The notes under the pieces are model-generated. The model was given only the letters and a program-made list of their open reading frames with translations. It was not told where the DNA came from and searched no databases. Both the position numbers and the translations under genes were made by a program. A stretch of DNA of 64,000 nucleotides from Nostoc sp. Its GTDB lineage: Bacteria; Cyanobacteriota; Cyanobacteriia; Cyanobacteriales; Nostocaceae. Positions 1 through 64,000 of the stretch are shown here, piece after piece. The DNA is taken from assembly GCF_036917415.1 (NCBI RefSeq), contig NZ_JBALDJ010000114.1, positions 227,209 through 291,208 of the forward strand, written 5' to 3'. Each line of letters opens with the position of its first letter. Position 1 is the stretch's first letter.

Positions 1-21
1 TATACAAAGGATAACCCTCTT

Positions 22-735
22 ATGACTCGCCTACATCAATGGAAATCTGGTACTGCTGCACTTATGGCAATAGCAGTTACTACAAGCGTCATTAGCCCCC
101 TATTGAGCTTGGCTCCTGCTAATGCACAATATAGAATTAACCAAGACAGAACTAGTCAATACGGAAACGTTACCATTCCTTCTGGAGTTAACTTTCCTGT
201 TACCTACGAAAAAGAGACAATTACTATTGCTCCTGGGGAAAGTAAATCTCTAACTTTGAAAATAGCCAATGACATTATCGACAGAAATAGAAATGTCTTA
301 ATTCCTGCTGGTACTAAAGTAAATGGACGGCTAGAACCTGTTGACTTAGATGGTTATTCAAGAGATAGAGATGATAACCAAGGAAAAGGCGTGCGGTTTG
401 TAGCTCAAGAATTAGAATTTTCTAACGGTCAACGTCAGTCGATTAATGCAACTTCTCGGACATACACCACAACTCAAAGAGTCAAACAGGGGCCCAACAC
501 CAGTCAGGTTTTAACTGACGCAGCTATTGGTGGAGGTGCTGGTCTTTTAGGTTCACTAATTACTGGTAATCGCAGAATTGACGATTTAAAACCTGTTCTC
601 GGTGCGGCTGCGGGTGCGGGTGCGAGTGTCCTGTTGCGGAAAAAAGATGGAAATGCCTTTGTCCTCAGACCTGCACAGGATTTAAGGCTCACACTGAATT
701 CTAACTTGAATTTAGTACCACAATCCCGCTACTAG
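22..735 (+). CDS. Exported cyanobacterial protein homologous to the C-terminal domain of the SLH protein at 3426
   Basis: Signal peptide ending ANA-Q. VTIPSG...VLIPAGTKVNGRLEP aligns with VTIAQG...VVIPAGSQVIGQLKP of 3426..4667. Glycine-zipper-like AIGGGAGLLG segment. Confidence 0.75.
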   Translation: MTRLHQWKSGTAALMAIAVTTSVISPLLSLAPANAQYRINQDRTSQYGNVTIPSGVNFPVTYEKETITIAPGESKSLTLKIANDIIDRNRNVLIPAGTKVNGRLEPVDLDGYSRDRDDNQGKGVRFVAQELEFSNGQRQSINATSRTYTTTQRVKQGPNTSQVLTDAAIGGGAGLLGSLITGNRRIDDLKPVLGAAAGAGASVLLRKKDGNAFVLRPAQDLRLTLNSNLNLVPQSRY

Positions 736-777
736 ATTTAACTTCATTCAAGTTGTGAATTTAATCATCCCTTATAT

Positions 778-890
778 GCGATCGCCATTTTAACTAGAGT
801 GTGCGATCGCCTTTATTTTTAACTCTAAAAAATTCTCTTAAACAGCAACTATTCCACCTCTATATCGTCTTAATCTGTATCGATATTTAT
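778..890. repeat. Duplicated intergenic block, copy 1, starting with a HIP1-HIP1 hairpin (copy 2 at 3119..3232)
   Basis: GCGATCGCcattttaactagagtgtGCGATCGC...aacagcaactatt recurs with scattered substitutions at 3119. Confidence 0.85.
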
Positions 891-1004
891 TGTAATACTT
901 ATTTAAAAGTTGGCTTTATTGTATTCTGTATCCAAAAGAGTATTCAAAATTATGGAATATCCTGATACTTTTGTTAAGTAGTAGCGATAAAGGAGCCTTT
1001 TCTT

Positions 1005-3029
1005 GTGGTAATTCAAGGTTTCGGTTTAAGCACATATCTTGCAATTCCCTTGGTATTAAGTTTTTTGGCTCAGGGAGAAAGTATAAAAGTATCTTTAGTT
1101 GAAAACGCCCGTCAGATATCCACAAATAAGGAAATGAGTCTATCCAGCCACGACAACCTAATCAGCAAGAATTCAACACCGAAAACATACTATGTTAGTG
1201 GTAGTGGAAACGACAATAATAGCGGACTCTCTACTTCATCAGCTTTTAGGACAATTCAAAAGGCAGCAGACCTTACCAACCCTGGCGATACAGTATTGAT
1301 TATGAACGGAGTATACACAAATACAGGCAAAGCTGGGAGTGTAGTAAATATTAAACGTTCTGGAACTGCAAATGCATGGATTAGGTATAAAGCATATCCA
1401 GGGCATTTCCCAAAAATTCAGCACAATACATGGAATGGGATCGCGATTTCAAATGGAGCTTCATATATCGAGATCAACGGGCTAGAGGTTATGGGAAACA
1501 ATGCCAATATAACCCTTGATTATGCGATGAGTGAGAAGACTAACAAACTAAACCCACTGACGAATGGAAACTGTATCAACGTTGACGGACGAACCAATGG
1601 TCATGTTCATCATATCCGTATTTTGAACAACAAAGTGCATGACTGTGGAGGAGCAGGTATTTCAGCGATTCAATCGGACTATGTGACAATAGATAATAAT
1701 GTGGTATTTAATAATGCCTGGTATGGTGTTTATGGTTCTAGTGGTATTTCAATGTTGAATAATTGGAATTCTGACAACAACCAGGGATACAAGATGTTTG
1801 TTACCAACAACAAGACCTACAACAATCGCATGTACATCCCTTGGATTGCAGTTGGAAAGATTACAGACGGTAATGGCATTATTATCGATAGTACAAGAAA
1901 TGAAGACAACTCAAAATTGGGTGTATATAAAGGACGTACTTTAGTTAAAAACAATCTTGCATTTAATAATGGTGGTTCGGGGATTCATGCATTTTTTAGC
2001 GACCATGTTGATATTGTAAATAATACAGCTTTTTTAAATAATCAGAGTCCAGAACTTAATGGTGGGCAAATATTTGCTCATACATCATCTGATGTCAGAA
2101 TTCTCAGGAACATTCTCTATGCTTTTCCGGGAAAAAATATTAATAACAACACTAAAAACCAAAACGTTGTTTATGACTATAATATTTATCTCAATAGTTC
2201 TAAGATAAGTGTTAAGGGATCTCACGATATTGTTGCAGACTCACAGTTTTTAAGTAAGCATCCCACTCTCGAAAAAATATCTGACGATTGGAAATCACAG
2301 CCAGAGAAACAAAATCCGCCAACGCGGACTTCTATAGAGGCTAATTCGGCAGGTTTTGTTTGCGATCCAGTGAATTATCCTTTGCAAGGCAAACAGATCA
2401 CAGTGGGATGCTCCCCGCTATCTTCAACTCAAACCGCTTTTTCTGATGTTTCATCTAACTATTGGGCGGCACAATTTATTCAACAATTGTCTCAGCAAGG
2501 TGTAATTGCCGGATTTCCTGATGGTAGCTTCCGCCCTGAAGAACCTGTGACACGCGCTCAATTTGCTGCGATGATCGACAAAGCTTTCCAAAAAGCCCAG
2601 CAACGGCAGGCAATCAATTTTACTGATGTACCCAGCAACTATTGGGCATCCAGTGCGATTGGGCAAGCTTATACCATTGGTTTCTTATCTGGTTATCCTG
2701 GAAATCGCTTTGAGCCTAATCAGGCTATTCCCCGCGAGCAGGTTTTGGTTGCCCTCGCTAACGGTTTGAAATATAGTCCCAGTGGCAATACCGAAAGCAC
2801 TCTGAAATACTTCAACGATGCCTCTAACATCGCTAGCTATGCTCGTAGCCCGATCGCGGCAGCAACCCAAAAGCAAATTGTGGTCAACTATCCGAATGTG
2901 AAGTTACTCAATCCAACTGCAACCGCTACACGGGCACAAGTCGCAGCTTTTATCTACCAAGCATTGGTTAGTTCTAATCAAGCTTCAGCAATTAACTCAC
3001 CCTATGTTGTGTTAAGACTCAGCAATTAA
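1005..3029 (+). CDS. Right-handed parallel beta-helix (pectate-lyase-like) protein with three C-terminal SLH domains
   Basis: GTG start after AGGAG. YYVSGSGNDNNSG...FRTIQKAAD...PGDTVLIMNGVY motif followed by Asn-rich beta-helix repeats. C-terminal FSDVSSNYWAAQFI...GFPDGSFRPEEPVTRAQFA SLH repeats. Confidence 0.85.
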   Translation: MVIQGFGLSTYLAIPLVLSFLAQGESIKVSLVENARQISTNKEMSLSSHDNLISKNSTPKTYYVSGSGNDNNSGLSTSSAFRTIQKAADLTNPGDTVLIMNGVYTNTGKAGSVVNIKRSGTANAWIRYKAYPGHFPKIQHNTWNGIAISNGASYIEINGLEVMGNNANITLDYAMSEKTNKLNPLTNGNCINVDGRTNGHVHHIRILNNKVHDCGGAGISAIQSDYVTIDNNVVFNNAWYGVYGSSGISMLNNWNSDNNQGYKMFVTNNKTYNNRMYIPWIAVGKITDGNGIIIDSTRNEDNSKLGVYKGRTLVKNNLAFNNGGSGIHAFFSDHVDIVNNTAFLNNQSPELNGGQIFAHTSSDVRILRNILYAFPGKNINNNTKNQNVVYDYNIYLNSSKISVKGSHDIVADSQFLSKHPTLEKISDDWKSQPEKQNPPTRTSIEANSAGFVCDPVNYPLQGKQITVGCSPLSSTQTAFSDVSSNYWAAQFIQQLSQQGVIAGFPDGSFRPEEPVTRAQFAAMIDKAFQKAQQRQAINFTDVPSNYWASSAIGQAYTIGFLSGYPGNRFEPNQAIPREQVLVALANGLKYSPSGNTESTLKYFNDASNIASYARSPIAAATQKQIVVNYPNVKLLNPTATATRAQVAAFIYQALVSSNQASAINSPYVVLRLSN

Positions 3030-3118
3030 ATCACCGTATACAGTGGATGCCGATCTACTACTTCAAGACTTATATTAGTCACAATTAGAATCTGTTGATT
3101 TAGATAGTTATTTAATAG

Positions 3119-3232
3119 GCGATCGCCACTTTAAATAGAGTGTGCGATCGCCTTCATTTTTAACCATAAAATTTTCTATTTAACAGCAACTATTCTATTT
3201 CTGTATCGTCTCACTAAGTATCTATATTTTTG
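3119..3232. repeat. Duplicated intergenic block, copy 2
   Basis: GCGATCGCcactttaaatagagtgtGCGATCGC...aacagcaactatt. Confidence 0.85.
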
Positions 3233-3425
3233 AAAATTTGCTAACAGGTAATAGGGTGATTAGATTACTTCTATTAGCTAGTTCGTTTGGCAGAGATTTT
3301 TTAAATATGACTGTATGACTAAAGTAATGGTTTTTACAAAAAGCAAAAAAATTAGGAACCTTATATTTTAGTAAATGTCTAACTAATTAACAGTAAAAAA
3401 AATAATTGTACCGGAGTAAAAAATA

Positions 3426-4667
3426 ATGTTTAACTTAAATCGTTGGCAATCTAGAACAGCTGCACTCATGGCTTTGAGTGTCACAGTCGGTACTGTAGCT
3501 CCTTTCATTACAGCTTCACCATCTTTAGCTCAAACGACTTTTTCTGATGTTTCATCTAACTATTGGGCAGCACAATTTATTCAACAATTGTCACAGCGAG
3601 GTGTAATTGCCGGATTTCCTGATGGTAGCTTCCGCCCAGAAGAACCGGTGACACGCGCTCAATTTGCCGCGATGGTCAACAAAGCTTTCCAAAAAGCACA
3701 GCAACGGCAGCCAATCAGTTTTGCTGATGTACCCAGCAACTATTGGGCATCCAGTGCGATTGAGCAAGCTTATACCATTGGTTTCTTATCTGGTTATCCC
3801 GGTAATCGCTTTGAGCCTAACCAAGCTATTCCCCGCGAACAGGTTTTAGTTTCCCTCGCTAACGGTTTGGAATATAGTCCCAGTGGCAATACTGAAAGCA
3901 CTCTGCAATACTTCAACGATGCCTCTAACATCGCAAGCTATGCCCGTAGCCCGATCGCCGCAGCAACCCAAAAGCAAATTGTGGTCAACTATCCGAATGT
4001 GAACTTCCTGAATCCAACTGCAACCGCCACTCGCGCCCAGGTAGCAGCTTTTATCTACCAAGCATTGGTTAGTTCTAATCAAGCCTCAGCAATTAACTCA
4101 CCTTATGTTGTGGCTGTCGGATCTACCACCCCAACGCCTGCATCAGTGACAATTGCCCAAGGGACTACTATTCCTGTGAAGTATGAGAAAGCAGAAAAAA
4201 TTCTAGTTACAAAGGATGAAACATCGCCCTTGACATTGACAGTATCCCAAAACGTGGTGACGCAAGACGGATCTGTTGTGATTCCTGCTGGTAGTCAAGT
4301 TATTGGTCAACTCAAACCTGCTACGGGCGGTTCTCAATTCGTTGCCCAGAAACTGGTTTTGACTAGTGGTCAGGAGTATCAGCTTAATGCTAGTTCTGAA
4401 GTGATTACCAAAACTGAAACTGTCAAGAAGGGTACTAGTGTTGGTTCAATTATCAAGAATACTGTATTGGGCGCAGGTGCAGCAACTGCGGTATCTGCTG
4501 TCACAGGCGATCGCGCCATTGCCACAGAAGAAGTCTTGGGTGGTGCTGGTATCGGTGCATTGGTTGGTCTATTCTTCGGTAAAAATAGTGTTGATTTAAT
4601 CGCCATTGACCCAGATACCGATTTACAAATGACCATCAATCAAAACTTATTGGTTTCACTTAAGTAG
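3426..4667 (+). CDS. S-layer homology (SLH) domain protein
   Basis: Signal peptide, three SLH repeats (TRAQFA, PREQVL, TRAQVA), then the conserved cyanobacterial C-terminal domain. Confidence 0.9.
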   Translation: MFNLNRWQSRTAALMALSVTVGTVAPFITASPSLAQTTFSDVSSNYWAAQFIQQLSQRGVIAGFPDGSFRPEEPVTRAQFAAMVNKAFQKAQQRQPISFADVPSNYWASSAIEQAYTIGFLSGYPGNRFEPNQAIPREQVLVSLANGLEYSPSGNTESTLQYFNDASNIASYARSPIAAATQKQIVVNYPNVNFLNPTATATRAQVAAFIYQALVSSNQASAINSPYVVAVGSTTPTPASVTIAQGTTIPVKYEKAEKILVTKDETSPLTLTVSQNVVTQDGSVVIPAGSQVIGQLKPATGGSQFVAQKLVLTSGQEYQLNASSEVITKTETVKKGTSVGSIIKNTVLGAGAATAVSAVTGDRAIATEEVLGGAGIGALVGLFFGKNSVDLIAIDPDTDLQMTINQNLLVSLK

Positions 4668-5181
4668 TCATTAATACGTCTAAAGCCGAATTGTAAGAAT
4701 AGCGTAAATGCTGTATATTGTATGCAGCACTTACGCTACTTTTTTCATCAAAATCAAAATTTTTATAAATAAAATTGCTTAAACTAAATTTAAGTTAAGC
4801 AAGTTTTTTACGCCGTTTTTTATTTATTTATGAGAGTGATAATAGCGCTTTAGAGGTAAGACAAGACTAATTTTATAGGTTCTATTAAGAAAAAATAATT
4901 TCAATGATTGGTACTTTCAGTAGACTGAAAATTTTTGAAAGTTGAGGAAATAATAACGATTTCAGGCGACTTTATTGGAGCTTTTCATCACGACCATAGG
5001 TGTAGACGCTACATCGGCTTGTCGTAGACATCGCTCTATTCGTCCATCCAGAACAGAAGTAGTTGAAAGCTTGATGATAAGCTGATTTCAATAGATGGTG
5101 TTCCCAAGGAAAAATGAAGGGCTGATAAGGCTTGTGGAAAACTTTTCGATCTACTGACTTTGGCTCAAACGCTCAAATTAA

Positions 5182-5694
5182 TCAGCTGGTAAAGAAAGAA
5201 GAATAAATAATTCTCTTAAGAATAAGAAGATAAATATAAGAGAACCATATAGTGAACAAAAAAATAATGAACAAAAAAAGAATTTTTTTCATAACATTTC
5301 TGGGAGCAAGCAGTCAAAAAATGTAAAAACGTCTAAAATTGAAGAAATTCTTGAAAGAGTTGCTTCTATCTATCTAAAACTGACTATTAAGGAAAGTGAG
5401 AATTCCTATTATTATCGTGAAGGAGATAAGCAGCGAATTAATTTACTTCTTAAGGACATTGAGAAACTCAAGTATAATATCACTGATTTTCTCAATAGCT
5501 ATGACAGCGAAACTGTCCTTCTTAGATCATATCCTAGTGATAAGTTGCTTGAAGAAATACCAACACTGTCTAAATTGATAAATAATAGCCAAATAGATGT
5601 ATCTCTAGAGTTTGATAGGCTAACTTCTTCGCTGGTAGAAGTACAGTCAGGTAATAGGACAAAGCGCTTGGATGAAATGCTAGCTATAATGTGA
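5182..5694 (+). pseudogene. Start-less AT-rich open frame of about 170 codons, probable gene remnant
   Basis: Read by hand with no stop from 5182 to TGA at 5692 (…KIEEILERVASIYLKL…LDEMLAIM*). No ATG/GTG/TTG near the 5' end. Confidence 0.45.
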
Positions 5695-5796
5695 ATAAAT
5701 ATTTAGCTATTTGATTGTTAAAAATAATAATCTTAGGTTAGGATTTTGACCAGCGTTAAAGGTTAAAGAAAAACGGGATAACCTGTTCTGAATAGA

Positions 5797-7152
5797 CTAA
5801 CTTTTAATTTCAGGCAACCAAATGATAAATGTAGTTCCCGGCGCATCAGGTGAAGTTAGCTTAGAGTTGATTGCAGGGCTGAAAACCTCGATTTCGCCCT
5901 GCATTTGCTCTATTAATTGTTTAGCGATCGCTAACCCCAAACCTGTGCCGGGGATTTTTGTTTGCGCTTGTACACCCCGATAATGCCGTTCTCCAAGATG
6001 TTCTAAATCCTGGGGTGGAATGCCAGGCCCGTTATCACTAATGACTATTCCCTGAAAATTAGCTTTTTCTTGCCCAGCCTGAATCAAAATTTTGCCGCCA
6101 GTGGGAGTATATTTCAAAGCATTATCAATAATGTTAGTTAACACCTCTCGTAATGCTTTGACGTTGGCACGCACTAGAGATGAATTCTCTTGAATTTCAG
6201 TTATTAGTTTTAGCTTTCGCTCTTGGGCGATCGCTTTGGCTGATATTAATAATGGTTCTAATATATCTGCTAACGAGCAGTCAACTGCTTTATCTCCCGT
6301 CCCCGGTAATAATAGCGGCGGTTTAGCGTCTTTTTGGATACTTGCTTCTACAAATACTTCATCTTCCGGCAGATGTCGTGGTGCTAAATCTGCCTCTGTC
6401 AAGTCAATTACTTGCTCAAATTGTTGCAGTAATTCTTGAAGGCGATCGCTTTCTCTGACAATACTATTTGCCACATCCCGGTTAGCATCTCCTGGTCGTA
6501 GTCGCTTCAATAGCAGTTTGCCAAAAGTCCGCAACGCCGTTAATGGGTTACGAAACTGATGTAACAGATTATCCAGCAAATCCCGCTGTTTTTCTTGGAG
6601 AATTTGTTGCTCGCGCAACTGTTGCTCAAACCATGCTCGCCGTTGATCTAAAATACAGGCGATCGCTAATGTTTGGGCTATCCGTTGAATCTGACTTTGC
6701 TCGTGTTCATTCCATACCCGGTCTTTCCTACCTGTCACCAGTAACCCCATCATCACACCCTCATAAATCAGAGGTAAAACAATTTGGTTGCCACTAAGTA
6801 GGTATTCCTCTTTGAGATCGGGTTGAGACCCATCTGGTATCTCAGACTCCTGTGACGAAGTTGGAGATTCTGAACCTGCTGTCAATAACCTTCCCTGATG
6901 ATTGGGTAATATAAACGCATTTCCAATTTGAAGTTGCTTGTATGCCGTTGCTTCAATAGTTTCCTCTCCTGGCAGCAATAATGCTGTTTCCGGGTAAATC
7001 ACCACAGGAATCAGTTTGGCATCACCAGAAGGAGTATCTACCAATTCTTGTGTTAGGTACACAATACTTAAAGTTGCTCCTAGCCCTTGGGTTAGTAGCG
7101 CTATTTGCTCTCGACACAGAGCAAGAAAATCGGAACTGGCAGACATTAACAT
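5797..7152 (-). CDS. hik2: GAF-domain sensor histidine kinase, Hik2/CSK type
   Basis: N-terminal SDFLALCREQIALL GAF-like region, H-box HQFRNPLTAL, N-box NIIDNALKY, G-boxes DNGPGI and GTGLGL. Confidence 0.8.
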   Translation of the reverse strand: MLMSASSDFLALCREQIALLTQGLGATLSIVYLTQELVDTPSGDAKLIPVVIYPETALLLPGEETIEATAYKQLQIGNAFILPNHQGRLLTAGSESPTSSQESEIPDGSQPDLKEEYLLSGNQIVLPLIYEGVMMGLLVTGRKDRVWNEHEQSQIQRIAQTLAIACILDQRRAWFEQQLREQQILQEKQRDLLDNLLHQFRNPLTALRTFGKLLLKRLRPGDANRDVANSIVRESDRLQELLQQFEQVIDLTEADLAPRHLPEDEVFVEASIQKDAKPPLLLPGTGDKAVDCSLADILEPLLISAKAIAQERKLKLITEIQENSSLVRANVKALREVLTNIIDNALKYTPTGGKILIQAGQEKANFQGIVISDNGPGIPPQDLEHLGERHYRGVQAQTKIPGTGLGLAIAKQLIEQMQGEIEVFSPAINSKLTSPDAPGTTFIIWLPEIKS

Positions 7153-7438
7153 TTTTTAGCTCTTGCTCAAGATTATAGATTTTGAGGCATGATGTAAGAG
7201 AGGATACTTAATTTTTACCTCACTCATTTAATAAAGCTTAACTAAAATTTTCTTAGAGATGGTTTGTACTAGGGGATTATATTCTTAGGTAATTTTATTT
7301 TCTCTATGTTTTAAAGATATTAACTTTCTTATATTAAAAGGTTAAAAACTATTGATCTTCTGAACTAGAACCTATATAATGACGACGGATTTTGTAGCTA
7401 TCACTACAATCTATAGCTTGAAAGAGGAGGACAATAGA

Positions 7439-7756
7439 TTGGCAAGGAGACGCAAAAGGAAGAGTCGTCGTCGTCAAGAAGGACGGCGCATTTTGGAACA
7501 CGTGCCTCAATATAGCATCGAAAGTGGCGAAGAAAAGCCTGTGACAGCAGCGAGAAGATTCATTCAAGCTGAAGGGATTTTGCCACCCGCGTTGCTACTT
7601 GTAAAGCGAAATGAACACACTACAGATCGTTATTTCTGGGCAGAAAAGGGACTGTTTGGTGCTCAATACGTAGAGGAAAACCATTTCTTATTTCCTAGTT
7701 TGAGGGTGTTAGAACCTTCACCAGGTCAAGAACCTCTTGCTTTAGCTAGTCGGTGA
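7439..7756 (+). CDS. Conserved cyanobacterial protein (DUF3155-like)
   Basis: TTG start after GAGGAGG. ARRRKRKSRRRQEGRRIL...RYFWAEKGLFGAQY sequence. Confidence 0.8.
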   Translation: MARRRKRKSRRRQEGRRILEHVPQYSIESGEEKPVTAARRFIQAEGILPPALLLVKRNEHTTDRYFWAEKGLFGAQYVEENHFLFPSLRVLEPSPGQEPLALASR

Positions 7757-8205
7757 ACCATCGATGGTCATCTTGAGCATTGAATGTGGCTCCTGACTAC
7801 TATTAACTGGCAAAATTGCTAAGTTTATGCAAAATTTAATTTTTTTTTAGTTTGTAGCTGATTTGCCAGTAAATCTAGTCCAGGTAGTTGGAAAGTGAAC
7901 TTGTCTCAAACCACGCTAGATTGCATGGGTTGATACTACTTTGATAATGCAGAAGGGAGTGGGTATACCAAACGCGTCTAAATAGTGCTAGTGAAGTTGC
8001 GCTCTTATGCCGTAGATGGTTAAGTTAAGCTCTGTCAATGAATTTAAGTTAATGAATTTAAATTTTTCCCTACGAGTTTGGGTCGTGGGGAAAACTGGCA
8101 AAGCAGCAATCTTGATTTTCTCCTGACTACTTTCCATTGCCTAAAGAGTAGGTTAGGTCAGAAGTCTGCATATCATAGTTAAAAGATGGTCGCAAGAATC
8201 AACAA

Positions 8206-8736
8206 TTATTTCCCAGGCTTGAGCTGTAGAGTCCTCTGCAACTCACTGAGTTCATCTCGATGGGCGACTACAGTGATCTTACTTGAGGAGGTTGGTTTGC
8301 TCTGAGTTGTTTCTACTTTGAGCGACACCTTCTCAAGTCTTCCAGATTTTTTCCAATAAAATAGACCACTTAAAGGCGACAGCAGTACCATCGCCAGAAC
8401 AAGGGTACTGAGGCTAGGAAAAAGCAGGGATGCCACCAGAAATAGACAAACAATCCCAGTAGCTGCTAGTAAAGTCAGAAATATAGCTAAGAACCAGCTG
8501 GGGCGAACATTACCTTCAAAAGTTACCTGATTTTGTTCTCGGTCTACCGCTGCCACTCGGTAAGACCGCGATCGAAAATACTCTTTTAATTGAGACATTA
8601 AAACAGCTTCATCTTGCTCAGATACTAGTTGGGCCATTTCTGTACGGTCTTTAGTCGAGGCACGAATAAAGAAAAACAGCCCAACCGATAACAACAAGGT
8701 TAGCAGGAACGTAGATGGCAGAATAGCAGTATCCAT
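8206..8736 (-). CDS. Cofactor assembly of complex C subunit B (CCB1-like), cytochrome b6 heme ci assembly
   Basis: STFLLTLLLSVGLFFFIRASTKDRT N-terminus and three TM segments. Confidence 0.8.
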   Translation of the reverse strand: MDTAILPSTFLLTLLLSVGLFFFIRASTKDRTEMAQLVSEQDEAVLMSQLKEYFRSRSYRVAAVDREQNQVTFEGNVRPSWFLAIFLTLLAATGIVCLFLVASLLFPSLSTLVLAMVLLSPLSGLFYWKKSGRLEKVSLKVETTQSKPTSSSKITVVAHRDELSELQRTLQLKPGK

Positions 8737-8788
8737 AACTAATTGTTAGTGTTTGACTGGAGGAGACTTATTCATTATCAATTATTCG

Positions 8789-9136
8789 TTACTTTTTCCT
8801 CCCGTTGATGTAGTCTTGCCAAAGAAAAGCTAAATCCTGAGCTTGAACTTGCCATTCGGGAGAAACTTGGTACATCCGCCTGGGGCGTCCCCGTCCTTCG
8901 AGTTTCTTCCAATATCCAGTGATTGCACTTTGGTCTTCCAGAAATTTAATTGCACTGTAAAGTACGGTATCTGAAAGCCGATAGACGGGATACTCAGTTT
9001 CTAATTGCTCGATCAACTCGGTTCCGTAGGATTCACCTTGTAATAAAACAGACAGTATGTAACAAACTGCTAGTTCCTGACAAAGGTAAGTTGGCGGAGG
9101 ATTCTCAAAAAATTGATATATATCCTCAAGTTTCAT
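8789..9136 (-). CDS. pex: PadR-family regulator Pex (circadian period extender)
   Basis: PPPTYLCQELAVCYIL...SYGTELI...RLSDTVLYSAIKFLE...GRGRPRRMY winged helix. Confidence 0.85.
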   Translation of the reverse strand: MKLEDIYQFFENPPPTYLCQELAVCYILSVLLQGESYGTELIEQLETEYPVYRLSDTVLYSAIKFLEDQSAITGYWKKLEGRGRPRRMYQVSPEWQVQAQDLAFLWQDYINGRKK

Positions 9137-9765
9137 GGTTAGTGATGGCTAAAAAAATGCCTTAAGGTAAAGTCTACAATCCTTGTAGCCAGTATACAGT
9201 GCTACTACTACGTGAGTAATACATAATAAAGCTACTTAGACTAGATATCCATTGCGTAAACATCAAACAATTACCCACGTCTGTGAAGTTGTGGGGCGAG
9301 TTTGCGAGTTTTAGGGACACAAAATAATGTACCCCTACTCAAGCTCGATACGATGTGGTGAGGAGCGAACAGATAGTGACTTCCTCACTATCTTGGTGTT
9401 AACGGATGCCGAGCTGGTTAGAACTGCTTAAGCAATAAAATGCCATCGAAGAAATTTTACAGGTAAAATGCTATTTTGTCTGTAAAACTTAATAAACACT
9501 TTGTTTTACAGTGATTTTCCCAATGCAAATTCTAAAAGCTTAAGCTAAAGGATATATCTGGGATCAAGCTCTACGTCGGTATACACACTTAAGCAGTAAC
9601 CATTTCTGATTTCCTCGATCGCAGAATTTCTTGTCTTATTTGGCAAGTGTGATAGTAAATTTATCAAAGAAGGCGCTAAAAACCAGGGGAAAGAACTCTC
9701 CCGTGTCCCCTTGTCTCCTCGTCCTCGCCTCCCTTAATCAAGCACCCAGCACATTGGCGATCGCT

Positions 9766-10344
9766 ATGTCACAAACTCCCGATGCCCCATCATCTTCCTC
9801 AACTCTTAGGGCAATTGCCCAAACTTTTCGCCTTATAGGTTGGATTAGCTTCTGGATTCAGCTAGTACTAGGCGTTGTTTCTAGCATAATTGTGTTGCTG
9901 TTCGCCATCTTTAATCAAAGATCTGGCAGTCCTACTAATAATCCTGGGACTGGTTTTGGTGTATTTTTAGCAATTTGTGGACTGGTTGTTTTAGGTGGGG
10001 GCATTTATTTAGCTTACCGTTACACTAGGATTGGCAAGCAATTGGAATCCTCCAATCCCAGCAACCGCCCTCGGAAAAGTGAGACTGTGCAAGTATTACG
10101 CTTAGGGCTGTGGGTGAATTTAGGAGGAACGCTGGTGACGCTTTTGGGGGCGCAGGCGATCGTTGGAACACTGGTAGCACGATCCATATCTCCACAAGCG
10201 ATAACTACCCAATTTTTTGATCCTACCCGAATTATTAGCGGTCTAGATATGCTTGTAGTACAGGCAAACACCAACACTGTCTCAGCGCACTTTGCAGGGC
10301 TGGTGGCGTCACTTTGGTTGCTCAATCGGATTAACCGACCCTAA
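9766..10344 (+). CDS. DUF3611 / Tic21(PIC1)-like membrane protein
   Basis: GWISFWIQLVLGVVS and LDMLVVQANTNTVSAHF motifs. ATG at 9766 preferred over the track start at 9631. Confidence 0.75.
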   Translation: MSQTPDAPSSSSTLRAIAQTFRLIGWISFWIQLVLGVVSSIIVLLFAIFNQRSGSPTNNPGTGFGVFLAICGLVVLGGGIYLAYRYTRIGKQLESSNPSNRPRKSETVQVLRLGLWVNLGGTLVTLLGAQAIVGTLVARSISPQAITTQFFDPTRIISGLDMLVVQANTNTVSAHFAGLVASLWLLNRINRP

Positions 10345-10661
10345 TATTATGAGTGCTGAGTTTTCAAAAGTCTAAAGAAGTTAATCAGAATTTTTCCGAA
10401 ACGGACAAAACTGGGTGTGAAGACAACTACATAATCCTTGAAAAACATCTTATTAGTACAGCACTGCGTAATTCCAATCAATGGAACGCTTGCAGTATAG
10501 GAATTACAAATTACGTTGGCAAGTCAGGAAAGCGGCATGCTGCGCGTAACAAGATACCTGTAAAGGTACGAGCGTAATTAGGAATTTTGCCAAGCTGTAG
10601 TAGTAGGTGATGCCAAAACTAGCACAGGGATAATATGTACCTTTTTTAGAAGTCTGACACC

Positions 10662-11003
10662 ATGAAAAATCAATTTGACACCATGAGAAATCAACCAGCA
10701 CAGAAATTTAATCAAGACGTATGGAGATTTGGCGTACAGGTTTTCTTTAGTAGCATCGTATTGGGGCTGTGCATTTTCAAGCTTGGCTCGCCAGCAGAGG
10801 ACGACAAGAATATTGCGCTTTACTGGGGTGGTTTATCAGGTGTGCTTGCATACTGGTTACCTTCACCTGGACAAACTAGAGACGATAAGGAACCACCGAA
10901 TATCACTCAAAGGACGTTTGCAGCCGTTGATAACAATAATGGTAACGATCAGAGTCTTGCTCAGGTTTCTGAAACGACAGTGACTCAAAATACGAATTCA
11001 TGA
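10662..11003 (+). CDS. Small hypothetical membrane protein (two TM segments)
   Basis: Hydrophobic FGVQVFFSSIVLGLCIF and LYWGGLSGVLAYWLPSP segments. Confidence 0.6.
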   Translation: MKNQFDTMRNQPAQKFNQDVWRFGVQVFFSSIVLGLCIFKLGSPAEDDKNIALYWGGLSGVLAYWLPSPGQTRDDKEPPNITQRTFAAVDNNNGNDQSLAQVSETTVTQNTNS

Positions 11004-11195
11004 TTGGTTTAATGCATTATATGGTTTCTTAGCCCTGGCAGTAATGCTAGGGTAAAATCTTGCTCAGAGATTGGACTGATTTTTCTAATAAACTTTGTTT
11101 TTGCAGTTACAGCAAAGCAAAATTACTATATGCTAAATGCTTATGTGTTAACTGTATTGACAGGAAGATTTTAGGCTAAAAACTGAGAAAAATCT

Positions 11196-12668
11196 GTGCT
11201 GGATATTAAGCAAATACGGGAAAATCCCCAATTAGTTCAAGAACGATTGAATAGTCGTAGTGGTAAATACGACATCGAGCCGATATTACTGTTAGATCGG
11301 CAACAACGGGAAATTGAGGGAACACGTAGTCAACTCCAAGCTCGTAGCAACGAAATTGGTAAAATTGTCGGTCAGAAGATTAAATCTGGGATCAATCCTC
11401 AAGACCCAGAAATTCAAGCTTTGCGGGATGAAGGTAACTCTGTCAAAGCGACGTTGAGTCAACTGGAACCCCAAGAAAAAGACCTCAAAGCTGAAATTGC
11501 TCAACTTGTGTTGGCACTTCCGAACTTGCCAAGCGACTCTACACCCCTTGGAAAGAATGAGGAAGATAACGTAGAAGTGCGCCGTTGGGGTGATGAGTAC
11601 ATTCCCCAAAATTCGCATATTCTCCCTCACTGGGAAATTGGCGAAAAGCTGGGTATTCTCAATGTTGAACGAGCTGTAAAAGTTGCCCAAAGTCGCTTTG
11701 TGACATTGATAGGCGCTGGTGCGGCATTGGAGAGGGCATTAATTCAATTTATGCTGACTCTCCATACTCAAGCTGGGTATGTGGAAGTCAGTCCGCCGCT
11801 GTTAGTAAATACCGAGTCTTTGACGGCGACCGGTCAATTGCCCAAGTTTGCCGAAGAAAGCTTTAAATGCGCTGATGATGACTTGTGGCTGATTCCTACA
11901 GCTGAAGTTCCAGTGACAAATCTCTATCGGGGTGAAATTCTCGCTGCTGAAAACTTACCTATCTACCACTGTGCCTTTACTCCCTGTTTTCGCCGCGAAG
12001 CTGGTAGTTATGGGCGCGATATGCGGGGATTAATCCGCCTGCATCAATTTAACAAGGTGGAAATGGTGAAGTTTGTCGAACCCAGTACGTCTTTTGATGA
12101 ACTGGAGAAATTGGTGGGGAATGCAGAAGCAATTTTACAAGCGTTGCGGTTGCCTTACCGAGTAGTAAATTTAAGTACTGGAGATTTGGGATTTGCCTCT
12201 ACCAAAACTTATGATTTAGAGGTTTGGTTGCCCTCTTCTGGCAAATACCGCGAAATTTCTAGCTGTTCCAATACTATAGATTTCCAGGCGCGACGGGCTG
12301 ATATTCGCTTCAAAGAGGCGGGGAAGAAAGGAACTCAGTTTGTACATACTCTAAATGGTTCGGGTTTGGCGGTGGGAAGGACGATGGCAGCAATTTTGGA
12401 GAATTATCAACAACCTGATGGGACGGTGAAGATACCAGAAGTGTTGCAACCTTATTTTCAGCAGGGAGAAAAGTTGGGTTTTCCATCGCTGCAAAATTTA
12501 CAAAGAGTTCAAAACTCACCAGTTGTACCCCAAGTTTTGCAACCAGTTTTACCAGAACGTGTTTCAAAGCCAACAATACAATTCCAATACCGTTATATTG
12601 TTGATTTGCTGTTTTGGCTTCCAATCGCCTCTTATGTTGTGTGGGTAATACTATCGTTGTTGTTTTAG
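11196..12668 (+). CDS. serS: Seryl-tRNA synthetase with a 70-aa C-terminal extension
   Basis: [10 protein letters not shown] start, [49 protein letters not shown]. Confidence 0.97.
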
Positions 12669-12781
12669 CAGAAAAACCAATCTGACCAAAACTTACATTT
12701 GGACTATGTGGACAAAATGGTACGTTACGCTGTCGCTAACGCACCCTACTGGCGTGGCACAGCTAAAATAGTGCGTTAGAT

Positions 12782-12854
12782 GTAGATTGGGTTGAGCAGC
12801 GCGAAACCCAACATTGATCGGAGTGTTGGGTTTCGTTCCTCAACCCAACCTACA
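12782..12854. repeat. Nostoc-type palindromic dispersed repeat
   Basis: gtagattgggttgag...gaaacccaaca / tgttgggtttc...ctcaacccaacctac inverted pair. A half copy occurs near 34882. Confidence 0.7.
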
Positions 12855-13013
12855 ATTTTTTTTGCAACAATTTAGCTTCGTCAGGCTACTACTAGCTTTA
12901 GATGTTAGAACCAGATACGAAAAATCGAACTATGACTAATGCCCAATGCCCTATGCCTAATGCCCAATTAGAATGGAGATAACTATAGCTTAATATCTTC
13001 ACTAATTTACTCT

Positions 13014-14114
13014 ATGTCAGTTTTAGCAGCGATCGCAGTCTTGGCTGTTTTGATCTTGGTACACGAGTTGGGACATTTTGTTGCAGCCCGTTCTCAAGGC
13101 ATTCTCGTTAACCGTTTTTCTTTGGGTTTTGGCCCAGTTCTTTTGAAGTACCAAGGTTCGCAAACCGAATATGCTGTCCGCGCCTTTCCCTTGGGCGGCT
13201 TTGTGGGCTTTCCCGATGATGACCCCGATAGCGATGTTCCACCCAATGACCCGAATCTGCTGCGTAACCGTCCAGTTTTAGACCGGGCGATTGTGATCAG
13301 TGCCGGAGTGATCGCCAATTTAATATTTGCCTACTTGGTGCTGGCTCTGCAATTGGGTATTGTTGGCATTCCAGAGAGGATTAACTATCAACCTGGTGTC
13401 ATCGTCAAGCCGGTTGATGAACAATCTATTTCCTACCAAGCAGGTATTAGGGAAGGAGACATCATTCTGGCTGTTAATGGTCAGGAACTCCCCGCTTCTG
13501 AAAAAGCGACAGCTTTGCTAACAAAAGAAATTCAAACTCATCCAAATCAGCAAATCGAACTAAAAGTTAAACATGAAAAGCAACCAAAGTCTCTAAAATT
13601 AACCCCAAAGCTGGGAGATAAAGGCCAAGGTGTAATTGGCATTGAACTTGGCCCCAATGGTACAGCAGTTTATCGCCGTCCTAATAGTCCTTTTGAAATT
13701 TTCGGCATTGCTGCTAACAGGTTTCAACAATTATTTGTGGGGACACTCAGCGGTTTTGGGCAGTTAATTACCAACTTTCAACAAACTGCTGGACAAGTTT
13801 CTGGGCCAGTTAATATTGTCAAAATCGGTGCAAAATTAGCTGAGGATAATACCGTAAACTTGTTGTCTTTTGCGGCAATTATCAGCATTAACTTGGCTAT
13901 TATCAATATTTTGCCTTTACCGGCTTTGGATGGCGGACAACTCGCTTTTCTGTTGATTGAAGGTTTACGCGGTAAGCCTGTACCCGCCCGGATTCAAGAA
14001 GGTGTAATGCAAACCGGTTTGGTGTTACTCTTAGGCTTAGGAATTTTTCTGATCGTCAAAGAAACTACCCAATTAACTAGCCAATTGGAATGGGTACAAA
14101 AATTGTTCCAGTGA
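13014..14114 (+). CDS. rseP: RIP metalloprotease RseP (M50 family with PDZ domain)
   Basis: HELGH zinc motif, PDZ region, NILPLPALDGG motif. Confidence 0.95.
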   Translation: MSVLAAIAVLAVLILVHELGHFVAARSQGILVNRFSLGFGPVLLKYQGSQTEYAVRAFPLGGFVGFPDDDPDSDVPPNDPNLLRNRPVLDRAIVISAGVIANLIFAYLVLALQLGIVGIPERINYQPGVIVKPVDEQSISYQAGIREGDIILAVNGQELPASEKATALLTKEIQTHPNQQIELKVKHEKQPKSLKLTPKLGDKGQGVIGIELGPNGTAVYRRPNSPFEIFGIAANRFQQLFVGTLSGFGQLITNFQQTAGQVSGPVNIVKIGAKLAEDNTVNLLSFAAIISINLAIINILPLPALDGGQLAFLLIEGLRGKPVPARIQEGVMQTGLVLLLGLGIFLIVKETTQLTSQLEWVQKLFQ

Positions 14115-14779
14115 GCATTACCCGCAAATCGTTATCTAAAAAGCAACGGGCGATAGAAATTTTAGCTCGGCTGAAGCGTCTTTATCCAGATGCTACCTGC
14201 TCTTTGAACTACTCAACGCCCGTACAATTGTTGGTGGCAACGATTCTCTCTGCTCAGTGTACTGATGAGCGGGTAAATAAGGTGACACCAGCTTTATTTG
14301 CTCGGTTTCCTGATGCTGAGAGTTTAGCGATCGCTGACTTAGTAGAATTAGAAAATTTGGTGCGTTCAACAGGGTTTTATCGCAATAAAGCCAAGAACAT
14401 TCAAGCCGCCTGTCGGATGATTGTTACTGAGTTTAACTCTGTTGTCCCCAACCAAATGGAGCAATTATTAAAGCTTCCAGGTGTAGCGCGCAAGACAGCA
14501 AATGTAGTCTTGGGTCATGCTTATGGCATTAATGTTGGCGTGACAGTAGATACTCACGTCAAGCGCCTGTGCGAACGTTTGGGTTTAACTGAAGTAAAAG
14601 ACCCCGTTCGGATTGAGCAAGATTTAATGGGTTTATTGCCTCAGCCTGATTGGGAAAATTGGTCAATTCGGCTGATTTATCACGGTCGTGCTATTTGTAA
14701 AGCACGCTCTCCCGTCTGCGTTGCTTGTGAACTTGCCGATTTATGTCCTGCTGCGAATCAGCCAGTGGTTGTAGGGTAA
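14111..14779 (+). CDS. nth: Endonuclease III
   Basis: LLVATILSAQCTD, HhH LPGVARKTAN, VDTHV, C-x6-C-x2-C-x5-C cluster. GTG start overlaps the rseP stop. Confidence 0.95.
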   Translation: MSITRKSLSKKQRAIEILARLKRLYPDATCSLNYSTPVQLLVATILSAQCTDERVNKVTPALFARFPDAESLAIADLVELENLVRSTGFYRNKAKNIQAACRMIVTEFNSVVPNQMEQLLKLPGVARKTANVVLGHAYGINVGVTVDTHVKRLCERLGLTEVKDPVRIEQDLMGLLPQPDWENWSIRLIYHGRAICKARSPVCVACELADLCPAANQPVVVG

Positions 14780-14855
14780 GCGACATAAGTAACCCCAGAA
14801 TTGATAGAAAGACTGTAGAATGGAAAACGGTGTCTTTAAAGAAGTTAGAGAATAT

Positions 14856-15158
14856 ATGGCAAAAAAGAGCTTGATTGAGCGCGAGAAAAAGCGCACCAAG
14901 TTGATAGAAAAGTATGCTGACAAGCGAGAAGCTCTCTTAGAAGAGTTCAGAAGTGCAGCATCTCCTTTGGATAAGCTGGAAATCCACCGGAAGATTCAAC
15001 AGCTACCCCGGAATAGTGCGCCCACCCGCCACCGCAACCGTTGTTGGTTGACTGGTCGTTCTAGAGGTGTTTACCGCGATTTTGGGTTGTCTCGGAACGT
15101 GCTGCGAGAATGGGCGCATGAAGGTCTTTTGCCTGGAGTTGTTAAGGCTAGTTGGTAG
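14856..15158 (+). CDS. rpsN: 30S ribosomal protein S14 (long, zinc-independent type)
   Basis: [13 protein letters not shown]...[31 protein letters not shown]...KASW. Confidence 0.97.
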
Positions 15159-15163
15159 TCAAG

Positions 15164-15226
15164 AGTCATTGGTCATTAGTCATTAGTCATTTGCAAAGGA
15201 CAAAGGACAACTGACAAATGACAAAA
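15164..15226. repeat. STRR heptamer tract (GTCATTG/TGACAAA type), inverted arrangement between convergent genes
   Basis: gtcattggtcattagtcattagtcatttg ... ggacaaaggacaactgacaaatgacaaa. Confidence 0.85.
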
Positions 15227-15228
15227 TA

Positions 15229-15558
15229 TTATTGACCACAACACTTATCAATTCCCAGACTTTCTAAGAGTAGATCGCTGACGGCGTTGGCGATCGCAAA
15301 CTCTCCATAGAAGCTATTGGAAAAATCATAGGACTGCATCTCTGTGACAATGGCAATTACCAGAGAACCAAGGTCGTTTTCTCCTTCCATCCGTTGACGC
15401 ACAAAAATCTGTGCGGCTCGTTGGGCTATGTTTTGGTTGACTGCTTCGGGGATAAATTCTGTATCTAGCCACCGTTGTAAGCGTTCTCGTAACCATTCAC
15501 CTTCGAGCAGTGGATTTTCAGGCGGTGGTAGGGTGATGGGTGGAATTGGTTGAGTCAT
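15229..15558 (-). CDS. Conserved hypothetical protein
   Basis: 109-aa ORF with ordinary cyanobacterial composition (WLDTEFIPE...[15 protein letters not shown]). Confidence 0.75.
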
Positions 15559-15661
15559 CTTTTTTAAACGCAGAGGGACGCGGAGGGAAACGCAGAGGAA
15601 CGCTGAGGTTGATTTTTTAGCATCAAATTGCGTTTCTAAGAGTGTTTTTTTATATTTATTT

Positions 15662-16237
15662 ATGCAATATGATATCGCCGCTATTGTTGAGGGCTATGCA
15701 CAAGGCTATTTTCTCATGGCTGATGAGCGCGATCGCCTGAGTTGGTACGGAAGTCGCGATCGGACTTTGATTCCTTTGGATGAGAGGTTTCGCTACCCTA
15801 AGTCTTTGCAGCGCGTTCTGAATCAAGAGCGGTTTACTGTGGCGATTAATCGAGACTTTCAGGCTGTGGTGGCTGGCTGTGCTGACAGAGAGACAACCTG
15901 GATTTCACCGGAATTAAAAAAGATTTACTGGCTGCTTTACCAGAACGGTTATGCTTATAGTTTTGAAACTTGGCAAGGTGACGAACTCGCTGGGGGAATT
16001 TTAGGGATTGTAATTGGTGGGGCTTTTATTGGCGAGTCGATGTTTTACCGCATTCCCGAAGGTTCAAAGGTGGCGATGGTCAAGTTGGTAGAAAGATTGC
16101 GTCAGAGGCAATTTGTGTTTTTTGATGCCCAAATGATGAATCCCCATTTGAAAAGGTTTGGCGCTTATCGGGTTGGGGATGAAGAATATCAATCTTTATT
16201 TCAGGAAGCGTTGCAACGTACTTATAACTTAGTATAA
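15662..16237 (+). CDS. aat: Leucyl/phenylalanyl-tRNA--protein transferase
   Basis: [49 protein letters not shown]. Confidence 0.92.
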
Positions 16238-16313
16238 TTTTACCAGAAAAGCTGAATGTGATTGTTACTGATGTAGTAGTGCCGAGAATGAAGGTATTGC
16301 CATAAAAAATATT

Positions 16314-17681
16314 TTAATCATTACAATAGCGATCGCGCCCATTTTGTTTGGCACAGTAGAGTGCTTTATCAGCTGAGGCAATAAGTATATCTGGCCTGAT
16401 GTTCCAAATGGGTATGTGAGAGGTAATTCCTAAACTAACAGTGATGATATTCTTGACATCAGACTGTACATGGGGAATAGCCAGAGCATGAATTGCTTGC
16501 TGAATACTTTGCGCTACTTTAATCGCTCCTGCTAAATCAGTATTGGGCAAGAGTACCAAAAATTCTTCTCCACCATAACGCGCTACTAAATCGGCAGGAC
16601 GATGAATTGTCTGTTGCACTGTTTGCGCTATCCTCATTAGACAATCATCGCCTGCAAGATGACCATAGTAATCGTTGTAAAGTTTGAATTTATCAACGTC
16701 AAACATAATCAGTGACAAGGGTTGTTGTTCTCGTGCAAGGCGTCTCCATTCTGCTTGCAGTCGTGCATCAAAGCAACGACGGTTAGCTACCTGAGTCAAG
16801 CTATCTAAATTTGCCAGTTGTTCTAGTTTCTGATTTGCATCTTGGAGAGCCAATTCAATTTGTTTTCGTCCAGTGATGTCGCGTATGGTAATAGCAAAAC
16901 CATCATCTAGTTTGACTGCGACAAAGTGATACCAGCAAGAATTGCTTAATGGATGGTAAAAATCCTGTTCTAAAGCTTCCCCCGTTTCAACAAGATTAAT
17001 GAAATGATTGAAGAGTTCTGGTTCTAGACAGGTTAAAAGTTTTTTGAGTACTACTTTGCCAATCATCTCTTCACATTTGCTTCCGAAGGCTTTAGCAATA
17101 ACAGGATTGATAACTAAGCAACGAAAATCCTCAATGTCTCCAGTTGCAGGGTTGCGGACAGCTTGCATAGCGGCAATACCATCTAGCGAACTATTCAAAA
17201 TGCTGGCTAGCATTGCCCTGGACTGATACAGTATCTCTTCTGTTTCCCTACGCTTAATATTTTCTTGTTCTAGAAGCCGTTGCTGACGTTGAATAGTTAA
17301 CTGATTTTCTAGACGCGCTACAACTTCTTCCATCTGAAAGGGTTTGGTGATGTAGTCTATGCCCCCTGACTCAAAGGCGATCACTTTATCGAAAACATCA
17401 TCTAAAGCACTAATAAAAATAACAGGAATGGTGCGTAGAACTTCATCCGCTTTCAGAATTCTACAAACTTGATAGCCATCCATTTCTGGCATCTTGATAT
17501 CTAAAAGAATGATATCTGGTCGCTTTGCCTTTACTGTTTTTAGTGCCATCCGCCCACTTGTAACGCTGCGAACAGTGTAGCCAAGTTTGACCAGAGAATC
17601 ACTTAATAAATGTAAATTTTTGGGACTGTCGTCTACTAGGAGAATATTACCTTTATTTTCTTTATCAGAATCAAGATTCAT
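16314..17681 (-). CDS. Response regulator diguanylate cyclase (REC - PAS-like - GGDEF)
   Basis: REC motifs LLVDD and [11 protein letters not shown]. Intact GGEEF preceded by an RPAD I-site. Confidence 0.92.
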
Positions 17682-20334
17682 TGCTTCTCAGGGGTTCGGC
17701 TAAATCAACCAATTCCTCAAATTCAAATTGACGAGCAAGTTTTGTTAAAGATTGAATTAAAAAAGTTTCTGTTTTGGGAACATCTCTAATTAATTCTATG
17801 ACCCGATTAGTATTCGCTTCTAAAGCAGCTTCATAGAATTGATTAATCCATTCTTGAGACATACAAATTAGATTGTTAGATGTTAACGATTTTTTTTCTG
17901 TCTCTTCAGAATTTGAATAATTATTTTCAGCATATATATATTTGACACCAAGATGTTTGGCTAGTGTGTCAAAAATTGTATGTTCTGCAAAAGGTTTGCG
18001 AAGAAAGTCATCACACCCGGCTGAAAGGACGATCGCTTTTTCTTCTTCTAAAACACTTGCTGTCAGAGCAATTATAGCTGTAGCATTCCCCTTGGTAGTG
18101 AACTTGATATATTTTGTAGCTTCGTAACCGTCCATGACAGGCATTCGCATATCCATCCAAATCAGGTGGGGTTCCCATTCATTCCAAATAGCGATCGCTT
18201 CTTTGCCATTACTAGCTTCTTTCATCTCAAACCCTAACGGTTGTAAAAGTTTAATTAATAATTGACGATTAATAGATTTATCATCTACTATTAATAGTTT
18301 ATAAATAGGTTGTCCTGGTGCAAGTTCTAATACTTTTGGATGTGCTTCTAAAGTATTACTATTGGTTTTTTGACCTAATTTTGCTTGAATATAAAATTTA
18401 AAAGTTGTCCCTACTCCTAATTTACTTTCAACAGAAATATCTCCTCCCATTAACTGAATAAACTTGTGACTAATTGCTAAACCTAAACCCGTTCCTTCTT
18501 GTGATTCTTTTCCGGCTTTTGCTTGGGAAAAAGCATTAAATAGTTTGGGTAATTCTGCGGCTGCAATCCCTACTCCTGTATCACAGACTTTAAAATTAAG
18601 AGTTAAAATATCTGTGATTTCTTCACTAGTATTATTTACTGTTAAACTAATTGTTCCTTTTTGAGTAAATTTAATGGCATTACTAATCAAATTAATTAAT
18701 ACTTGTCGGAGTTTTAATTCATCTGTGCAAATATAACATGGGACATTTTCACTACGTTGAAATATTAAGTTTAAGCCTTGATTACTTGCCTGTAAATATA
18801 GCATATCTTCTAAGTCATCTAGCAAGCGATACAGGTCAAAGTCTCTAGGGTTAAGAGTAGTTTTACCCGCTTCTATTTTTGATAAATCGAGAATATTATT
18901 AATGAGCGTTAGTAAATAATCACCACTGTGATAAATGATCCCGACATTTTCATAATGCTCGGCAGGCAAGTTTTTAGCACGTAACATTAATTGAGAAAAA
19001 CCTAGAACAGCATTGAGGGGCGATCGCAATTCATGACTCATATTAGCAATAAATAAACTTTTAGCTTGATTTGCTACTTCGGCTTTTTCTTTAGCAATCG
19101 CTAACTCTGCTGTTCTCTCCTGTACCCGTTGTTCCAAAGTTTCAAAAGATGTTTGTAACTGAAGTGCCATATTATTAAACGATTTTGCCAGTTGACCTAT
19201 TTCGTCTTTTGATTTATTTTTGGCGCGAATATCTAAGTTACCTGCGGTAAACTGGAAAACTATATTGGTAAGGTAAATTATTGGCTTTGTTAACAGTTGC
19301 CCAATGGCAAAAGCGATAATTGTCACTACTCCTGCAATAAATGCAAATAGAAAAATTGCGTCGCGAATTTGCTTTTCTACAGGTGCTAGAGCAACAGCAA
19401 AGGGACGTGCAAACAATACAGACCAAGGCTTATATTGCAAACGAGCGATCGCAATTAGATTAACCTGATTACCTGTTGCTTTCAAAGATGCAATTAAATA
19501 CGACTGTTTATTATCCAATGCTTGTTTAAGTTTTAACTCATTAGTTGCCAATTCTTTGAGAGAAGAATTAGGCAAACGACCTTCCTGTTGCAGTTGAGTT
19601 ACAATATAGTCAGGCAGAGGCACAATTGATTTAAAAAGCAGTTCTGGTGCAGTACTATGTGCCAGATAAACATTCTTGTCATCTAAAAGAATAGCAAAAG
19701 ATTTTGCCCCAGCCCGTTCAGTTTGTCGAGTTACTAACTGTTGAACAACAGTCGCATTATATGAAACACGCAATATACCCAATATATCTCCCTTGGCATT
19801 GCGAACCGGACTGCTAAAAAAGAGGGTAATAAGATCGGGAATTGTCGGCGATCGCTTCATGCTAGAAACAAAAGAGAAACCAGTTTTTAGCGGTTTTTGA
19901 AAATAATCTTGAACTGATTCGTCTTTGCCAATATTCAGTGTACGTGTATCTAATACATTTTTACCGTTTAAGTCGAGCAAAGCATAAGAGAGAATATTGA
20001 GCATATCTTTGCGACTGAGACGGATTAATGTTTCTGTCGCCAATTGCATTTCGGGGCTGTCATCTCGCTGTTTTGGATTTAAGCTGAGATAGCGTGCCAA
20101 ACCTGGTAAAATCGCCTCTACGCGCACGGCATTGAGATTTCCATCAATAAAGGCATCTATTCTGTTAGCGGTTTCGTTAGCCGCCGCAGATAGGGCTTGT
20201 CGGGCATTGTCAGTTAGTGCTTTTTCTGTTGTCTGTTTGTTGACAAATGCCAATAACAGCAATGGAATCAAAGCAACAACGAGAAACGAGGCGATCAACT
20301 TTGTACGGATGCCGCCCAAAAAGGAGTGTTGCAT
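17671..20334 (-). CDS. Hybrid sensor histidine kinase (Cache-like periplasmic domain, HAMP, HisKA, HATPase, REC)
   Basis: Two TMs flank a periplasmic domain. [11 protein letters not shown] (HAMP), [33 protein letters not shown]. Confidence 0.92.
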
Positions 20335-20343
20335 AGCTTCAAA

Positions 20344-21321
20344 CTAGGGAGGATTCAAGAAGGAAGAATTGAACAAACTTTCTAGCTCAGGAATACGCGT
20401 AATGTTTCCAGAGCGAATAAAAAAGTCTGCATATATATTGGCAGTTTTGTAGATGGAGTTAGGGTTGCTAGATTGAAAATATTTTTTATTTTCACCTAAA
20501 TCAGTTAGGTTTATTCCCTCTAGAGAGAGAGTATTGTTAGGAATTTTTAACGCTTTGCTGATGATAGCTTTTCCTTCCTCAACATTTGCTTTCCAGTAGG
20601 TCGAAGCTTGCAGCCATCCTCGCACAAAAGCACGAATGTCTTTGGGGCGATCGCGGATTGTCTCACCGCGAAAGATAATCAAATCTAAAATCAAGCCAGG
20701 GGTTTGTTTGCTAGTAAATAGGATATTTCCCCCTAATTTCATCGCTTTAGAGAGATAGGGTTGCCAAGTGTGTCCGGCTTGAATCGTATTATTTTTCAGG
20801 CGTTGAGGAATTTCTAAAGCCTCTAATTGAACCAAGTTCACATCATCACTGGTTAAATTGGCAGTTTTCAACATTTCAGTCACGAAAACTTCGCTAAAAC
20901 TGCCTAGATTTGCACCCAACTTTTTCCCTTTCAAATCAGCGACAGTTTTAATTTTTGATTGGGCGACTACCACATCTGCTCCTATTGATTCATCTATAAC
21001 GATCGCACCTTGTATATCTGGATTTGTGGCACTCAAGATTATAAACTTTCCCAAGGACGACGTAATCCCATCATATTTACCCGCATTGAAGTTTGCTTGT
21101 TCCAATTGGGCGTATTGTTTATGAATTAGTTCCACATCTACCCCTTGGGCTTTGAAGAATCCTTTTTCTTGAGCAATGATGCCTGGAAGCTCTCCAACAA
21201 AAGATGCAAATATAACTTTCAAGGGAGGGCGTTTTACTTCAGTTGGTGCTGAAGTATTACAAGCAAGTAGTAAACAGGCAGTAATGAGGAAAATACTAAT
21301 GTATCTGAGTAGTTTAAGCAT
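20344..21321 (-). CDS. Lipoprotein solute-binding protein (SsuA/NMT1-THI5-like)
   Basis: Lipobox LLLAC, IAQEKGFFKAQGVDVEL, IKTVADLKGKK. Confidence 0.85.
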   Translation of the reverse strand: MLKLLRYISIFLITACLLLACNTSAPTEVKRPPLKVIFASFVGELPGIIAQEKGFFKAQGVDVELIHKQYAQLEQANFNAGKYDGITSSLGKFIILSATNPDIQGAIVIDESIGADVVVAQSKIKTVADLKGKKLGANLGSFSEVFVTEMLKTANLTSDDVNLVQLEALEIPQRLKNNTIQAGHTWQPYLSKAMKLGGNILFTSKQTPGLILDLIIFRGETIRDRPKDIRAFVRGWLQASTYWKANVEEGKAIISKALKIPNNTLSLEGINLTDLGENKKYFQSSNPNSIYKTANIYADFFIRSGNITRIPELESLFNSSFLNPP

Positions 21322-21738
21322 AAAATTTTTGATATTTTTTAATTATTGCTCATCAAAGATTCAGGTAAATAAACTAATTGTTCAAATTTAAATTGCCGTG
21401 TAAATTTCGTCGGTGATTGTATTAAAGGAGTTTTGGTTGTTGGAATTGCTTCCAGATTTAGAAATTCTGACCGCAAGCGCGGCTTGAGAATTTTATTTAT
21501 TCATAGGTATTGTTTGTTTTGCAGCCGCCCCAACAAGTAATTATGGTTCAAATCAATGAAAAAGGCTGTAATTGCAAAGAGAGCGATCGCTCTTTTCCAC
21601 TGTTATATAAGAGGATGTTTGAAAAGTCCTCAAGCGTGTGTTTCACTACCCTGGCTACCAAGAAACTGCTACGAAATCGGAGTTTTGGGATTTGAGAGCG
21701 TACCTCTGAGTCATACTTAAGGCTCAAGCCAACCCTTT

Positions 21739-21954
21739 TCAAACAACCTCTAAGTAAACACATTTATAGCCTTCTAACTTGAGACGACGACTTATTCGCT
21801 GTAGTACAGATGATTTACCCATTTGCCGAACGTTAAACACGTAGCAAAAAGCACTACCTTTGAAACTGTTATAAAGTTTTTCGTCTGCTTGACGCACAAC
21901 ATAAGTGGGATCGTCACTGTAGAGGCTACCGCCAACTTGGTATCTCATGTGCAA
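21739..21954 (-). pseudogene. N-terminal fragment of a cyanobacterial AAA-like (AAA_35-type) protein
   Basis: YQVGGSL...TYVVRQAD...YVFNVRQMGKSS degenerate P-loop. Truncated at about 70 aa. Confidence 0.7.
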
Positions 21955-22076
21955 AGTGTGATTAGAAAAGGAAGATATAAAGAAGGAGTCAGAATTCAGA
22001 ATTTAGAATACTATATCCATCCTGCCACACTGTCTTGTTCGTGAAGTGTCTCGTAGAGTTAAGACGGTGAAGAGCT

Positions 22077-22262
22077 ATGCAGTATAATACGATGCCTACG
22101 GCGAGCCACACCTACGCAGATGGAGAAAGGACGGCGCAATGGTTTGCCTTTTGCAAAGACTATGATTTACTGATTTTAGATTGGATGTTGACCAAAGTCA
22201 GTGGGTTGATTAAATCCGCCAAATTTCTCAAAGCAATTTCGTCTTTGTCTAACCATCGCTAA
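22077..22262 (+). pseudogene. Response regulator receiver fragment
   Basis: DYDLLILDWML..VSG motif in a short frame interrupted by an SDR5-like insert at 22089. Confidence 0.55.
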
Positions 22263-22278
22263 CCTTGACCCGGAAAAC

Positions 22279-22860
22279 ATGGCAGATTACTTGAATAAGT
22301 ACCAAAAGTCTGACAGGAAAACCATACTAATGAGAATTTGGACTACTACTGCTGTGCTAGCTGCTTTTTGGCTAATATCTGGGATCATCAGTTCTGAGCC
22401 AATCACCGCTACTTCTGTTTTGGTAGAAAATGCCATATCATCTCCAGCGCCAACGAATGCAAAACAGATTACTGTCAGTAACACCGAGTTTGGTCTGAAG
22501 AGAGTTGACTCCAAAGGAAACGTTACCATTTTCCAGACAACAAGAGTGCCACTTCAGGAAGGAAACACCTACGGATGGCGGATTAAACTCAAAAACTACC
22601 AAGGTGAAGTGAAATGGCGTGAAGTCTTGCATTTACCAAAACCTCCAGAAACTTGGGGTACAGATAATGGCGAAGATTTCTCAATATCAGCAGACGGCAA
22701 GACATCTGTAACACGGCGCACACAGTCGGCTCCAGAAGGTGTGATTGAGAATTTTTGGACAATTGCCCCTGGCGATCCAGTTGGTAAGCATAGAATAGAA
22801 GTCTATATTGATGACCGTTTGATCGGTACTTTCCAGTTTGAAGTTATTCCAGTTAAGTAG
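22279..22860 (+). CDS. Exported hypothetical protein (alternative start 22330)
   Basis: Signal-like MRIWTTTAVLAAFWLISG followed by a beta-rich domain. Confidence 0.7.
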   Translation: MADYLNKYQKSDRKTILMRIWTTTAVLAAFWLISGIISSEPITATSVLVENAISSPAPTNAKQITVSNTEFGLKRVDSKGNVTIFQTTRVPLQEGNTYGWRIKLKNYQGEVKWREVLHLPKPPETWGTDNGEDFSISADGKTSVTRRTQSAPEGVIENFWTIAPGDPVGKHRIEVYIDDRLIGTFQFEVIPVK

Positions 22861-23210
22861 AGATGAAGGGCATTGAGCATGGAGAAGAGACAAGGTAGAT
22901 GAAGAAGAGGGGGGAGATAAGGGAGAGAATTGTTCAATAGACCTCTTGCACAAATGCAAAATTCGCCCTCATCTCCCAACCCCTTCTCCCAAAATTGGGA
23001 GAAGGGGAGTCCTCACCCTAAGTCCCTCTCTCAAGCTTGGGAAAGGGATTTAGGGTGAAAGCTCATTGATTCATGCAAGAAGTCTAATAATTCCCCTTTG
23101 TCCCCCTTGTCTCCCCTGCTCCCTTATCTTCCCCAGTCCCCAATCCCATCTTCTCCTGAAACTGAGGAGTATCTTAGAGATAGAAGTTTGATACTTGTTA
23201 GGTGGCGATC

Positions 23211-23525
23211 GTGAATACAAAGGAATTCCTGCGATTGATCGAAAAGCAGCCCCCATGTCCTCAGACACTACCAAAAGGGCTGCAAGCAATGTGGTATGAC
23301 AACAAAGGTGATTGGAGCAAAGCTCATGAAATAGTTGCAAATGCCAGTGATGCTGACAGTGCTTGGGTTCATGCTTATCTGCACCGTAAAGAAGGCGATT
23401 TGAAAAATGCCCATTTCTGGTATCAACGCAGTGGTCAGCTAGAATTTTCAGGAGAACTAAGCCAGGAATGGGAACAAATAACTTCTGTATTGCTAAAGAA
23501 GGTCAACGTGACGCATGAATGCTGA
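23211..23525 (+). CDS. Conserved hypothetical protein
   Basis: GDWSKAHEIV...AWVHAYLHRKEGD..NA.FWY motif. GTG start. Confidence 0.75.
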   Translation: MNTKEFLRLIEKQPPCPQTLPKGLQAMWYDNKGDWSKAHEIVANASDADSAWVHAYLHRKEGDLKNAHFWYQRSGQLEFSGELSQEWEQITSVLLKKVNVTHEC

Positions 23526-23883
23526 AGAATTAAAAAGGCGTTTTGCCGCAGGAGAAAGATATTTTCCAGCCGTCAACTTGAGTAGAAACAAGCTGATTGG
23601 AGCCGATTTGCCTGGAATTAATTTATGGGGATCTGACTTGAGTGGAGCTAACTTAGCTAAAGCTAAACTGTGGGGAGCAGATTTGAGTAGAACTAATTTA
23701 GCCAAAGCGAATTTGACCAGAGCTAATTTGAGCGGTGCCAATTTGAATGAAGCAAATCTCCGGGGAGCAAAACTCAACTATGCCAAGTTGTATGGAGCGA
23801 ATCTGACTGGCGCTTACTACGATGAGAGTACGCGGTTTTCTAGAGGTTTTGACCCCATCAGTCAAAATATGCAAAAGGTGTGA
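23515..23883 (+). CDS. Pentapeptide repeat protein
   Basis: Tandem A(D/N)LxG repeats. Overlaps the upstream gene. Confidence 0.92.
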   Translation: MNAEELKRRFAAGERYFPAVNLSRNKLIGADLPGINLWGSDLSGANLAKAKLWGADLSRTNLAKANLTRANLSGANLNEANLRGAKLNYAKLYGANLTGAYYDESTRFSRGFDPISQNMQKV

Positions 23884-24001
23884 AGGGGATTGGGGACTGG
23901 GGGAAATGAGGGGATGAAAGAGCGGGGGAGCAGGGAGCAGTTGTAGTAAGTTTTTCCCTTCTGTCTCTTTTCAATGCCCAATGCCCAATGCCCAGTCTCC
24001 T

Positions 24002-24985
24002 TTAAATAACTGATAAATGATGTGAACCATCCAACATAGACGATATCAACATTTGTTCAAAGACTTTGGAAAGAGCAGTTTGAAAACGCTGACGATGCTT
24101 GATTTTGAAAAAAGGTCGAACTATTTCTGCGTAGGCGTAGCTCGCCGTAGGCATCGCACCGTTACCTTCTCTATTATCAATAACTCGAATTGCCCGCAAA
24201 GTCCCCAACTGGATTTCTTTTTTTACCATCAACTCAGAAATTCCAGTTGCACCTACACCATTTTCAATCGCGGCTTTTGCCATCTCACCACTGGTGAACA
24301 CTAAAATTACATTCAGTTCGCTGAGGTTGATCCCCCAATTTTGCAACGCTTCCTCAAACCTTTGCTGTGTACCAGATTCCCGCACCCGCATCACCCAAGG
24401 AGTTTGAGTTAGTTGGCTTAAATCTATTTCTCCCCACTCAAACCAAGGGTGTTTTTGACCGACGACAATTTGCAAGCGATCGCTCGCCACTATTTCGTAT
24501 TCTAGAGTATTCTGAAGTGCTGGCTTCACATCTCCTTCTACCAAACCTAAATCAAACTGTCCCATTGCTGTACCGACACAAATCGTTTCTGCATTGGCAA
24601 GGGTACAGTCAATCTGAATACCAGGATATTGGCTCTTAAACTCACTAATCTTACTTGGTAGCCAGTAGTTACCAATTGTCAGACTCGACCCTAATTTCAA
24701 TTCACCCCGTTGCAGATTGTTCAATTCTCGCAATCCCCTTTCTGTCAAGGAAACTTGATCGAGAATTTTTTGCGCTTCCACTTGCAGTAATTTACCCGCT
24801 TCAGCAATCTCGATATGGCGACCAATTCGATGGAATAGTTTCACTCCGTATTCTTGCTCTAGGTTGTGGATTGCTGCGCTGACAGCAGGTTGTGTAATAT
24901 AAAGCTCCTCTGCTGCGCGAGTAAAGTGTAAGTTCTGCGCCACAGCTAGAAAGATTTTTAGCTGCTCAAGCGTCATTCCTGCCAT
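24002..24985 (-). CDS. LysR-family transcriptional regulator (CysL/YeiE-like)
   Basis: TLEQLKIF...HFTRAAEELYITQPAVSAAI helix-turn-helix, GELKLGSSLTIG. Confidence 0.92.
   Translation of the reverse strand: MAGMTLEQLKIFLAVAQNLHFTRAAEELYITQPAVSAAIHNLEQEYGVKLFHRIGRHIEIAEAGKLLQVEAQKILDQVSLTERGLRELNNLQRGELKLGSSLTIGNYWLPSKISEFKSQYPGIQIDCTLANAETICVGTAMGQFDLGLVEGDVKPALQNTLEYEIVASDRLQIVVGQKHPWFEWGEIDLSQLTQTPWVMRVRESGTQQRFEEALQNWGINLSELNVILVFTSGEMAKAAIENGVGATGISELMVKKEIQLGTLRAIRVIDNREGNGAMPTASYAYAEIVRPFFKIKHRQRFQTALSKVFEQMLISSMLDGSHHLSVI
24129..24157. repeat. SDR5-type 21-nt element inserted in a HIP1 site, in frame within the LysR gene
   Basis: GCG+TAGGCGTAGCTCGCCGTAGGC+ATCGC. Confidence 0.85.
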
Positions 24986-25107
24986 TTATCGTATCCCTAA
25001 AACTTAGTGTCAAAATTTTAATCACTTTCATTTATCATTTTGACAAATAAAAGCATTTGATTCTATCGGTTAGTTTGACTAAAGTATAAATCAAGGCTTT
25101 CTACCTA

Positions 25108-25203
25108 GTCATTTGTCATTGGTCATTGGTCATTTGTCATTTGTCATTTGTCATTTGTCATTGGTTATTGGTCATTTGTAAATACCCAATGCCCCATGCC
25201 CAA
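25108..25203. repeat. STRR heptamer tracts (GTCATTT/G and CCCAATG)
   Basis: About ten tandem gtcatt(t/g) units, then cccaatgccccatgcccaat. Confidence 0.9.
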
Positions 25204-25274
25204 TACTTCTCTACGAGAGGCAACGCTCAGTACAAGTGCCTAATTCGCAAGCATGAACATAAGGACATCCACAA

Positions 25275-25961
25275 ATGAACGATTTAGTAACTGCAATTAC
25301 CACAGGGATTACCGCATTCACTGCCACCAACATTGATGATATTGTGATTCTGACGTTGTTTTTTTCACAAATAAGTACAACGTTTCGCAGTCGTCACATC
25401 TTTGCTGGTCAGTATCTCGGTTTTGCAGCATTGATCGTTGCTAGCCTTCCTGGTTTCTTCGGTGGATTAATCATACCGCAAGACTGGATTAGACTACTTG
25501 GTTTTATGCCAATAATCATTGGTATGAGCAGTTTACTAAAACGCGAAGAGGATTCATCTGAGGAAGCCGAAGAAGAAACTGAGCCGTCTTGTCCCTCTAT
25601 AGTTAGCAGTTTTCTCTCTCCGCAAACTTGCAATGTCGCTGCGATCGCCTTTGCCAATGGTAGTGATAATATCAGTGTCTATGTACCCCTGTTTGCCAAC
25701 TCAGAATTAGACAGTCTGCTGGTAATACTAAGTGTATTTTTTACCCTAGTCGGTGTATGGTGTTATACCGCTTGTAAATTAACCTACTTGCCTGCGATCG
25801 CCAACTTTTTAACTGAAAATGGCAAGACTTTTGTACCTTGTATCTTGATTGGTTTGGGCGTGTTTATTGTCACAGAAAATGTTACTTGGACTCTTTTATC
25901 TGTAATTTCTAGTTATATCTTCTCATTAATTGTTAGGTTTCAATACTCAACCGTCGAGTGA
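25275..25961 (+). CDS. CadD-family (cadmium resistance) transporter
   Basis: ATNIDDIVIL, GQYLGF, ANGSDNISVYVPLF motifs. Confidence 0.88.
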   Translation: MNDLVTAITTGITAFTATNIDDIVILTLFFSQISTTFRSRHIFAGQYLGFAALIVASLPGFFGGLIIPQDWIRLLGFMPIIIGMSSLLKREEDSSEEAEEETEPSCPSIVSSFLSPQTCNVAAIAFANGSDNISVYVPLFANSELDSLLVILSVFFTLVGVWCYTACKLTYLPAIANFLTENGKTFVPCILIGLGVFIVTENVTWTLLSVISSYIFSLIVRFQYSTVE

Positions 25962-26047
25962 AGAACAAGAAAAACTAATTGTCTAAAAAGAAGTACATTA
26001 TGAATTCCCAACAGCAAAATATCTTACCTATCAACAGGAATCAAAAC

Positions 26048-26704
26048 ATGAAAATATGGAAATCTCTGCTAATTGTCTTAATGATTGTCGCTAATTTCGC
26101 CTTTGCTCAACCTTCTTTTGCTGATAAACCAAAATTTAGCAAAAACCCTGATTATATCGAAGTCACGAAAACGCTTGGTAAACTGACTCAAGCAAAAGAA
26201 GCCCAAACTGAAGTAGAAGGTGTCACACCAGAGAAAATTCAGCAGAAAATCGATGAGTTAACATTCCAAAAATATGCTTTAGAGACGGGAATCAATTGGG
26301 GTCAATGCGAAAACAAAACAGGTAACACCATAGCAGTATATGGCAAAAGACCAAATGAGGAAGAGGATGACGATGCTATGTACGAGAACGGTCTATATTT
26401 TCTAGCTGATGGTCAGTCTACTAAAAATAACTGGGATTGTGATGGCTTCTATCTGCCAAATGATGCCACAATTACAGGTTTAACCGCAGACGGACAAGCT
26501 CAAGAATTTACAGAGGCAGTGGCTATTAAGATACCTGATGGCAGTAAGTTAACAATTAAAACTAATCCAGATACTGCTGCAATTGAAATCAACATTCCTA
26601 ATGCTCAAATTGTCAAAGCTAACGAAGTTAACTGGTTTATTCCGAATGTATCACAGGCTATAATATATACACGGGTTCCCAATGCGCCTACCATGAAGTC
26701 TTAA
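26048..26704 (+). CDS. Exported hypothetical protein
   Basis: Signal peptide ending FAFA-Q. ATG at 26048 preferred. Confidence 0.7.
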   Translation: MKIWKSLLIVLMIVANFAFAQPSFADKPKFSKNPDYIEVTKTLGKLTQAKEAQTEVEGVTPEKIQQKIDELTFQKYALETGINWGQCENKTGNTIAVYGKRPNEEEDDDAMYENGLYFLADGQSTKNNWDCDGFYLPNDATITGLTADGQAQEFTEAVAIKIPDGSKLTIKTNPDTAAIEINIPNAQIVKANEVNWFIPNVSQAIIYTRVPNAPTMKS

Positions 26705-27095
26705 ATCATTGAACGTTAAACAGTTACTAGGCGTATGGTAAGAATTTAGACTTATAACTGTTTAGAAATTGTTCTCAATTTTAACAGGGAAACAGCCAAT
26801 TTCAGAGAAAAACAGGACAAAAACTGGTGAAAAATCTCTCTGATCTTGGCTGTTTTTTTATGAATCTTATTACTTATAGTTGCTCCATAACATCAATTAT
26901 CAGTTCCGAATTATTCGGTCAGGCTTGTTTTATTTCGATATCTGCATTAAAATAAATTTTGGAAAAATGTACAATCACAACAAGCATATTTCAGTAGCGC
27001 AACTATTGCGCTGGGTGCAAGTTATCTGGAAAGAGATTTCCTACTACCTGCGCATTTTTTTGACAGAAGCTGCTTTGGGGATAAGGGTGTTATTG

Positions 27096-27524
27096 ATGCA
27101 GTTAAAATTGAAACCCACAGAAGAAGATAAAGATAAAAAAAAGCCAGGACGACTGAATCCGTCTAGAATTCGAGATCACTTGGCAAATGAGCGTACCTAC
27201 CTCGCTTGGATGCGGACAGGGATCGCTCTTTTAGGTTTTGGTGTTGTCATCGTGCGTTTGCGTGCCTTCCAAGTACCTTTGATACCTCGTCCTGGTAACG
27301 GCTGGAAGTTAGGTTTAGTCTTCTCGCTGGTGGGTTTAATTACGGTGTGGCTCTCAACAGGACACTATTTTGCTGTCCGTCGTGATATTGAAGAAGATAC
27401 TTACGAACCAACAGACCGATGGGTGTTACTGTTCAGTCTCGCCGTGATGATTCTCGGCGCTGGGGTAATCTATTTTGTTTTTACAACTTCTTTAGATCCA
27501 ATGAGTCCAGTTATCCCTGAGTAA
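27096..27524 (+). CDS. DUF202/YidH-family membrane protein
   Basis: RDHLANERTYLAWMRT signature and three TMs. Start uncertain (26967 is possible). Confidence 0.85.
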   Translation: MQLKLKPTEEDKDKKKPGRLNPSRIRDHLANERTYLAWMRTGIALLGFGVVIVRLRAFQVPLIPRPGNGWKLGLVFSLVGLITVWLSTGHYFAVRRDIEEDTYEPTDRWVLLFSLAVMILGAGVIYFVFTTSLDPMSPVIPE

Positions 27525-27532
27525 TAAGATTT

Positions 27533-28255
27533 TTAAAATCGCACCTTATACAACTCGAATAATTCCCCTGATTTATGGGTTACGACTTTAGCACCAGCGG
27601 CCTTAATCGTTTTTTCCCACTTAGCCAAAGGTTCTAAAAACACCTCAGCCCCTAAATAGGTTTCCAGAACTGCCCAATCTTCCGCTAAAGGCTGTTCTGG
27701 ATTGAGAACGTCAAATACAAAATGTCCACCTGGTTTTAACACCCGCTTGACTTCTGCTAGTACAGCATCCCAATATTCGAGGGGAAAATAGCAGCTAAAT
27801 CCTGTGGCGATCGCTAGATCAAACTGCTCTGATGAATAGTTTAACTGATGGGCTGCTCCCAACTCAACCCCTTTGAACAGCTTAGAATTCAACTGTGGCC
27901 CACGAGAATTCAGGGTATCGCGTGCCACATTACTGATTTCTTGCCCATGAAAAAATGCTTGCCAATCCCGCCAAGGATAGATTAAAAAGCTGATTCCACA
28001 GCCAATATCTATACAGTGTTGGTTTTTTTGAGGTTTAGCAATTTCCCAAAAAGGGGAAGCAATTCTCCCTGAGAAACTTCCAGCAATCCACTCGCCGAAT
28101 ATCGGCATCGCCTGTACTTCCGCTGGCAGTTCAAAGGTTTCGCGTTGATATTCTCGGTTAAAGCGATAGGCTATTTGGGCTAATCTTTCGTCCCAGTTGG
28201 TTGATTTGGGTGAACTAAAGAGATTTTGAAACTGAGAATCGGGCTTTTTAGACAT
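27533..28255 (-). CDS. Class I SAM-dependent methyltransferase
   Basis: IDIGCG, FDLAIA and RVLKPGG motifs. Confidence 0.88.
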   Translation of the reverse strand: MSKKPDSQFQNLFSSPKSTNWDERLAQIAYRFNREYQRETFELPAEVQAMPIFGEWIAGSFSGRIASPFWEIAKPQKNQHCIDIGCGISFLIYPWRDWQAFFHGQEISNVARDTLNSRGPQLNSKLFKGVELGAAHQLNYSSEQFDLAIATGFSCYFPLEYWDAVLAEVKRVLKPGGHFVFDVLNPEQPLAEDWAVLETYLGAEVFLEPLAKWEKTIKAAGAKVVTHKSGELFELYKVRF

Positions 28256-28380
28256 TTAAGTTTTTGCTACTCTTTTTAAGGATTGTAGTCAAATTCGCAA
28301 AGCGATCGCTACGGCAGGCGGGTACACCATCGCACCCCCATCCAATCTCCTGCTAAGGTTTGTCCGAAGTCATTGGTACT

Positions 28381-28471
28381 AGGACTTACGCACAAGTAAC
28401 GGAAAACGAACCACAGAGGACGCAGAGTTTACGGAGAAATGAGAGTTTGAGAGGGTTTTTGCGTAAGTCCT
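28381..28471. mobile_element. 91-bp MITE with TIR AGGACTTACGCA, copy 1
   Basis: Perfect 12-bp TIRs. Inverted relative to the copy at 42889, with 3 mismatches by hand alignment. Confidence 0.85.
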
Positions 28472-28477
28472 AGTACT

Positions 28478-28527
28478 AATGACCAATGACCAATGACCAA
28501 TGACCAATGACCAATGACTAATGACTA
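28478..28527. repeat. STRR tract (AATGACC)n
   Basis: Tandem aatgacc/aatgact heptamers. Confidence 0.9.
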
Positions 28528-29232
28528 CTATTCAACTTTTTCATACCAGATACCTACTTTCTCAAAAGCACCATAAGCAAGCTTCAGAAAATTCACTATT
28601 CTCTGTTTCCCAATTATCCCAAATTCTTTATACTCTCTAGCCTCTGCAAAAGTCAGGCGATTTTGGTCAATTATGTTTCTTTCTCTGTATGCTAATTTCG
28701 GAAAATCTATAACTTTTATCTGATATTTATTTACTATGTTTTGATAGTTAGAGTCTGACTCTAGATGTTCCCAATCATCACACAGCCCTAAATTCCTCAC
28801 CAGAATATGAGGAATTTTCTCACCATAAGTATTTACTGACTGAGTAAACAGGTTGATGCTGTCGTATCCTCCTGTCGATACAAACCATTTGCAAAACATC
28901 ACTCCCTGCGAACTTCCTAATTCAATTAATTGATTAGAGTCAATCCACCCTTGTACTGCTCTATGCGATTGTGCTGCTAAATTCACAATTACTGGCTTCT
29001 CTATCGCCCACTCAAATATTCTATCTGCCTTATTTGCCTGTCGTTCATTCTCACTAAACACAGCATATTTACATATCTCCTTATATACCCCTGCTACATC
29101 TGGATTTGATCTATCTGTCTCTACTGGTACAAATGGGATTCTCTTATCCAGACAATACTGAATCATTGTCCTGGCAAAGAGAGACTTTCCTACCCCGCCT
29201 TTTTCACCATCCACAAAATGAATCGTCGGCAT
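28528..29232 (-). CDS. MobD-like / ParA-superfamily P-loop protein
   Basis: IHFVDGEKGGVGKS deviant Walker A, ETDRSNPDV, PHILVRNLG. Confidence 0.75.
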   Translation of the reverse strand: MPTIHFVDGEKGGVGKSLFARTMIQYCLDKRIPFVPVETDRSNPDVAGVYKEICKYAVFSENERQANKADRIFEWAIEKPVIVNLAAQSHRAVQGWIDSNQLIELGSSQGVMFCKWFVSTGGYDSINLFTQSVNTYGEKIPHILVRNLGLCDDWEHLESDSNYQNIVNKYQIKVIDFPKLAYRERNIIDQNRLTFAEAREYKEFGIIGKQRIVNFLKLAYGAFEKVGIWYEKVE

Positions 29233-29404
29233 TACAGCCACCTCTAATAATTATTAAAGTCTGATACATCTTTCCCAAACTAAGAACTTTTTGGCCATTG
29301 CCCCCAAGTATTTTGGTGGTTTTATGAGAAAGTATAACCGTGATTTGGATATAGTTTTCCAACAGTCTCATTTTACACAGGCAAAGTCCGTCTGCGCGGA
29401 CTAA

Positions 29405-29540
29405 GGGACTTCCAATTTAAAAAATGTCCCATCGCTTTGAGGGCAGGGGGCAGGGGGCAGGGGGCAGGGGGCAGGGGGCAGGGGGAGGGAAAGTCGTTTT
29501 GATGGGCGTGAAATTGGATAATTTATTTCTTGGAAGTCCC
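29405..29540. mobile_element. 136-bp MITE with TIR GGGACTTCCAA and TAA target duplication, carrying (CAGGGGG)n
   Basis: taa|GGGACTTCCAA...TTGGAAGTCCC|taa. Confidence 0.75.
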
Positions 29541-29633
29541 TAAGACAAAACAAGGGGCTTAAGCCCCTTGTTATAAACTGCGGAAGCAGGTTTTGTTTAG
29601 ACGCGGTTTCTAACTGCGCTTTTAGCTGCAATA

Positions 29634-30350
29634 TTAGCCTAAATCGAAAAGCAAGATTTCGCCGCCGATGTTGGTGCTAATTTCTAGCTGTTCTTCGCCA
29701 TTGATTTGTACACCATCACCGGCTCTGAGTTCTTCACCATTTAAGTTGACTATGCCTTGCGCTACTTGTAACCAAGCATAACGATCCGGTTTGACTTGAT
29801 AATTAACAACATCACCTGACTCTAAAACAGATGTGTATAAATCAACATCTTGGTAAATTGTCACAGCACCATCGCGCCCATCTTTAGCAGCAATTAAGCG
29901 AAGTTTGCCACGCTTTTCTTCTAGAGGAAAAGCTTTTTGTTCATATCTTGGTGCTAATCCTTCTCGATTGGGAAGAATCCAGATTTGTAGCAGGTGTAGT
30001 GGTTCTGTTGGTGAGGGATTAAATTCACTGTGGCTGATTCCAGTTCCAGCACTCATAATCTGGGCATCACCAGGGCGAATCACCGAGCCAGTACCCAAGC
30101 TGTCTTTATGCTCTACAGCACCTTCTAAGACATAAGTGAGGATTTCCATGTCACGATGACTGTGGGTAGGGAATCCAGCACCTGGGGCGATGCGATCGTC
30201 GTTAATTACCCGCAGAGAGCGAAATCCCATCCGGTTAGGATCGTAAAAACTACCGAAGGAAAATGTGTGATAACTATCGAGCCAGCCCATTTTTGCGTGA
30301 CCACGGGCATTGCGATCGTGAATTAAGTGGGTAATTGTATTTTGAGACAT
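29634..30350 (-). CDS. Pirin family protein (YhhW-like)
   Basis: [46 protein letters not shown]. Confidence 0.93.
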
Positions 30351-31176
30351 AAATTTACCTCGTTGTTAATTGTTTTTAGAATTCTGATTGATTAAACCTA
30401 ATTTATAACTATTTAAATAGTAAAGTATATACATATAAAATGAAAAGTACGGTTTACCCTATAATGCTTATATATCAGTTACTATAAACTTAATTTCACA
30501 CTTTTAGCATTAATTTAAGTTAGTTTTTGCGCTTTTATGGCTGCAATAAATTAGATTCATTTTGGGTTAAAACTGTCTTAGCTGTATTGGGTTTGGTAGT
30601 AGGTGAAGTAATAGATATTTTACTTTTTTCCAGTAGCAGATACTAAAGAATTAGTGATAAAAAACCGATGTATTATTTATTAATTAACAACACACAGATG
30701 TGCATCCCTACTTAATCGAAACTATGGAGCGATCGCTGTCTGTAGTACAGCAGGGTGTAAATAAAGCATCCATTTTAAATCAATGAAACTTTGCGGTATA
30801 AAAATTACGCATAGCTGTACCAGCTTTTTAATCAAACAAGGCACGATTACCCCTGATGAGTCAATCATTCTTTAAATGACTATAAATCTCACTAGTGGAA
30901 GACGTTTTACCAATTCAGATTTTTTACCCTATTTGCAGAATGATGTTGTCTAGGAAGAGAATTTAGAGCGATCGCATTTTTAACTGCTTTGAACATCATC
31001 GGTTTGCAACAGGGTAAGTGGACACAAAACTTACTGAGTGCTGCGAAAGTTCTGGATTTTTAAATTCCCTCCAATAGGGGTTGACAGTACCAGCCTTAAA
31101 TGTATAAAAGAGTAATCTAAAATCCAAAATTGTCTGACTGATGCAAATTCAAATCAGGGCAGCTTTGGGAGGAAAT

Positions 31177-32138
<962 letters not shown>

Positions 32139-32200
32139 GGTTAGGCTGGCGTACTTTCCACAATTAAGCCGATACATACCATTAGTGGAATTAAACGCCC

Positions 32201-33604
32201 ATGACTAGCGCGATCGATAAGAACAGTCAGATGGAAGCACAAGCCTGGGAATTATTGGGAGAGTCCGTAATTTACTACCAAGGAAAACCCATTGGTACTG
32301 TAGCCGCACACGATCCGGAGTCAGATGCACTCAATTATGACCAGTGCTTCCTCCGCGATTTTGTCCCTTCTGCCTTGGTGTTTCTCATGCACGGCAAAGC
32401 AGAGATTGTGCGTAACTTCTTAGTAGAAACACTGAAATTACAAAGTCATGAAAAGCAGATAGACTGCTTTGAACCAGGAGCGGGATTAATGCCTGCCAGT
32501 TTCAAAGTACATTTTAAGGGGAATGAGGAATTTTTGGTTGCTGATTTTGGAGAGCAAGCGATCGCTCGTGTTCCCCCAATTGATTCTTGTATGTGGTGGA
32601 TTCTCTTGCTACGGGCCTATGAAAAAGCTACAGGTGATTTGTCACTAGCGCGTCAGCCAGATTTTCAAGCCGGAATCAAACTAATTTTGGATCTTTGCTT
32701 GGTACATCGCTTTTCCATGTACCCAACAATGTTAGTTCCCGATGGCGCGTTTATGATTGACCGTCGCATGGGAGTTTACGAACATCCTTTAGAAATTCAG
32801 GTATTATTCTACGCATCTTTGAGGGCTGCTAGTGAATTGCTTTTAGCAGATGGGGATGGCGATAGCTACCTTAACAAAGTCAATAGGCGATTGGGATCTT
32901 TGAAATATCATATCCGCAACTATTATTGGCTAGACCTGAAGCGATTGGGGGAAATATATCGTTACAAAGATAACGAATTTGGTAAAGAAATTGTTAATAA
33001 ATTCAACATCAACTCAGAATCAATTCCTAATTGGTTGACCGAGTGGTTGCCCGAAACTGGAGGATATTTAGCGGGAAATCTTGGGCCAGGGCGGATAGAT
33101 TTTCGCTTTTTCGCTCTGGGAAATCTGATGGCAATCTTAACTTCCTTAGCAAGCGTTAAAGAATCTCAAAGCATTATGAATTTATTCGCCCAACGTTGGC
33201 AAGACTTAATCGGCTATATGCCTGTTAAAATTTGCTTTCCCGCTTTGGAAGGTTTAGAGTGGAGAATTGTTACAGGATGTGACTCTAAGAACAGGGCTTG
33301 GTCTTATCACAACGGCGGTAACTGGCCCGTTTTACTGTGGTTATTTACCGCTGCGGCACTGAAAGCCGATCGAACAGAACTTGCTCAAGCAGCGATCGCT
33401 ATTGCCGAAAGGCGTTTATTTAGAGATAAATTCCCAGAATACTACGATGGCAACAATGGTCGTTTAATTGGCAAAGAAGCCCGAATTTATCAAACTTGGA
33501 GCATTGCCGGATTGCTAGCTGCTAAAAAGCTTGTGGAAAATCCAGAGTACTTGGAATTAATCAGTTTTGCAGAGGGTCTTGAAGGCCCAGGCTGTAGCCT
33601 GTAG
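32201..33604 (+). CDS. Alkaline/neutral invertase (GH100)
   Basis: [55 protein letters not shown]. Confidence 0.95.
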
Positions 33605-33612
33605 TAGTGAAT

Positions 33613-33747
33613 CAATACGGTTCGGTTAAGGTTTTTTGATGAAAATTCTAGCTCGCTAAAGGCCCGATAAATCTCCGTCAAGACGAAAGACTGATTATTG
33701 TAGAGACGGCGATTCATCGCGTCTCTTGCCTTAACCGAACAGTATTG
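33613..33747. mobile_element. 135-bp MITE (Nezha-like) with a 19-bp TIR
   Basis: CAATACGGTTCGGTTAAGG ... CCTTAACCGAACAGTATTG (1 mismatch). GTAGTGAAT is duplicated on both flanks. Confidence 0.75.
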
Positions 33748-33822
33748 CGTAGTGAATACCTCGCAAGGTTTTACCCCAAAGATAATTTAGTGCTGTAATT
33801 ATACAGGGTGTTTCTGCTAACT

Positions 33823-33928
33823 AGTACAGCGGGCGCGTAAATTCAGCTACCATCTCAATTCAGCAGACAATAGGCAGACAAGTTGTTCTGAGCAACTGGT
33901 TAAAGGTAGGCAAACTTTTGGCTGTACT
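33823..33928. mobile_element. Possible small MITE with TIR AGTACAGC and AACT duplication
   Basis: aact|AGTACAGC...GCTGTACT|aact. The TIR is short. Confidence 0.45.
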
Positions 33929-34214
33929 AACTATACTGACATAACATTACAAGCGGGCAAACTTTTGGTAAGTATAATTTAGGAAATAGTATATTTGTTC
34001 CATAAAAATCCTGATTAAAAGGTTCCAGCGATCGCACAGCCTGCTTCTCCATCAGAGAGTACACCAACGAGTGACCCTGCCTCTGAATAACCTTCTCAAA
34101 TATCCGATAACTGATACACTATATTGTAAGAAGTATCTGAAGTGTCATACTTAGTAATATGTAATATCACCAGATAGTCTTTGCATAATTAGCACGTTTT
34201 AACGTGTATTAACC

Positions 34215-34517
34215 ATGAAAACTACTTCAGATTTAATTCCAGAATTTGAAAAACTATTCAGACAAAAATTACAACTAAATAATTGTAAACTAAGAAAGAA
34301 AAGACAAGAGAATAATTATGAAATTATTACTCCAGCTAAAGACATCTTTTTGATGTATTGGTCTGAGTTTCCAGAAGTTAACTTAATATATCAGGCTATA
34401 GGGGTACGCACTCAGCAAACTGGAGTTTATGAGCGAGCTATTCGTTCGCACATTAGTTTTTGTGTGAGTAGCATCCAAGAAAATCCTAGCCCGGAATCAC
34501 CATTATTGATGAAATAG
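34215..34517 (+). CDS. Conserved hypothetical protein
   Basis: 100-aa ORF (EFEKLFRQKLQLNNC...YERAIRSHI). Confidence 0.7.
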   Translation: MKTTSDLIPEFEKLFRQKLQLNNCKLRKKRQENNYEIITPAKDIFLMYWSEFPEVNLIYQAIGVRTQQTGVYERAIRSHISFCVSSIQENPSPESPLLMK

Positions 34518-34705
34518 CTGAGACTCAGATAACACAGACAATATTTACTAAGCTCTCGCCAGTTTTCTTATATAACTGACGAGAGTTAATTGCCGAAAAT
34601 GTGTTTATCAAGAGACAAAAATGCAATCCGAAAAAAAATCAAGCTCGAGATCGGCTAGATTATAAAACCTTGTTAGCCAATGCAAAGCAAGCCTTAAAAC
34701 TGGTA

Positions 34706-34734
34706 GCGATGTCTACGACGGGCTACGCCTACGC
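34706..34734. repeat. SDR5-type 21-nt element in a HIP1 site
   Basis: GCGAT+GTCTACGACGGGCTACGCCTA+CGC. Confidence 0.85.
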
Positions 34735-34958
34735 CATTTGACTTCTTTTACCAAAATGTAGAAAATCGCGTTGAGAACCTCCTACATCTCAACTTAAAGA
34801 AAAGCGACCACCCGGTTTCACTTCCAAATTAGGTCACTAAGTACAGCCCACCACAAAAAGGGTATGGAATTTAATTATTCGTAGGTTGGGTAGAACGAAG
34901 TGAAACCCAACATCAAGCCTCGATATTTCCGAACCCCTTTTACGGTGACGTGTACTAA

Positions 34959-34984
34959 GAGCCTATTTATAAAGTAAATCTAAA
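34959..34984. mobile_element. Orphan IS5 (IS1031-group) terminal repeat
   Basis: taa|GAGCCTATTTATAAAGTAAATCT matches the IS end at 42445 at 21 of 23 positions. Confidence 0.6.
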
Positions 34985-35112
34985 CTGGAAAAAGTCAAAA
35001 TCATCAGCTTTTCTTAGTGCCAAAGACTCCTGTAACATATATATGCTTTTACCCAAAAAATAGCCAGTTACGAACCATAGAAAGTTAAAAAACTTGGCAG
35101 AGTGAGCGCTGA

Positions 35113-36042
35113 CTAATGTGTTCTAGCTGTGATATAGTCTGCGATCGCCATTAGAGGTTGCGCCTTTTCACCGAAGCAAGCTAATTCTGCTTTTGCTGAG
35201 TCAACCAATTTTTGGGCTTTGAGTTTTGATTCCTCGATACCCCACAAACTGGGATAAGTTACTTTTTGCGCCTTTTGATCTTTGCCCGGAGTTTTACCGA
35301 GTTCCTCCTGAGTACCAGTCATATCAAGCACATCATCAATAATTTGAAAAGCTAGACCAATATTACGAGCATAGTGAGAAAGCGGCAGCAGAATTTTATC
35401 GTCCACTCCCGCCAATAGTGCTCCTGATAAAACAGACGTTTCCAATAAAGCACCAGTTTTGTGGGCATGAATAAAGTTGAGAGTTTCGATGTCAATATTC
35501 TGCAATCCCTCAGATTGTAAATCAACAACTTGACCGCCAACTAGACCTGTTGCTGCTACTGCATGAGCCAACTTAGCAACAACCTGCAACAACTGCTGGG
35601 CAGCAACTTTTTTGGTTTGAACCACAAGAAACTCAAAGGCGTAAGCTAAAAGTGCATCACCAGCTAGAATGGCAATGTTTTCGCCATAAATTTTATGGTT
35701 AGTTAACTTTCCGCGTCGAAAGTCATCATTATCCATTGCAGGTAAGTCGTCATGGATTAGAGAAAAGGTGTGAATCATTTCCAGCGTACAAGCAGTAGGC
35801 ATCGCCATCTCGATTGTGCCTCCAGCAAGTTCACAACCGGCAAGACATAGAATCGGGCGTAGGCGCTTTCCTCCAGCCAGCAGGGAATAGCGCATAGATT
35901 CGTAGAGTATTTCTGGATGGGCTATAGTAATTGACTGTTCAAGCGTTGATTCAACTTGCGATCGCCGTTCTGATAAATAGGCTTTAAGGTCAAAAGTAGT
36001 TTCTTTAAAAGATGACCATTCAAAGATTTGAGTATTCACCAT
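35113..36042 (-). CDS. Short-chain polyprenyl diphosphate synthase (CrtE/IspA-like, predicted FPP-type)
   Basis: [56 protein letters not shown]. Confidence 0.92.
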
Positions 36043-36269
36043 AAATATTTATCTTCAAAATTACAGTACTACACCTAATCGACAAAATCTGGCTGACAGG
36101 AACTATTAAACAACGCTGCTTTAGGAATTAATATTATGTTTGTTTGATTACTTATAATTACCGTAATCTATGCAGAAATAGGAAAACCCTCTTTCCCCCA
36201 GCTAAGAGCCCCCTGCTCCCCTGCCTCCTATTTGTATCAACCTTAAAGTGAAACGGTATTACCCTTCCC

Positions 36270-37679
36270 TCAGCGCCCGATTTCTACGTCTTCAAGGATG
36301 CCAAGTGCATCGGGGATGAGAATGGCTGCACAGTAGTAGGCGCTGACAAGATAAGAAATGACGGCTTTTTCGTTGATACCCATGAATTTGACGGACAAGC
36401 TGGGTTGGTATTCATCAGGGATACCCGTTTTGTGTAGACCTATCACCCCTTGGTTTTCTTCTCCGACACGGAGTACCAAAATAGAGCTAGTACCCTCCTT
36501 GGTAATTGGAATTTTGTTACAAGGAAAAATCGGATAGTTGCGCCATGCAGGTACAATCTTTCCATTGACCTCCCTGCTTGGGGAATAGATTCCACGACGG
36601 TTACACTCCCGCCCAAAAGCAGCGATCGCGCGAGGATGAGCAAGGAAAAAATGGGATTTGCGCCGCCGAGAGAGCAATTCATCAAAATCATCTGGAGTCG
36701 GTGGCCCGGTGCGGGTAAAGATGCGTTGCTTAAGATCGGCATTGTGCAACAACCCGAAATCAGGATTATTCAGCATTTCGTATTCTTGCCGTTCCCGCAA
36801 CGCTTCGATGGTCAGCCGTAGTTGTTGCTCCGTCTGGTTCATGGGTTCGTTGTAGATGTCAGCAACTCGCGTATTCACCCGTAAAACGGTTTGAGCGACG
36901 CTTAACTCATACTCCCGTGGACTCAAGTCGTAATCAACAAATGTCCTGGGTAACTCAGTTTCCGGACTATGACCAGCAGTCATAATGATCTCGGCCTGAT
37001 TATGCTTATCCTGGGGTTTGCTCAACATAGCTCTAAAGCGATCGACCTGAGTCTGCAACGCTTCAGACTGGTTCATCAACTCCCGAAACGCCTGTACTGG
37101 CAAAGACAAAACTATGCAGCGCGTAACAGCTCTGAGGCTAACCTCCCAAGTGTCCTGAGATAGAACTATAGCTTCGCCACCAAAACAATCGCCGTCAGCT
37201 AAGATATCCCGTAAAGCTTCCGCCTCATATTTGCCTGCCTTCAGCTTATTAACTTTACCACGAGCAATTAAGAACACGCGATCGGCTGGTTGACCTTCCT
37301 GTACAATTACCTGACCAGGGGCAAATTCTTGTTGCACAAAGCGGTCTGCCAAGGCGTTGAGTACCTCAATATCCTCAAACCCGCGCAGTAAAGGGAGTTC
37401 ACAAAGTGCTTGGGGAATGACCCGCACCTGAGTCCCTGTATTGGTAAAGCTGACTCGTCCATTACCAACATCATAGGTCAAGCGACGGTTAACCCGATAG
37501 GCCCCACCCCTGATTTGCACCCAAGGCAACATCTGTAACAACCACCTAGGGGTAATGCCCTGCATCTGGGGCGGAGTTTTCGTGGTTTTGGCTAAATTCC
37601 GCGCCCCTTTCGTGCTTAAGCTGATCTGGGGTTGCCCATTTTCTTGGTCTAAATCTGGTCTAATCGAAACATTTGTCAT
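36270..37679 (-). CDS. Family 2B encapsulin shell protein with inserted cNMP-binding domain (Cnb), copy 2
   Basis: [16 protein letters not shown]...YRVNRR, a central cNMP domain, then [25 protein letters not shown]...ERQE...GPPTPDD. Confidence 0.9.
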
Positions 37680-37783
37680 AAAGTTAACGTTTCATGCGAC
37701 TAAATTTACTCTCCTAACAGAGAGCATTGGAGGGTAGGAACGAACGACCGTTCGTTCCTACTTTAAAGAGGATGTCCGACTAC

Positions 37784-39193
37784 TTAGAGACCAATTTCTA
37801 TATCTTCAAGGATGCCTAGTGCATCAGGAACGAGAACGGCTGTAGAGTAGTAAACACTAACCAGGTAGGAAATAACGGCCTTTTCGTTAATCCCCATAAA
37901 ACGGACAGACAAACTAGGCTGATATTGATCGGGAATATTCGTTTTGTGCAGACCAATAACACCCTGGTTGGTTGCTCCCACGCGCATTAACATAATGGAG
38001 CTAGTACGCTCTTTCGTAACGGGAATCTTATTACAAGGATAGATGGGAATACCACGCCAAGCCGGAATTGCACTGTTACCCATCGGGATAGGATCGGGAT
38101 AAAGTCCAAGGTGGTTACATTGCCGACCAAACGCCGCAATGGTGCGGGGATGAGCGAGGAAAAAGCTCGGTTCTTTCCAAACAATGGAGATCAATTCATC
38201 GAGATCGTCGGGAGTTGGGGGACCACTGCGGGTAAAAATGCGTTGTTTGAGGTCAGCATTGTGTAGCAGTCCGAAGTCACGATTGTTCACCATTTCGTAT
38301 TCTTGGCGTTCCCGTAGGCCTTCGATGGTGAGCCGTAATTGTTCCTCAGTCTGGTTCATGGGTTCGTTGTAGAGGTCAGCAACCCGTGTATTAACTTGCA
38401 AAATAGTCTGAGCCACGCTTAACTCATATTCCCGTGGATTCAGTTCATAATCTGCAAACGTCCCAGGTAATACTGCCTCTGGGAAGTGGTCGGCAGAAAT
38501 TCTGATATCAGCTTCCCCTTCTTGGTTTTTGGGTTGCCTCAACTTTACTCTGAATTGATCCACTTGCGCTTGCAGAGCCTCAGACTGGTTAACCAGGTTC
38601 TGAAAGGCTGTTTGAGGTAGAAACAAGATGGTGCAACGGGTAAGAGCAACGAGGGTGACATCCCAAGTATCCTGAGATTCCACTAAAGCGTAATCACCAA
38701 AATGGTCACCATCAGCTAATACAGTCAAAACAACTGGCTCGTCATACTTGCCTGGACTAATTTTATTGACTCTACCATGGGCAATCAGCACTACTTGATC
38801 AGCCGCTCGACCTTCTTGTATGATGACATCTCCGGCTGCAAATTCTCGTTGCACAAATTGACGAGCTAAGGCGTTTAATACCTCGACATCTTCAAATCCC
38901 CGTAACAAAGGTATCTCAGTGAGTTCTTGAGGGATGACCTGTACCTGGGTCCCTACATTGCTAAAGCTGATCCGTCCATCTCCAACCGTATAGGTTAAGC
39001 GACGGTTGACCTGATAGCTACCCCCCACGGTTTCTACCCAAGGCAGCAGTTTTAAGAGCCACCGTGAGGTAATTCCCTGCATCTGGGGTTGGGTTTTGGT
39101 GGTGCCTGCCAATTTCCGCGCCGCTTCGATCTGCAAACTCATTGGCAGTTGCTCAATTTGATTTTCTATAGGAGTGTTTGCTGCATTAGTCAT
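37784..39193 (-). CDS. Family 2B encapsulin shell protein with inserted cNMP-binding domain (Cnb), copy 1
   Basis: Same architecture as the paralog at 36270, also 469 aa. Confidence 0.9.
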
Positions 39194-39261
39194 GATTAAT
39201 CTCCATCAGTAATGTTAGTTGACAAGTTATTTGATTGACCAGAATTGGGACTCAGATTGAG

Positions 39262-41616
<2,355 letters not shown>

Positions 41617-42444
41617 CTATTTAAACCTATCATCTTAAGCTTATTGTCTTGATTGAAGTCGTGTTGACAAAAAAGAATACATGCGTCAGTCGTCAGAATA
41701 AGCGTATGAATTCTGTACGAGTGGCGGATGAATAAATGGTGAAATACCACACAAAATTGAAAATTTGGTGGTCTACCCTTCTCTACCAGAGGCTGCGCCA
41801 ACGAAAACGTTAAAGGCGAACAATCAGTGGTGAGTCTGTAGCTTGCTTGCCATAGACTATCCCCTACTAATTGATTCTGACTTCTGAATTCTGAATAGCT
41901 GAATTATTCTTCAATTTGATATTTGCGGTTAATCTTTGATGCAATGAAGTTACTCCTTGTAATTAAAAAATTCACAATTGACTCTTGTTAAGTGGCTTGT
42001 TAGTGAAACTTTTATTATGCAAAACTCTTAATAAATATATATTGATTAACTATCAATTACTGCTTTTGAAGGACTAGGTTCACGTGCCGCAGCAACTCGA
42101 ACCCACTAAGAAAATTTGTCATGCACCTTCAGCCAATTATTATATTTCCTCTACTCCAAAAATAGCCATAAACAGTTGTTTATAAGACAATTTCAGCTTT
42201 ATCAATAAAATGCAATGAGAGTTCAAACATTTAGTTATCATTAAGTAGACACTTAAGACTGTATACATATCTGGATTCAAAAAATACTATTATTAGCATA
42301 GGTTAATGCAAACTTTTTTATATTCATTGACTATTTACTAACTATCAATTTACAGCTTATCAACAGGATAATCAAGAGAAACTACAAAATATCCTACTTT
42401 TCCCACCTTTCCTACTTTTTTACGTAAAATAATATTGTATTTAA

Positions 42445-43032
42445 GAGACCATTTATAAAGTAAATCTTTAGAAAACTAGATTAATAGCATAATACGAGTC
42501 ATAACGGCATATATGGCAGCTTCACTCCTGGACTGGGAGATGTTCATAATCCGAACTTCGACGACGGTACTGGTTCAACCAGCAATCATGTTCTTTCTAC
42601 TACCCAACGCTTGGGCAAAACCTGAAATTCTTGAGCGGTACGCCGTATGACTTCAACATCAGCTTGGATCATTAACCAAACTGAAAGCGCAAATTTATCA
42701 CCGTCATAACCAGAATCAAACCACATGATTTTGACTTTTTCTAGTAATTCTGGACGCTCTTCTAAAAGTTCCATCAAAGCATAGGCAGCAAGTACTCGTT
42801 CTGAACCATTTGCTTCACTGACAACCACTTTCAACAACAATCCCAGACTATCAACCCAAGTCTGCCGCTTTCTACCTTTTACTTTTTTAGGACTTACGCA
42901 AAAACCCTCTCAAACTCTCATTTCTCCGTGACCTCTGCGTCCTCTGTGGTTCGTTTTCCGTTACCTGTGCGTAAGTCCTATTTTTTACCGCCATCGAAGC
43001 CGTACACATCCCACGCCAGTTGCTTCTCCCCA
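42445..43032 (-). mobile_element. Truncated, frameshifted IS5-family (IS1031-group) transposase remnant with its right end
   Basis: GFDGGKK/VKGRKR..VDSLGLLL, DSGY, LPKRWVVERT, SEAAIYAVM. Terminal GAGACCATTTATAAAGTAAA. Confidence 0.85.
42889..42979. mobile_element. 91-bp MITE, copy 2, inserted in the IS5 remnant
   Basis: AGGACTTACGCA...TGCGTAAGTCCT interrupts the GGKKVKGRKR codons. Confidence 0.88.
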
Positions 43033-43286
43033 CGCAAACATTACGCACAACTTGAACAAGAATCGAAGCCGTACACATCCCACGCCAGTTGCTTCTCCCA
43101 AGGGGAGAGCCTGCGCGAACAAGTCGGCAGAGCCGCCCAACGCACTGGCTCCCTTTTTTCAGTCGTTCTTATCGATTGACTGTCTGCGGCAATGCCTACG
43201 GCGAGCTTTGCTAACTGCCAGGGTTAAGTTGCTACGGTAAGCTTTCATACCACTCTCTCGGTGCTGTTTACTATCTATTCACAGTC

Positions 43287-43417
43287 TAAGTAGGTAGGCG
43301 TAAATAATTATTGTTGGGATAAGGCAGGGGGCAGGGAGCAGGGAGCAGGGGGAGAAAGAGTTTGAGCCTTATTTACTTTTCTTTACACAGTTTGATTTTA
43401 TTGCACCAACTTACTTA
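43287..43417. mobile_element. MITE-like element with TAAGTAG ends carrying an STRR tract
   Basis: taagtaggtaggcgtaaataatt ... ccaacttactta. The same left end recurs at 56967. Confidence 0.55.
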
Positions 43418-43464
43418 TACTGAGAAAGCTTTTTTACAACATTCTCGACTTTTCAAACAACCTC

Positions 43465-44517
43465 TTAATTGAAACCGATAACTCCCGGAATTTCAAGAAC
43501 AAAATCTGCCCCATATACGGATGCAGGAGTCTGAAATCCGACCTTAACTTCGCCTTTAATTACCCGTTTGATAACTGCTATAGCCGCTAATGCCGTAAAA
43601 TCGTATGCTTCCGGCCCTAAGAGCTTTGCACTTACTTGTTGACCAGTTTCATCCTCAGCAATACCAATTACTCTAACTTGCCCCTTGGCTCGTTCTGCTG
43701 CCGTTGGCCCAGTCGGAAGAGTTTTAATTAGACTTGCTAAAGCACTTTGGAATAAAGACGAGTTAAATAACCATCCCAAATACTGGCTTGACTCCATCAG
43801 GAAGCGCACAGGATTAGGAAATACGGTATAAACCTCAATATTGGGGATACCCGTAGTTTGGAACGCAGTGATAATATCAGCACGCCAAGGGTTTGTTACT
43901 GCTGTCACCGGGCCATAACCAAAATCAATTTTACGCCTTTTTGATGCTGGACGAGATGAGATCAGCTTACCTGCTTCTCGGACTACCCCGATATGATGTA
44001 AAGTTGGCAGTACTGTATTTGCAGTTCCTTGAGATACACCTCCCACTGTTTCATAGATTAAAATAAGTCGTGTTGCAATCGCTAACTTCTGTTTGAGGTA
44101 AGCAGCTACACAATCAGTAGGGACGACCCCAAATCCCACACCAGGGAGAAGCATTATCCCTGCACTTTTAGCTTCAGTATCTCGTGCTAGTAGCGCCTGA
44201 AATTCAGGTACTTCGCCAGCTATGTCTAAATAGTGAGTTTTAGTTTGGAGGCAGGCATCGACAAGTGGCTTTGAGGTTTTGGAGAAAGGCCCAGAGCAGT
44301 TGATGACAGCAATTATATCCTCAAGAGAACGAGCGATCGCTTGCGGATCGTCTAGGCCAAAAACCCGAAAGTCCAAACTTAATTCATCGGCCACTGCTGC
44401 TAGTGAACTTTGATTGCGTCCAGCTAAAATTAATTCCAGTCCGTTATTTTTAGCAGATTCAGCAATGAGTTTTCCAGCATAGCCAGTTGCACCATACAAT
44501 AACACCCTTGATGTCAT
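43465..44517 (-). CDS. Saccharopine-dehydrogenase-like NAD(P)-dependent oxidoreductase
   Basis: YGATGYAG, LAGRN, NCSGPF, HYLDIAGE, GVGFGVVPTD, GFQTPA. Confidence 0.88.
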   Translation of the reverse strand: MTSRVLLYGATGYAGKLIAESAKNNGLELILAGRNQSSLAAVADELSLDFRVFGLDDPQAIARSLEDIIAVINCSGPFSKTSKPLVDACLQTKTHYLDIAGEVPEFQALLARDTEAKSAGIMLLPGVGFGVVPTDCVAAYLKQKLAIATRLILIYETVGGVSQGTANTVLPTLHHIGVVREAGKLISSRPASKRRKIDFGYGPVTAVTNPWRADIITAFQTTGIPNIEVYTVFPNPVRFLMESSQYLGWLFNSSLFQSALASLIKTLPTGPTAAERAKGQVRVIGIAEDETGQQVSAKLLGPEAYDFTALAAIAVIKRVIKGEVKVGFQTPASVYGADFVLEIPGVIGFN

Positions 44518-44529
44518 TATTATCACCAG

Positions 44530-44838
44530 CTAGGAGTTGTTTGCAATCTGCTGCCATAACCTGACTTCAGGTGGTTCAACTAAAAATTGTCCTGACTTTT
44601 CGCTCAAAGCTTTAATATACGGCTGCTCTAAGTGTTGAGCCAAAATTTCTTGGCTGACCCAGTTTTCATGCAACAGAAACAAAGATGGCTCTTCAACAGA
44701 TTGATGTAAATCGTAATTAATACAACCTTCTTCTGCAAGTGTAAGAGCTATTACAGATTGAAATTCCTGTTTGAATCCCTCCTCCAAACCCGGCTTTACT
44801 TTTAATCGAGCGGTGACTGTTACTTGCTGATTTGACAT
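44530..44838 (-). CDS. ABM-fold (putative quinol monooxygenase) protein
   Basis: EEGCINYDLHQ...FLLHENW..Q..LAQHL. ATG after AGAGGA. Confidence 0.88.
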   Translation of the reverse strand: MSNQQVTVTARLKVKPGLEEGFKQEFQSVIALTLAEEGCINYDLHQSVEEPSLFLLHENWVSQEILAQHLEQPYIKALSEKSGQFLVEPPEVRLWQQIANNS

Positions 44839-45003
44839 TGTTATTCCTCTTTTTTCTGAGATTAGTTCAACGGGCAGCGCCCAGGATTCAGGATTCCTCA
44901 ATTTCAGCACAGCAAGTTGGGGAATCTTGGAGGCTGCGGGACTGGGTACTGAAAAAGAATTTTTTTTAAGATTTGCTTGGAATCTGAATTCCCAGTCCCC
45001 AGT

Positions 45004-46644
45004 TCAAGTATTGATGCTGTTAATAATTTGCGAAGGCTTAAAGTAGTTGTAAGGTATGGGACGAGTTTGATTTCTAATATCTATTTGCCGTTCTATTTCA
45101 TGCAAATTCTGTTGGAATTGCACCACAATTTCCTGCGCCAATGGATCGGCAAACTCCTCATCATAAAAACCCAATTTGTCATAGTGGTACGATGTTAAAA
45201 TCTCAGTCCACATCACCTGATCGGCAGCTTGTTTAAAGGGAGGAAGTATCTTCATGATAGTTTCCAAATCCACACCCTTAGTTTCTGGAATTGGGTGGTA
45301 GGCTGCATAGGGCATATTGGGTACAAAAGCCATATATTCGTACTGAGAAAAATTCAAAGCAGAGTGTAGAGGAGCGCAAGTGAATACTACCACACTGATG
45401 ATTTCAATCAGTTGTTCTAAAGTCTCAATTTTGTCTGGCATTCCCTTGACTTTACCACCATCTTGGGCCACTAATTCTCTAGCCCAATTTTGCAACTCAT
45501 AGTCATTAATTAGCTCCTGTGAGGTTTTGTAATAGAGTTGTAAATATTCAGACACAAACTTTTCGACGGCATTCCAGATTAATATGCCATCGTCCCGGAA
45601 AGGGAAGTGCGGTAAAATTTCTGGGTCATCCGTTCGACGACTTTTTATTAACCGAGGGAAAGTAAACTTTTCAACACTCCATTCTTCATAAACCTTCGCC
45701 ACAAACCCAAGAGACTCCGCCAATGAACCTGCCATAAACTCATCAACCGGGCCTCCCGGCTGTAAAAACTGAGTGCGCCCCAAATCGTTATCAAATAACA
45801 TAAAACGGAAGTGGGGTTTTAAGAGTAAGGCGATGGGATGATTTTCTGCTAGTTGCCGCGCAGTTACAATTGCAAACGGAGCCATAACTGCATGGGTATA
45901 GGCAAAATGACTACCCAATTCTTGATGGTTGCCATCAGCAATTTGAACGCAGGTTTTTGCCAAAAACCAATCTAAATGGGGGTCAGCGGGTGTATAAATT
46001 ACACTTTTTGCGCCAGAGTCATGATTAATCTGGATGGCAACAGGCACTAGAGAACCACCATTAGAACTATCATTACTTTGCCAATAAAATAGAGCTTGTG
46101 GCTTGGGAAGGTACTTTTTAACATTATCGTAGACACCACCTTGAATATCAGATAACAAAGGGTAATCTAAGAAATACAGCTTGCCTTCCTTGAGTGCCTT
46201 TTCCAAAGTAAATTCTGTCCCTGCAACCTTCTGAAAATGGAAATCCGTGACAGCAAAATTATCAGGTAATACATCAATTCTTCGGATAGCTAGTGGGTTC
46301 GCTCCAGAGAGTCGTTGTTCTGCAAAACAAGAGTCTGTTTTGTAATTTTTTATGACATCAGGTTTTGGTAGTAGTGATAAGAGTTCTTCATATTCTTCTA
46401 ATTCATCTAATGGGTCTAAGAAGTTTCTGGCTTTAGCAGCTAGCATATTTGGTGCAAGAGTTGCCATACTTGCCAAACGTTTAGCAGTATATTCCGCCGA
46501 GAATATTTCCTTATGAGGAACTTTATCAATAACTGGTAGAGGAGCTAGATAATTGTAATTAAATTTGTACTCTTCTCGATTTTTATCTAGCCAATTGATT
46601 CGGACATCAACATCAGGATCTTTTTGTGGTAAGTATGGTTTCAC
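45004..46644 (-). CDS. lox: Lipoxygenase (cyanobacterial type)
   Basis: FAEQRLSGANP, WFLAK, QELGSHFAYTH (two His ligands), HSALNFSQ (His/Asn ligands), FPFRDDG, PNMP. GTG start after GGAG. Confidence 0.93.
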   Translation of the reverse strand: MKPYLPQKDPDVDVRINWLDKNREEYKFNYNYLAPLPVIDKVPHKEIFSAEYTAKRLASMATLAPNMLAAKARNFLDPLDELEEYEELLSLLPKPDVIKNYKTDSCFAEQRLSGANPLAIRRIDVLPDNFAVTDFHFQKVAGTEFTLEKALKEGKLYFLDYPLLSDIQGGVYDNVKKYLPKPQALFYWQSNDSSNGGSLVPVAIQINHDSGAKSVIYTPADPHLDWFLAKTCVQIADGNHQELGSHFAYTHAVMAPFAIVTARQLAENHPIALLLKPHFRFMLFDNDLGRTQFLQPGGPVDEFMAGSLAESLGFVAKVYEEWSVEKFTFPRLIKSRRTDDPEILPHFPFRDDGILIWNAVEKFVSEYLQLYYKTSQELINDYELQNWARELVAQDGGKVKGMPDKIETLEQLIEIISVVVFTCAPLHSALNFSQYEYMAFVPNMPYAAYHPIPETKGVDLETIMKILPPFKQAADQVMWTEILTSYHYDKLGFYDEEFADPLAQEIVVQFQQNLHEIERQIDIRNQTRPIPYNYFKPSQIINSINT

Positions 46645-46736
46645 GATTATCTCCAATTCGGTTTTTGAGCGTTTGGTAGTTAATGATTAACGTCAGAAAG
46701 GTGCTGAATCACATCAGGATGTAGCAACCACTTGAA

Positions 46737-48227
46737 TTACAGAGTTTTCAGATACTCAATCAAAGCTTTTTTATTCTCATCAGATAAATCAGTGCCATAA
46801 ATATGTCCCTGATTTGAATTAGCAGTTACCGTCGTATCGTATTTAAAACCTATAGCTTTGGCTTCATCTCCCTCAGTAATGAAACCAACTTTTTTCGGGT
46901 CGTAGACATCATATCCCCGATAGAAAACTTGAGGACGATTCTCTGGTTTTTCTAACAAATTTTGTAGAGATGGGACTGAACCATTATGTAAATATGGCGC
47001 TCTTAACCATAATCCATCTAGGGAAACAGATACATACCCATTGGTTTTACGTAAGTTTTTAAAGTCCCAAGGGTAGCCATCACCAAAATGATTGTAAGTA
47101 TCTGCTCCTTCTTGCGTCCACATATCTAACCGATGGCGGTCAGTTCCCACTTCTTCCACAGGGATAACAGTACCCGTTCTTTCCCCACCAAAAGCGTGAC
47201 AAGATGCACAAGTATTAGCAAAAATTTGACTTCCTTTTGCAGCCACTTGCCGATCAACTGCAAATGGATACTTGGGAGGTGGTAGTTCTTGAATAAAATC
47301 TTCTACCCGTTGTAAATCGGCTACAGGAAGTGATTTTTTGGTAGCACCATCACCAATTGCTCCAGTTTGAACAGTTTCTGTTAGTGAAGTTTCTAACCCA
47401 TCCCAATGGAGTGCAAATCCTTTGTGCATCTTTTGATTCCAAAGAGGCATCATATCAGAGTTACCGATAGTGTTATCTTTGGGCAACTTCAAAGTATTGA
47501 ATTTAACCGGATTAAAAGGGTCAATTCGACCAGGGCCCCAATTAGGACGAGAATCTGTCCAACTATAGTCTTCTTTTTGTTGCAGCAGCGCTTTCTTAGT
47601 TTGAGGAATTAGCAGATAGCGATAAAGTAAATTTTCTAACCACGAAAGCTGATAGTTATATTTGATTTCATCAAGGATATAATCTGCTGTAAATCTGGCA
47701 TCACCAGCAGTTGCACTCAAAAATCGTAAATAGCCTTGTGAATCAAACTTATTAGCAGGAGCAGCGGCCACAATTGTGGGTTTATCTTTCTCTGTTTTTC
47801 TGTAGGTGGCAGTATGGCAAACAGCGCAAGTTATACCGACGCGAGGAAAGCCAATGGTTTTTTTCGTAAACCCAACTGGCATTTCTTTACCCTCTTCCCA
47901 TGTGATTCCCAAGGAAGTATAACCACCTGGCCCTGGTAATTTATCAGGGAATATTCGTGGTAGTACCAGCCAAATCCAATAGGGAACACCTTGCGCTTCT
48001 TCTGTGCCAATAGAACCATATTTAAAGTGTTCTTCAGGCGATTCATAATATGTAGGAACCTCTCGAAAAAGGTTGTACCATCCCACATATCCAACTACAC
48101 CAGCTAAAAGGATCGCAATTAAAACAATGGTTGTGATTACCCTACCTATTTGATTTTTGAGTATTGTCATGGCACTCTTTTGCTCCTTTGCAGAAGAATC
48201 TGTTTGTAGTGGAGGCAATATACCCAC
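46737..48227 (-). CDS. Membrane-anchored di-heme cytochrome c protein, RoxA/FadCCP-like (paralog B)
   Basis: N-terminal TM, CAVCH and CASCH heme motifs, RAPYLHNGSVP. Alternative start at 48170. Confidence 0.82.
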   Translation of the reverse strand: MGILPPLQTDSSAKEQKSAMTILKNQIGRVITTIVLIAILLAGVVGYVGWYNLFREVPTYYESPEEHFKYGSIGTEEAQGVPYWIWLVLPRIFPDKLPGPGGYTSLGITWEEGKEMPVGFTKKTIGFPRVGITCAVCHTATYRKTEKDKPTIVAAAPANKFDSQGYLRFLSATAGDARFTADYILDEIKYNYQLSWLENLLYRYLLIPQTKKALLQQKEDYSWTDSRPNWGPGRIDPFNPVKFNTLKLPKDNTIGNSDMMPLWNQKMHKGFALHWDGLETSLTETVQTGAIGDGATKKSLPVADLQRVEDFIQELPPPKYPFAVDRQVAAKGSQIFANTCASCHAFGGERTGTVIPVEEVGTDRHRLDMWTQEGADTYNHFGDGYPWDFKNLRKTNGYVSVSLDGLWLRAPYLHNGSVPSLQNLLEKPENRPQVFYRGYDVYDPKKVGFITEGDEAKAIGFKYDTTVTANSNQGHIYGTDLSDENKKALIEYLKTL

Positions 48228-48259
48228 ACTAGACTAGGTATAAAATTAGGAGAATTGCT

Positions 48260-48670
48260 TCACTGGAATTGCAGCGATCGCATTTTGCTACGCATTGCTA
48301 GTGTCAGAAGAATTACTTCCGCTAATCCAAAAAACAGGTCTACAAAGGCAATGGATAAAAATCCTTTATCTTGCCCAAAGAAAAACACTGCACAAATGAA
48401 AAATGTCGATCCAAAAGCTCTTGAAGGAAATATTGATATCCAGGCGGTTGCTTGATATCGGTACGGATCAAGTGCTCCAGGAACATAAAATGCACTAATA
48501 ATAAACAACAACATTCCCGCAGCGCGAACCCAGATAATTGGCACTGGTATATGCATTTGAAGGAACGTCAGCATTAGTTCTGGAAAGAAGCAAGAGGGAA
48601 TGACAAAAAGCATATTAACAATAATGCCAAGCCAAGTAACGCGACTAAACCATTTAGCGTAATTATTCAT
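48260..48670 (-). CDS. Small four-TM membrane protein
   Basis: 136 aa with four hydrophobic segments. Sits 12 and 32 bp from the two di-heme genes. Confidence 0.8.
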   Translation of the reverse strand: MNNYAKWFSRVTWLGIIVNMLFVIPSCFFPELMLTFLQMHIPVPIIWVRAAGMLLFIISAFYVPGALDPYRYQATAWISIFPSRAFGSTFFICAVFFFGQDKGFLSIAFVDLFFGLAEVILLTLAMRSKMRSLQFQ

Positions 48671-48682
48671 TTTTCTCTCCTT

Positions 48683-50149
48683 TTAAAGCTTTTTCATGTA
48701 CTCAACTAGTGCATCTTTATCTTCTGTGGGAAGTTCAACACCATACAAGTGACCACTGTTACTATTTCCAGGTTTTGTGGTATCGAACTTAAAGTATTGT
48801 TTACCGTCTTCTACACCGACATCAGATACAAAACCAACTTTTGCTCTGTCAATCACATCGTAGCCACGATAGAATTCTTTGGGTCTATTTTCTGGTGTTT
48901 CTAGTAAATCTCGTAAGGTCGGGACTGAGCCATTGTGCAGATAAGGGCCGCGTAACCAAACACCATCAAGGGGCATATTTGCATAGCCATTCGTTTTGCG
49001 GAAATTCTTAAAGCGCCACGGATAGCCTGTATACAGAGTATTTTGATTAGACATCGTTTTGTAGGTATATGAGTCGAGACGATGGGGGTCTGTACCAATT
49101 TCTTGAATTGGTACAACTTTGCCTGTATAAGCACTACCAAAAGCATGACAACTAGCACAATTACTTTCAAAAAGTTGTTCTCCCTTCACTGCGATAGTTT
49201 CGTTAACTTCGTAGGGATATTTTGGTGGTGGTAGTTCCCAAAGCCAATCGGCAACTCTCTGAATTCGAGGCAAATCAATCGTTGTGGGCGTGACTCCAGC
49301 GCCTAAAGCCGCACTCTTATTTCGTTCATTAACGGAAGTGTTATTACCATCCCAATGTAACTGCAATCCTTCACGGGGTTTTTGATTCCAAACTGAGGGA
49401 AAATCAGAAGTACCAATCAGTTCATCCTCACGCAATTTATCCATTGGGAAATGGAATTGAATTGCTTTATAAGGATTAAAAGTATCTACTCTTCCTGGTC
49501 CCCAATCTGGTTGTTTTTCAACGAAATCAAGTCGAGATGCCTGATTAATTAGTGCATCTCTAGTTTGAGGAATTGCAATGAAGCGATAAAGTAATTTTTC
49601 AACGGGATTAAGACCGCCACTAATTTTTTCAATTTCTGGCAACATCCGGTTAGCAGTAAAGCGCTCATCTACACCAACTGCTGATAAGAATTTGATATAT
49701 CCCTGCAAATTAACCACATTAGCAGGCATTGTTGTGATGACTTGATGTTCGCTATTAGGGGTATTTCGCAGCGTTCCTGTATGACATACAGCACAATTCA
49801 ACCCAACTCTATCGATAAAGACTCGCCGTTGCGAAAAACCTATAGGTAAATCTTTGTCAGGTTCTTTGATAAATCCCAGAGAAGTATAACCTTTTCCAGG
49901 TAATTTATCTGGGAATAATTCTGGTAAAACTTTCCAAATCCAGTAAGGGACACCATTGACTGGTTCGCTGCCGATTGAACCATATTTAAAGTGGTTTTCA
50001 ATATCAGCATAATCCACTGGAGAGTTAGACAAAACAGGCCAAAGGAAAAATACTGCTACTGCTACAATACCTACAATCACAACCCAAATCCGCTGGAAAA
50101 CTCCCTTGATTGAGGTTGAAAGTAGGGTAGGGTTTGTTTGTTCAGTCAT
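48683..50149 (-). CDS. Membrane-anchored di-heme cytochrome c protein, RoxA/FadCCP-like (paralog A)
   Basis: N-terminal TM, CAVCH and CASCH, RGPYLHNGSVP. Shares HFKYGSIG..GVPYWIW and WGPGR.D.FNP with paralog B. Confidence 0.82.
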   Translation of the reverse strand: MTEQTNPTLLSTSIKGVFQRIWVVIVGIVAVAVFFLWPVLSNSPVDYADIENHFKYGSIGSEPVNGVPYWIWKVLPELFPDKLPGKGYTSLGFIKEPDKDLPIGFSQRRVFIDRVGLNCAVCHTGTLRNTPNSEHQVITTMPANVVNLQGYIKFLSAVGVDERFTANRMLPEIEKISGGLNPVEKLLYRFIAIPQTRDALINQASRLDFVEKQPDWGPGRVDTFNPYKAIQFHFPMDKLREDELIGTSDFPSVWNQKPREGLQLHWDGNNTSVNERNKSAALGAGVTPTTIDLPRIQRVADWLWELPPPKYPYEVNETIAVKGEQLFESNCASCHAFGSAYTGKVVPIQEIGTDPHRLDSYTYKTMSNQNTLYTGYPWRFKNFRKTNGYANMPLDGVWLRGPYLHNGSVPTLRDLLETPENRPKEFYRGYDVIDRAKVGFVSDVGVEDGKQYFKFDTTKPGNSNSGHLYGVELPTEDKDALVEYMKKL

Positions 50150-50215
50150 GAAACACTCCCCATTTTGTCGAGATTATTTGTAAGCGAAATTGTCGATGTG
50201 ATCCGCATCGCTTTT

Positions 50216-51610
50216 TTATCTAGATAAATTTGCAAACTGAGTTTCATGAAAGACTGACATTACTTCTTCCATCATCTCTTCATAACTATTGAAGCGATCC
50301 TGTTCGTAACAGCCCAAGGGATTTTCAATTACATTCAGCAGACATTTATTGCAATAGGTACAGGGTTTATCTGCCAGGTCTTTACCTGCTTTAAAAGATT
50401 TAACTAGATCATTGTTAGCAATTAATGTACGAGCCATTGTGACGCCATCGCAATAATGTTCGTTAATTGCCTGACGAATATAAGAAGCTTGTTGTAAACC
50501 ACCTGTACATAATACGGGAATATTAACGTGCTTTTTAATTTCTCTGGAATCTAGTAAGTTCCTGCCTTGGTTCTCTATTAGTAGCTGTTTGATTTTAGGG
50601 TCTTTTACATCATCACCACTAAATGCTTGAGGAGGTAATTGCTTTTTCACACGATTCCATAAAAAATTGAACAGTGGATGCAAAAATGCTTTGCGAAATA
50701 AAATGTAGTTGCGTGTGGTTTCGACACCACTTGACAACATGGCATCATAAGTTTTAGTAATTACATCAAAATTAAAATCACCAATGGGATTGAGTGGGTG
50801 AGGAAATAAGCTACCAGTTGACACATGGACGGCATCAGCCCCAGCTTCTTCTGCCCATTGACAAACTTGGATGGAATCTTCTATGGTGTTACCTGGTTTT
50901 TCCCAAAAGGTGACGGCGTTGTTATAGTCAACGGCACTAATTTTGAATTGCAGGTGAAAGTCGTTGCCTACTTCTTTGCGGATTGCTCTAATTACATCTA
51001 GCAAAAACCGTGCTCGATTCTCTAATGAACCACCATATTCATCTTGACGGTCGTTAATTCCAGAACTGAGAAATTGGTTAAAAAGATATCCATTAGCACT
51101 GTGCAATTCCACTCCATCTAAACCTGCTTCACGGGCACGTCTAGCACCATCGGCAAAGTATTGGATTGTTTCTTTTATCTCTGTTAGTGTCATCGCTTGA
51201 CACAGAAAGCCGTGGAATGGCTCAGTTTGGCTGGTGGAACTTAACGCTTTTTTTCCTGAGTTCTCTATACCACCAATGTCCTGCTGTCGCCCAGAATGAC
51301 TTAGTTGCAAGATCAATTTACAGTCATATTCGTGGACTTTTTCTCCTACTTTTCGCCAAAAAGGAATGCGCTCATCGCAGTCTATTGTGGCGTAATTGGG
51401 CATAATTCGTCCCCGGATGGCGACTGGGACAAAGGAAGTAATAATAGCCCCCACACCACCACGAGCAAACTTTTCTTCCCAGTTGATTCGGGCTTGAGTA
51501 CCTGAACCATCATAGTTATCCCATCTTCCAGAAATACTTGAGCGAAATATCCGATTTTTTACTGTGAGATTACGGAATCTCAATGGTTCAAAGATAATAT
51601 CGTTTTCCAT
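50216..51610 (-). CDS. NADH:flavin oxidoreductase (Old Yellow Enzyme / dienoyl-CoA-reductase-like barrel)
   Basis: LTVKNRIFRS, ARGGVG, QLSHSGRQ, GLDGVELHSANGYLFNQFLS, C-terminal CTYCNKC. Confidence 0.9.
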   Translation of the reverse strand: MENDIIFEPLRFRNLTVKNRIFRSSISGRWDNYDGSGTQARINWEEKFARGGVGAIITSFVPVAIRGRIMPNYATIDCDERIPFWRKVGEKVHEYDCKLILQLSHSGRQQDIGGIENSGKKALSSTSQTEPFHGFLCQAMTLTEIKETIQYFADGARRAREAGLDGVELHSANGYLFNQFLSSGINDRQDEYGGSLENRARFLLDVIRAIRKEVGNDFHLQFKISAVDYNNAVTFWEKPGNTIEDSIQVCQWAEEAGADAVHVSTGSLFPHPLNPIGDFNFDVITKTYDAMLSSGVETTRNYILFRKAFLHPLFNFLWNRVKKQLPPQAFSGDDVKDPKIKQLLIENQGRNLLDSREIKKHVNIPVLCTGGLQQASYIRQAINEHYCDGVTMARTLIANNDLVKSFKAGKDLADKPCTYCNKCLLNVIENPLGCYEQDRFNSYEEMMEEVMSVFHETQFANLSR

Positions 51611-52038
51611 GTGTTCCTCTGTCTTTTATATTATTTCGGCAATAAAATTAGGCGTCAAAATTATTCGTAGCACTAACAGTCTCGCCAAAGAACTATTATT
51701 TCTAGTGTCTCTGGGAGGGCAGTTTTTTATGTCTACAAATCTACAGTGGCGATTTTCGGATGGGAGCGTTAAGTATTAAGTTTTTGTTACTTAAACTTAC
51801 CTACCAAGTTTCAGCATGGATATTTATCCTTATTGGTTTTTACAGTTATATAAAGACTTTTGCAGTTTGTAAAGCAATGGGATTTACAGAGCAATTCTTA
51901 AAAAAAGTGAAAATTTCCGTCTTTTATTTCTCTTAAAAGGTTAAGGCAACCTTAAAAGTAGCTGCTAACAATTTGTTACAAACCTAACCAAGTAGGTAGG
52001 AAATCGATACAACCATAGCAAATTGGTTATTGAACACC

Positions 52039-52054
52039 ATTGTAAATTTACAAT
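52039..52054. promoter_or_regulatory. Perfect 16-bp palindrome in the divergent promoter region (candidate operator)
   Basis: ATTGTAAATTTACAAT. Confidence 0.4.
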
Positions 52055-52278
52055 TTTTTAAATTTTTGATTTAGAAATGTATAAAAGTTTATTGATGACG
52101 TTTTGCAAATTTGTGTAGTAACTTCATATATAACGAACCTCAGTCAGGTACATTCTAAATCATCAAAATCTCCTAAGACTAAATCTGGAAAATGGGAAAT
52201 TAGTGATGAAGCATTAGTGTACCTCTGTAAAAGTGAGATGCAGTGGAAAAGGTTTAGGTGTTACAACCAGAGAGTTTT

Positions 52279-54288
52279 ATGAAAAAGACAAGTCTAATTT
52301 TTAAGGGCTGTCTGCTCGTCCTATTCGTGACTATGTTTATAGTCTGCGGCTTTTATGGAACGCCTACAGCTCTAGCCGATGAGTATAGTGAAACACCTGC
52401 GCCCATAAGTACTGAGTATTCGGATACGGGTGTATCTGAATACCCTGATAACTGTGAAGGTATCGGTTATCTCCCAGATTATACAAAGGAGAATTTGACA
52501 GATGCCGAAAAGCGGGGTCGTTGTACTTGGTACTTATGGACTGGCGGTAACGCCAAGTACTATCGCGATTTAGCGAAGCGAACGCATGGTGGTGTTGACC
52601 TGCTAAAGCTGATTGACTCGCGTGTGCATGACGAGCGATTGCAACGTTATGGCGCAATTAACGATCCTGGATGTGAAAAAGCAACAGCGCCAGATGAATA
52701 CGGTTTGTGGCTAGATAAGTGTAAAGACCGACTCTCAACTGGCGTTATTGGGTTGCGTAAGTTCCAAAACCCCAACTTCGACTCGGCAAAATGGAACCCT
52801 GTTGAATATGCCAAAACCTCACAAATTGAGCCTCCCTACGTAATCGGGCAGTCTTGTGCTATTTGTCACGTAGCATTAGATCCCCTCAATCCACCCAAAG
52901 ATAAGGAACACCCGAAATGGCAAAACCTTGTAGCAGCATTAGGTAATCAGTACATCAAGGAAAACAAATTATTTGCATCCAGCGTCGGGGAAAATAGTTT
53001 TGTTAAGCAAGTACTTGACTCTCAAAAACCGGGAACTTCTGATACTTCTCGGATTGCGACCGATCACATCAACAATCCGAATGCGATTAATTCCATTTTT
53101 AATTTAGGCGATCGCCCCAAATATCCAGAGGTGATGAACGATGGTTCAACCAAGGATGTCAATCATATTCTCAAGGATGGTGCAGACTCTACAGGAGTGC
53201 CAATTGCCTCATTACGCGTCTACGTCAACATTGGGATGTGCGGCGATTACTGGACAAGTCTCCATGAGCCTTTATTAGGCAGAACTCCCCAAAAACCTTT
53301 TGACATCGAAAAGGCACGTCAGGAGTGCGAAGGCTGGAGACAGACAGAAACACGTATGGCTGATGCCGAAGCATTCTTAAAAACCATTAAGCCGATGCAC
53401 CTGAAAGATGCACCGGCTGGTGAAAAGTTCTTGACTAAAGATGAAGAAGTTCTCAAACGTGGCAAGCTGGTTTTTGCCAGCACTTGTGCTAGTTGCCATT
53501 CCAGCAAAATGCCACCTGCTGCGATCGCTGCTGACTCCGAACAGGCTCAGAAATGGTACGAAGAGTCTGTACTCAGTAGTAATTTTCTCGACCACAACTT
53601 CTTGTCTGATGATCAGCGTTATCCGGTGACACTAATTGGTACCAATGCGGCGCGATCGCTAGGAACAAATGCCGCTAAGGGTCATATTTGGGATCAGTTC
53701 TCATCGAAGACTTACAAAGAACTGCCTTCACCAGGTACTTTGACGCTGTACAATCCCTTCGATAAGAAAAAACCCATCGAATTTAAGATACCTGACGGCG
53801 GTTTGGGATATTACCGTACACCTTCGCTAGTGAGCATTTGGGCAACAGCACCACTTCTGCACAACAACACGCTAGGACTTTACAACGAAGATCCTTCAGT
53901 CAAAGGACGTGTAGAAGCCTATACTGATGCTATGGAAAAGCTGCTGTGGCCTGAAAAGCGTGAGGGGATTATCAGCAGGACAGATCGAGATACCAAATTA
54001 GAGCTTCCCCCAGGAGATCCGAATCCGAGATTTAAACTTCCTGTTCCTAAAGGTACGCCTGTGAATTTGCTAGCAAGCATCAATATTAGAGAGGCGATAA
54101 CATCTCTCAATCTCAGCAGCCTTTTCCAAGACTTGAAACCAGGCGGTGGAATTAAGGGTAAGTTGGCACGTGTGCTTTTAAGAGCCAACAAATCTCCTGA
54201 TTTTGTGGAAGATGAGGGTCATTATTTTGGCTCAAATCTGCCAGATGAAGATAAGAAAGCGCTAATTGAGTTCGTGAAAACGTTCTAA
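52279..54288 (+). CDS. Exported di-heme cytochrome c protein, RoxA/FadCCP-like (paralog C, larger)
   Basis: Signal peptide ending ALA-D, CAICH and CASCH, YYRTPSLVSIWATAPLLHNN, GHYFG...DKKALIEFVKTF. Confidence 0.8.
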   Translation: MKKTSLIFKGCLLVLFVTMFIVCGFYGTPTALADEYSETPAPISTEYSDTGVSEYPDNCEGIGYLPDYTKENLTDAEKRGRCTWYLWTGGNAKYYRDLAKRTHGGVDLLKLIDSRVHDERLQRYGAINDPGCEKATAPDEYGLWLDKCKDRLSTGVIGLRKFQNPNFDSAKWNPVEYAKTSQIEPPYVIGQSCAICHVALDPLNPPKDKEHPKWQNLVAALGNQYIKENKLFASSVGENSFVKQVLDSQKPGTSDTSRIATDHINNPNAINSIFNLGDRPKYPEVMNDGSTKDVNHILKDGADSTGVPIASLRVYVNIGMCGDYWTSLHEPLLGRTPQKPFDIEKARQECEGWRQTETRMADAEAFLKTIKPMHLKDAPAGEKFLTKDEEVLKRGKLVFASTCASCHSSKMPPAAIAADSEQAQKWYEESVLSSNFLDHNFLSDDQRYPVTLIGTNAARSLGTNAAKGHIWDQFSSKTYKELPSPGTLTLYNPFDKKKPIEFKIPDGGLGYYRTPSLVSIWATAPLLHNNTLGLYNEDPSVKGRVEAYTDAMEKLLWPEKREGIISRTDRDTKLELPPGDPNPRFKLPVPKGTPVNLLASINIREAITSLNLSSLFQDLKPGGGIKGKLARVLLRANKSPDFVEDEGHYFGSNLPDEDKKALIEFVKTF

Positions 54289-54454
54289 GTACAGCTTTGT
54301 GTACAATCGTAGTGTTTTAAACGCTCCAGAGGCGCAGGGAATTCGCTACGAATTAATAAAATGTTGTACTAAGACAACTTGTCTGGATATTTTTCTCATT
54401 CCCAGATTTAACCTGGGAACGAGAAAAAATATTTATTAAATAGGAAGGATATAT

Positions 54455-55927
54455 ATGCAGTATTTACCAATCATCTTTGTTCGTGGATATGCAGGTACAC
54501 AAAAAGACGTTGAGCAAACAGTTGACGATCCCTTTTATGGATTCAATAGTGGTTCAACCCATATTCGAGTAGATGAGAAGGAAAATCCTCAGAAGTTTTT
54601 TTTCGAGAGTCCATTGCTGCGGCTAATGACCGATCATGGTTATCAACCGATTGTTGACAATCAGAATGTGAGCAATCAGATTAAAAGATTGTCCAATCAA
54701 CTTGATAAAACTATTTGGATCTATCGATTTTATGATATATCTACACCTAGTTTTGGCTCCTCAAGTGTAGTCCGACAGGAGATGGAGGAGATAGCTAAGG
54801 GTTTAAGAGACTTGATCCAAAATGTCAAGGAAACGACTGGTGCTGACAAAATTTATCTTGTAGCCCATTCGATGGGTGGTCTTGTTTGTCGCAGCTTGAT
54901 TCAAAAAATTTATCCAGAACAAGGCGATCAAGCTGCTGATAGCATTGACAAATTCTTTACCTACGCTACACCTCATGGTGGCATTTATTTTGAGGTTGGG
55001 AATGGCTTGCTCGAAAACCTTAGAGACACGTTCCAATTGAATAATTCTGATGACTTTGGCCCTCAACGGATGTACCAGTATTTAACACCTGATATCAAGC
55101 CCAAGGATGAATTACCCGATAACTTTCAGCTAGAAAAACTACAAAACATAGAGAATGCATTTCCACCAAACCGCGTTTTTTCTTTGATTGGCACTAATGC
55201 ACATGATTATGAAGAAGCTTTTGGTTTCTCACGCAAGACTGTGGGGGTGAAAAGTGATGGTTTAGTTCAGATTGATAAAGCTTATATCACGGGATCTCAT
55301 CGTGCTTATGTTCATCGCTCTCATGGTGGGCGTTATGGCATCTTGAACTCCGAAGAAGGTTATCAAAACCTGCAACGATTTTTGTTTGGTGATATCCAGG
55401 TGAAACTCTCTCTTAGCAATGTTGAGTTAAAAGACCTGGACAAGAATTTTTATCAACTGGAAACTAGGGTGGCTTTGCGTGGTCTTCCTATTCCTATATA
55501 TGAGCAAGCGATCGCTCATTATTGCCCAATTACACAAGAGTTAACCCGAACAGATAAACCTGTTCCTCTATTTACAGCTTTCTTAATCCCAAGAAACTCA
55601 GCCAATGACGATAATACCTGTAGATATGCTCTGCGTTTAGCACTGCATTCGTTCACAAAACAAGAGACGAATTGGTTACGCGACCATCATCTCGACCAAG
55701 TACCCGTGTGGTCTGACTATCTAATTACTGATATTGCCGAATCAAATAGCACTTATGAGGCTAAATACAGTTGGAATTCTGATGAAAAAGAGCCAGTAAC
55801 AAAGTTAAATCCGACTTCAGAATCCAGTTCGGGTGTATATGTTGCGTATGTTTACTTACCTGAACGCGGGCAAAAAGTTTTAGGAACAAATGCGGCAGTT
55901 CGTTTAGAAATTTCCCAATGGCAATAA
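54455..55927 (+). CDS. Alpha/beta-hydrolase (lipase/PGAP1-like) with an extra C-terminal domain
   Basis: IIFVRGY oxyanion strand, LVAHSMGGLVCR nucleophile elbow, ATPHGG, KSDGLV. Confidence 0.8.
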   Translation: MQYLPIIFVRGYAGTQKDVEQTVDDPFYGFNSGSTHIRVDEKENPQKFFFESPLLRLMTDHGYQPIVDNQNVSNQIKRLSNQLDKTIWIYRFYDISTPSFGSSSVVRQEMEEIAKGLRDLIQNVKETTGADKIYLVAHSMGGLVCRSLIQKIYPEQGDQAADSIDKFFTYATPHGGIYFEVGNGLLENLRDTFQLNNSDDFGPQRMYQYLTPDIKPKDELPDNFQLEKLQNIENAFPPNRVFSLIGTNAHDYEEAFGFSRKTVGVKSDGLVQIDKAYITGSHRAYVHRSHGGRYGILNSEEGYQNLQRFLFGDIQVKLSLSNVELKDLDKNFYQLETRVALRGLPIPIYEQAIAHYCPITQELTRTDKPVPLFTAFLIPRNSANDDNTCRYALRLALHSFTKQETNWLRDHHLDQVPVWSDYLITDIAESNSTYEAKYSWNSDEKEPVTKLNPTSESSSGVYVAYVYLPERGQKVLGTNAAVRLEISQWQ

Positions 55928-56174
55928 ATAAGTGCTTCTTGTTGTGTAGTCAGTGATTAGTTTTGTTTACTTAGCACTTGTTAATTATTTTAGAGAGATA
56001 ATAATCAAGGTTAAAGAGCGTTAAGTTAATAATGACTAATAACTAATGATTCATAAAAGACATAAGAGAAAAAAATGGAGAGATGCAGTCTACGTCTCTA
56101 TAAAGGTTCTGGATTAACACATAGTTATTTTAACCAGATATCTATTTATTTCAAGCTGTTAACAGAGGAAAATT

Positions 56175-56966
56175 ATGCAGAGTAATCGCAAACAAACGGC
56201 TCTTATTACTGGTGCATCTGGCGGCATCGGTTATGAATTCGTGAAATTATTTGCTCAGGATGGTTACAATCTTGTATTGGTAGCTAGAAGTGTGGAAAAA
56301 TTAAATAAAATTGCCGATGAATTTAAAAATAAATTTGGCATTGATGTCAAAATTATTTCCAAAGATTTATCTAACCCATCAGCCCCAGAAGAAATTTTCA
56401 GGGAGCTAGAACAAGCATCGATCAATGTTGATGTGTTGGTGAACAATGCTGGGTTTGCTACCTACGGATTATTTAATGAAATTGACCTGAATGCTGAAAT
56501 GCAATTGCTACAAGTCAATATCTTATGTCTGACACATTTAACCAAGTTATTTCTTAAAGGTATGGTTAAGCGGGGGTCTGGAAAAATATTAAACTTGGCC
56601 TCCACTGCTGCTTTTCAACCAGGGCCACTGATGGCAGTATACTACGCTAGTAAAGCCTATGTTTTATCGTTCTCAGAAGCGATCGCTAATGAATTAGAAG
56701 GCACAGGCGTTTCTGTAACAGCACTTTGTCCAGGGCCTACAGAATCTGGTTTTCAACAAAGAGCTGCAATGGAAGACTCAAAGTTGGTAAGCGGTCAAAA
56801 AATTATGACTGCGGAAACAGTAGCCCAAATCGGCTATCGTGGTCTATTTGAAAACAAAACTGTTGTTGTTCCTGGAATTAAAAATAAGCTCCTTGCTGAA
56901 TCTGTAAGATTTACTCCTAGAAAGCTAGTGACTAAACTAGTCAGAAATATGCAGGAAAGCAAGTAA
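56175..56966 (+). CDS. Short-chain dehydrogenase/reductase (DltE/YqjQ-like)
   Basis: TGASGGIG, NNAG, YYASK, ALCPGPT. Confidence 0.92.
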   Translation: MQSNRKQTALITGASGGIGYEFVKLFAQDGYNLVLVARSVEKLNKIADEFKNKFGIDVKIISKDLSNPSAPEEIFRELEQASINVDVLVNNAGFATYGLFNEIDLNAEMQLLQVNILCLTHLTKLFLKGMVKRGSGKILNLASTAAFQPGPLMAVYYASKAYVLSFSEAIANELEGTGVSVTALCPGPTESGFQQRAAMEDSKLVSGQKIMTAETVAQIGYRGLFENKTVVVPGIKNKLLAESVRFTPRKLVTKLVRNMQESK

Positions 56967-56995
56967 TAAGTAGGTCGCCGTAAATAATTATCATA

Positions 56996-57056
56996 AGGCA
57001 GGGGGCAGGGGGCAGGGAGCTGGGGGCAGGGGGCAGGGAGCAGGGAGCAGGGGAGA
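56996..57056. repeat. STRR tract (GGCAGGG/GAGCAGG)n
   Basis: Tandem G-rich heptamers. An opposite-strand tract lies at 57148..57181. Confidence 0.85.
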
Positions 57057-57186
57057 AGGTACAAACCTAGTAAAATTATCGGCGAAAGCAAGGGTGCTTT
57101 TTTTCTCACTAGGGTTGAGAGCAAGAATCTTTATAGGTGGTTTTTCTCCCCTTGCTTCCCTGCCCCCCTGCTCCCCTGCTTTTTCA

Positions 57187-57918
57187 CTAATCCCCCTGTG
57201 GATGCTCATCCCACAAGGTTGTCAGTTCCCGTAAACTTTGATGATTGCCATTGCCCAAAATCAGATGATCTAGTACTGGAATGGCCAAAAGCTGTGCCCC
57301 TGCTAATAACTGACGCGTTAATTCTATATCTTCCTGGCTCGGTTCAAGGTTCCCAGAAGGATGGTTGTGGGCAACTATTACCCGCGTTGCTCCTTGACGA
57401 ATAACTTCTCGAAAAATGTCACGGGGAGAGGCTAGGGTTTCGGTTGCAGTACCAATGGTAATTACTTGTGTACCCAATAAGCGATTCTTGACATCTAATA
57501 GCACCACTGCAAAACGTTCTTGTGTCTGCCACATCAAATCTTGACTGAGGGTAGCAGCAGCAGCAAGTGGGCTATCAATTAATGTGCCATCATTGGGACG
57601 AGATTGAAAAGCGCGTTTACCCAATTCGATGGCTGCTAAGATGCTTGTCGCCTTCGCCGGGCCAACACCAGAAATTTGCATCAACTCAGCAGGGCTAACT
57701 TCTCGCAGAACTACCAAAGGATCGCGTTGGTGTTTGGCTAATTCGCTCAAGATATATTGTCCCAAACCCACAGCAGATAGTTTTCCCGGCCCTTGACCAG
57801 TGCCTAGAAGAATTGCGATTAACTCTGCTGTGGCTAAAATTTTTGCACCATGCGTCATTAATCGCTCACGCGGACGCTCATTTGTAGGTAGGTCGGCAAT
57901 TCTGAGGCAATAGGTCAT
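57187..57918 (-). CDS. radC: RadC family JAB-domain protein
   Basis: [43 protein letters not shown]. Confidence 0.95.
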
Positions 57919-58103
57919 ATTAAACTAAGAAAATAGCACCACACATAGAACTATCCTTAGTTATCCCTCGTTTGCTCTCAAAATCATCTTTATTTGAGAA
58001 AATATTTAATTTTAGTAAATTTATCTATTTATGTATATTTTTCAAACCTAATGTCTCTAAAATTACTAGTTAGGCTGACGAACGGATAGCAAAAGGTCAA
58101 CCG

Positions 58104-58835
58104 ATGCCAGGTGTAAGAGAGGTTACAATGACTGCTGATGATAGAGCTTATGAGTTAGACATCCTGAAAAAAGTAATCAACACTTATTTAGATCAGACTG
58201 TACCAGTTACAGAAGAGGGTTTAGATTCTCTAGTGTCCAAACACGATGAGACTGTTTGGAAGATAGCTACAAAAATTTATAGCGAGAGCGGACACAAGGT
58301 TGAATTTTCTCTAGTGCGTGATATTGTTAACTCCCATATCGAAGTCTTGAAAATGCACGTAGCGACTGAGAAGGCAGCAGCCTACAAGCGCTTACAGTGC
58401 CAAAAAGTTGAAGAAGCTCGACGAGTGGCACAAGGAGCTCAACAAGCGGCAGAGGCAGAGAATCGCAGGCAAAATCGATTGATTGAGTTAGCTAAAAAGT
58501 TTGATGAGTCCGGTAGAGACAAGAGTATGTCCGATCTTTTTGTTAAAGTTCTAGATATAGTCAGTGAACAGTTGAGCGTTGAGTTGGATAAAGTAAGTTT
58601 GAATAGTCACATTTGTAAGGATTTAGGGGCAGATGAGCTTGATACTCTTGAGCTTGCAATGGCAGTTGAAGAGGCGTTTGATTTTAATATTGAAATACCT
58701 GAGGACATATTAGGGTCAGTTAAAAAATGGCCTCCGTCATTTAGCAATGATTATTTCGGTGATTCAGTTCCTGTAGCTTGCACTGTTGGAGAACTCTTGG
58801 ACTACATTCACAAGCAAATCCTACCTGAAGATTAG
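58104..58835 (+). CDS. Hypothetical protein with a C-terminal ACP-like domain lacking the phosphopantetheine serine
   Basis: VKVLDIVSEQL...DLGADELDTLELAMAVEEAF.IEIP, preceded by a helical/coiled-coil region. Alternative start at 58128. Confidence 0.75.
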   Translation: MPGVREVTMTADDRAYELDILKKVINTYLDQTVPVTEEGLDSLVSKHDETVWKIATKIYSESGHKVEFSLVRDIVNSHIEVLKMHVATEKAAAYKRLQCQKVEEARRVAQGAQQAAEAENRRQNRLIELAKKFDESGRDKSMSDLFVKVLDIVSEQLSVELDKVSLNSHICKDLGADELDTLELAMAVEEAFDFNIEIPEDILGSVKKWPPSFSNDYFGDSVPVACTVGELLDYIHKQILPED

Positions 58836-58937
58836 CCGTTAGCATAGTGCGTAGTTTACCGCCGTAGGCATCGCATAATTCAACAGCCCAACACTAAACG
58901 CGATCGCAAACCCTTTTAACTCTTTAATTTTCCCTAA

Positions 58938-59876
58938 TTACTGATGAATTTGCGTTGCTTTCAGCATGTGGTAGGTAATGATTAACTGAGTCAGAGCTAG
59001 AGGATAACTTTGGAGTGCTTCTCCAGTTGTACCAGCAATTTTTCCCAATTCTGGATTACTTTCGCGATCGCAAATATTTCGTAAATGGGGCATATCAGAA
59101 CAAATAATATGCTCTAGCTTATTTACCTGTTCTAAAGTGGCATGACCATCAACTTCTAAGACATCCACAGGTTTACTCATATCCCTGTCTAGCCCCAGGC
59201 GGATCGCAGAGTCAGAATCACCATAGCCAGAGTTGATAATCTGGGTAAAATCTGGATGGGGAATTGTCGGGCGAAGTACCAGACGAACATTCAGGTGTCC
59301 ATTGGTTTCATCATCTTCCCCAGTGGGTGGATAAAAACTAATAACTATATCAGACCATTGCCGCTGCGGACGGATAAACTCTGCTGAATCTGGTTCGCGC
59401 TTTTCTAATTCCGCTATTACCTGTTCAGCAGTGTAGCCGCGCTTTTGCGTATCCCGCTTGACTTTCCACTTAGTGCGTAGTTCTTCAGGGGGTGCAAGGT
59501 AAACTTTCACGTCGTAGGAATCACGAGCAGCACGGGTAGAATAACCGAGTAATCCTTCAATAATCACGAATTTATTCGGCTTGATATAGTGCGGTGGCTC
59601 GAATTTGCCGGTTTTATGGCTGTAAACTGGCTTAAGAATTGGTTGTCCTGTGCGTAGCAGCGACAGATGTTGCTGCATAATATCTAAGTGATTGCAGTCG
59701 GGGTGAAGGGCAGTGATACCAATTTCTGCACGTTGTTGGCGATCGTAACGGTGATAATCATCTGTACAAATGAGCGTGACATTTTCTGGGCCGAGTACCT
59801 GAGCAATTCCTCGCGTTAGTGTTGTTTTACCAGCCGCGCTGTCGCCGACAATACCAAGAATTATTGGACGGCTCAT
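58938..59876 (-). CDS. Phosphoribulokinase/uridine-kinase family protein (PRK paralog)
   Basis: GIVGDSAAGKTT, ICTDDYH, KPVYSH, IIEGLL, RDTQKRG. Confidence 0.88.
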   Translation of the reverse strand: MSRPIILGIVGDSAAGKTTLTRGIAQVLGPENVTLICTDDYHRYDRQQRAEIGITALHPDCNHLDIMQQHLSLLRTGQPILKPVYSHKTGKFEPPHYIKPNKFVIIEGLLGYSTRAARDSYDVKVYLAPPEELRTKWKVKRDTQKRGYTAEQVIAELEKREPDSAEFIRPQRQWSDIVISFYPPTGEDDETNGHLNVRLVLRPTIPHPDFTQIINSGYGDSDSAIRLGLDRDMSKPVDVLEVDGHATLEQVNKLEHIICSDMPHLRNICDRESNPELGKIAGTTGEALQSYPLALTQLIITYHMLKATQIHQ

Positions 59877-60046
59877 CATAACCTCCCACAATAAAAATAA
59901 CTTTAGTAATAAAATTACCTACAATAGTTTTTATTTTAGAAGGGTTTAAGCAAGTAACTCAAACAAACACTTAGTATGCAATATCTCTACACATAGAGGA
60001 TGTTTTAAAAGTGGTTTGCTGCAATTTTAAGCACTTGTTGATCCCC

Positions 60047-60116
60047 CCTAACCCCCCTTATAAAGGGGGGAACCGGAATCAAAGTCCCCCTTTTTAAGGG
60101 GGATTTAGGGGGATCT
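60047..60116. repeat. Double-hairpin dispersed repeat
   Basis: gatcccccctaacccccctta..aagggggg...tccccctttttaagggggatttagggggatc. Confidence 0.75.
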
Positions 60117-60213
60117 AAAATGTTTTGCTACCGACCAGGCCCATTGTAGACATCGCTTTTTGCATCATAATTACAATCTACATGATTGTTAGAGTTATCT
60201 GTATACATAAAAA

Positions 60214-60648
60214 CTAGACATTTTTTGTTGAACCTACTCTCAGCCGTAGATATTCAATTTTGATACAAGCATCCATAACCATATTGAGTCCTGCATCTAT
60301 AGCTTTTTGTGCTGATGGTTGATGCCAGATACCCAGTTGTGTCCATACAGTTTTAGCAGTGATGGAAATTGCTTCATCTAAGATTTTTGGCAAGTACTCA
60401 GAACGACGAAACACGTTAACAATATCCACGAGTTTGGGTAATTCCTGGAGTGCGGCATAACTGGGTTGACCGTCAATTTCTTTAATTAGAGGGTTGACGG
60501 CATAGACTGTATAGCCTTTTTGCCGCAAGAATTGGGCGATTTGATAACTGGTGCGTTCGCGTTTATCAGAGTGACCCACAACAGCGATGGTTTTGGCTTG
60601 GATTAACACCTCACGCAGAACGTTATCATCTTCTTTAAGATTTGGCAT
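60214..60648 (-). CDS. CoA-binding protein (YccU-like)
   Basis: TIAVVGHSDK, YAVNP, VDIVNVFRRS, VWTQLG, DACIKIE. Confidence 0.9.
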   Translation of the reverse strand: MPNLKEDDNVLREVLIQAKTIAVVGHSDKRERTSYQIAQFLRQKGYTVYAVNPLIKEIDGQPSYAALQELPKLVDIVNVFRRSEYLPKILDEAISITAKTVWTQLGIWHQPSAQKAIDAGLNMVMDACIKIEYLRLRVGSTKNV

Positions 60649-60789
60649 GATTTAAAATATCCTGAGCGATCGCTTTGTTTATCATACTGAGTTGCATTTA
60701 AATATAATTTTGACTTTTAAAAAATCATTCACGAGTATCAAAGACTCATTCATGAGTATCAAAGACTCGTCCCCTATTCTCCATGCCCA

Positions 60790-61458
60790 ATGCCCATGAC
60801 AACTAAAACATTAGGACTCGAACAAAACCTCCACGACTATTTACTGTCAGTCTCTCTTCGAGAACCGGAAATTTTAACCCAACTAAGACAGGAAACAGCC
60901 CAGTATCCGATAGGGAGAATGCAGATTGCTCCCGAACAAGGGCAATTTTTGGCGTTACTGGTGCAATTGTTGGGAGCTAAGAAAACTTTGGAAATTGGGG
61001 TATTTACAGGTTATAGTTCCCTGGTGGTGGCATTGGCATTACCGAGGGACGGTAAGGTGGTAGCCTGTGATATTAGTGAAGAATTTACAACGATCGCTAG
61101 ACGGTATTGGCAACAAGCAGGAGTGGCGGATAAAATTCAACTGCATATTGCCCCAGCTTTGCAGACTTTGGATTGGCTACTGGCAACAAAAGAAGCAGAA
61201 ACTTTTGATTTCGCCTTCATCGATGCAGATAAGAGCAACTATGATGGCTATTATGAGCGATCGCTGCAATTAGTGCGTCCGGGGGGATTGATTGCGATCG
61301 ATAATGTTTTGTGGTCAGGCAGGGTTGCCGACCCCCAAGTGCAAGATAATAGAACTAAAAGAATTCGTGCCTTTAATCAAAAACTGCATCAAGACCAGCG
61401 AGTTAGTCTTAGTTTAGTCGCGATCGCAGATGGCTTAACTTTGGCACTGAAAAAGTAA
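60790..61458 (+). CDS. Caffeoyl-CoA-type O-methyltransferase
   Basis: MQIAPEQGQ, LEIGVFTGYS, FDFAFIDADK, GGLIAIDNVLW. Confidence 0.92.
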   Translation: MPMTTKTLGLEQNLHDYLLSVSLREPEILTQLRQETAQYPIGRMQIAPEQGQFLALLVQLLGAKKTLEIGVFTGYSSLVVALALPRDGKVVACDISEEFTTIARRYWQQAGVADKIQLHIAPALQTLDWLLATKEAETFDFAFIDADKSNYDGYYERSLQLVRPGGLIAIDNVLWSGRVADPQVQDNRTKRIRAFNQKLHQDQRVSLSLVAIADGLTLALKK

Positions 61459-61510
61459 TGTCTTTTAACATCTGGCAATTACAGCTATTTTCAGGTAAAT
61501 AGACCACGCG

Positions 61511-61742
61511 GTAGGGGCACAGCATTGCTCATTGGTGTCAACTTCAGCCGAAAACTATATTAGACAGGCGTTTTGTAAATCCCTCACGCCCTCATCCCCT
61601 AACCCCTTCTCCCAAGGGAGAAGGGGAATTGAATGTCTAGCTCCCCTCTCTCTTGGGAGAGGGGCTGGGGGTGAGGGCAAAATGTTTTCACCAAGCGGGT
61701 TTAGCGTTAAGTTGACACGTATGAACAATGCTGTGCCCTTAC
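61511..61742. mobile_element. Nested small repeats: SDR palindrome > GTGTCAACTT-TIR MITE > double hairpin
   Basis: gtaggggcacagca...gtgtcaactt...[ccctc..gaggg hairpins]...aagttgacac...tgctgtgcccttac. Confidence 0.65.
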
Positions 61743-61892
61743 GACAGATGTGGTTCAAATACATGAATTCTGCTGTATGTTACAGCAGAATTCAAAATAC
61801 AGAATTTATGAGTAAAACACACTTTATATCTGAGTAACAGACGAATCGTTGTGTACCTTGCCAACTTGAAATCTGCTGTATTTGTCGTTTTG

Positions 61893-61983
61893 AGGACTTA
61901 CGCAATAACTCTCTGAAACTCTTATTCCTTTGTGTGCTTTGCGTCCTTTGCGGTTCGTTTTTTCATTATTTTGCGTAAGTCCT
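61893..61983. mobile_element. 91-bp MITE, copy 3 (diverged interior)
   Basis: AGGACTTACGCA...TGCGTAAGTCCT with the same length as copies 1 and 2. Confidence 0.82.
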
Positions 61984-62021
61984 GGTTTTAACTAATTATT
62001 GTACTTTAGCCAAAATAGCTC

Positions 62022-63302
62022 TTATTGCTCTAACATTTGGAAGAATCGGGTAAAGTAATCTGGAAAAGTCTTCGCTGTACAACCAGGATCTTTAATTACA
62101 ATCCCTGGAACCTTCAAGCCAGTGACAGCAAAAGCCATCGCCATTCGATGATCGTGATAGGTTTCAATTGCTGCCGGGGTAATGGGCCCAGGCTCAATTT
62201 TTAGTCTATCTGCAAATTCTTCAACCTCAACACCTAACCGTCGCAACTCTGTGACAACAGCTTTAATTCGGTCGGTTTCCTTATATCGAATATGTTCCAC
62301 GTTACGAATGGTAATTGGGGAACTGGCAAAGGGGGCGATCGCTCCTAATGTTTGCACTAAATCCGATATATCATTCATATCAATATCGATGCCTTGCAAT
62401 TGCTTCGGCCCGGTCACTTCAGTGTAATCATCCGAATCCTTAATTTGACAACCCATCTGTTCTAAAACATTCAGCCACAGAATATCACCCTGACAAGATT
62501 GTTTCGTCAAATGTTTTACCCGCACCCGTCCACCCGTGACGGCGGCGGCAGCAAAAAAGTAAGAAGCATTTGACGCATCGGGTTCTACTGTGTAATGTCG
62601 AGCTTGGTAACGTTGACCTGCTTTAATCTGAAATTGATTATCGCTGATTTGAATCACCTCCACGCCAAAGTCTGCCATCAGACGACAGGTCATTTTGACG
62701 TAAGACTGAGAAACCAGTGTACCCTCAACCTCAATAATTGTGTCTTGTTGAGCATAAGGCGCAATCATCAACAACGCCGAAAGTTGCTGACTTGTTTGAT
62801 TAGCTTTCAACTGAAAGTTTCCGCCAGCGAATCCCTGACTATAAACGGTGTAGGGCATAAACCCAGAGTTTCCCTCAAAGTTAACGGTTGCTCCACCCGT
62901 TTGCAGCACCGTCAACAAGTCGCCCATCGGTCGTTCTCGCATCCGGGGAACGCCATCTAGGCGATATTCGCCATTCCCCAGTGCCACCAACGCCGAAATA
63001 AACCGTGCTGCTGTACCTGCCAAACCCACAAATAAATCTGCCTGTTTAGCTGAAATTTCCCCTCCCCTTCCCGCCACTTGAATTTGTGCCAGTTGAGGAT
63101 TCAAAGTAATGGGAATGCCCAACTGCTCTACGCATTTGGCAAAATACTCGCTGTCTTCGCTAAATAAGGCATTTTCTAAAATTGAGTCACCTTGCGCTAA
63201 CGCCGCGACAAGCAACGCTCGATTGGTAAGACTTTTAGAACCAGGAATTTCTACCGTGGCATCTACTGGCCGATTTAGAGCAGGAATTGCAATGGTATCC
63301 AC
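62022..63302 (-). CDS. aroA: 3-phosphoshikimate 1-carboxyvinyltransferase (EPSP synthase)
   Basis: PGSKSLTNRALL, AGTAARF, RMRERP, SQQLSALL, EPDASNA, IRYKETDR, DHRMAMAF. Confidence 0.96.
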   Translation of the reverse strand: MDTIAIPALNRPVDATVEIPGSKSLTNRALLVAALAQGDSILENALFSEDSEYFAKCVEQLGIPITLNPQLAQIQVAGRGGEISAKQADLFVGLAGTAARFISALVALGNGEYRLDGVPRMRERPMGDLLTVLQTGGATVNFEGNSGFMPYTVYSQGFAGGNFQLKANQTSQQLSALLMIAPYAQQDTIIEVEGTLVSQSYVKMTCRLMADFGVEVIQISDNQFQIKAGQRYQARHYTVEPDASNASYFFAAAAVTGGRVRVKHLTKQSCQGDILWLNVLEQMGCQIKDSDDYTEVTGPKQLQGIDIDMNDISDLVQTLGAIAPFASSPITIRNVEHIRYKETDRIKAVVTELRRLGVEVEEFADRLKIEPGPITPAAIETYHDHRMAMAFAVTGLKVPGIVIKDPGCTAKTFPDYFTRFFQMLEQ

Positions 63303-63566
63303 TTTAAACCTCTACGTAGGCGGTTAGCTACAACTTTATTTAATATATTCCCATATCTTGAGCAAAAGGGGCAGGGGAGTAGGGAGCGTGAGTTACAAGT
63401 AAAGAGTGAGGAATGATATTTCAACAAATTCTGCGGAATTCCCCGTCCCTCTATAGGACGGGGATGGATAGCAGGGTGACTGAGGAGTCACCAAATATTT
63501 TGATTTACTGCTTTACTGCTAATGTTAGATTGTAGTAAAATATAGAAACCAAGGGGGTGATATTGA

Positions 63567-64000
63567 GTGTTAAATAAAGCTGTTCAAGTTCGTTTATACC
63601 CATCAAAAGAGCAAGAAATATTATTAACGCGAACATTTGGGTGTTCTCGCTGGTGGTGGAATTATGCTCTAAACAAATCTATTGAAACTTATAAAGAAAC
63701 GGGTAAGGGACTAGGGCAAGTAGCACTCAATGCACTGTTACCAAAACTCAAAAAAGCAGAAGATACTGCATGGTTAGCTGATTGCTATAGTCAAGTTTTG
63801 CAAGCTACTACACTCAATTTGACCACAGCATATAAAAACTTTTTTGATAAATGTGCTGGTTTTCCCAAATTCAAATCTAAGCACGGAAAACAGTCTGTTC
63901 AGTATCCTCAAAATGTCAAAATTGTAGATGGTAATGTGAAGCTCCCCGGTAATATTGGGAGCGTCAAAGCCAAAATACACAGACATATTGAGGGGAAAAT
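63567..64000 (+). mobile_element. tnpB: IS200/IS605-family TnpB, 5' part (runs off the window; absent from the ORF track)
   Basis: GTG start; MLNKAVQVRLYPSKEQ..L..TFGCSRWWWNYAL...WL..YSQVLQ...L..AYKNFF...GFPKFKSK. Subterminal hairpin ccccgtcc-ctcta-taggacggga at about 63439..63463. Confidence 0.9.

Follow-up and report, generated by a model that had tools for sequence, protein, structure and literature searches.

A phenylalanine-type CrtE paralog in the geosmin cassette of Nostoc sp. as a predicted non-encapsulated farnesyl diphosphate synthase

The fourth gene of a geosmin cassette in Nostoc sp. encodes a short-chain polyprenyl diphosphate synthase of the cyanobacterial CrtE lineage with phenylalanine at the chain-length-determining position, and this protein is best explained, with a probability that we put at roughly two in three, as a non-encapsulated farnesyl diphosphate (FPP) synthase that supplies the cassette. 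The gene lies in a window of 64,000 nucleotides (the whole stretch of DNA that was analysed; contig NZ_JBALDJ010000114.1, positions 227,209 to 291,208 of the forward strand), of which a preliminary description had been made from the letters alone. We propose that the enzyme is a soluble homodimer-type trans-prenyl diphosphate synthase of the CrtE (type-II) lineage, in which Phe93 would close the elongation pocket one isoprene unit early, so that elongation would stop at FPP (C15) and not at geranylgeranyl diphosphate (GGPP, C20), to which the housekeeping cyanobacterial CrtE is expected to run through with little release of FPP. Upon expression of the cassette the synthase would likely raise the free FPP pool, and FPP would reach the geosmin synthase inside the shell by diffusion through the pores; from this we infer a benefit for geosmin output. 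The features concerned, all on the minus strand of the window, are as follows.

39262..41613, minus strand: GeoA, the two-domain geosmin synthase and FPP consumer, 783 aa (NF041168, 1239.8 bits, cut-off 1200; two Terpene_syn_C_2 domains)
37784..39193, minus strand: first shell gene, family 2B encapsulin with cNMP-binding domain (NF041163, 737 bits, cut-off 400; PF19307 and PF00027)
36270..37679, minus strand: second shell gene, family 2B encapsulin with cNMP-binding domain (NF041163, 761 bits, cut-off 400; PF19307 and PF00027)
36043..36269, minus strand: spacer of 227 bp that separates the synthase gene from the second shell gene (spacers of 12 cassettes aligned)
35113..36042, minus strand: CrtE-type (type-II) short-chain polyprenyl diphosphate synthase, Phe-type paralog, predicted FPP synthase (open reading frame, 309 aa)
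35764..35766, minus strand: codon TTT for Phe93, fifth residue before the first aspartate-rich motif (FARM), the chain-length-determining position (from the sequence)
35731..35751, minus strand: FARM, DDLPAMD, residues 98-104, type-II with a two-residue insertion, intact (from the translation; motif class after PMC9796789, Table 1)
35323..35337, minus strand: second aspartate-rich motif (SARM), DDVLD, residues 236-240, intact (from the translation)

The gene order is geoA, first shell gene, second shell gene and synthase, with all four genes on the minus strand; the synthase gene is thus co-oriented with the encapsulin genes and directly downstream of them, as the preliminary description had said. 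Three cargo-loading-type peptides of the form (G/S)(P/S)TGLGT are present in the GeoA translation. In the two-component family 2B operons of the terpene cyclase/prenyltransferase (TC/PT) type (Andreas & Giessen 2021, PMC8346489; Dutcher et al. 2025, PMC12407261; the M. xanthus GeoA shell, PMC13739066), a cyclase that carries loading peptides is combined with two cNMP-domain shell genes, the second of which is followed directly by a prenyltransferase gene; the cassette of the window has this layout.

The synthase open reading frame begins with ATG and encodes 309 aa that match Pfam PF00348 (E 1e-58). Among the NCBIfam models, the protein scores above the cut-off for the CrtE equivalog NF045685 (524.5 bits, cut-off 460) and for the FPPsyn subfamily NF045485 (366.5 bits, cut-off 275) and below that for the IspA equivalog NF007877 (238.4, cut-off 321), and members of its Phe clade carry the public annotations "geranylgeranyl diphosphate synthase CrtE" or "polyprenyl synthetase". 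Such labels would suit an enzyme that is still essentially a GGPP synthase, i.e., a redundant or condition-specific CrtE in which Phe is tolerated without change of product. The Lys-, Ala- and Met-type paralogs tested also scored above the NF045685 cut-off, so this model is blind to chain-length classes.

The residues that precede the first Asp of the FARM are His (-1), Ile (-2), Leu (-3), Ser (-4) and Phe (-5), in the context HTFSLIHDD, and the Phe stands at the codon at which the preliminary description had placed it, five residues before the first DDxxD. With Pro-Ala as the FARM insertion, the chain-length and FARM region fits the type-II bacterial FPP synthase signature (F/Y)X3H-DDX3(hydrophobic)D and not the (M/A)SX2H of type-II GGPP synthases, for which the full signature is (M/A)SX2H-DD(hydrophobic)PX(hydrophobic)D (PMC9796789, Table 1). 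IspA of E. coli and Geobacillus shares the former signature with the synthase, which scores above the FPPsyn subfamily cut-off; IspA is, however, only ~40% related, and the synthase arose independently, within the cyanobacterial GGPP synthase lineage. The nearest solved structures are those of cyanobacterial CrtEs (Synechococcus sp. PCC 7002, PDB 6SXL/6SXN; S. elongatus 7942 and Synechocystis 6803, PDB 7MY6/7MXZ), which the synthase resembles in fold, in length, in sequence (~63-70% identity), in a FARM with Pro-Ala insertion, in the SARM and CxxxC motifs and in the equivalog model that it passes. It differs from them in having Phe for Met at -5, with a predicted C15 rather than C20 product, and in being encoded away from folD, as a second copy in a specialised-metabolite cassette that falls in a separate clade. 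A gap-free alignment sets the Met of the solved CrtEs opposite Phe93 (S. elongatus CrtE, PDB 7MY6), so that Phe93 comes to lie on the pocket helix.

In cyanobacteria a single short-chain synthase is stated to be the rule, and in the case of S. elongatus CrtE, GGPP was the sole product in vitro (PMC9796789). [quoted passage not shown] 2020, PMC7261888; that paper is inconsistent in naming the aromatic variant, the abstract giving M87F, the methods and results M87Y). The general rule invoked in the preliminary description, that an aromatic residue at -5 stops elongation at C15, therefore has the backing of mutagenesis in a close homologue. On this analogy the final product of the synthase is very probably (2E,6E)-farnesyl diphosphate (C15), a prediction that goes beyond the general rule because the mutated enzyme is so near a relative. 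The synthase and the laboratory mutant have the same class of substitution at the same position; unlike the mutant, the change in the synthase is natural and fixed in its clade, and it is accompanied by further clade-specific residues, the near-diagnostic columns besides Phe93 being only four (K45I, I46L, A243G and A252P, with Gly243 and Pro252 located after the SARM).

The residue at -5 is Phe in 25 of 25 clade members and in none of the 75 other cyanobacterial CrtE-like sequences, where it is Met or Ala: the 60 housekeeping-type and other non-paralog CrtEs all have Met, in line with the Met that the preliminary description had assigned to cyanobacterial CrtE, and the 15 non-Phe paralogs have Met or Ala. 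Since Phe is invariant in the clade and absent from the other CrtE-like sequences, Phe93 is no chance variant. An unaltered GGPP product would be favoured by the remaining pocket positions mutated in Synechococcus 7002 CrtE, which are unchanged in the synthase (Ser at -4, the Ala of the FARM insertion and the Val two residues before the GQ motif), and by the CrtE equivalog score and database names given above. We nevertheless consider it very unlikely, since an enzyme of ~70% identity no longer formed GGPP once it had an aromatic residue there (PMC7261888), Phe is confined to and fixed in this clade, the gene lies beside a cyclase that uses a C15 substrate, and Met-type relatives occur in other terpenoid clusters. 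Related proteins with other residues at -5 were also seen. CrtE paralogs with Ala (P0069, P0082, P0094, P0105 and, in Tolypothrix campylonemoides VB511288, L119:9869-10894) may form the C25 product geranylfarnesyl diphosphate, by analogy with M87A of the Synechococcus 7002 enzyme, and a metagenomic CrtE paralog of 344 aa (P0029), with 80% identity to the synthase of the window, has Trp.

The genome of the window (7.36 Mb in 136 contigs) has three PF00348 genes, i.e., a solanesyl-diphosphate-synthase-type gene, a 310-aa housekeeping crtE and the synthase gene of the window. The separate housekeeping crtE, which the preliminary description presupposed, was found on contig C73 immediately downstream of folD and encodes Met at -5; the synthase gene is not at this usual folD-crtE neighbourhood. 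The two proteins are 63% identical and collinear end to end, so that the synthase has no extra domain. The same genome also encodes a second, single-domain terpene synthase of 344 aa (contig C28:20659-21246; L193:1285-2319) that weakly resembles several sesquiterpene synthases, in each case below the curated cut-off; this sesquiterpene-synthase-like protein could be another FPP user.

Both the synthase and the housekeeping CrtE retain a CxxxC motif upstream of the FARM (for the role of the motif see PMC9796789), a feature that would be expected if the synthase were a partner subunit forming a heterodimer with the housekeeping CrtE and shifting its product or activity, in the manner of the plant GGPPS-related small subunits. 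A geoA-linked paralog that looks non-catalytic is in keeping with such a role: in Lyngbya sp. CCAP 1446/10 a CrtE paralog downstream of geoA-enc-enc (L015:15859-16845) has Lys at -5, a degenerate FARM (NDLTGMD) and an intact SARM, and may be decaying or non-catalytic. We regard the partner-subunit role as highly improbable, because the synthase of the window has both FARM and SARM intact and is under purifying selection across its length; within the Phe clade pairwise dN/dS is 0.14-0.23, and all members have kept the two motifs. The Lyngbya form, moreover, is a singleton on a long branch that was recruited independently (only the Lyngbya genome itself matched when relatives of its motif were sought in the species-genome collection), and no "regulatory subunit" family is supported.

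The origin of the synthase was examined in a maximum-likelihood tree of 101 cyanobacterial CrtE-like sequences, with a quick version that included outgroups. The 25 Phe sequences form one clade (UFBoot/SH-aLRT 100/99), which is nested in a clade of 40 members (98/92), the others being second copies, of Met or Ala type, in Nostocales genomes; the housekeeping genes of Nostocales fall in a clade of their own (100/88). Constraining the paralogs and the Nostocales housekeeping genes to one clade gave a tree worse by 74.6 log-likelihood units (AU p 0.0015, for a grouping that was named after the tree had been seen), and the nearest relatives outside the paralog lineage are the housekeeping CrtEs of Thermosynechococcaceae and Acaryochloridaceae. 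From the separate clades and the AU result it follows that the synthase is no recent duplicate of the resident crtE but a branch of an older paralog lineage; the preliminary description, in which a duplicated crtE had been retuned, was right in kind and is refined as to the origin of the gene.

Two members of the paralog lineage were inspected, and both lie inside terpenoid gene clusters with private MEP-pathway genes. In Scytonema sp. NIES-4073 (L105:3582-16942) a Met-type second CrtE is clustered with dxs, ispG, ispH, ispE, a P450, a Rieske protein and a squalene-hopene-cyclase-like protein, and in Tolypothrix campylonemoides VB511288 the Ala-type paralog is clustered with dxs, ispG, ispH, ispE, dxr, a Pyr4-like membrane terpene cyclase, a Rieske oxygenase and a glycosyltransferase. 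Given these locations, the Phe branch can be seen as the member that belongs to the geosmin cassette in a family of prenyl synthases each dedicated to a gene cluster.

The neighbourhoods of the best 80 species-representative loci related to the synthase were mapped. All 24 loci with Phe at -5 belong to Nostocales, and in 23 of them the Phe-form gene comes directly after geoA-enc-enc (some loci are clipped by contig ends), so that the survey of geoA neighbourhoods envisaged in the preliminary description finds the paralog almost always in the same place. The exception is Iphinoe, where the Phe gene lies among unrelated genes, beside an amine-oxidase/desaturase-type gene, and the geoA cassette is on another contig without a synthase gene. 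None of the Met-type loci among these 80 has geoA, and most are beside folD. The four-gene cassette is also present in Nodularia spumigena CENA596 and on a 320-kb plasmid of Nostoc sp. NIES-2111; on the latter (AP018186.1; L196:1363-8906) a 261-aa gene of the SQS_PSY family (squalene/phytoene synthase-like), a potential FPP user, precedes geoA.

A motif census was carried out on 389 species genomes of the window's family, using a geoA pattern validated on 38 of 38 geoA loci. The Phe motif was found in 27 genomes from 9 of 68 genera, always once and always with the codon TTT, and the geoA motif in 107. Both motifs are present in 25 genomes, Phe without geoA in 2, geoA without Phe in 82, and neither in 280; the odds ratio for the association is 43 (Fisher p 2e-13, a value that overstates independence because the genomes are related). 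The two motifs share a contig, at a distance of 5353-6083 bp, in 22 genomes. Two further genomes have them on separate contigs, apparently through a break in the assembly: shell genes are immediately upstream of the synthase gene in the short loci L087 and L095, whose match to these two genomes is presumed. Of the two genomes with Phe only, one is an 80%-complete assembly with a short contig (L086, again a presumed match) that also has shell genes upstream, and the other is complete, with the Phe gene alone, no geoA and its sole terpene synthase 2 Mb away.

These outliers bear on the possibility that the synthase is a general FPP (or mixed GPP/FPP) synthase serving squalene and hopanoids, other sesquiterpene synthases or prenylation, and that its proximity to geoA reflects shared mobility of the cassette. 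The lone Phe gene of the complete geoA-less genome and the unlinked gene of Iphinoe would both be accounted for, and other potential customers are at hand in the additional terpene synthase of the window's genome and the SQS_PSY-family gene upstream of geoA on the NIES-2111 plasmid. We think a general role unlikely, since geoA is present in 25 of the 27 carriers, at a fixed distance in 22, and only 2 of the 282 genomes without the geoA motif have the Phe form. The word "dedicated" in the preliminary description accordingly holds for most carriers, the complete geoA-less genome and Iphinoe being the cases that it does not cover.

The Phe gene is not a requirement for geosmin synthesis in this family, as 82 of the 107 geoA-bearing species (~77%) are without it and have a single CrtE; the synthase is an accessory, which would act as an optional booster of the cassette. 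Decayed remnants of a synthase gene were sought in 12 geoA cassettes that have none, and none was found. In the GeoA tree, carriers and non-carriers of the synthase are interleaved in both cyanobacterial GeoA clades, which, together with the single origin of the Phe clade, points to repeated loss. A different arrangement was seen in Microcoleus spp. (L017, L018, L021), where a Met-type CrtE gene and geoA are on opposite strands, 3-7 kb apart. In the one Microcoleus genome searched (that of L018) this is the only CrtE-like gene, and at the same locus a second geoA-like gene (56% identity) is immediately upstream of geoA.

If the synthase supplies FPP, it probably does so from outside the shell. 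No TGLGT-like peptide is present in its translation, as the preliminary description had remarked, and it has no terminal extension: it is matched in length by the 310-aa housekeeping CrtE, its residues 15-309 align to S. elongatus CrtE, and just 14 residues precede the region aligning to the crystallised enzyme. The rival view, that the synthase is a second encapsulin cargo, with both the formation and the cyclisation of FPP in the shell interior, draws on the gene position, because in the published two-component family 2B operons a putative prenyltransferase cargo gene is directly downstream of the second shell gene (PMC12407261). The published prenyltransferase systems of family 2B are almost all actinobacterial (888 of 900), and their IdsA/IdsB-like enzyme, a presumed cargo, has a disordered N-terminal domain of 50-100 residues (PMC8346489); the enzyme of the window, unlike these, derives from CrtE, lacks any extension and is unlikely to be loaded. 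Against the cargo polyprenyl transferase model NF041169 the synthase scores 242.7, below the cut-off of 450, while an actinobacterial geoA-linked synthase (L026) passes with 473.4. With neither extension nor loading peptide nor a match to the cargo model, we hold loading into the shell to be hardly credible. An outside supplier is mechanistically sufficient, since the M. xanthus shell does not hinder the entry of FPP (PMC13739066).

The actinobacterial synthases are an unrelated group. In Pseudonocardiales and other Actinomycetota (L026, L034, L036, L037, L040, L068) a prenyl synthase of 33-35% identity follows the second shell gene of geoA-encapsulin clusters, with ELVHNFSLLHDDVMDGD. We had considered the Phe at -5 of these proteins as convergent evidence for a C15 product and rejected it, as their FARM is type-I (DDVMD), and in this form the pair of Phe at -5 and Ser at -4 is compatible with GGPP synthases as well; their chain length cannot be read from the motif. 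They support only the more limited statement that geosmin/encapsulin clusters recruit their own prenyl synthase.

The synthase would be co-expressed with geoA. In the alignment of spacers from 12 cassettes, the ~75 nt abutting the synthase ATG (36043-36117, minus strand) are conserved, and the rest of the spacer differs in both length and sequence (53 to 386 bp among cassettes). The conserved block may be a promoter of the synthase's own or a leader element, as opposed to strict operon co-transcription. A scan of 34500-42200 for consensus promoters and terminators stayed at chance level, with nothing in the 227-bp spacer upstream of the synthase gene, and no Rfam match was found in that spacer. 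Elsewhere in the cassette, Rfam RF02735 (Sernc350, a Saccharopolyspora antisense sRNA) scored above the gathering score at 37144-37640 and 38649-39157, both on the plus strand, opposite the two encapsulin genes; these matches probably reflect the conserved coding sequence of EshA-type genes, the alternative being an antisense RNA.

Much of the framework is already known in general terms: precursor synthases embedded in clusters, control of chain length by the residue at -5, and the cyclase-plus-prenyltransferase type of encapsulin operon. The cyanobacterial geosmin cluster was described by Churro et al. as geoA plus two cnb genes, and in the open-access papers and bioRxiv we found no mention of a fourth gene in such clusters and no description of a natural FPP-type CrtE in cyanobacteria. 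A more far-reaching combination can be imagined, in which the synthase is the first native FPP synthase of cyanobacteria and one item in a Nostocales toolkit of cluster-embedded CrtE paralogs, with the residue at -5 (Met, Ala, Phe or Trp) tuned to the product length of each cluster, and in which it docks on the outside of the two-component shell, e.g., at the cNMP-binding domains, and hands FPP through a pore in an inside/outside metabolon; taken as a whole we consider this combination doubtful and lend it little weight. The step posited by the preferred reading, of a non-encapsulated FPP synthase supplying the geosmin cassette, is predictable from known rules and fills a recognised gap in cyanobacterial terpenoid metabolism.

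If this reading holds, the single label given by the CrtE equivalog annotation would cover paralogs of the C15, the C20 and probably the C25 type, and engineers would have a native cyanobacterial FPP synthase to use in place of an imported IspA. The Phe-type gene may also serve as a marker to distinguish high- from low-output taste-and-odour strains. The known range of the cyclase-plus-prenyltransferase type of encapsulin operon would come to include cyanobacteria, the enzyme there being probably no cargo. The source of FPP in cyanobacterial sesquiterpene producers has so far been left to "leakage" from a single GGPP-making synthase, and a natural Met-to-Phe form in the geosmin cassette would be a concrete answer for about a quarter of the geosmin-capable Nostocaceae species.

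Follow-up and report, generated by a model that had tools for sequence, protein, structure and literature searches.

A candidate lipid-oxidation gene cluster in Nostoc arranged around a conserved ene-reductase and paired di-haem proteins

The window analysed here, a stretch of 64,000 nucleotides of Nostoc DNA, contains a cluster of ten genes (Table 1) that probably encodes a bacterial pathway, so far undescribed, by which oxidised fatty acids are made or processed. The conserved unit within it is OYE(4Fe-4S)–dhA–TM protein–dhB, and not 'LOX plus partners' as the initial annotation had proposed. To the reading of the ten genes as a lipid-oxidation (oxylipin-type) cluster, assembled around that core, we give a probability of roughly 0.55. 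The observation from which the annotation started holds, and so does its claim of novelty, no published description of the cluster having been found in the literature; its interpretation as an oxylipin pathway is supported in part.

All ten open reading frames lie where they were first placed, and their Pfam and NCBIfam matches fit the domains assigned to them. The intergenic gaps, given earlier as 12–165 bp, come to 3–165 bp, varying with the choice of start codon. The CxxCH motif occurs exactly twice in each of the three di-haem proteins, whose N-termini carry a hydrophobic anchor or signal.

Table 1. Features of the cluster, in positions of the window
Feature	Position	Strand	Remarks
Sacchrp_dh_NADP reductase (saccharopine-dehydrogenase-like, NAD(P)-binding)	43465..44526	-	353 aa; PF03435 E 3.9e-12; GxxGxxG N-terminus
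ABM-fold (antibiotic biosynthesis monooxygenase-like) protein	44530..44910	-	PF03992 E 3.9e-18
Mini-lipoxygenase (LOX), without PLAT domain	45004..46656	-	546-550 aa; PF00305 E 3.8e-62
Di-haem B (dhB), membrane-anchored, RoxA-like	46737..48227	-	NF040606, PF21419; two CxxCH
Small multi-pass membrane protein (TM protein)	48260..48670	-	136 aa; family unassigned by Pfam/NCBIfam
Di-haem A (dhA), membrane-anchored, RoxA fold (predicted)	48683..50149	-	NF040606; two CxxCH
OYE-family FMN ene-reductase, 4Fe-4S-type motif	50216..51610	-	464 aa; PF00724 E 2.5e-64
OYE/dhC divergent intergenic region, presumed home of both promoters	51611..52257	.	RNA contig ends
Di-haem C (dhC), exported	52258..54288	+	676 aa; two CxxCH; signal-like N-terminus
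Lipase-like alpha/beta hydrolase	54455..55927	+	490 aa; GHSMGG nucleophile elbow
Classical short-chain dehydrogenase/reductase (SDR)	56175..56966	+	263 aa; PF00106 E 4e-48

When neighbourhoods are collected with dhA as the seed, the order OYE, di-haem protein, (TM protein), di-haem protein recurs in 74–79 of 80 loci. Bearers of this core belong to the Cyanobacteriota, Acidobacteriota, Verrucomicrobiota and Deferribacterota; among the sampled cyanobacterial genomes of the order they make up ~12% (49/401). LOX had been taken for the organising gene, but it is missing from the core in 44 of those 49 genomes and in every acidobacterial locus, and because most copies of the core are without it, the function of the core cannot depend specifically on LOX products. 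The complete, LOX-containing arrangement recurs in 32/32 loci seeded with LOX and in 37/80 seeded with dhA, and hence is not due to chance. In the tree, the dhA and dhB clades have parallel phylum topologies—the pair, therefore, is old and travels together—and the dhB clade is monophyletic, with members from both Acidobacteriota and Cyanobacteriota. In two genomes of the same genus, dhB has stop codons or is truncated.

The core opens with OYE, immediately upstream of dhA in 74 of the 80 loci. The best relatives of OYE in the PDB are YqjM-type OYEs and the 2,4-dienoyl-CoA reductase 1PS9; it has the catalytic motif HSANGYL, is without an FAD/NADPH domain, and carries a C-terminal four-Cys motif, Cx2Cx2Cx8-13C, that is present in 74/75 orthologues. 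One public protein (P0124) is an OYE fused to a di-haem enzyme. The TM protein, which matches no Pfam or NCBIfam family, has three to four hydrophobic segments and occurs in 52/80 loci; conserved His, Cys or Met residues were looked for in its family, and none was found. In Nostoc that lack the LOX, the protein carries an additional, fused domain of 290 aa, of unknown kind.

dhA and dhB are 49–52% identical, and both score above the NCBIfam NF040606 cut-off of 150 bits (187.9 and 185 bits, respectively; for dhB, also PF21419, E 1.7e-14). Their CxxCH motifs lie at residues 119 and 331 in dhA, and at 134 and 340 in dhB, which has an N-terminal hydrophobic helix and whose orthologues begin at the ATG at 48170. 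The haem domains of both are predicted to face the periplasm or the thylakoid lumen. The AlphaFold2 model of dhA (pLDDT 87.4) has one significant match in the PDB, RoxA (4B2N; E 1.5e-9, TM 0.56), which the family profile also matches (E 1.4e-19). RoxA is a secreted, soluble 70-kDa polyisoprene enzyme, whereas dhA and dhB are smaller, membrane-anchored, and set amid fatty-acid genes. In the alignment, H265, W266 and H467 correspond to F301, W302 and H641 of RoxA; thus the inter-haem tryptophan and the distal histidine ligand of the second haem are kept, but F301 is replaced by a histidine that is invariant across the family.

Judged by model and profile, then, dhA and dhB are RoxA-fold di-haem proteins and far homologues of the Pseudomonas aeruginosa PA2077/PA2078 type, a relationship to which the initial annotation had appealed. 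PA2077 is a 10S-dioxygenase and PA2078 a 7,10-diol synthase, of the 'FadCcp' subfamily, and both hold glutamine at the F301 position (PMC4496055). The tandem Pseudomonas pair that we compared has CxxCH spacings of 245 and 235, in agreement with the published proteins (PMC4496055). The Pseudomonas pair shares with dhA and dhB a tandem arrangement of paralogues, membership of the RoxA branch of di-haem c proteins, a location outside the cytoplasm, a homologous C-terminal haem domain (46–50% identity over ~100 aa; the centre is weaker) and a polar residue aligned to F301. In the tree, however, the Pseudomonas proteins are a very remote outgroup; they have wider CxxCH spacing (235–245 residues versus 206–212) and greater mass (~65 kDa versus ~54 kDa), carry Gln rather than His, and come from an operon without OYE, TM protein or LOX. 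A third paralogue from Pseudomonas, which is anchored at its N-terminus, aligns to dhA and dhB over their full length (25% identity, E 1e-27).

The three di-haem proteins are not equivalent paralogues, however. dhC (CxxCH at residues 200 and 410) scores just 44 bits against NF040606, well under the cut-off; its HHalign match to the dhA/dhB family (98.9%) covers the C-terminal haem domain only, and its model (pLDDT 80.9) has MauG as best structural match (probability 0.94–0.99, E 4e-3). By these comparisons it is only a distant CCP/MauG-superfamily relative, and no close paralogue of the other two. It has more than 1900 homologues, all annotated as hypothetical, occurs in 54/80 loci, and is the divergent partner of the core in cyanobacteria. 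Together with the lipase and the SDR, dhC is an addition made in cyanobacteria. The hydrolase matches DUF676, PGAP1, Lipase_2 and LCAT (E 1e-5 to 7e-8), and is found in 39/80 loci, cyanobacterial only; the SDR, present in 48/80, matches mycolate reductase best in NCBIfam (E 2.5e-59, under the model cut-off).

The trio of LOX, ABM protein and reductase is likewise an add-on to the core, and one that most clusters lack; Nostoc without the LOX have an unknown protein and a GMC oxidoreductase in its place. The LOX belongs to a clade (≥67% identity) that is dedicated to the core and never found away from it. Every homologue at least 67% identical adjoins dhB, the top five matches among the 401 genomes are exactly the five next to dhB, the core is present at 32/32 LOX-seeded loci, and 9/9 genomes of the same genus having this type of LOX place it beside the core. 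Its best solved relative is CspLOX2 of Cyanothece (Rippkaea) PCC 8801, to which it aligns over its full length (PDB 5MED/5MEF/5MEG; E 3e-130 to 5MED/5MEF), and both are PLAT-less mini-LOXs of ~550–570 aa. They differ in that the Nostoc LOX forms a separate clade, always within the di-haem cluster, has HQELGSH where CspLOX2 has CHEAISH at the first His ligand region, and ends in threonine. HQELGSH, HSALN and the C-terminal ...INSINT are conserved; with its atypical H-x5-H spacing and C-terminal Thr, the enzyme's activity is putative. The reductase partners LOX in 34 of 37 LOX-bearing loci. For the ABM protein, the true start is likely the ATG at 44838, giving a product of ~102 aa (the orthologue cluster mean is 102 aa); RNA contigs of a relative do not include 44856–45002.

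That the cluster deals with fatty acids, as first proposed, is supported by independent genomic links: alpha-dioxygenase homologues, patatins, lipases and LOX all occur at the core in one lineage or another. In loci L062, L063 and L065, the neighbour is an An_peroxidase protein similar to the fatty-acid alpha-dioxygenases of rice and Arabidopsis (E 1e-117), and for cyanobacterial alpha-DOXs, fatty-acid oxygenase activity is proven (PMC8720084). Patatin phospholipases lie near the core in Aliterella, Hydrococcus, Aetokthonos, Xenococcaceae and Pyrinomonadaceae, and lipase-like hydrolases and GMC oxidoreductases, too, are among the neighbours. The substrate is assigned through guilt by association. 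LOX, alpha-dioxygenase homologues and GMC oxidases—the swappable partners—are all peroxide generators; from this, the core may itself be a processing unit that consumes peroxide.

What the comparisons show is gene content, conservation, fold, homology and expression. A cytoplasmic FMN/4Fe-4S OYE, paired membrane-anchored di-haem c enzymes of RoxA fold and the small membrane protein make up the core. To this, cyanobacteria have added the divergent operon for dhC, the lipase-like hydrolase and the SDR, and the Nostoc lineage seen here a dedicated mini-LOX with its ABM protein and NAD(P) reductase. The substrates, products and order of steps that we infer are these. The hydrolase would release polyunsaturated fatty acids from membrane lipids, LOX would convert these to hydroperoxides, and the di-haem enzymes would consume or rearrange the hydroperoxide, much as PA2078 isomerises 10-hydroperoxy-oleate, possibly to diols, epoxy-alcohols, ketones or cleavage aldehydes. 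OYE would then saturate the alpha,beta-unsaturated carbonyls so formed, and the SDR and saccharopine-dehydrogenase-like reductase would reduce the carbonyl groups. No export signal is present in LOX, OYE, ABM protein, reductases or lipase, whereas the haem domains must lie across the membrane from them, so intermediates would need to cross, or flip in, the bilayer.

Coupling of a fatty-acid dioxygenase to a haem enzyme that handles its hydroperoxide has precedents among cyanobacterial and coral LOX/DOX enzymes with catalase-related or haem-peroxidase partners, in the AOS-LOX fusion (PDB 3DY5) and in the 10S-DOX and catalase-related lyase of Nostoc. Here the partner differs, being an extracytoplasmic c-type di-haem protein of predicted RoxA fold together with an Fe-S OYE, and no catalase-related domain could be demonstrated. 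The parallel drawn earlier with plant jasmonate synthesis (lipase, 13-LOX, CYP74 AOS, AOC, OPR3) is apt for the order of enzyme types—hydrolase, LOX, haem enzyme, OYE—but is only an analogy, because CYP74 allene oxide synthase and allene oxide cyclase are both absent; the OYE, moreover, is of the Fe-S YqjM/FadH-like type and not an OPR.

The cluster could instead repair or detoxify lipid peroxides, which we consider unlikely. On this account, the di-haem proteins would be peroxidases that reduce hydroperoxides of membrane lipids at the periplasmic or lumenal face; reactive enals and ketones would be quenched by OYE, SDR and the remaining reductases, and damaged acyl chains excised by lipases or patatins. 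The di-haem proteins do fall within the CCP/MauG/RoxA superfamily, the invariant distal-pocket His at the F301 position would fit peroxide heterolysis, OYEs and SDRs are classic reductases of reactive carbonyls, and the core has a broad distribution among both oxygenic phototrophs and aerobic soil bacteria. The canonical CCP family is not matched, however, and dhA resembles RoxA, not peroxidases. The core is also repeatedly linked to deliberate makers of fatty-acid hydroperoxides, the LOX clade and alpha-dioxygenase homologues, which a system for pure detoxification would hardly need.

The structural match of dhA to RoxA alone, with RoxA, RoxB and RoxC as the next-best NCBIfam models, suggests another reading, in which the di-haem enzymes are alkene cleavers acting on polyprenols, carotenoids or other unsaturated lipids rather than fatty acids, OYE and the reductases trim the carbonyl fragments, and the LOX/alpha-DOX links are secondary. 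Immediately downstream of the cluster in the window is what we take to be a geosmin/terpenoid operon, which would suit this. We find it distinctly improbable: those models score 50–75 bits against cut-offs of 900–1000, an invariant His stands in place of the hydrophobic pocket residue F301, dhA and dhB are anchored in the membrane and not secreted like RoxA, related loci do not share the terpenoid neighbour, and all recurrent neighbours of the core are related to fatty acids or glycerolipids. Least credible is that the di-haem cytochromes are mere carriers wiring the Fe-S flavoprotein to a periplasmic electron-transfer chain, with lipid genes as unrelated neighbours, for although OYE has an Fe-S motif but lacks an NAD(P)H domain, and an OYE–di-haem fusion is known, OYE and haem domains are on opposite sides of the membrane, no His, Cys or Met that could bind a cofactor is conserved in the sole membrane partner, the haem proteins are not small carriers, having ~480 aa and the enzyme-like fold of RoxA, and the links to lipid genes recur across phyla.

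A consensus promoter scan of the divergent intergenic region gave nothing above chance. RNA contigs (Logan, which carry no strand information) from a relative 94–95% identical (run X1) cover 43470–52025 and 52154–56965 in two pieces, spanning every junction within the two runs of genes; they stop at 52025 and resume at 52154, inside that region. In runs X2 and X3 the contigs traverse it as well, and DNA carry-over in the RNA data is therefore possible. The genes are apparently co-expressed, in a cluster whose conservation the recurrent loci show. Pieces matching all of the genes occur, too, in a plant-associated metatranscriptome.

The window carries what is, at a probability of roughly 55%, a bacterial oxylipin gene cluster that employs haem enzymes of the RoxA/FadCcp type (RoxA being the rubber oxygenase, PDB 4B2N, and 'FadCcp' the Pseudomonas aeruginosa oleate-diol synthase pair, PA2077 and PA2078). 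All ten open reading frames that the initial annotation had gathered into this pathway recurred in our ORF and domain searches at the same coordinates, with domains that match their labels (table). The three di-haem cytochrome c proteins (dhA, dhB and dhC) each contain exactly two CxxCH motifs; dhA and dhB begin with a single hydrophobic helix and dhC with a signal-like sequence, neither of which a sequence scan found in the lipoxygenase (LOX), the OYE-family flavoprotein, the ABM protein, the two reductases or the hydrolase. Orthologues suggest that dhB starts at the ATG at 48170 and that LOX is 546 aa long, shorter than its called frame; orthologues and RNA from a relative suggest that the ABM protein starts at the ATG at 44838. 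The cluster proteins are 93–99% identical to their counterparts in N. punctiforme NIES-2108, Peltigera cyanobionts and Nostoc sp. LPT. The source organism is itself a Nostoc, with an assembly of 136 contigs and 7.36 Mb.

Genes of the cluster, in window coordinates
Feature	Position	Run	Family evidence
Sacchrp_dh_NADP-type reductase	43465–44526	minus	
ABM protein	44530–44910	minus	
Lipoxygenase (LOX)	45004–46656	minus	PF00305, E 3.8e-62
dhB	46737–48227	minus	NF040606, 185 bits
Small multi-pass membrane (TM) protein	48260–48670	minus	no family matches
dhA	48683–50149	minus	NF040606, 187.9 bits
OYE-family flavoprotein	50216–51610	minus	PF00724, E 2.5e-64
dhC	52258–54288	plus (opposite strand)	NF040606, 44.2 bits
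Lipase-like alpha/beta hydrolase	54455–55927	plus	GHSMGG elbow
Classical SDR	56175–56966	plus	

Three RNA runs (X1–X3) from a relative 94–95% identical to the window yield contigs over every gene junction. X1 gives two, one covering the whole minus run (43470–52025) and one the whole plus run (52154–56965), with a gap in the divergent intergenic region; contigs of X2 and X3 span that region as well, through DNA carry-over, possibly, or overlapping 5′ ends. Pieces from a plant-associated metatranscriptome fall on all cluster genes, most deeply on dhC. The RNA coverage is consistent with two operons; a promoter and terminator scan returned counts equal to the shuffled expectation. In the relative's contigs the 147 bp between LOX and ABM (44856–45002) are replaced by 11 other bases, a strain-level indel.

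A search seeded with dhA, with one genome per species, was followed by mapping the ten proteins onto the 80 best loci and clustering all the ORFs there. The unit that recurs is OYE, di-haem, (TM protein), di-haem—the core. Di-haem genes are present in 79 of the 80 loci, nearly always paired (152 copies in all), with OYE directly upstream of the pair in 74 and the TM protein in 52. The core ranges through many cyanobacterial families and into the Acidobacteriota (Pyrinomonadaceae, Bryobacteraceae and Solibacteraceae), and occurs in one verrucomicrobial and one deferribacterial bin. Within the window's own order, dhA was found in 49 of 401 evenly sampled genomes; in a protein library of 1.84 billion representatives it matches 598 clusters (50% identity) at E ≤ 1e-30 and 3428 at E ≤ 1e-10. 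The genes of the divergent run are additions, seen mostly in cyanobacterial loci (dhC in 54 of the 80 loci, SDR in 48, the hydrolase in 39), and among these loci dhC and the hydrolase occur in cyanobacterial ones only. Some Nostocales, Aliterella, Aetokthonos and Waterburya have added LOX (37 loci), ABM (34) and the reductase (34). A maximum-likelihood tree recovers the dhB clade as monophyletic (100/97), and in the dhA and dhB groups alike the cyanobacterial sequences form one group with the acidobacterial ones beside it; this dates the duplication far back and shows the two genes travelling together. Two Nostoc genomes have a damaged dhB (G005:C3:4990303–4991130 and G021:C1:2360458–2361576), with two in-frame stop codons in one and a truncated frame of 382 aa in the other, and intact dhA, OYE and LOX in both. 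It may be that some strains can dispense with the second di-haem paralogue; assembly errors are the other possibility.

The initial annotation had paired LOX with the di-haem proteins, and this holds in one direction only: across the 80 loci and 401 genomes, LOX of this clade always accompanies the core, but the core often does without LOX. In at least 11 Nostoc loci the trio LOX-ABM-reductase is missing while the flanks (RadC, SDR, hydrolase, dhC, OYE, dhA and dhB) are unchanged. Its place is mostly taken by a 426-aa protein, a fusion of the TM protein with a domain of about 290 aa, followed by a GMC oxidoreductase; three such loci have the small TM protein alone. Sister Nostoc genomes thus offer a natural experiment, with LOX-ABM-reductase in some and an unknown protein plus GMC oxidase in others, at the same position. 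Some kind of LOX exists in 118 of the 401 genomes. The five best matches to the window's LOX (100, 98, 69, 69 and 67% identity), and no others, have dhB within 2 kb; the next best reach at most 53% and come from genomes of this sample without dhA. Loci seeded with LOX instead (69–99% identity) contain the core in 32 cases out of 32. Among 24 genomes of the same genus, nine have a cluster-type LOX, every one beside the core; four have the core (a fragment in one) and no cluster-type LOX; and ten have other LOX types only, and no core. Since the cluster-type LOX is found only beside the core, we regard this LOX clade as a committed component of a system that does not depend on it.

Lipoxygenases coordinate iron through two histidines in a first helix (usually H-x4-H), a His-x3-Asn and a C-terminal carboxylate, usually of Ile. 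The closest solved relative of the window's LOX is the mini-LOX CspLOX2, which aligns over the full length (E 3e-130). The motif HSALN is present, but the first ligand helix (residues about 240–250), CHEAISH in CspLOX2, reads HQELGSH (H-x5-H), the histidine being offset by one residue, and the protein ends in Thr rather than Ile. Both peculiarities are kept in about 35 orthologues. We dropped as unproven an identification with the characterized NpLOX2 of Nostoc punctiforme: annotated orthologues are 546 aa long, versus 547-aa Nostoc mini-LOXs at 51–54% identity, and one same-genus genome (9.1 Mb, 6 contigs), which has LOX of other types but lacks the di-haem core, also counted against it. Two mini-LOXs in the protein library (P0333 and P0328; Nitrosococcus watsonii, a gammaproteobacterium, and Synechococcus sp. 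PCC 7336) are 61–64% identical to that of the window.

What adjoins the core in other lineages is the strongest evidence we have concerning its substrate. In three loci, from Dactylococcopsis (L062), Pyrinomonadaceae (L063) and Xenococcaceae (L065), the neighbour is a 585-aa An_peroxidase protein that matches the fatty-acid alpha-dioxygenases of rice and Arabidopsis (E 1e-112 to 1e-117), a group whose cyanobacterial members have been proven to be such enzymes (PMC8720084). Three architectures of patatin-like phospholipase are found beside the core, in Aliterella, Hydrococcus, Aetokthonos, Xenococcaceae and Pyrinomonadaceae, and many Nostocaceae have an additional GxSxG hydrolase-like gene that separates dhB from LOX. 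The OYE of Pyrinomonadaceae is preceded by an alpha/beta hydrolase and an acetoacetate-decarboxylase-like gene, and GMC oxidoreductases flank the core unit there. Fatty-acid dioxygenases of two unrelated families, and lipid hydrolases of several, have thus been recruited to one core, which argues that the core acts on a lipid. LOX, alpha-dioxygenase and GMC oxidase are all generators of peroxides, which points to a core that uses peroxides and draws on interchangeable suppliers. Repair or detoxification of lipid peroxides is the nearest rival to an oxylipin pathway; we think it unlikely.

The domain of about 290 aa occurs in two forms. Fused to the small TM protein it is found at L028:12943–14223, and in L024, L027, L029 and L031–L035, all of them LOX-less Nostoc loci; in free form it stands between the alpha-dioxygenase homologue and OYE (L062:5858–6784 and L065:5111–6031). 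The two are homologous, at 30% identity and E 1e-8, with an invariant IHAxG...R.S motif in common. Pfam and PDB sequence searches gave no match to either form, and the idea of a catalase-related hydroperoxide enzyme, which came from the motifs IHAxG and RLSV, found no support there.

By the curated whole-protein cut-off of NF040606, the 'di-heme cytochrome C peroxidase' subfamily (150 bits), dhA and dhB are members and dhC is not. Both members contain the Pfam RoxA-like cytochrome c motif. The AlphaFold2 model of dhA (61-sequence alignment, mean pLDDT 87.4) has RoxA as its sole significant PDB match (Foldseek, E 1.5e-9, TM 0.56), and the dhA family profile matches RoxA at E 1.4e-19; dhA is thus predicted to have the overall fold of RoxA, with two c-haems. 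When the two are aligned, W266 of dhA corresponds to the inter-haem tryptophan W302, and H467 to H641, the distal histidine of the second, bis-His haem; both are conserved, and both CxxCH motifs are invariant in the family alignment. The distal pocket of RoxA is hydrophobic, lined by F301 and F317, of which F317 is essential. At F301, in the pocket of the catalytic haem, the dhA family instead has an invariant His, and not a hydrophobic residue; PA2077 and PA2078 have Gln there (PMC4496055). Against the RoxA, RoxB and RoxC equivalog models of NCBIfam, with cut-offs of 900–1000 bits, dhA and dhB score 50–75 and dhC at most 19. Cleavage, in the manner of RoxA, of some alkene other than a fatty acid strikes us as improbable, more so than lipid-peroxide repair. 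An activity of dhA and dhB on fatty acids, whether dioxygenation of unsaturated ones or isomerization of their hydroperoxides, would agree with their genomic association with LOX, alpha-dioxygenase homologues, patatins and lipases.

The Pseudomonas enzymes were compared by way of tandem di-haem ORFs of P. paraeruginosa ATCC 9027, taken to be of PA2077/PA2078 type because the spacings between their CxxCH motifs, 245 and 235 residues, are the same as the published ones (PMC4496055). This pair is 46–50% identical to dhA and dhB in the final 100 residues (E 1e-20 to 1e-25) and only weakly similar in the centre; its motifs lie about 235–245 residues apart, against 206–212 in dhA and dhB. A third paralogue in the same genome (L187:3205–5154, G424:C12; 649 aa, with an N-terminal membrane anchor) aligns better, along the whole of dhA and dhB, at 25% identity and E 1e-27. 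We know of no described function for it. In the tree all three Pseudomonas proteins are a distant outgroup. The kinship with PA2077/PA2078 originally proposed is therefore real as homology, but the distance and the differing spacing place dhA and dhB outside the FadCcp grouping, in a separate branch of the RoxA/FadCcp group. Control genomes yielded no match to NF040606, but no LOX either; no LOX-bearing Pseudomonas was therefore among them, and they are silent on PA2077/PA2078.

The three di-haem proteins had been taken to be alike, which is true of dhA and dhB as members of NF040606; dhC shares with them the C-terminal haem domain only (HHalign 98.9%, E 2.4e-17). Its model (pLDDT 80.9) bears a weak resemblance to MauG, at the level of fold (probability 0.94–0.99, TM 0.23/0.40), and the Pfam CCP_MauG domain matched none of the three at E up to 0.01. 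More than 1900 homologues of dhC exist, every one annotated as hypothetical.

OYE is an Oxidored_FMN TIM barrel with the ene-reductase set His-x-x-Asn-Gly-Tyr (HSANGYL), similar to YqjM-type OYEs and to the FMN domain of 2,4-dienoyl-CoA reductase. A four-cysteine cluster motif, Cx2Cx2Cx8-13C, is present in 74 of 75 orthologues. By these motifs it belongs with the Fe–S flavoproteins of Old Yellow Enzyme/2,4-dienoyl-CoA reductase type, although the C-terminal FAD and NADPH domains of FadH are missing from its 464 aa. One library protein, P0124 (1025 aa), joins a complete OYE, 51% identical to that of the window and including the cysteine motif, to a complete RoxA-like di-haem enzyme. Its predicted layout fits a cytoplasmic OYE, a membrane helix and a haem domain outside, and the fusion argues for physical coupling of the two enzymes. 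Six other long members of the family (P0135, P0137, P0153, P0177, P0178 and P0235) have N-terminal extensions of 300–560 aa with no Pfam match. The family alignment of the TM protein contains no conserved His, Cys or Met, which makes an electron carrier unlikely, and we discarded the notion of an electron conduit; the protein may serve as a scaffold, or as a passage for lipids. That the whole assembly is simply a redox wire is the least credible of the alternatives.

We favour an oxylipin-type pathway, at slightly better than even odds, and it might run as follows. The hydrolase would free a fatty acid, and LOX would turn this into a hydroperoxide; the di-haem enzymes would consume or rearrange the hydroperoxide at the outer face of the membrane, much as PA2078 does with 10-hydroperoxy-oleate; OYE would reduce the enone or enal products, and the reductases complete the product. 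Two things sit awkwardly with this reading: the predicted cytoplasmic enzymes and haem domains would be on different sides of the membrane, and the LOX iron-ligand and C-terminal motifs are atypical. Nor does it reproduce plant jasmonate/octadecanoid synthesis, with its CYP74 allene oxide synthase and allene oxide cyclase: domain searches found neither a P450 nor an AOC-like domain in the cluster. More tentatively—we would sooner bet against it than for it—the cluster might be one version of a modular oxylipin system that spans several phyla. Its conserved, membrane-associated processing core would have an Fe–S ene-reductase on the cytoplasmic side, a pair of RoxA-fold di-haem enzymes on the outer side and, between the two, a small membrane protein; this core would take peroxides from interchangeable, lineage-specific generators (a dedicated LOX here, plant-type alpha-dioxygenases elsewhere, and GMC oxidases both in Acidobacteria and in those Nostoc that have no LOX) and yield a defined family of reduced oxylipins with roles in signalling or defence, Nostoc symbioses being one possible setting.

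Known bacterial cases of oxylipin synthesis are few and isolated: the Pseudomonas diol synthase and LoxA, the Myxococcus LOX, and the cyanobacterial LOX/catalase or DOX/lyase pairs. The combination had been called undescribed, and so it appears: full-text searches of a library with few subscription journals found no report of RoxA-like di-haem genes and an Fe–S OYE linked to a gene for LOX or alpha-dioxygenase. If the favoured reading is right, it brings in a large enzyme family without assigned function (some 600 clusters at 50% identity, E ≤ 1e-30) and ties di-haem chemistry of the RoxA fold to fatty-acid hydroperoxides; the enzymes could be new biocatalysts for regio-specific oxidation of fatty acids. 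The cluster is common in the cyanobionts of lichens and plants, and this, with its plant-associated expression, suggests that the products could matter in symbiosis or in defence against grazing.

The surroundings are less constant. Directly past the end of the reductase lies a 783-aa ORF (39262–41613) that related loci do not keep; a cation/proton-antiporter-like gene takes its place in them. With flanking genes that vary in this way, we rejected a functional link to the operon on that side. On the other side, a RadC/JAB-like gene (57187–57918, 243 aa) adjoins the end of SDR. It is kept in 27 Nostoc loci and absent from other genera, and for that reason is probably not part of the cluster proper.

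Follow-up and report, generated by a model that had tools for sequence, protein, structure and literature searches.

Two di-haem proteins of a Nostoc sp., A and B, are members of an uncharacterised family whose predicted fold is RoxA-like, and their genes are inherited as one unit with those of a cytoplasmic FMN/4Fe-4S old yellow enzyme (OYE) and a small membrane protein. A third di-haem protein, C, is encoded close by in the window (the whole stretch of 64,000 nucleotides that was analysed). The core of the cluster probably encodes a pathway, as yet undescribed, for oxidised fatty acids, in which, we infer, A, B and C most likely oxidise lipid at the outer face of the membrane, either by handling hydroperoxides or by direct oxygenation of acyl chains. 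We put the probability of this lipid-oxidation pathway as a whole at about 0.5; the substrates, the chemistry and the order of steps given below are those that we infer.

The three di-haem proteins

The gene for A (46737..48227, minus strand) encodes 496 aa as called; the real start is probably Met20 (nt 48170), because orthologues of A begin there. A carries CAVCH at residues 134-138 (nt 47814-47828), CASCH at residues 340-344 (nt 47196-47210), PYLHNG at residue 411 and a C-terminal GH. B (48683..50149, minus strand, 488 aa) has its haem motifs at residues 119-123 (CAVCH, nt 49781-49795) and 331-335 (CASCH, nt 49145-49159), together with HWDG (nt 49346-49357), PYLHNG at residue 402 (nt 48929-48946) and the C-terminal GH (nt 48749-48754). 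C (52258..54288, plus strand), divergently transcribed relative to the OYE operon, is 676 aa long and carries CAICH at residues 200-204 (nt 52855-52869), CASCH at residues 410-414 (nt 53485-53499), PLLHNN at residue 532 and likewise a C-terminal GH. All three ORFs are intact and lie at the stated coordinates, with exactly two CxxCH sites each; these, the P(Y/L)LHN(G/N) motif and the N-terminal hydrophobic segment that a preliminary description had reported for each protein were all found.

The only cysteines of A and B are the four of their CxxCH sites; C has four extra invariant cysteines besides its haem motifs, which probably form two disulfides. Each protein has one N-terminal hydrophobic segment, which in A and B is a signal-anchor helix preceded by positive charges and in C resembles a signal peptide, ending ALA|DE. 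A and B are predicted to be tethered to the membrane by one helix and C to be soluble and secreted, in line with the periplasmic or lumenal location proposed earlier; all three are predicted to be haem-c enzymes that mature outside the cytoplasm.

A and B had been described as close paralogues, and indeed share 52% identity over 446 residues (E 7e-170) as well as HFKYGSIG, GVPYWIW, WGPGR.D.FNP and LHWDG, all of them conserved across 57 homologues. In a tree they fall into two old paralogue clades (A in the 'A' clade, support 100/99), which differ at only three positions fixed within each clade and have all conserved His, Trp and Glu in common. This similarity weakens the idea, put forward in the preliminary description, that the paralogues might divide dioxygenase and hydroperoxide-isomerase roles between them in the manner of PA2077/PA2078. 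Both proteins exceed the cut-offs of Pfam PF21419 (RoxA-like_Cyt-c; 53-55 bits, 53.5 for A, cut-off 26.7) and NCBIfam NF040606 (185-188 bits, 185 for A, cut-off 150), so that the resemblance is not a matter of chance. The best PDB match to an AlphaFold2 model of B (pLDDT 88.6) is RoxA (4b2n, Foldseek E 7.3e-10, TM 0.57), MauG and CCPs giving weak matches, and RoxA is the sole match of a profile of the 57 homologues searched against the PDB (E 2.2e-22). None of A, B and C matches PF03150 (CCP_MauG); the sole significant structural relative of A and B is RoxA, as opposed to ordinary cytochrome c peroxidases. The same genome encodes an ordinary PF03150 protein elsewhere.

All three proteins are members of the RoxA/MauG/CCP superfamily. 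The label "RoxA-like", originally applied to all of them, is supported for A and B and weakened for C, which lies under the family cut-offs (NF040606 44 bits, PF21419 20.5 bits). C is, as anticipated, both larger and more distant: BLASTP gives local matches only, and profile-profile comparison matches it to the C-terminal haem domain of A/B (probability 98.9, E 1e-17) and weakly to their N-terminal half (E 1.3e-4). Foldseek found no significant structural neighbour for its model (pLDDT 81; MauG matches weak, E 0.029). C is a remote relative of A/B, with confident alignment limited to the C-terminal half.

When B is aligned to RoxA, the axial His641 corresponds to H467, which is invariant, W302 to W266 and F301 to H265, an invariant His; Glu275 of B is conserved in 96% of homologues. 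No aromatic residue was found in the A/B stretch matching RoxA F317, whose equivalent is placed differently by two alignments. H265, Glu275 and the missing aromatic suggest a polar, peroxidase-like distal side, as opposed to the hydrophobic O2 pocket of RoxA, the distal pocket of A/B being itself predicted from this alignment. Bis-His ligation, known from RoxA, is predicted for the C-terminal haem, and the absence of a conserved Met among A/B homologues suggests that they lack a His/Met electron-entry haem. The preliminary description took these proteins to be catalytic; the RoxA-type C-terminal axial His, the inter-haem Trp, the conserved pocket and the non-conservation of Met, together with the association of the genes with fatty-acid dioxygenases, likewise make A and B more likely enzymes than electron carriers.

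The conserved module and its neighbours

The module has the order OYE, B, small membrane protein, A, and we found no published description of it. Among 80 related loci, OYE lies directly upstream of B in 76 (the remaining four end at a contig edge), 74 loci contain A and 66 the small membrane protein. The hosts are Cyanobacteria, Acidobacteriota, Verrucomicrobiota and one Deferribacteres-labelled MAG; a sample of 301 cyanobacterial genomes gave 9 that exceed the NF040606 cut-off. In one metagenomic protein, OYE is fused to a transmembrane helix and a B-type di-haem domain in a topologically correct order, although this is one sequence on one contig and possibly a gene-calling artefact. RNA-seq contigs assembled from related Nostoc strains, which may include DNA, contain LOX-A-TM-B as one piece, with B-OYE and C on separate pieces.

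The OYE flavoprotein (50216..51610, minus strand, 464 aa; PF00724 E 2.5e-64) is encoded by the first gene of the minus-strand operon. It has the OYE1-type substrate and proton-donor motif HSANGY (His/Asn/Tyr ene-reductase motif), which would fit enone or enal reduction, and a C-terminal CxxCxxC...C motif, predicted to hold a 4Fe-4S cluster, with PCTYCNxCL..PLGCY conserved in 90% or more of 42 orthologues; it has neither an NAD(P)H/FAD domain nor an export signal. The small membrane protein encoded between B and A (48260..48670, minus strand, 136 aa) has about four hydrophobic segments and no match in Pfam or NCBIfam, and, since it lacks conserved His, Cys and Met, is unlikely to bind a redox cofactor.

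In Nostocales the module is extended by a mini-lipoxygenase, an ABM protein, reductases, a lipase and C. The mini-lipoxygenase (45004..46656, minus strand, 550 aa; PF00305 E 3.8e-62) has no PLAT domain, keeps the iron ligands H250, H255, H431 and N435 and the C-terminal carboxylate, and has Cyanothece CspLOX2 as its nearest solved relative (PDB 5med/5mef, E ~1e-130). Downstream are the small ABM-domain protein (antibiotic biosynthesis monooxygenase-like; 44530..44910, minus strand; PF03992 E 3.9e-18), found together with the lipoxygenase in 34/80 loci, and, as last gene of the operon, an NAD(P)-binding reductase of saccharopine-dehydrogenase-like fold (43465..44526, minus strand; PF03435 E 3.9e-12), also in 34/80. 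On the plus strand, a lipase-like alpha/beta-hydrolase (54455..55927; DUF676, PGAP1, Lipase_2 and LCAT families) with an AHSMGG nucleophile elbow and no signal peptide recurs in 40/80 loci, and a short-chain dehydrogenase/reductase (56175..56966; PF00106 E 4e-48) in 48/80, including Moorena and Hydrococcus. The preliminary description had overlooked that the lipoxygenase, the Fe-S OYE and the lipase belong to the same conserved cluster.

A lipoxygenase occurs in 37 of the 80 loci, each of these from Nostocales or Aliterella. Outside Nostocales, its place is taken by homologues of fatty-acid alpha-dioxygenase (E 6.7e-117 against rice alpha-DOX, 4kvj), which adjoin the module in Moorena, Xenococcaceae, Dactylococcopsis and Pyrinomonadaceae. 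Ten of 80 independent metagenome loci also have such a homologue, several of them along with a P450. The two dioxygenase types are unrelated, and both form fatty-acid hydroperoxides. In many loci (including most of the acidobacterial ones and one Nostoc sub-clade) neither was found within 10 kb, so that a fatty-acid hydroperoxide made by a neighbour cannot be the universal substrate.

Proposed pathway and competing explanations

We propose that the lipase would release polyunsaturated fatty acids from membrane lipids and that the mini-lipoxygenase would turn them into hydroperoxides. The di-haem enzymes, on the outer (periplasmic/lumenal) face, may then act on these lipid hydroperoxides, using or rearranging them, with keto, epoxy, hydroxy or cleaved aldehyde compounds as products; where a lineage lacks lipoxygenase, the di-haem enzymes may instead be the ones that oxygenate the acyl chain. 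Cytoplasmic reduction of the alpha,beta-unsaturated carbonyls so formed would fall to OYE and two or three NAD(P)-dependent reductases. A point against this scheme is that no export signal is present in the lipoxygenase, the lipase or OYE, while the haem domains are predicted to face outwards; pathway intermediates would have to cross the membrane or reside in it.

A role in detoxification seems to us unlikely, but it deserves discussion. A, B and C would be peroxidases reducing H2O2 or photo-oxidative lipid hydroperoxides at the membrane surface, OYE and the reductases would remove reactive enals and enones, and the neighbouring dioxygenases would reflect a common substrate class and not biosynthesis. 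The many dioxygenase-free loci fit this idea, as do the membership of the proteins in the CCP/MauG superfamily, the name of NF040606 ('di-heme cytochrome C peroxidase') and the polar His265 and Glu275 where bCCP/MauG have catalytic distal residues; control of hydroperoxide toxicity is, moreover, the role proposed for PA2078 (PMC4496055). It is harder to reconcile with the missing PF03150 match, the lack of any conserved Met that could serve a high-potential His/Met electron-entry haem, the predicted RoxA-like bis-His C-terminal haem and the lack of a conserved electron-donor gene in the module. A patchy occurrence (9/301 cyanobacterial genomes) would be odd for a general stress defence, and a lipase and lipoxygenase sharing an operon suggest that the hydroperoxide is made on purpose.

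RoxA being the sole significant PDB relative by structure and sequence, A/B might instead bind O2 at the N-terminal haem and split the C=C double bonds of a polyene or isoprenoid, be it a carotenoid, a polyprenol, a long-chain alkene or a compound made by the nearby terpene locus; OYE and SDRs would then reduce the aldehyde or ketone products. The OYE, SDR and GMC oxidoreductase neighbours would suit such products, and a geosmin synthase cluster lies 5 kb away in the window. We nevertheless find this improbable: the RoxA, RoxB and RoxC equivalog models give 50-75 bits against cut-offs of 900-1000, the essential F317 has no aromatic counterpart and an invariant His stands in for the hydrophobic F301, A/B are ~170-190 residues shorter than RoxA, and the recurring neighbours are fatty-acid dioxygenases and not terpene or carotenoid genes. 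The isoprenoid cleavage that the preliminary description derived from the terpene locus is not supported, since none of the 80 related loci, among them Nostoc loci ~95% identical to that of the window, has GeoA in its 10-kb flanks; a link between the geosmin locus and the di-haem module is not supported by synteny. It is very improbable, finally, that the di-haem cytochromes link the Fe-S flavoprotein to a periplasmic or lumenal partner in a respiratory or redox-balancing branch. The tight and universal OYE-B linkage, the single OYE-TM-di-haem fusion and an OYE with a conserved 4-Cys motif and no NAD(P)H/FAD domain, which may need a redox partner, would all be explained; but OYE lies in the cytoplasm and the haems on the far side of the membrane, the membrane itself holds just single-helix anchors and the small protein, whose lack of conserved His, Cys and Met leaves no trans-membrane electron path, the fold is of the catalytic di-haem enzyme type, and no quinol-oxidising or terminal-oxidase partner is conserved.

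Comparison with known systems

RoxA (Steroidobacter/Xanthomonas sp. 35Y; cf. RoxB/RoxC) and A/B are exported c-type di-haem proteins that share the WDG inter-haem Trp, the PY(F/L)HNGSVP motif and the C-terminal GH axial His followed by an ...ALIEY(I/M)K(T/K)L ending. RoxA is longer (662 residues against 488-496), only 16% identical and secreted instead of membrane-anchored, and the partners of A/B are fatty-acid oxygenases and OYE, not rubber-degradation genes. Classical bacterial CCP/MauG (PF03150) belong to the same superfamily, with c-haems bridged by the Trp of xWDG and a PYxH(D/N)G motif, and the di-haem models give weak Foldseek matches to MauG and Neisseria CCP; A/B differ from them in having no PF03150 match, no conserved Met/Tyr ligand at the expected place, ~150 additional residues, a membrane anchor and another genomic context.

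Lipoxygenases are paired with catalase-related haemoproteins in cyanobacteria and corals (Nostoc PCC 7120, Acaryochloris, Plexaura AOS-LOX), and in the plant LOX-CYP74-OPR3 route an OYE-family reductase follows the hydroperoxide-converting haem enzyme. The logic is alike, a lipoxygenase gene beside that of a hydroperoxide-converting haem enzyme, but in the cluster of the window the haem enzyme carries two c-type haems, lies outside the cytoplasm and has no relationship to catalase or P450.

The best functional analogy for A/B is the P. aeruginosa oleate-diol synthase of the 'FadCcp' subfamily, formed by PA2077 (10S-dioxygenase) and PA2078 (7,10-diol synthase), RoxA-like di-haem proteins with which the bacterium forms and then converts a fatty-acid hydroperoxide in its periplasm (PMC4496055). 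Compared by published features, both pairs are tandem paralogous RoxA-like di-haem proteins located outside the cytoplasm, with two CxxCH, PY(F/L)HNGSVP and a C-terminal axial His, and act on, or are associated with, fatty-acid hydroperoxides. The Pseudomonas proteins are longer (624-634 residues), have cleavable signal peptides where A/B are signal-anchored, space their haem motifs by 235-245 residues (206-212 in A/B) and have Gln, not His, at the RoxA-F301 position; in their operon, OYE and the small membrane protein have no counterpart. The bridging Trp, whose absence from PA2078 distinguishes it from PA2077 (PMC4496055), is kept in both A and B.

A putative lipid-oxidation cluster and its neighbours

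We think that the genes surrounding the three di-haem proteins (A, B and C) form a lipid-oxidation or oxylipin pathway; this is the best-supported reading of the data, and we give it a probability of about one half. Two divergent gene sets span 43.4-57.0 kb of the window, whose top protein matches (96-97% identity) belong to Nostoc cyanobionts. On the minus strand lie, in order of transcription, the genes for an old yellow enzyme family flavoprotein (OYE; 50216-51610), di-haem protein B (48683-50149), a membrane protein of 136 aa (48260-48670), di-haem protein A (46737-48227), a mini-lipoxygenase (LOX; 45004-46656), an ABM-domain protein (44530-44910) and a saccharopine-dehydrogenase-like reductase (43465-44526). 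The plus strand carries those for di-haem protein C (52258-54288), a lipase-like alpha/beta-hydrolase (54455-55927) and a short-chain dehydrogenase (56175-56966). In RNA-seq assemblies from related Nostoc strains (about 94-95% identity), one contig runs from the lipoxygenase through A and the membrane protein into B (45105-49295), another has B and OYE and reaches 51873, and a third, with C, begins at 52035. These contigs are consistent with two divergent transcription units, bearing in mind that assembled contigs are a weak measure and possibly include DNA. Promoter, terminator and Rfam scans of the cluster region gave nothing beyond chance.

The core of this arrangement is well conserved in our main synteny sample (80 loci from GTDB species genomes): the OYE gene is directly upstream of B in 76 loci, and in the remaining four a contig end truncates the locus; A occurs in 74 and the small membrane protein in 66. 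C was found in 54 loci, all of them cyanobacterial; 48 loci have the short-chain dehydrogenase and 40 the lipase, and the 37 with the lipoxygenase all belong to Nostocales plus Aliterella. The cyanobacterial hosts of the module are Nostocales, Coleofasciculaceae, Xenococcaceae, Hydrococcus, Leptolyngbyaceae and Pseudanabaenales, and it also occurs in Pyrinomonadaceae, Bryobacteraceae, Solibacteraceae, a Verrucomicrobiota MAG and a Deferribacteres-labelled MAG. Its distribution within Cyanobacteria is patchy, with 9 of 301 sampled genomes scoring above the cut-off of NCBIfam NF040606 ("di-heme cytochrome C peroxidase"). A GMC oxidoreductase is another recurrent neighbour, as is an animal-haem-peroxidase family protein that is clearly homologous to fatty-acid alpha-dioxygenases (E 6.7e-117 to rice alpha-DOX). 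In a second sample, of 80 more divergent metagenome loci (many on contigs of only 2-5 kb), 62 loci had tandem A/B-type pairs. OYE and C-like proteins each occurred in 29, whereas alpha-dioxygenase homologues and P450s were rarer, with 10 and 4 loci respectively. Two unrelated families that form fatty-acid hydroperoxides thus adjoin the di-haem family in different lineages, and this adjacency is the strongest functional clue that we have.

Several features of these loci deserve mention in their own right. In Acidobacteriota (Pyrinomonadaceae and relatives; loci L002, L057, L069 and L070), a third di-haem gene upstream of OYE is of A/B type (46-50% identical to A) and not of C type, so that one OYE is again surrounded by three di-haem proteins, but with a third member that is not orthologous. 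The gap of about 1.85 kb that separates geosmin synthase from the oxylipin-type cluster (41614-43464 of the window) has no ORF of at least 100 aa, and GC skew is strongly negative (-0.16) at 42-44 kb; as the geosmin and encapsulin genes adjoin the cluster in no related locus, this interval may be a rearrangement junction. Two matches to RF02735 (Saccharopolyspora sRNA 350) at 37144-37640 and 38649-39157 on the plus strand (58-59 bits), antisense to two encapsulin-like genes, are probably coding-sequence similarity and not a real sRNA.

Fold and haem sites of the di-haem proteins

The motifs reported in the preliminary description hold: in A, B and C alike, CxxCH occurs exactly twice, P(Y/L)LHN(G/N) is present, and the N-terminus has a single hydrophobic segment. 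The four haem-binding cysteines are the only ones in A and B, and C has four additional invariant cysteines. The start of A is probably Met20, because orthologues start there. A and B are indeed close paralogues (52% identity across 446 residues) and C is a more distant member, as had been proposed: BLASTP gives only local matches of C to A/B, and in profile-profile comparison the C-terminal haem domain is recovered with a probability of 98.9 (E 1e-17), and over the N-terminal half there is a full-length signal that, though weak (E 1.3e-4), keeps the first CxxCH in register. Where A/B have HWDG, C has MNDG in a low-confidence alignment, and neither the His nor the Trp seems to be present in it.

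Both A and B match Pfam PF21419 (RoxA-like_Cyt-c) and pass the NF040606 cut-off of 150 bits (185 and 187.9 bits, respectively); we consider them peripheral members, since a full-length member from another cyanobacterium scores 321 bits. C is under both thresholds and, at 44 bits, is not a member of NF040606. PF03150, the ordinary CCP/MauG domain, has no match in A, B or C at E up to 0.01. The equivalog models for RoxA, RoxB and RoxC (NF050033, NF050034 and NF051462; cut-offs 900-1000) give 62, 69 and 75 bits for A, 50, 50 and 73 bits for B and at most 19 bits for C, all below cut-off. None of the control genomes matches NF040606, and their matches to PF21419 are only sub-threshold (E. coli, Bacteroides). 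The di-haem family is large and spans several phyla: at E <=0.001, matches come from 5,224 clusters (50% identity). The genome under study also encodes a 720-aa protein (G000:C113:115443-117605; L096:8437-10599, minus strand) with a PF03150 match of 84.6 bits and a weak RoxA-like C-terminal motif, its gene adjoining those for a beta-lactamase-family protein and an EamA transporter.

The structure prediction suggested in the preliminary description points to RoxA in the case of B. An AlphaFold2 model of B (57-sequence alignment, pLDDT 88.6, pTM 0.87) has the RoxA fold (4b2n; E 7.3e-10, probability 1.0, TMq 0.57), and RoxA is its sole significant neighbour in the PDB, followed by MauG, hydrazine synthase gamma and Neisseria CCP, all at E >=0.01; a sequence profile search of the PDB likewise found RoxA alone (E 2.2e-22). 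For C (model pLDDT 81), no significant structural neighbour emerged, the best being MauG (E 0.029).

Across the 57 A/B sequences (residues numbered as in B), the conserved histidines are H123 and H335 of the CxxCH motifs, H405 of PYLHNG, H467 and H265, together with H53 at 89%; no Met is conserved at >=80%. In HMMER alignments the invariant H467 falls on the RoxA axial ligand His641, W266 (93% conserved) on the inter-haem Trp302, and the invariant H265 on Phe301; Glu275 is conserved in 96% of the sequences. In RoxA, Phe301 lines the distal pocket, His641 is axial, Trp302 lies between the haems and Phe317 is essential (PMC4496055). Phe317 aligns ambiguously, with the invariant Ala281 in one alignment and with an insertion in another, and neither A nor B has an aromatic residue within 22 residues after WDG, so that this essential residue would have no aromatic counterpart in A/B. 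Judged by sequence alignment alone, then, A/B have neither the hydrophobic distal pocket of RoxA (Phe317, F301) nor the CCP-type His/Met ligand pair (His/Tyr in MauG). We infer that the second haem is probably bis-His as in RoxA, with no CCP-type His/Met electron-entry haem, and that the distal side of A/B may be polar, with His and Glu, which would suit peroxide chemistry better than does the hydrophobic O2 cage of RoxA.

A maximum-likelihood tree of the 57 sequences separates an A clade from a B clade (support 100/99), each with both Cyanobacteria and Acidobacteriota; A and B are old, co-inherited paralogues. Only three positions are fixed differently between the two clades. The preliminary description had suggested divided catalytic steps among the di-haem proteins, on the model of the split dioxygenase and isomerase roles of the P. 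aeruginosa FadCcp pair PA2077/PA2078; in that pair, one paralogue has no bridging Trp and can do without its haems (PMC4496055). The A/B pattern does not look like that situation; a heterodimer and two substrate specificities would fit our data equally well.

Partner proteins

The lipoxygenase (PF00305, E 3.8e-62; PDB 5mef, E 3.4e-130) is a mini-LOX whose nearest solved relative is CspLOX2 of Cyanothece, and it keeps the iron ligands H250, H255, H431 and N435 as well as a conserved C-terminus. The C-terminal carboxylate ligand of lipoxygenase iron is usually given by a terminal Ile; this protein and all its orthologues end in INSINT, with Thr as the terminal residue. From linoleate, CspLOX2 forms the 9R-, 11R- and 13S-hydroperoxides (PMC11719350).

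OYE has an Oxidored_FMN barrel with the HSANGY motif typical of classical ene-reductases, and a CxxCxxC...C motif conserved in >=90% of orthologues. It differs from FadH and BaiCD in lacking their FAD/NADPH domains (464 aa; <=193 bits against full-length cut-offs of 750-825). Neither OYE nor its orthologues has an export signal, and the idea of a Tat-exported form was abandoned, a Tat-like N-terminal extension being present in 0 of 42 genome-locus orthologues.

Fusions were also observed, two of which are possibly gene-calling artefacts: the metagenome protein P0244 (1025 aa), a singleton on one contig, joins OYE/Fe-S to a B-type di-haem domain through a transmembrane helix, an order that makes topological sense, and P0255 (1066 aa), found on two contigs, has two copies of the small membrane protein and a 290-aa domain in addition to a transmembrane helix and a di-haem domain. 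In a Nostoc sub-clade without LOX-ABM-reductase (L027:12943-14223; also L027-L038 and L053), the small membrane protein is fused to the 290-residue domain, and a GMC oxidoreductase comes next; this fusion seems to be an alternative accessory cassette that occupies the same position. Copies of the domain from Chloroflexota, Actinobacteria, Planctomycetes and Acidobacteria are 60-65% identical. Pfam, NCBIfam and the PDB gave no match to it, for which reason a catalase-like reading of it was dropped, and it is missing from the genome of the window.

Possible functions and comparison with known systems

If the cluster is indeed a lipid-oxidation or oxylipin pathway, the outward-facing di-haem enzymes would transform fatty-acid hydroperoxides or, where a dedicated dioxygenase is absent, would oxygenate acyl chains themselves, and the cytoplasmic OYE and NAD(P)-dependent reductases would reduce the unsaturated carbonyl products. 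The basis for a role of A/B in fatty-acid metabolism is the genomic association with lipoxygenase and alpha-dioxygenase. The main weaknesses of this reading are that LOX and OYE are cytoplasmic and the haems external, and that many loci are without any dioxygenase. That the module instead detoxifies peroxides, to which a polar distal side would also be suited, strikes us as rather unlikely. Cleavage of alkenes in the manner of RoxA is more doubtful still: the predicted fold of B is that of RoxA, but the preliminary description had linked isoprenoid cleavage to the neighbouring geosmin (terpene) locus, and GeoA is missing from the 10-kb flanks of all 80 related loci, so that synteny does not support this link. 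Least probable of all, in our opinion, is an electron-transfer chain. The membrane protein encoded between B and A has no conserved His, Cys or Met and is thus not an electron conduit, and a wire through it was rejected, conserved cofactor ligands being absent.

A more specific form of the oxylipin reading can be offered only tentatively, namely that of a modular, horizontally exchanged bacterial system whose overall design would be the counterpart of the plant LOX-AOS-OPR route. Hydroperoxides would be formed by interchangeable dioxygenases (LOX in Nostocales; elsewhere alpha-dioxygenase, alone or together with a P450) and passed on to membrane-anchored RoxA-like enzymes; the latter, with their c-type haems outside the cytoplasm, would perform the hydroperoxide-converting step, as functional analogues of CYP74 or of catalase-related allene oxide synthases and lyases, and the Fe-S old yellow enzyme would carry out an OPR-like reduction. 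Many of the related Nostoc loci come from lichen and plant cyanobionts, and the products could therefore be signalling lipids. The consistent linkage to an Fe-S ene-reductase and the repeated links to two unrelated dioxygenases provide a testable entry into bacterial oxylipin biochemistry.

To our knowledge, the only known activities of RoxA-type di-haem oxygenases are rubber cleavage and the synthesis of oleate diols in Pseudomonas. Full-text literature searches found no account of a cyanobacterial di-haem/lipoxygenase system or of the OYE-B-membrane protein-A module, and we rate as new the occurrence of RoxA/FadCcp-type di-haem enzymes of a new family in a new pathway context. With RoxA, A and B share the predicted fold, as modelled for B, and the equivalents of the inter-haem Trp302 and of the axial His641. 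PA2077 and PA2078 are their only characterised functional analogues: these have two CxxCH motifs, PYFHNGSVP and a C-terminal axial His, all with corresponding motifs in A/B. By published features (PMC4496055, Table 1), PA2077/PA2078 have about 625-634 aa, 235-245 residues between haems and a Sec signal peptide, whereas A/B are shorter (488-496 aa), with a haem spacing of 206-212 residues and another type of anchor. Should the oxylipin reading be correct, these proteins would represent a third type of haem enzyme acting on fatty-acid hydroperoxides, besides P450/CYP74 and the catalase-related proteins.
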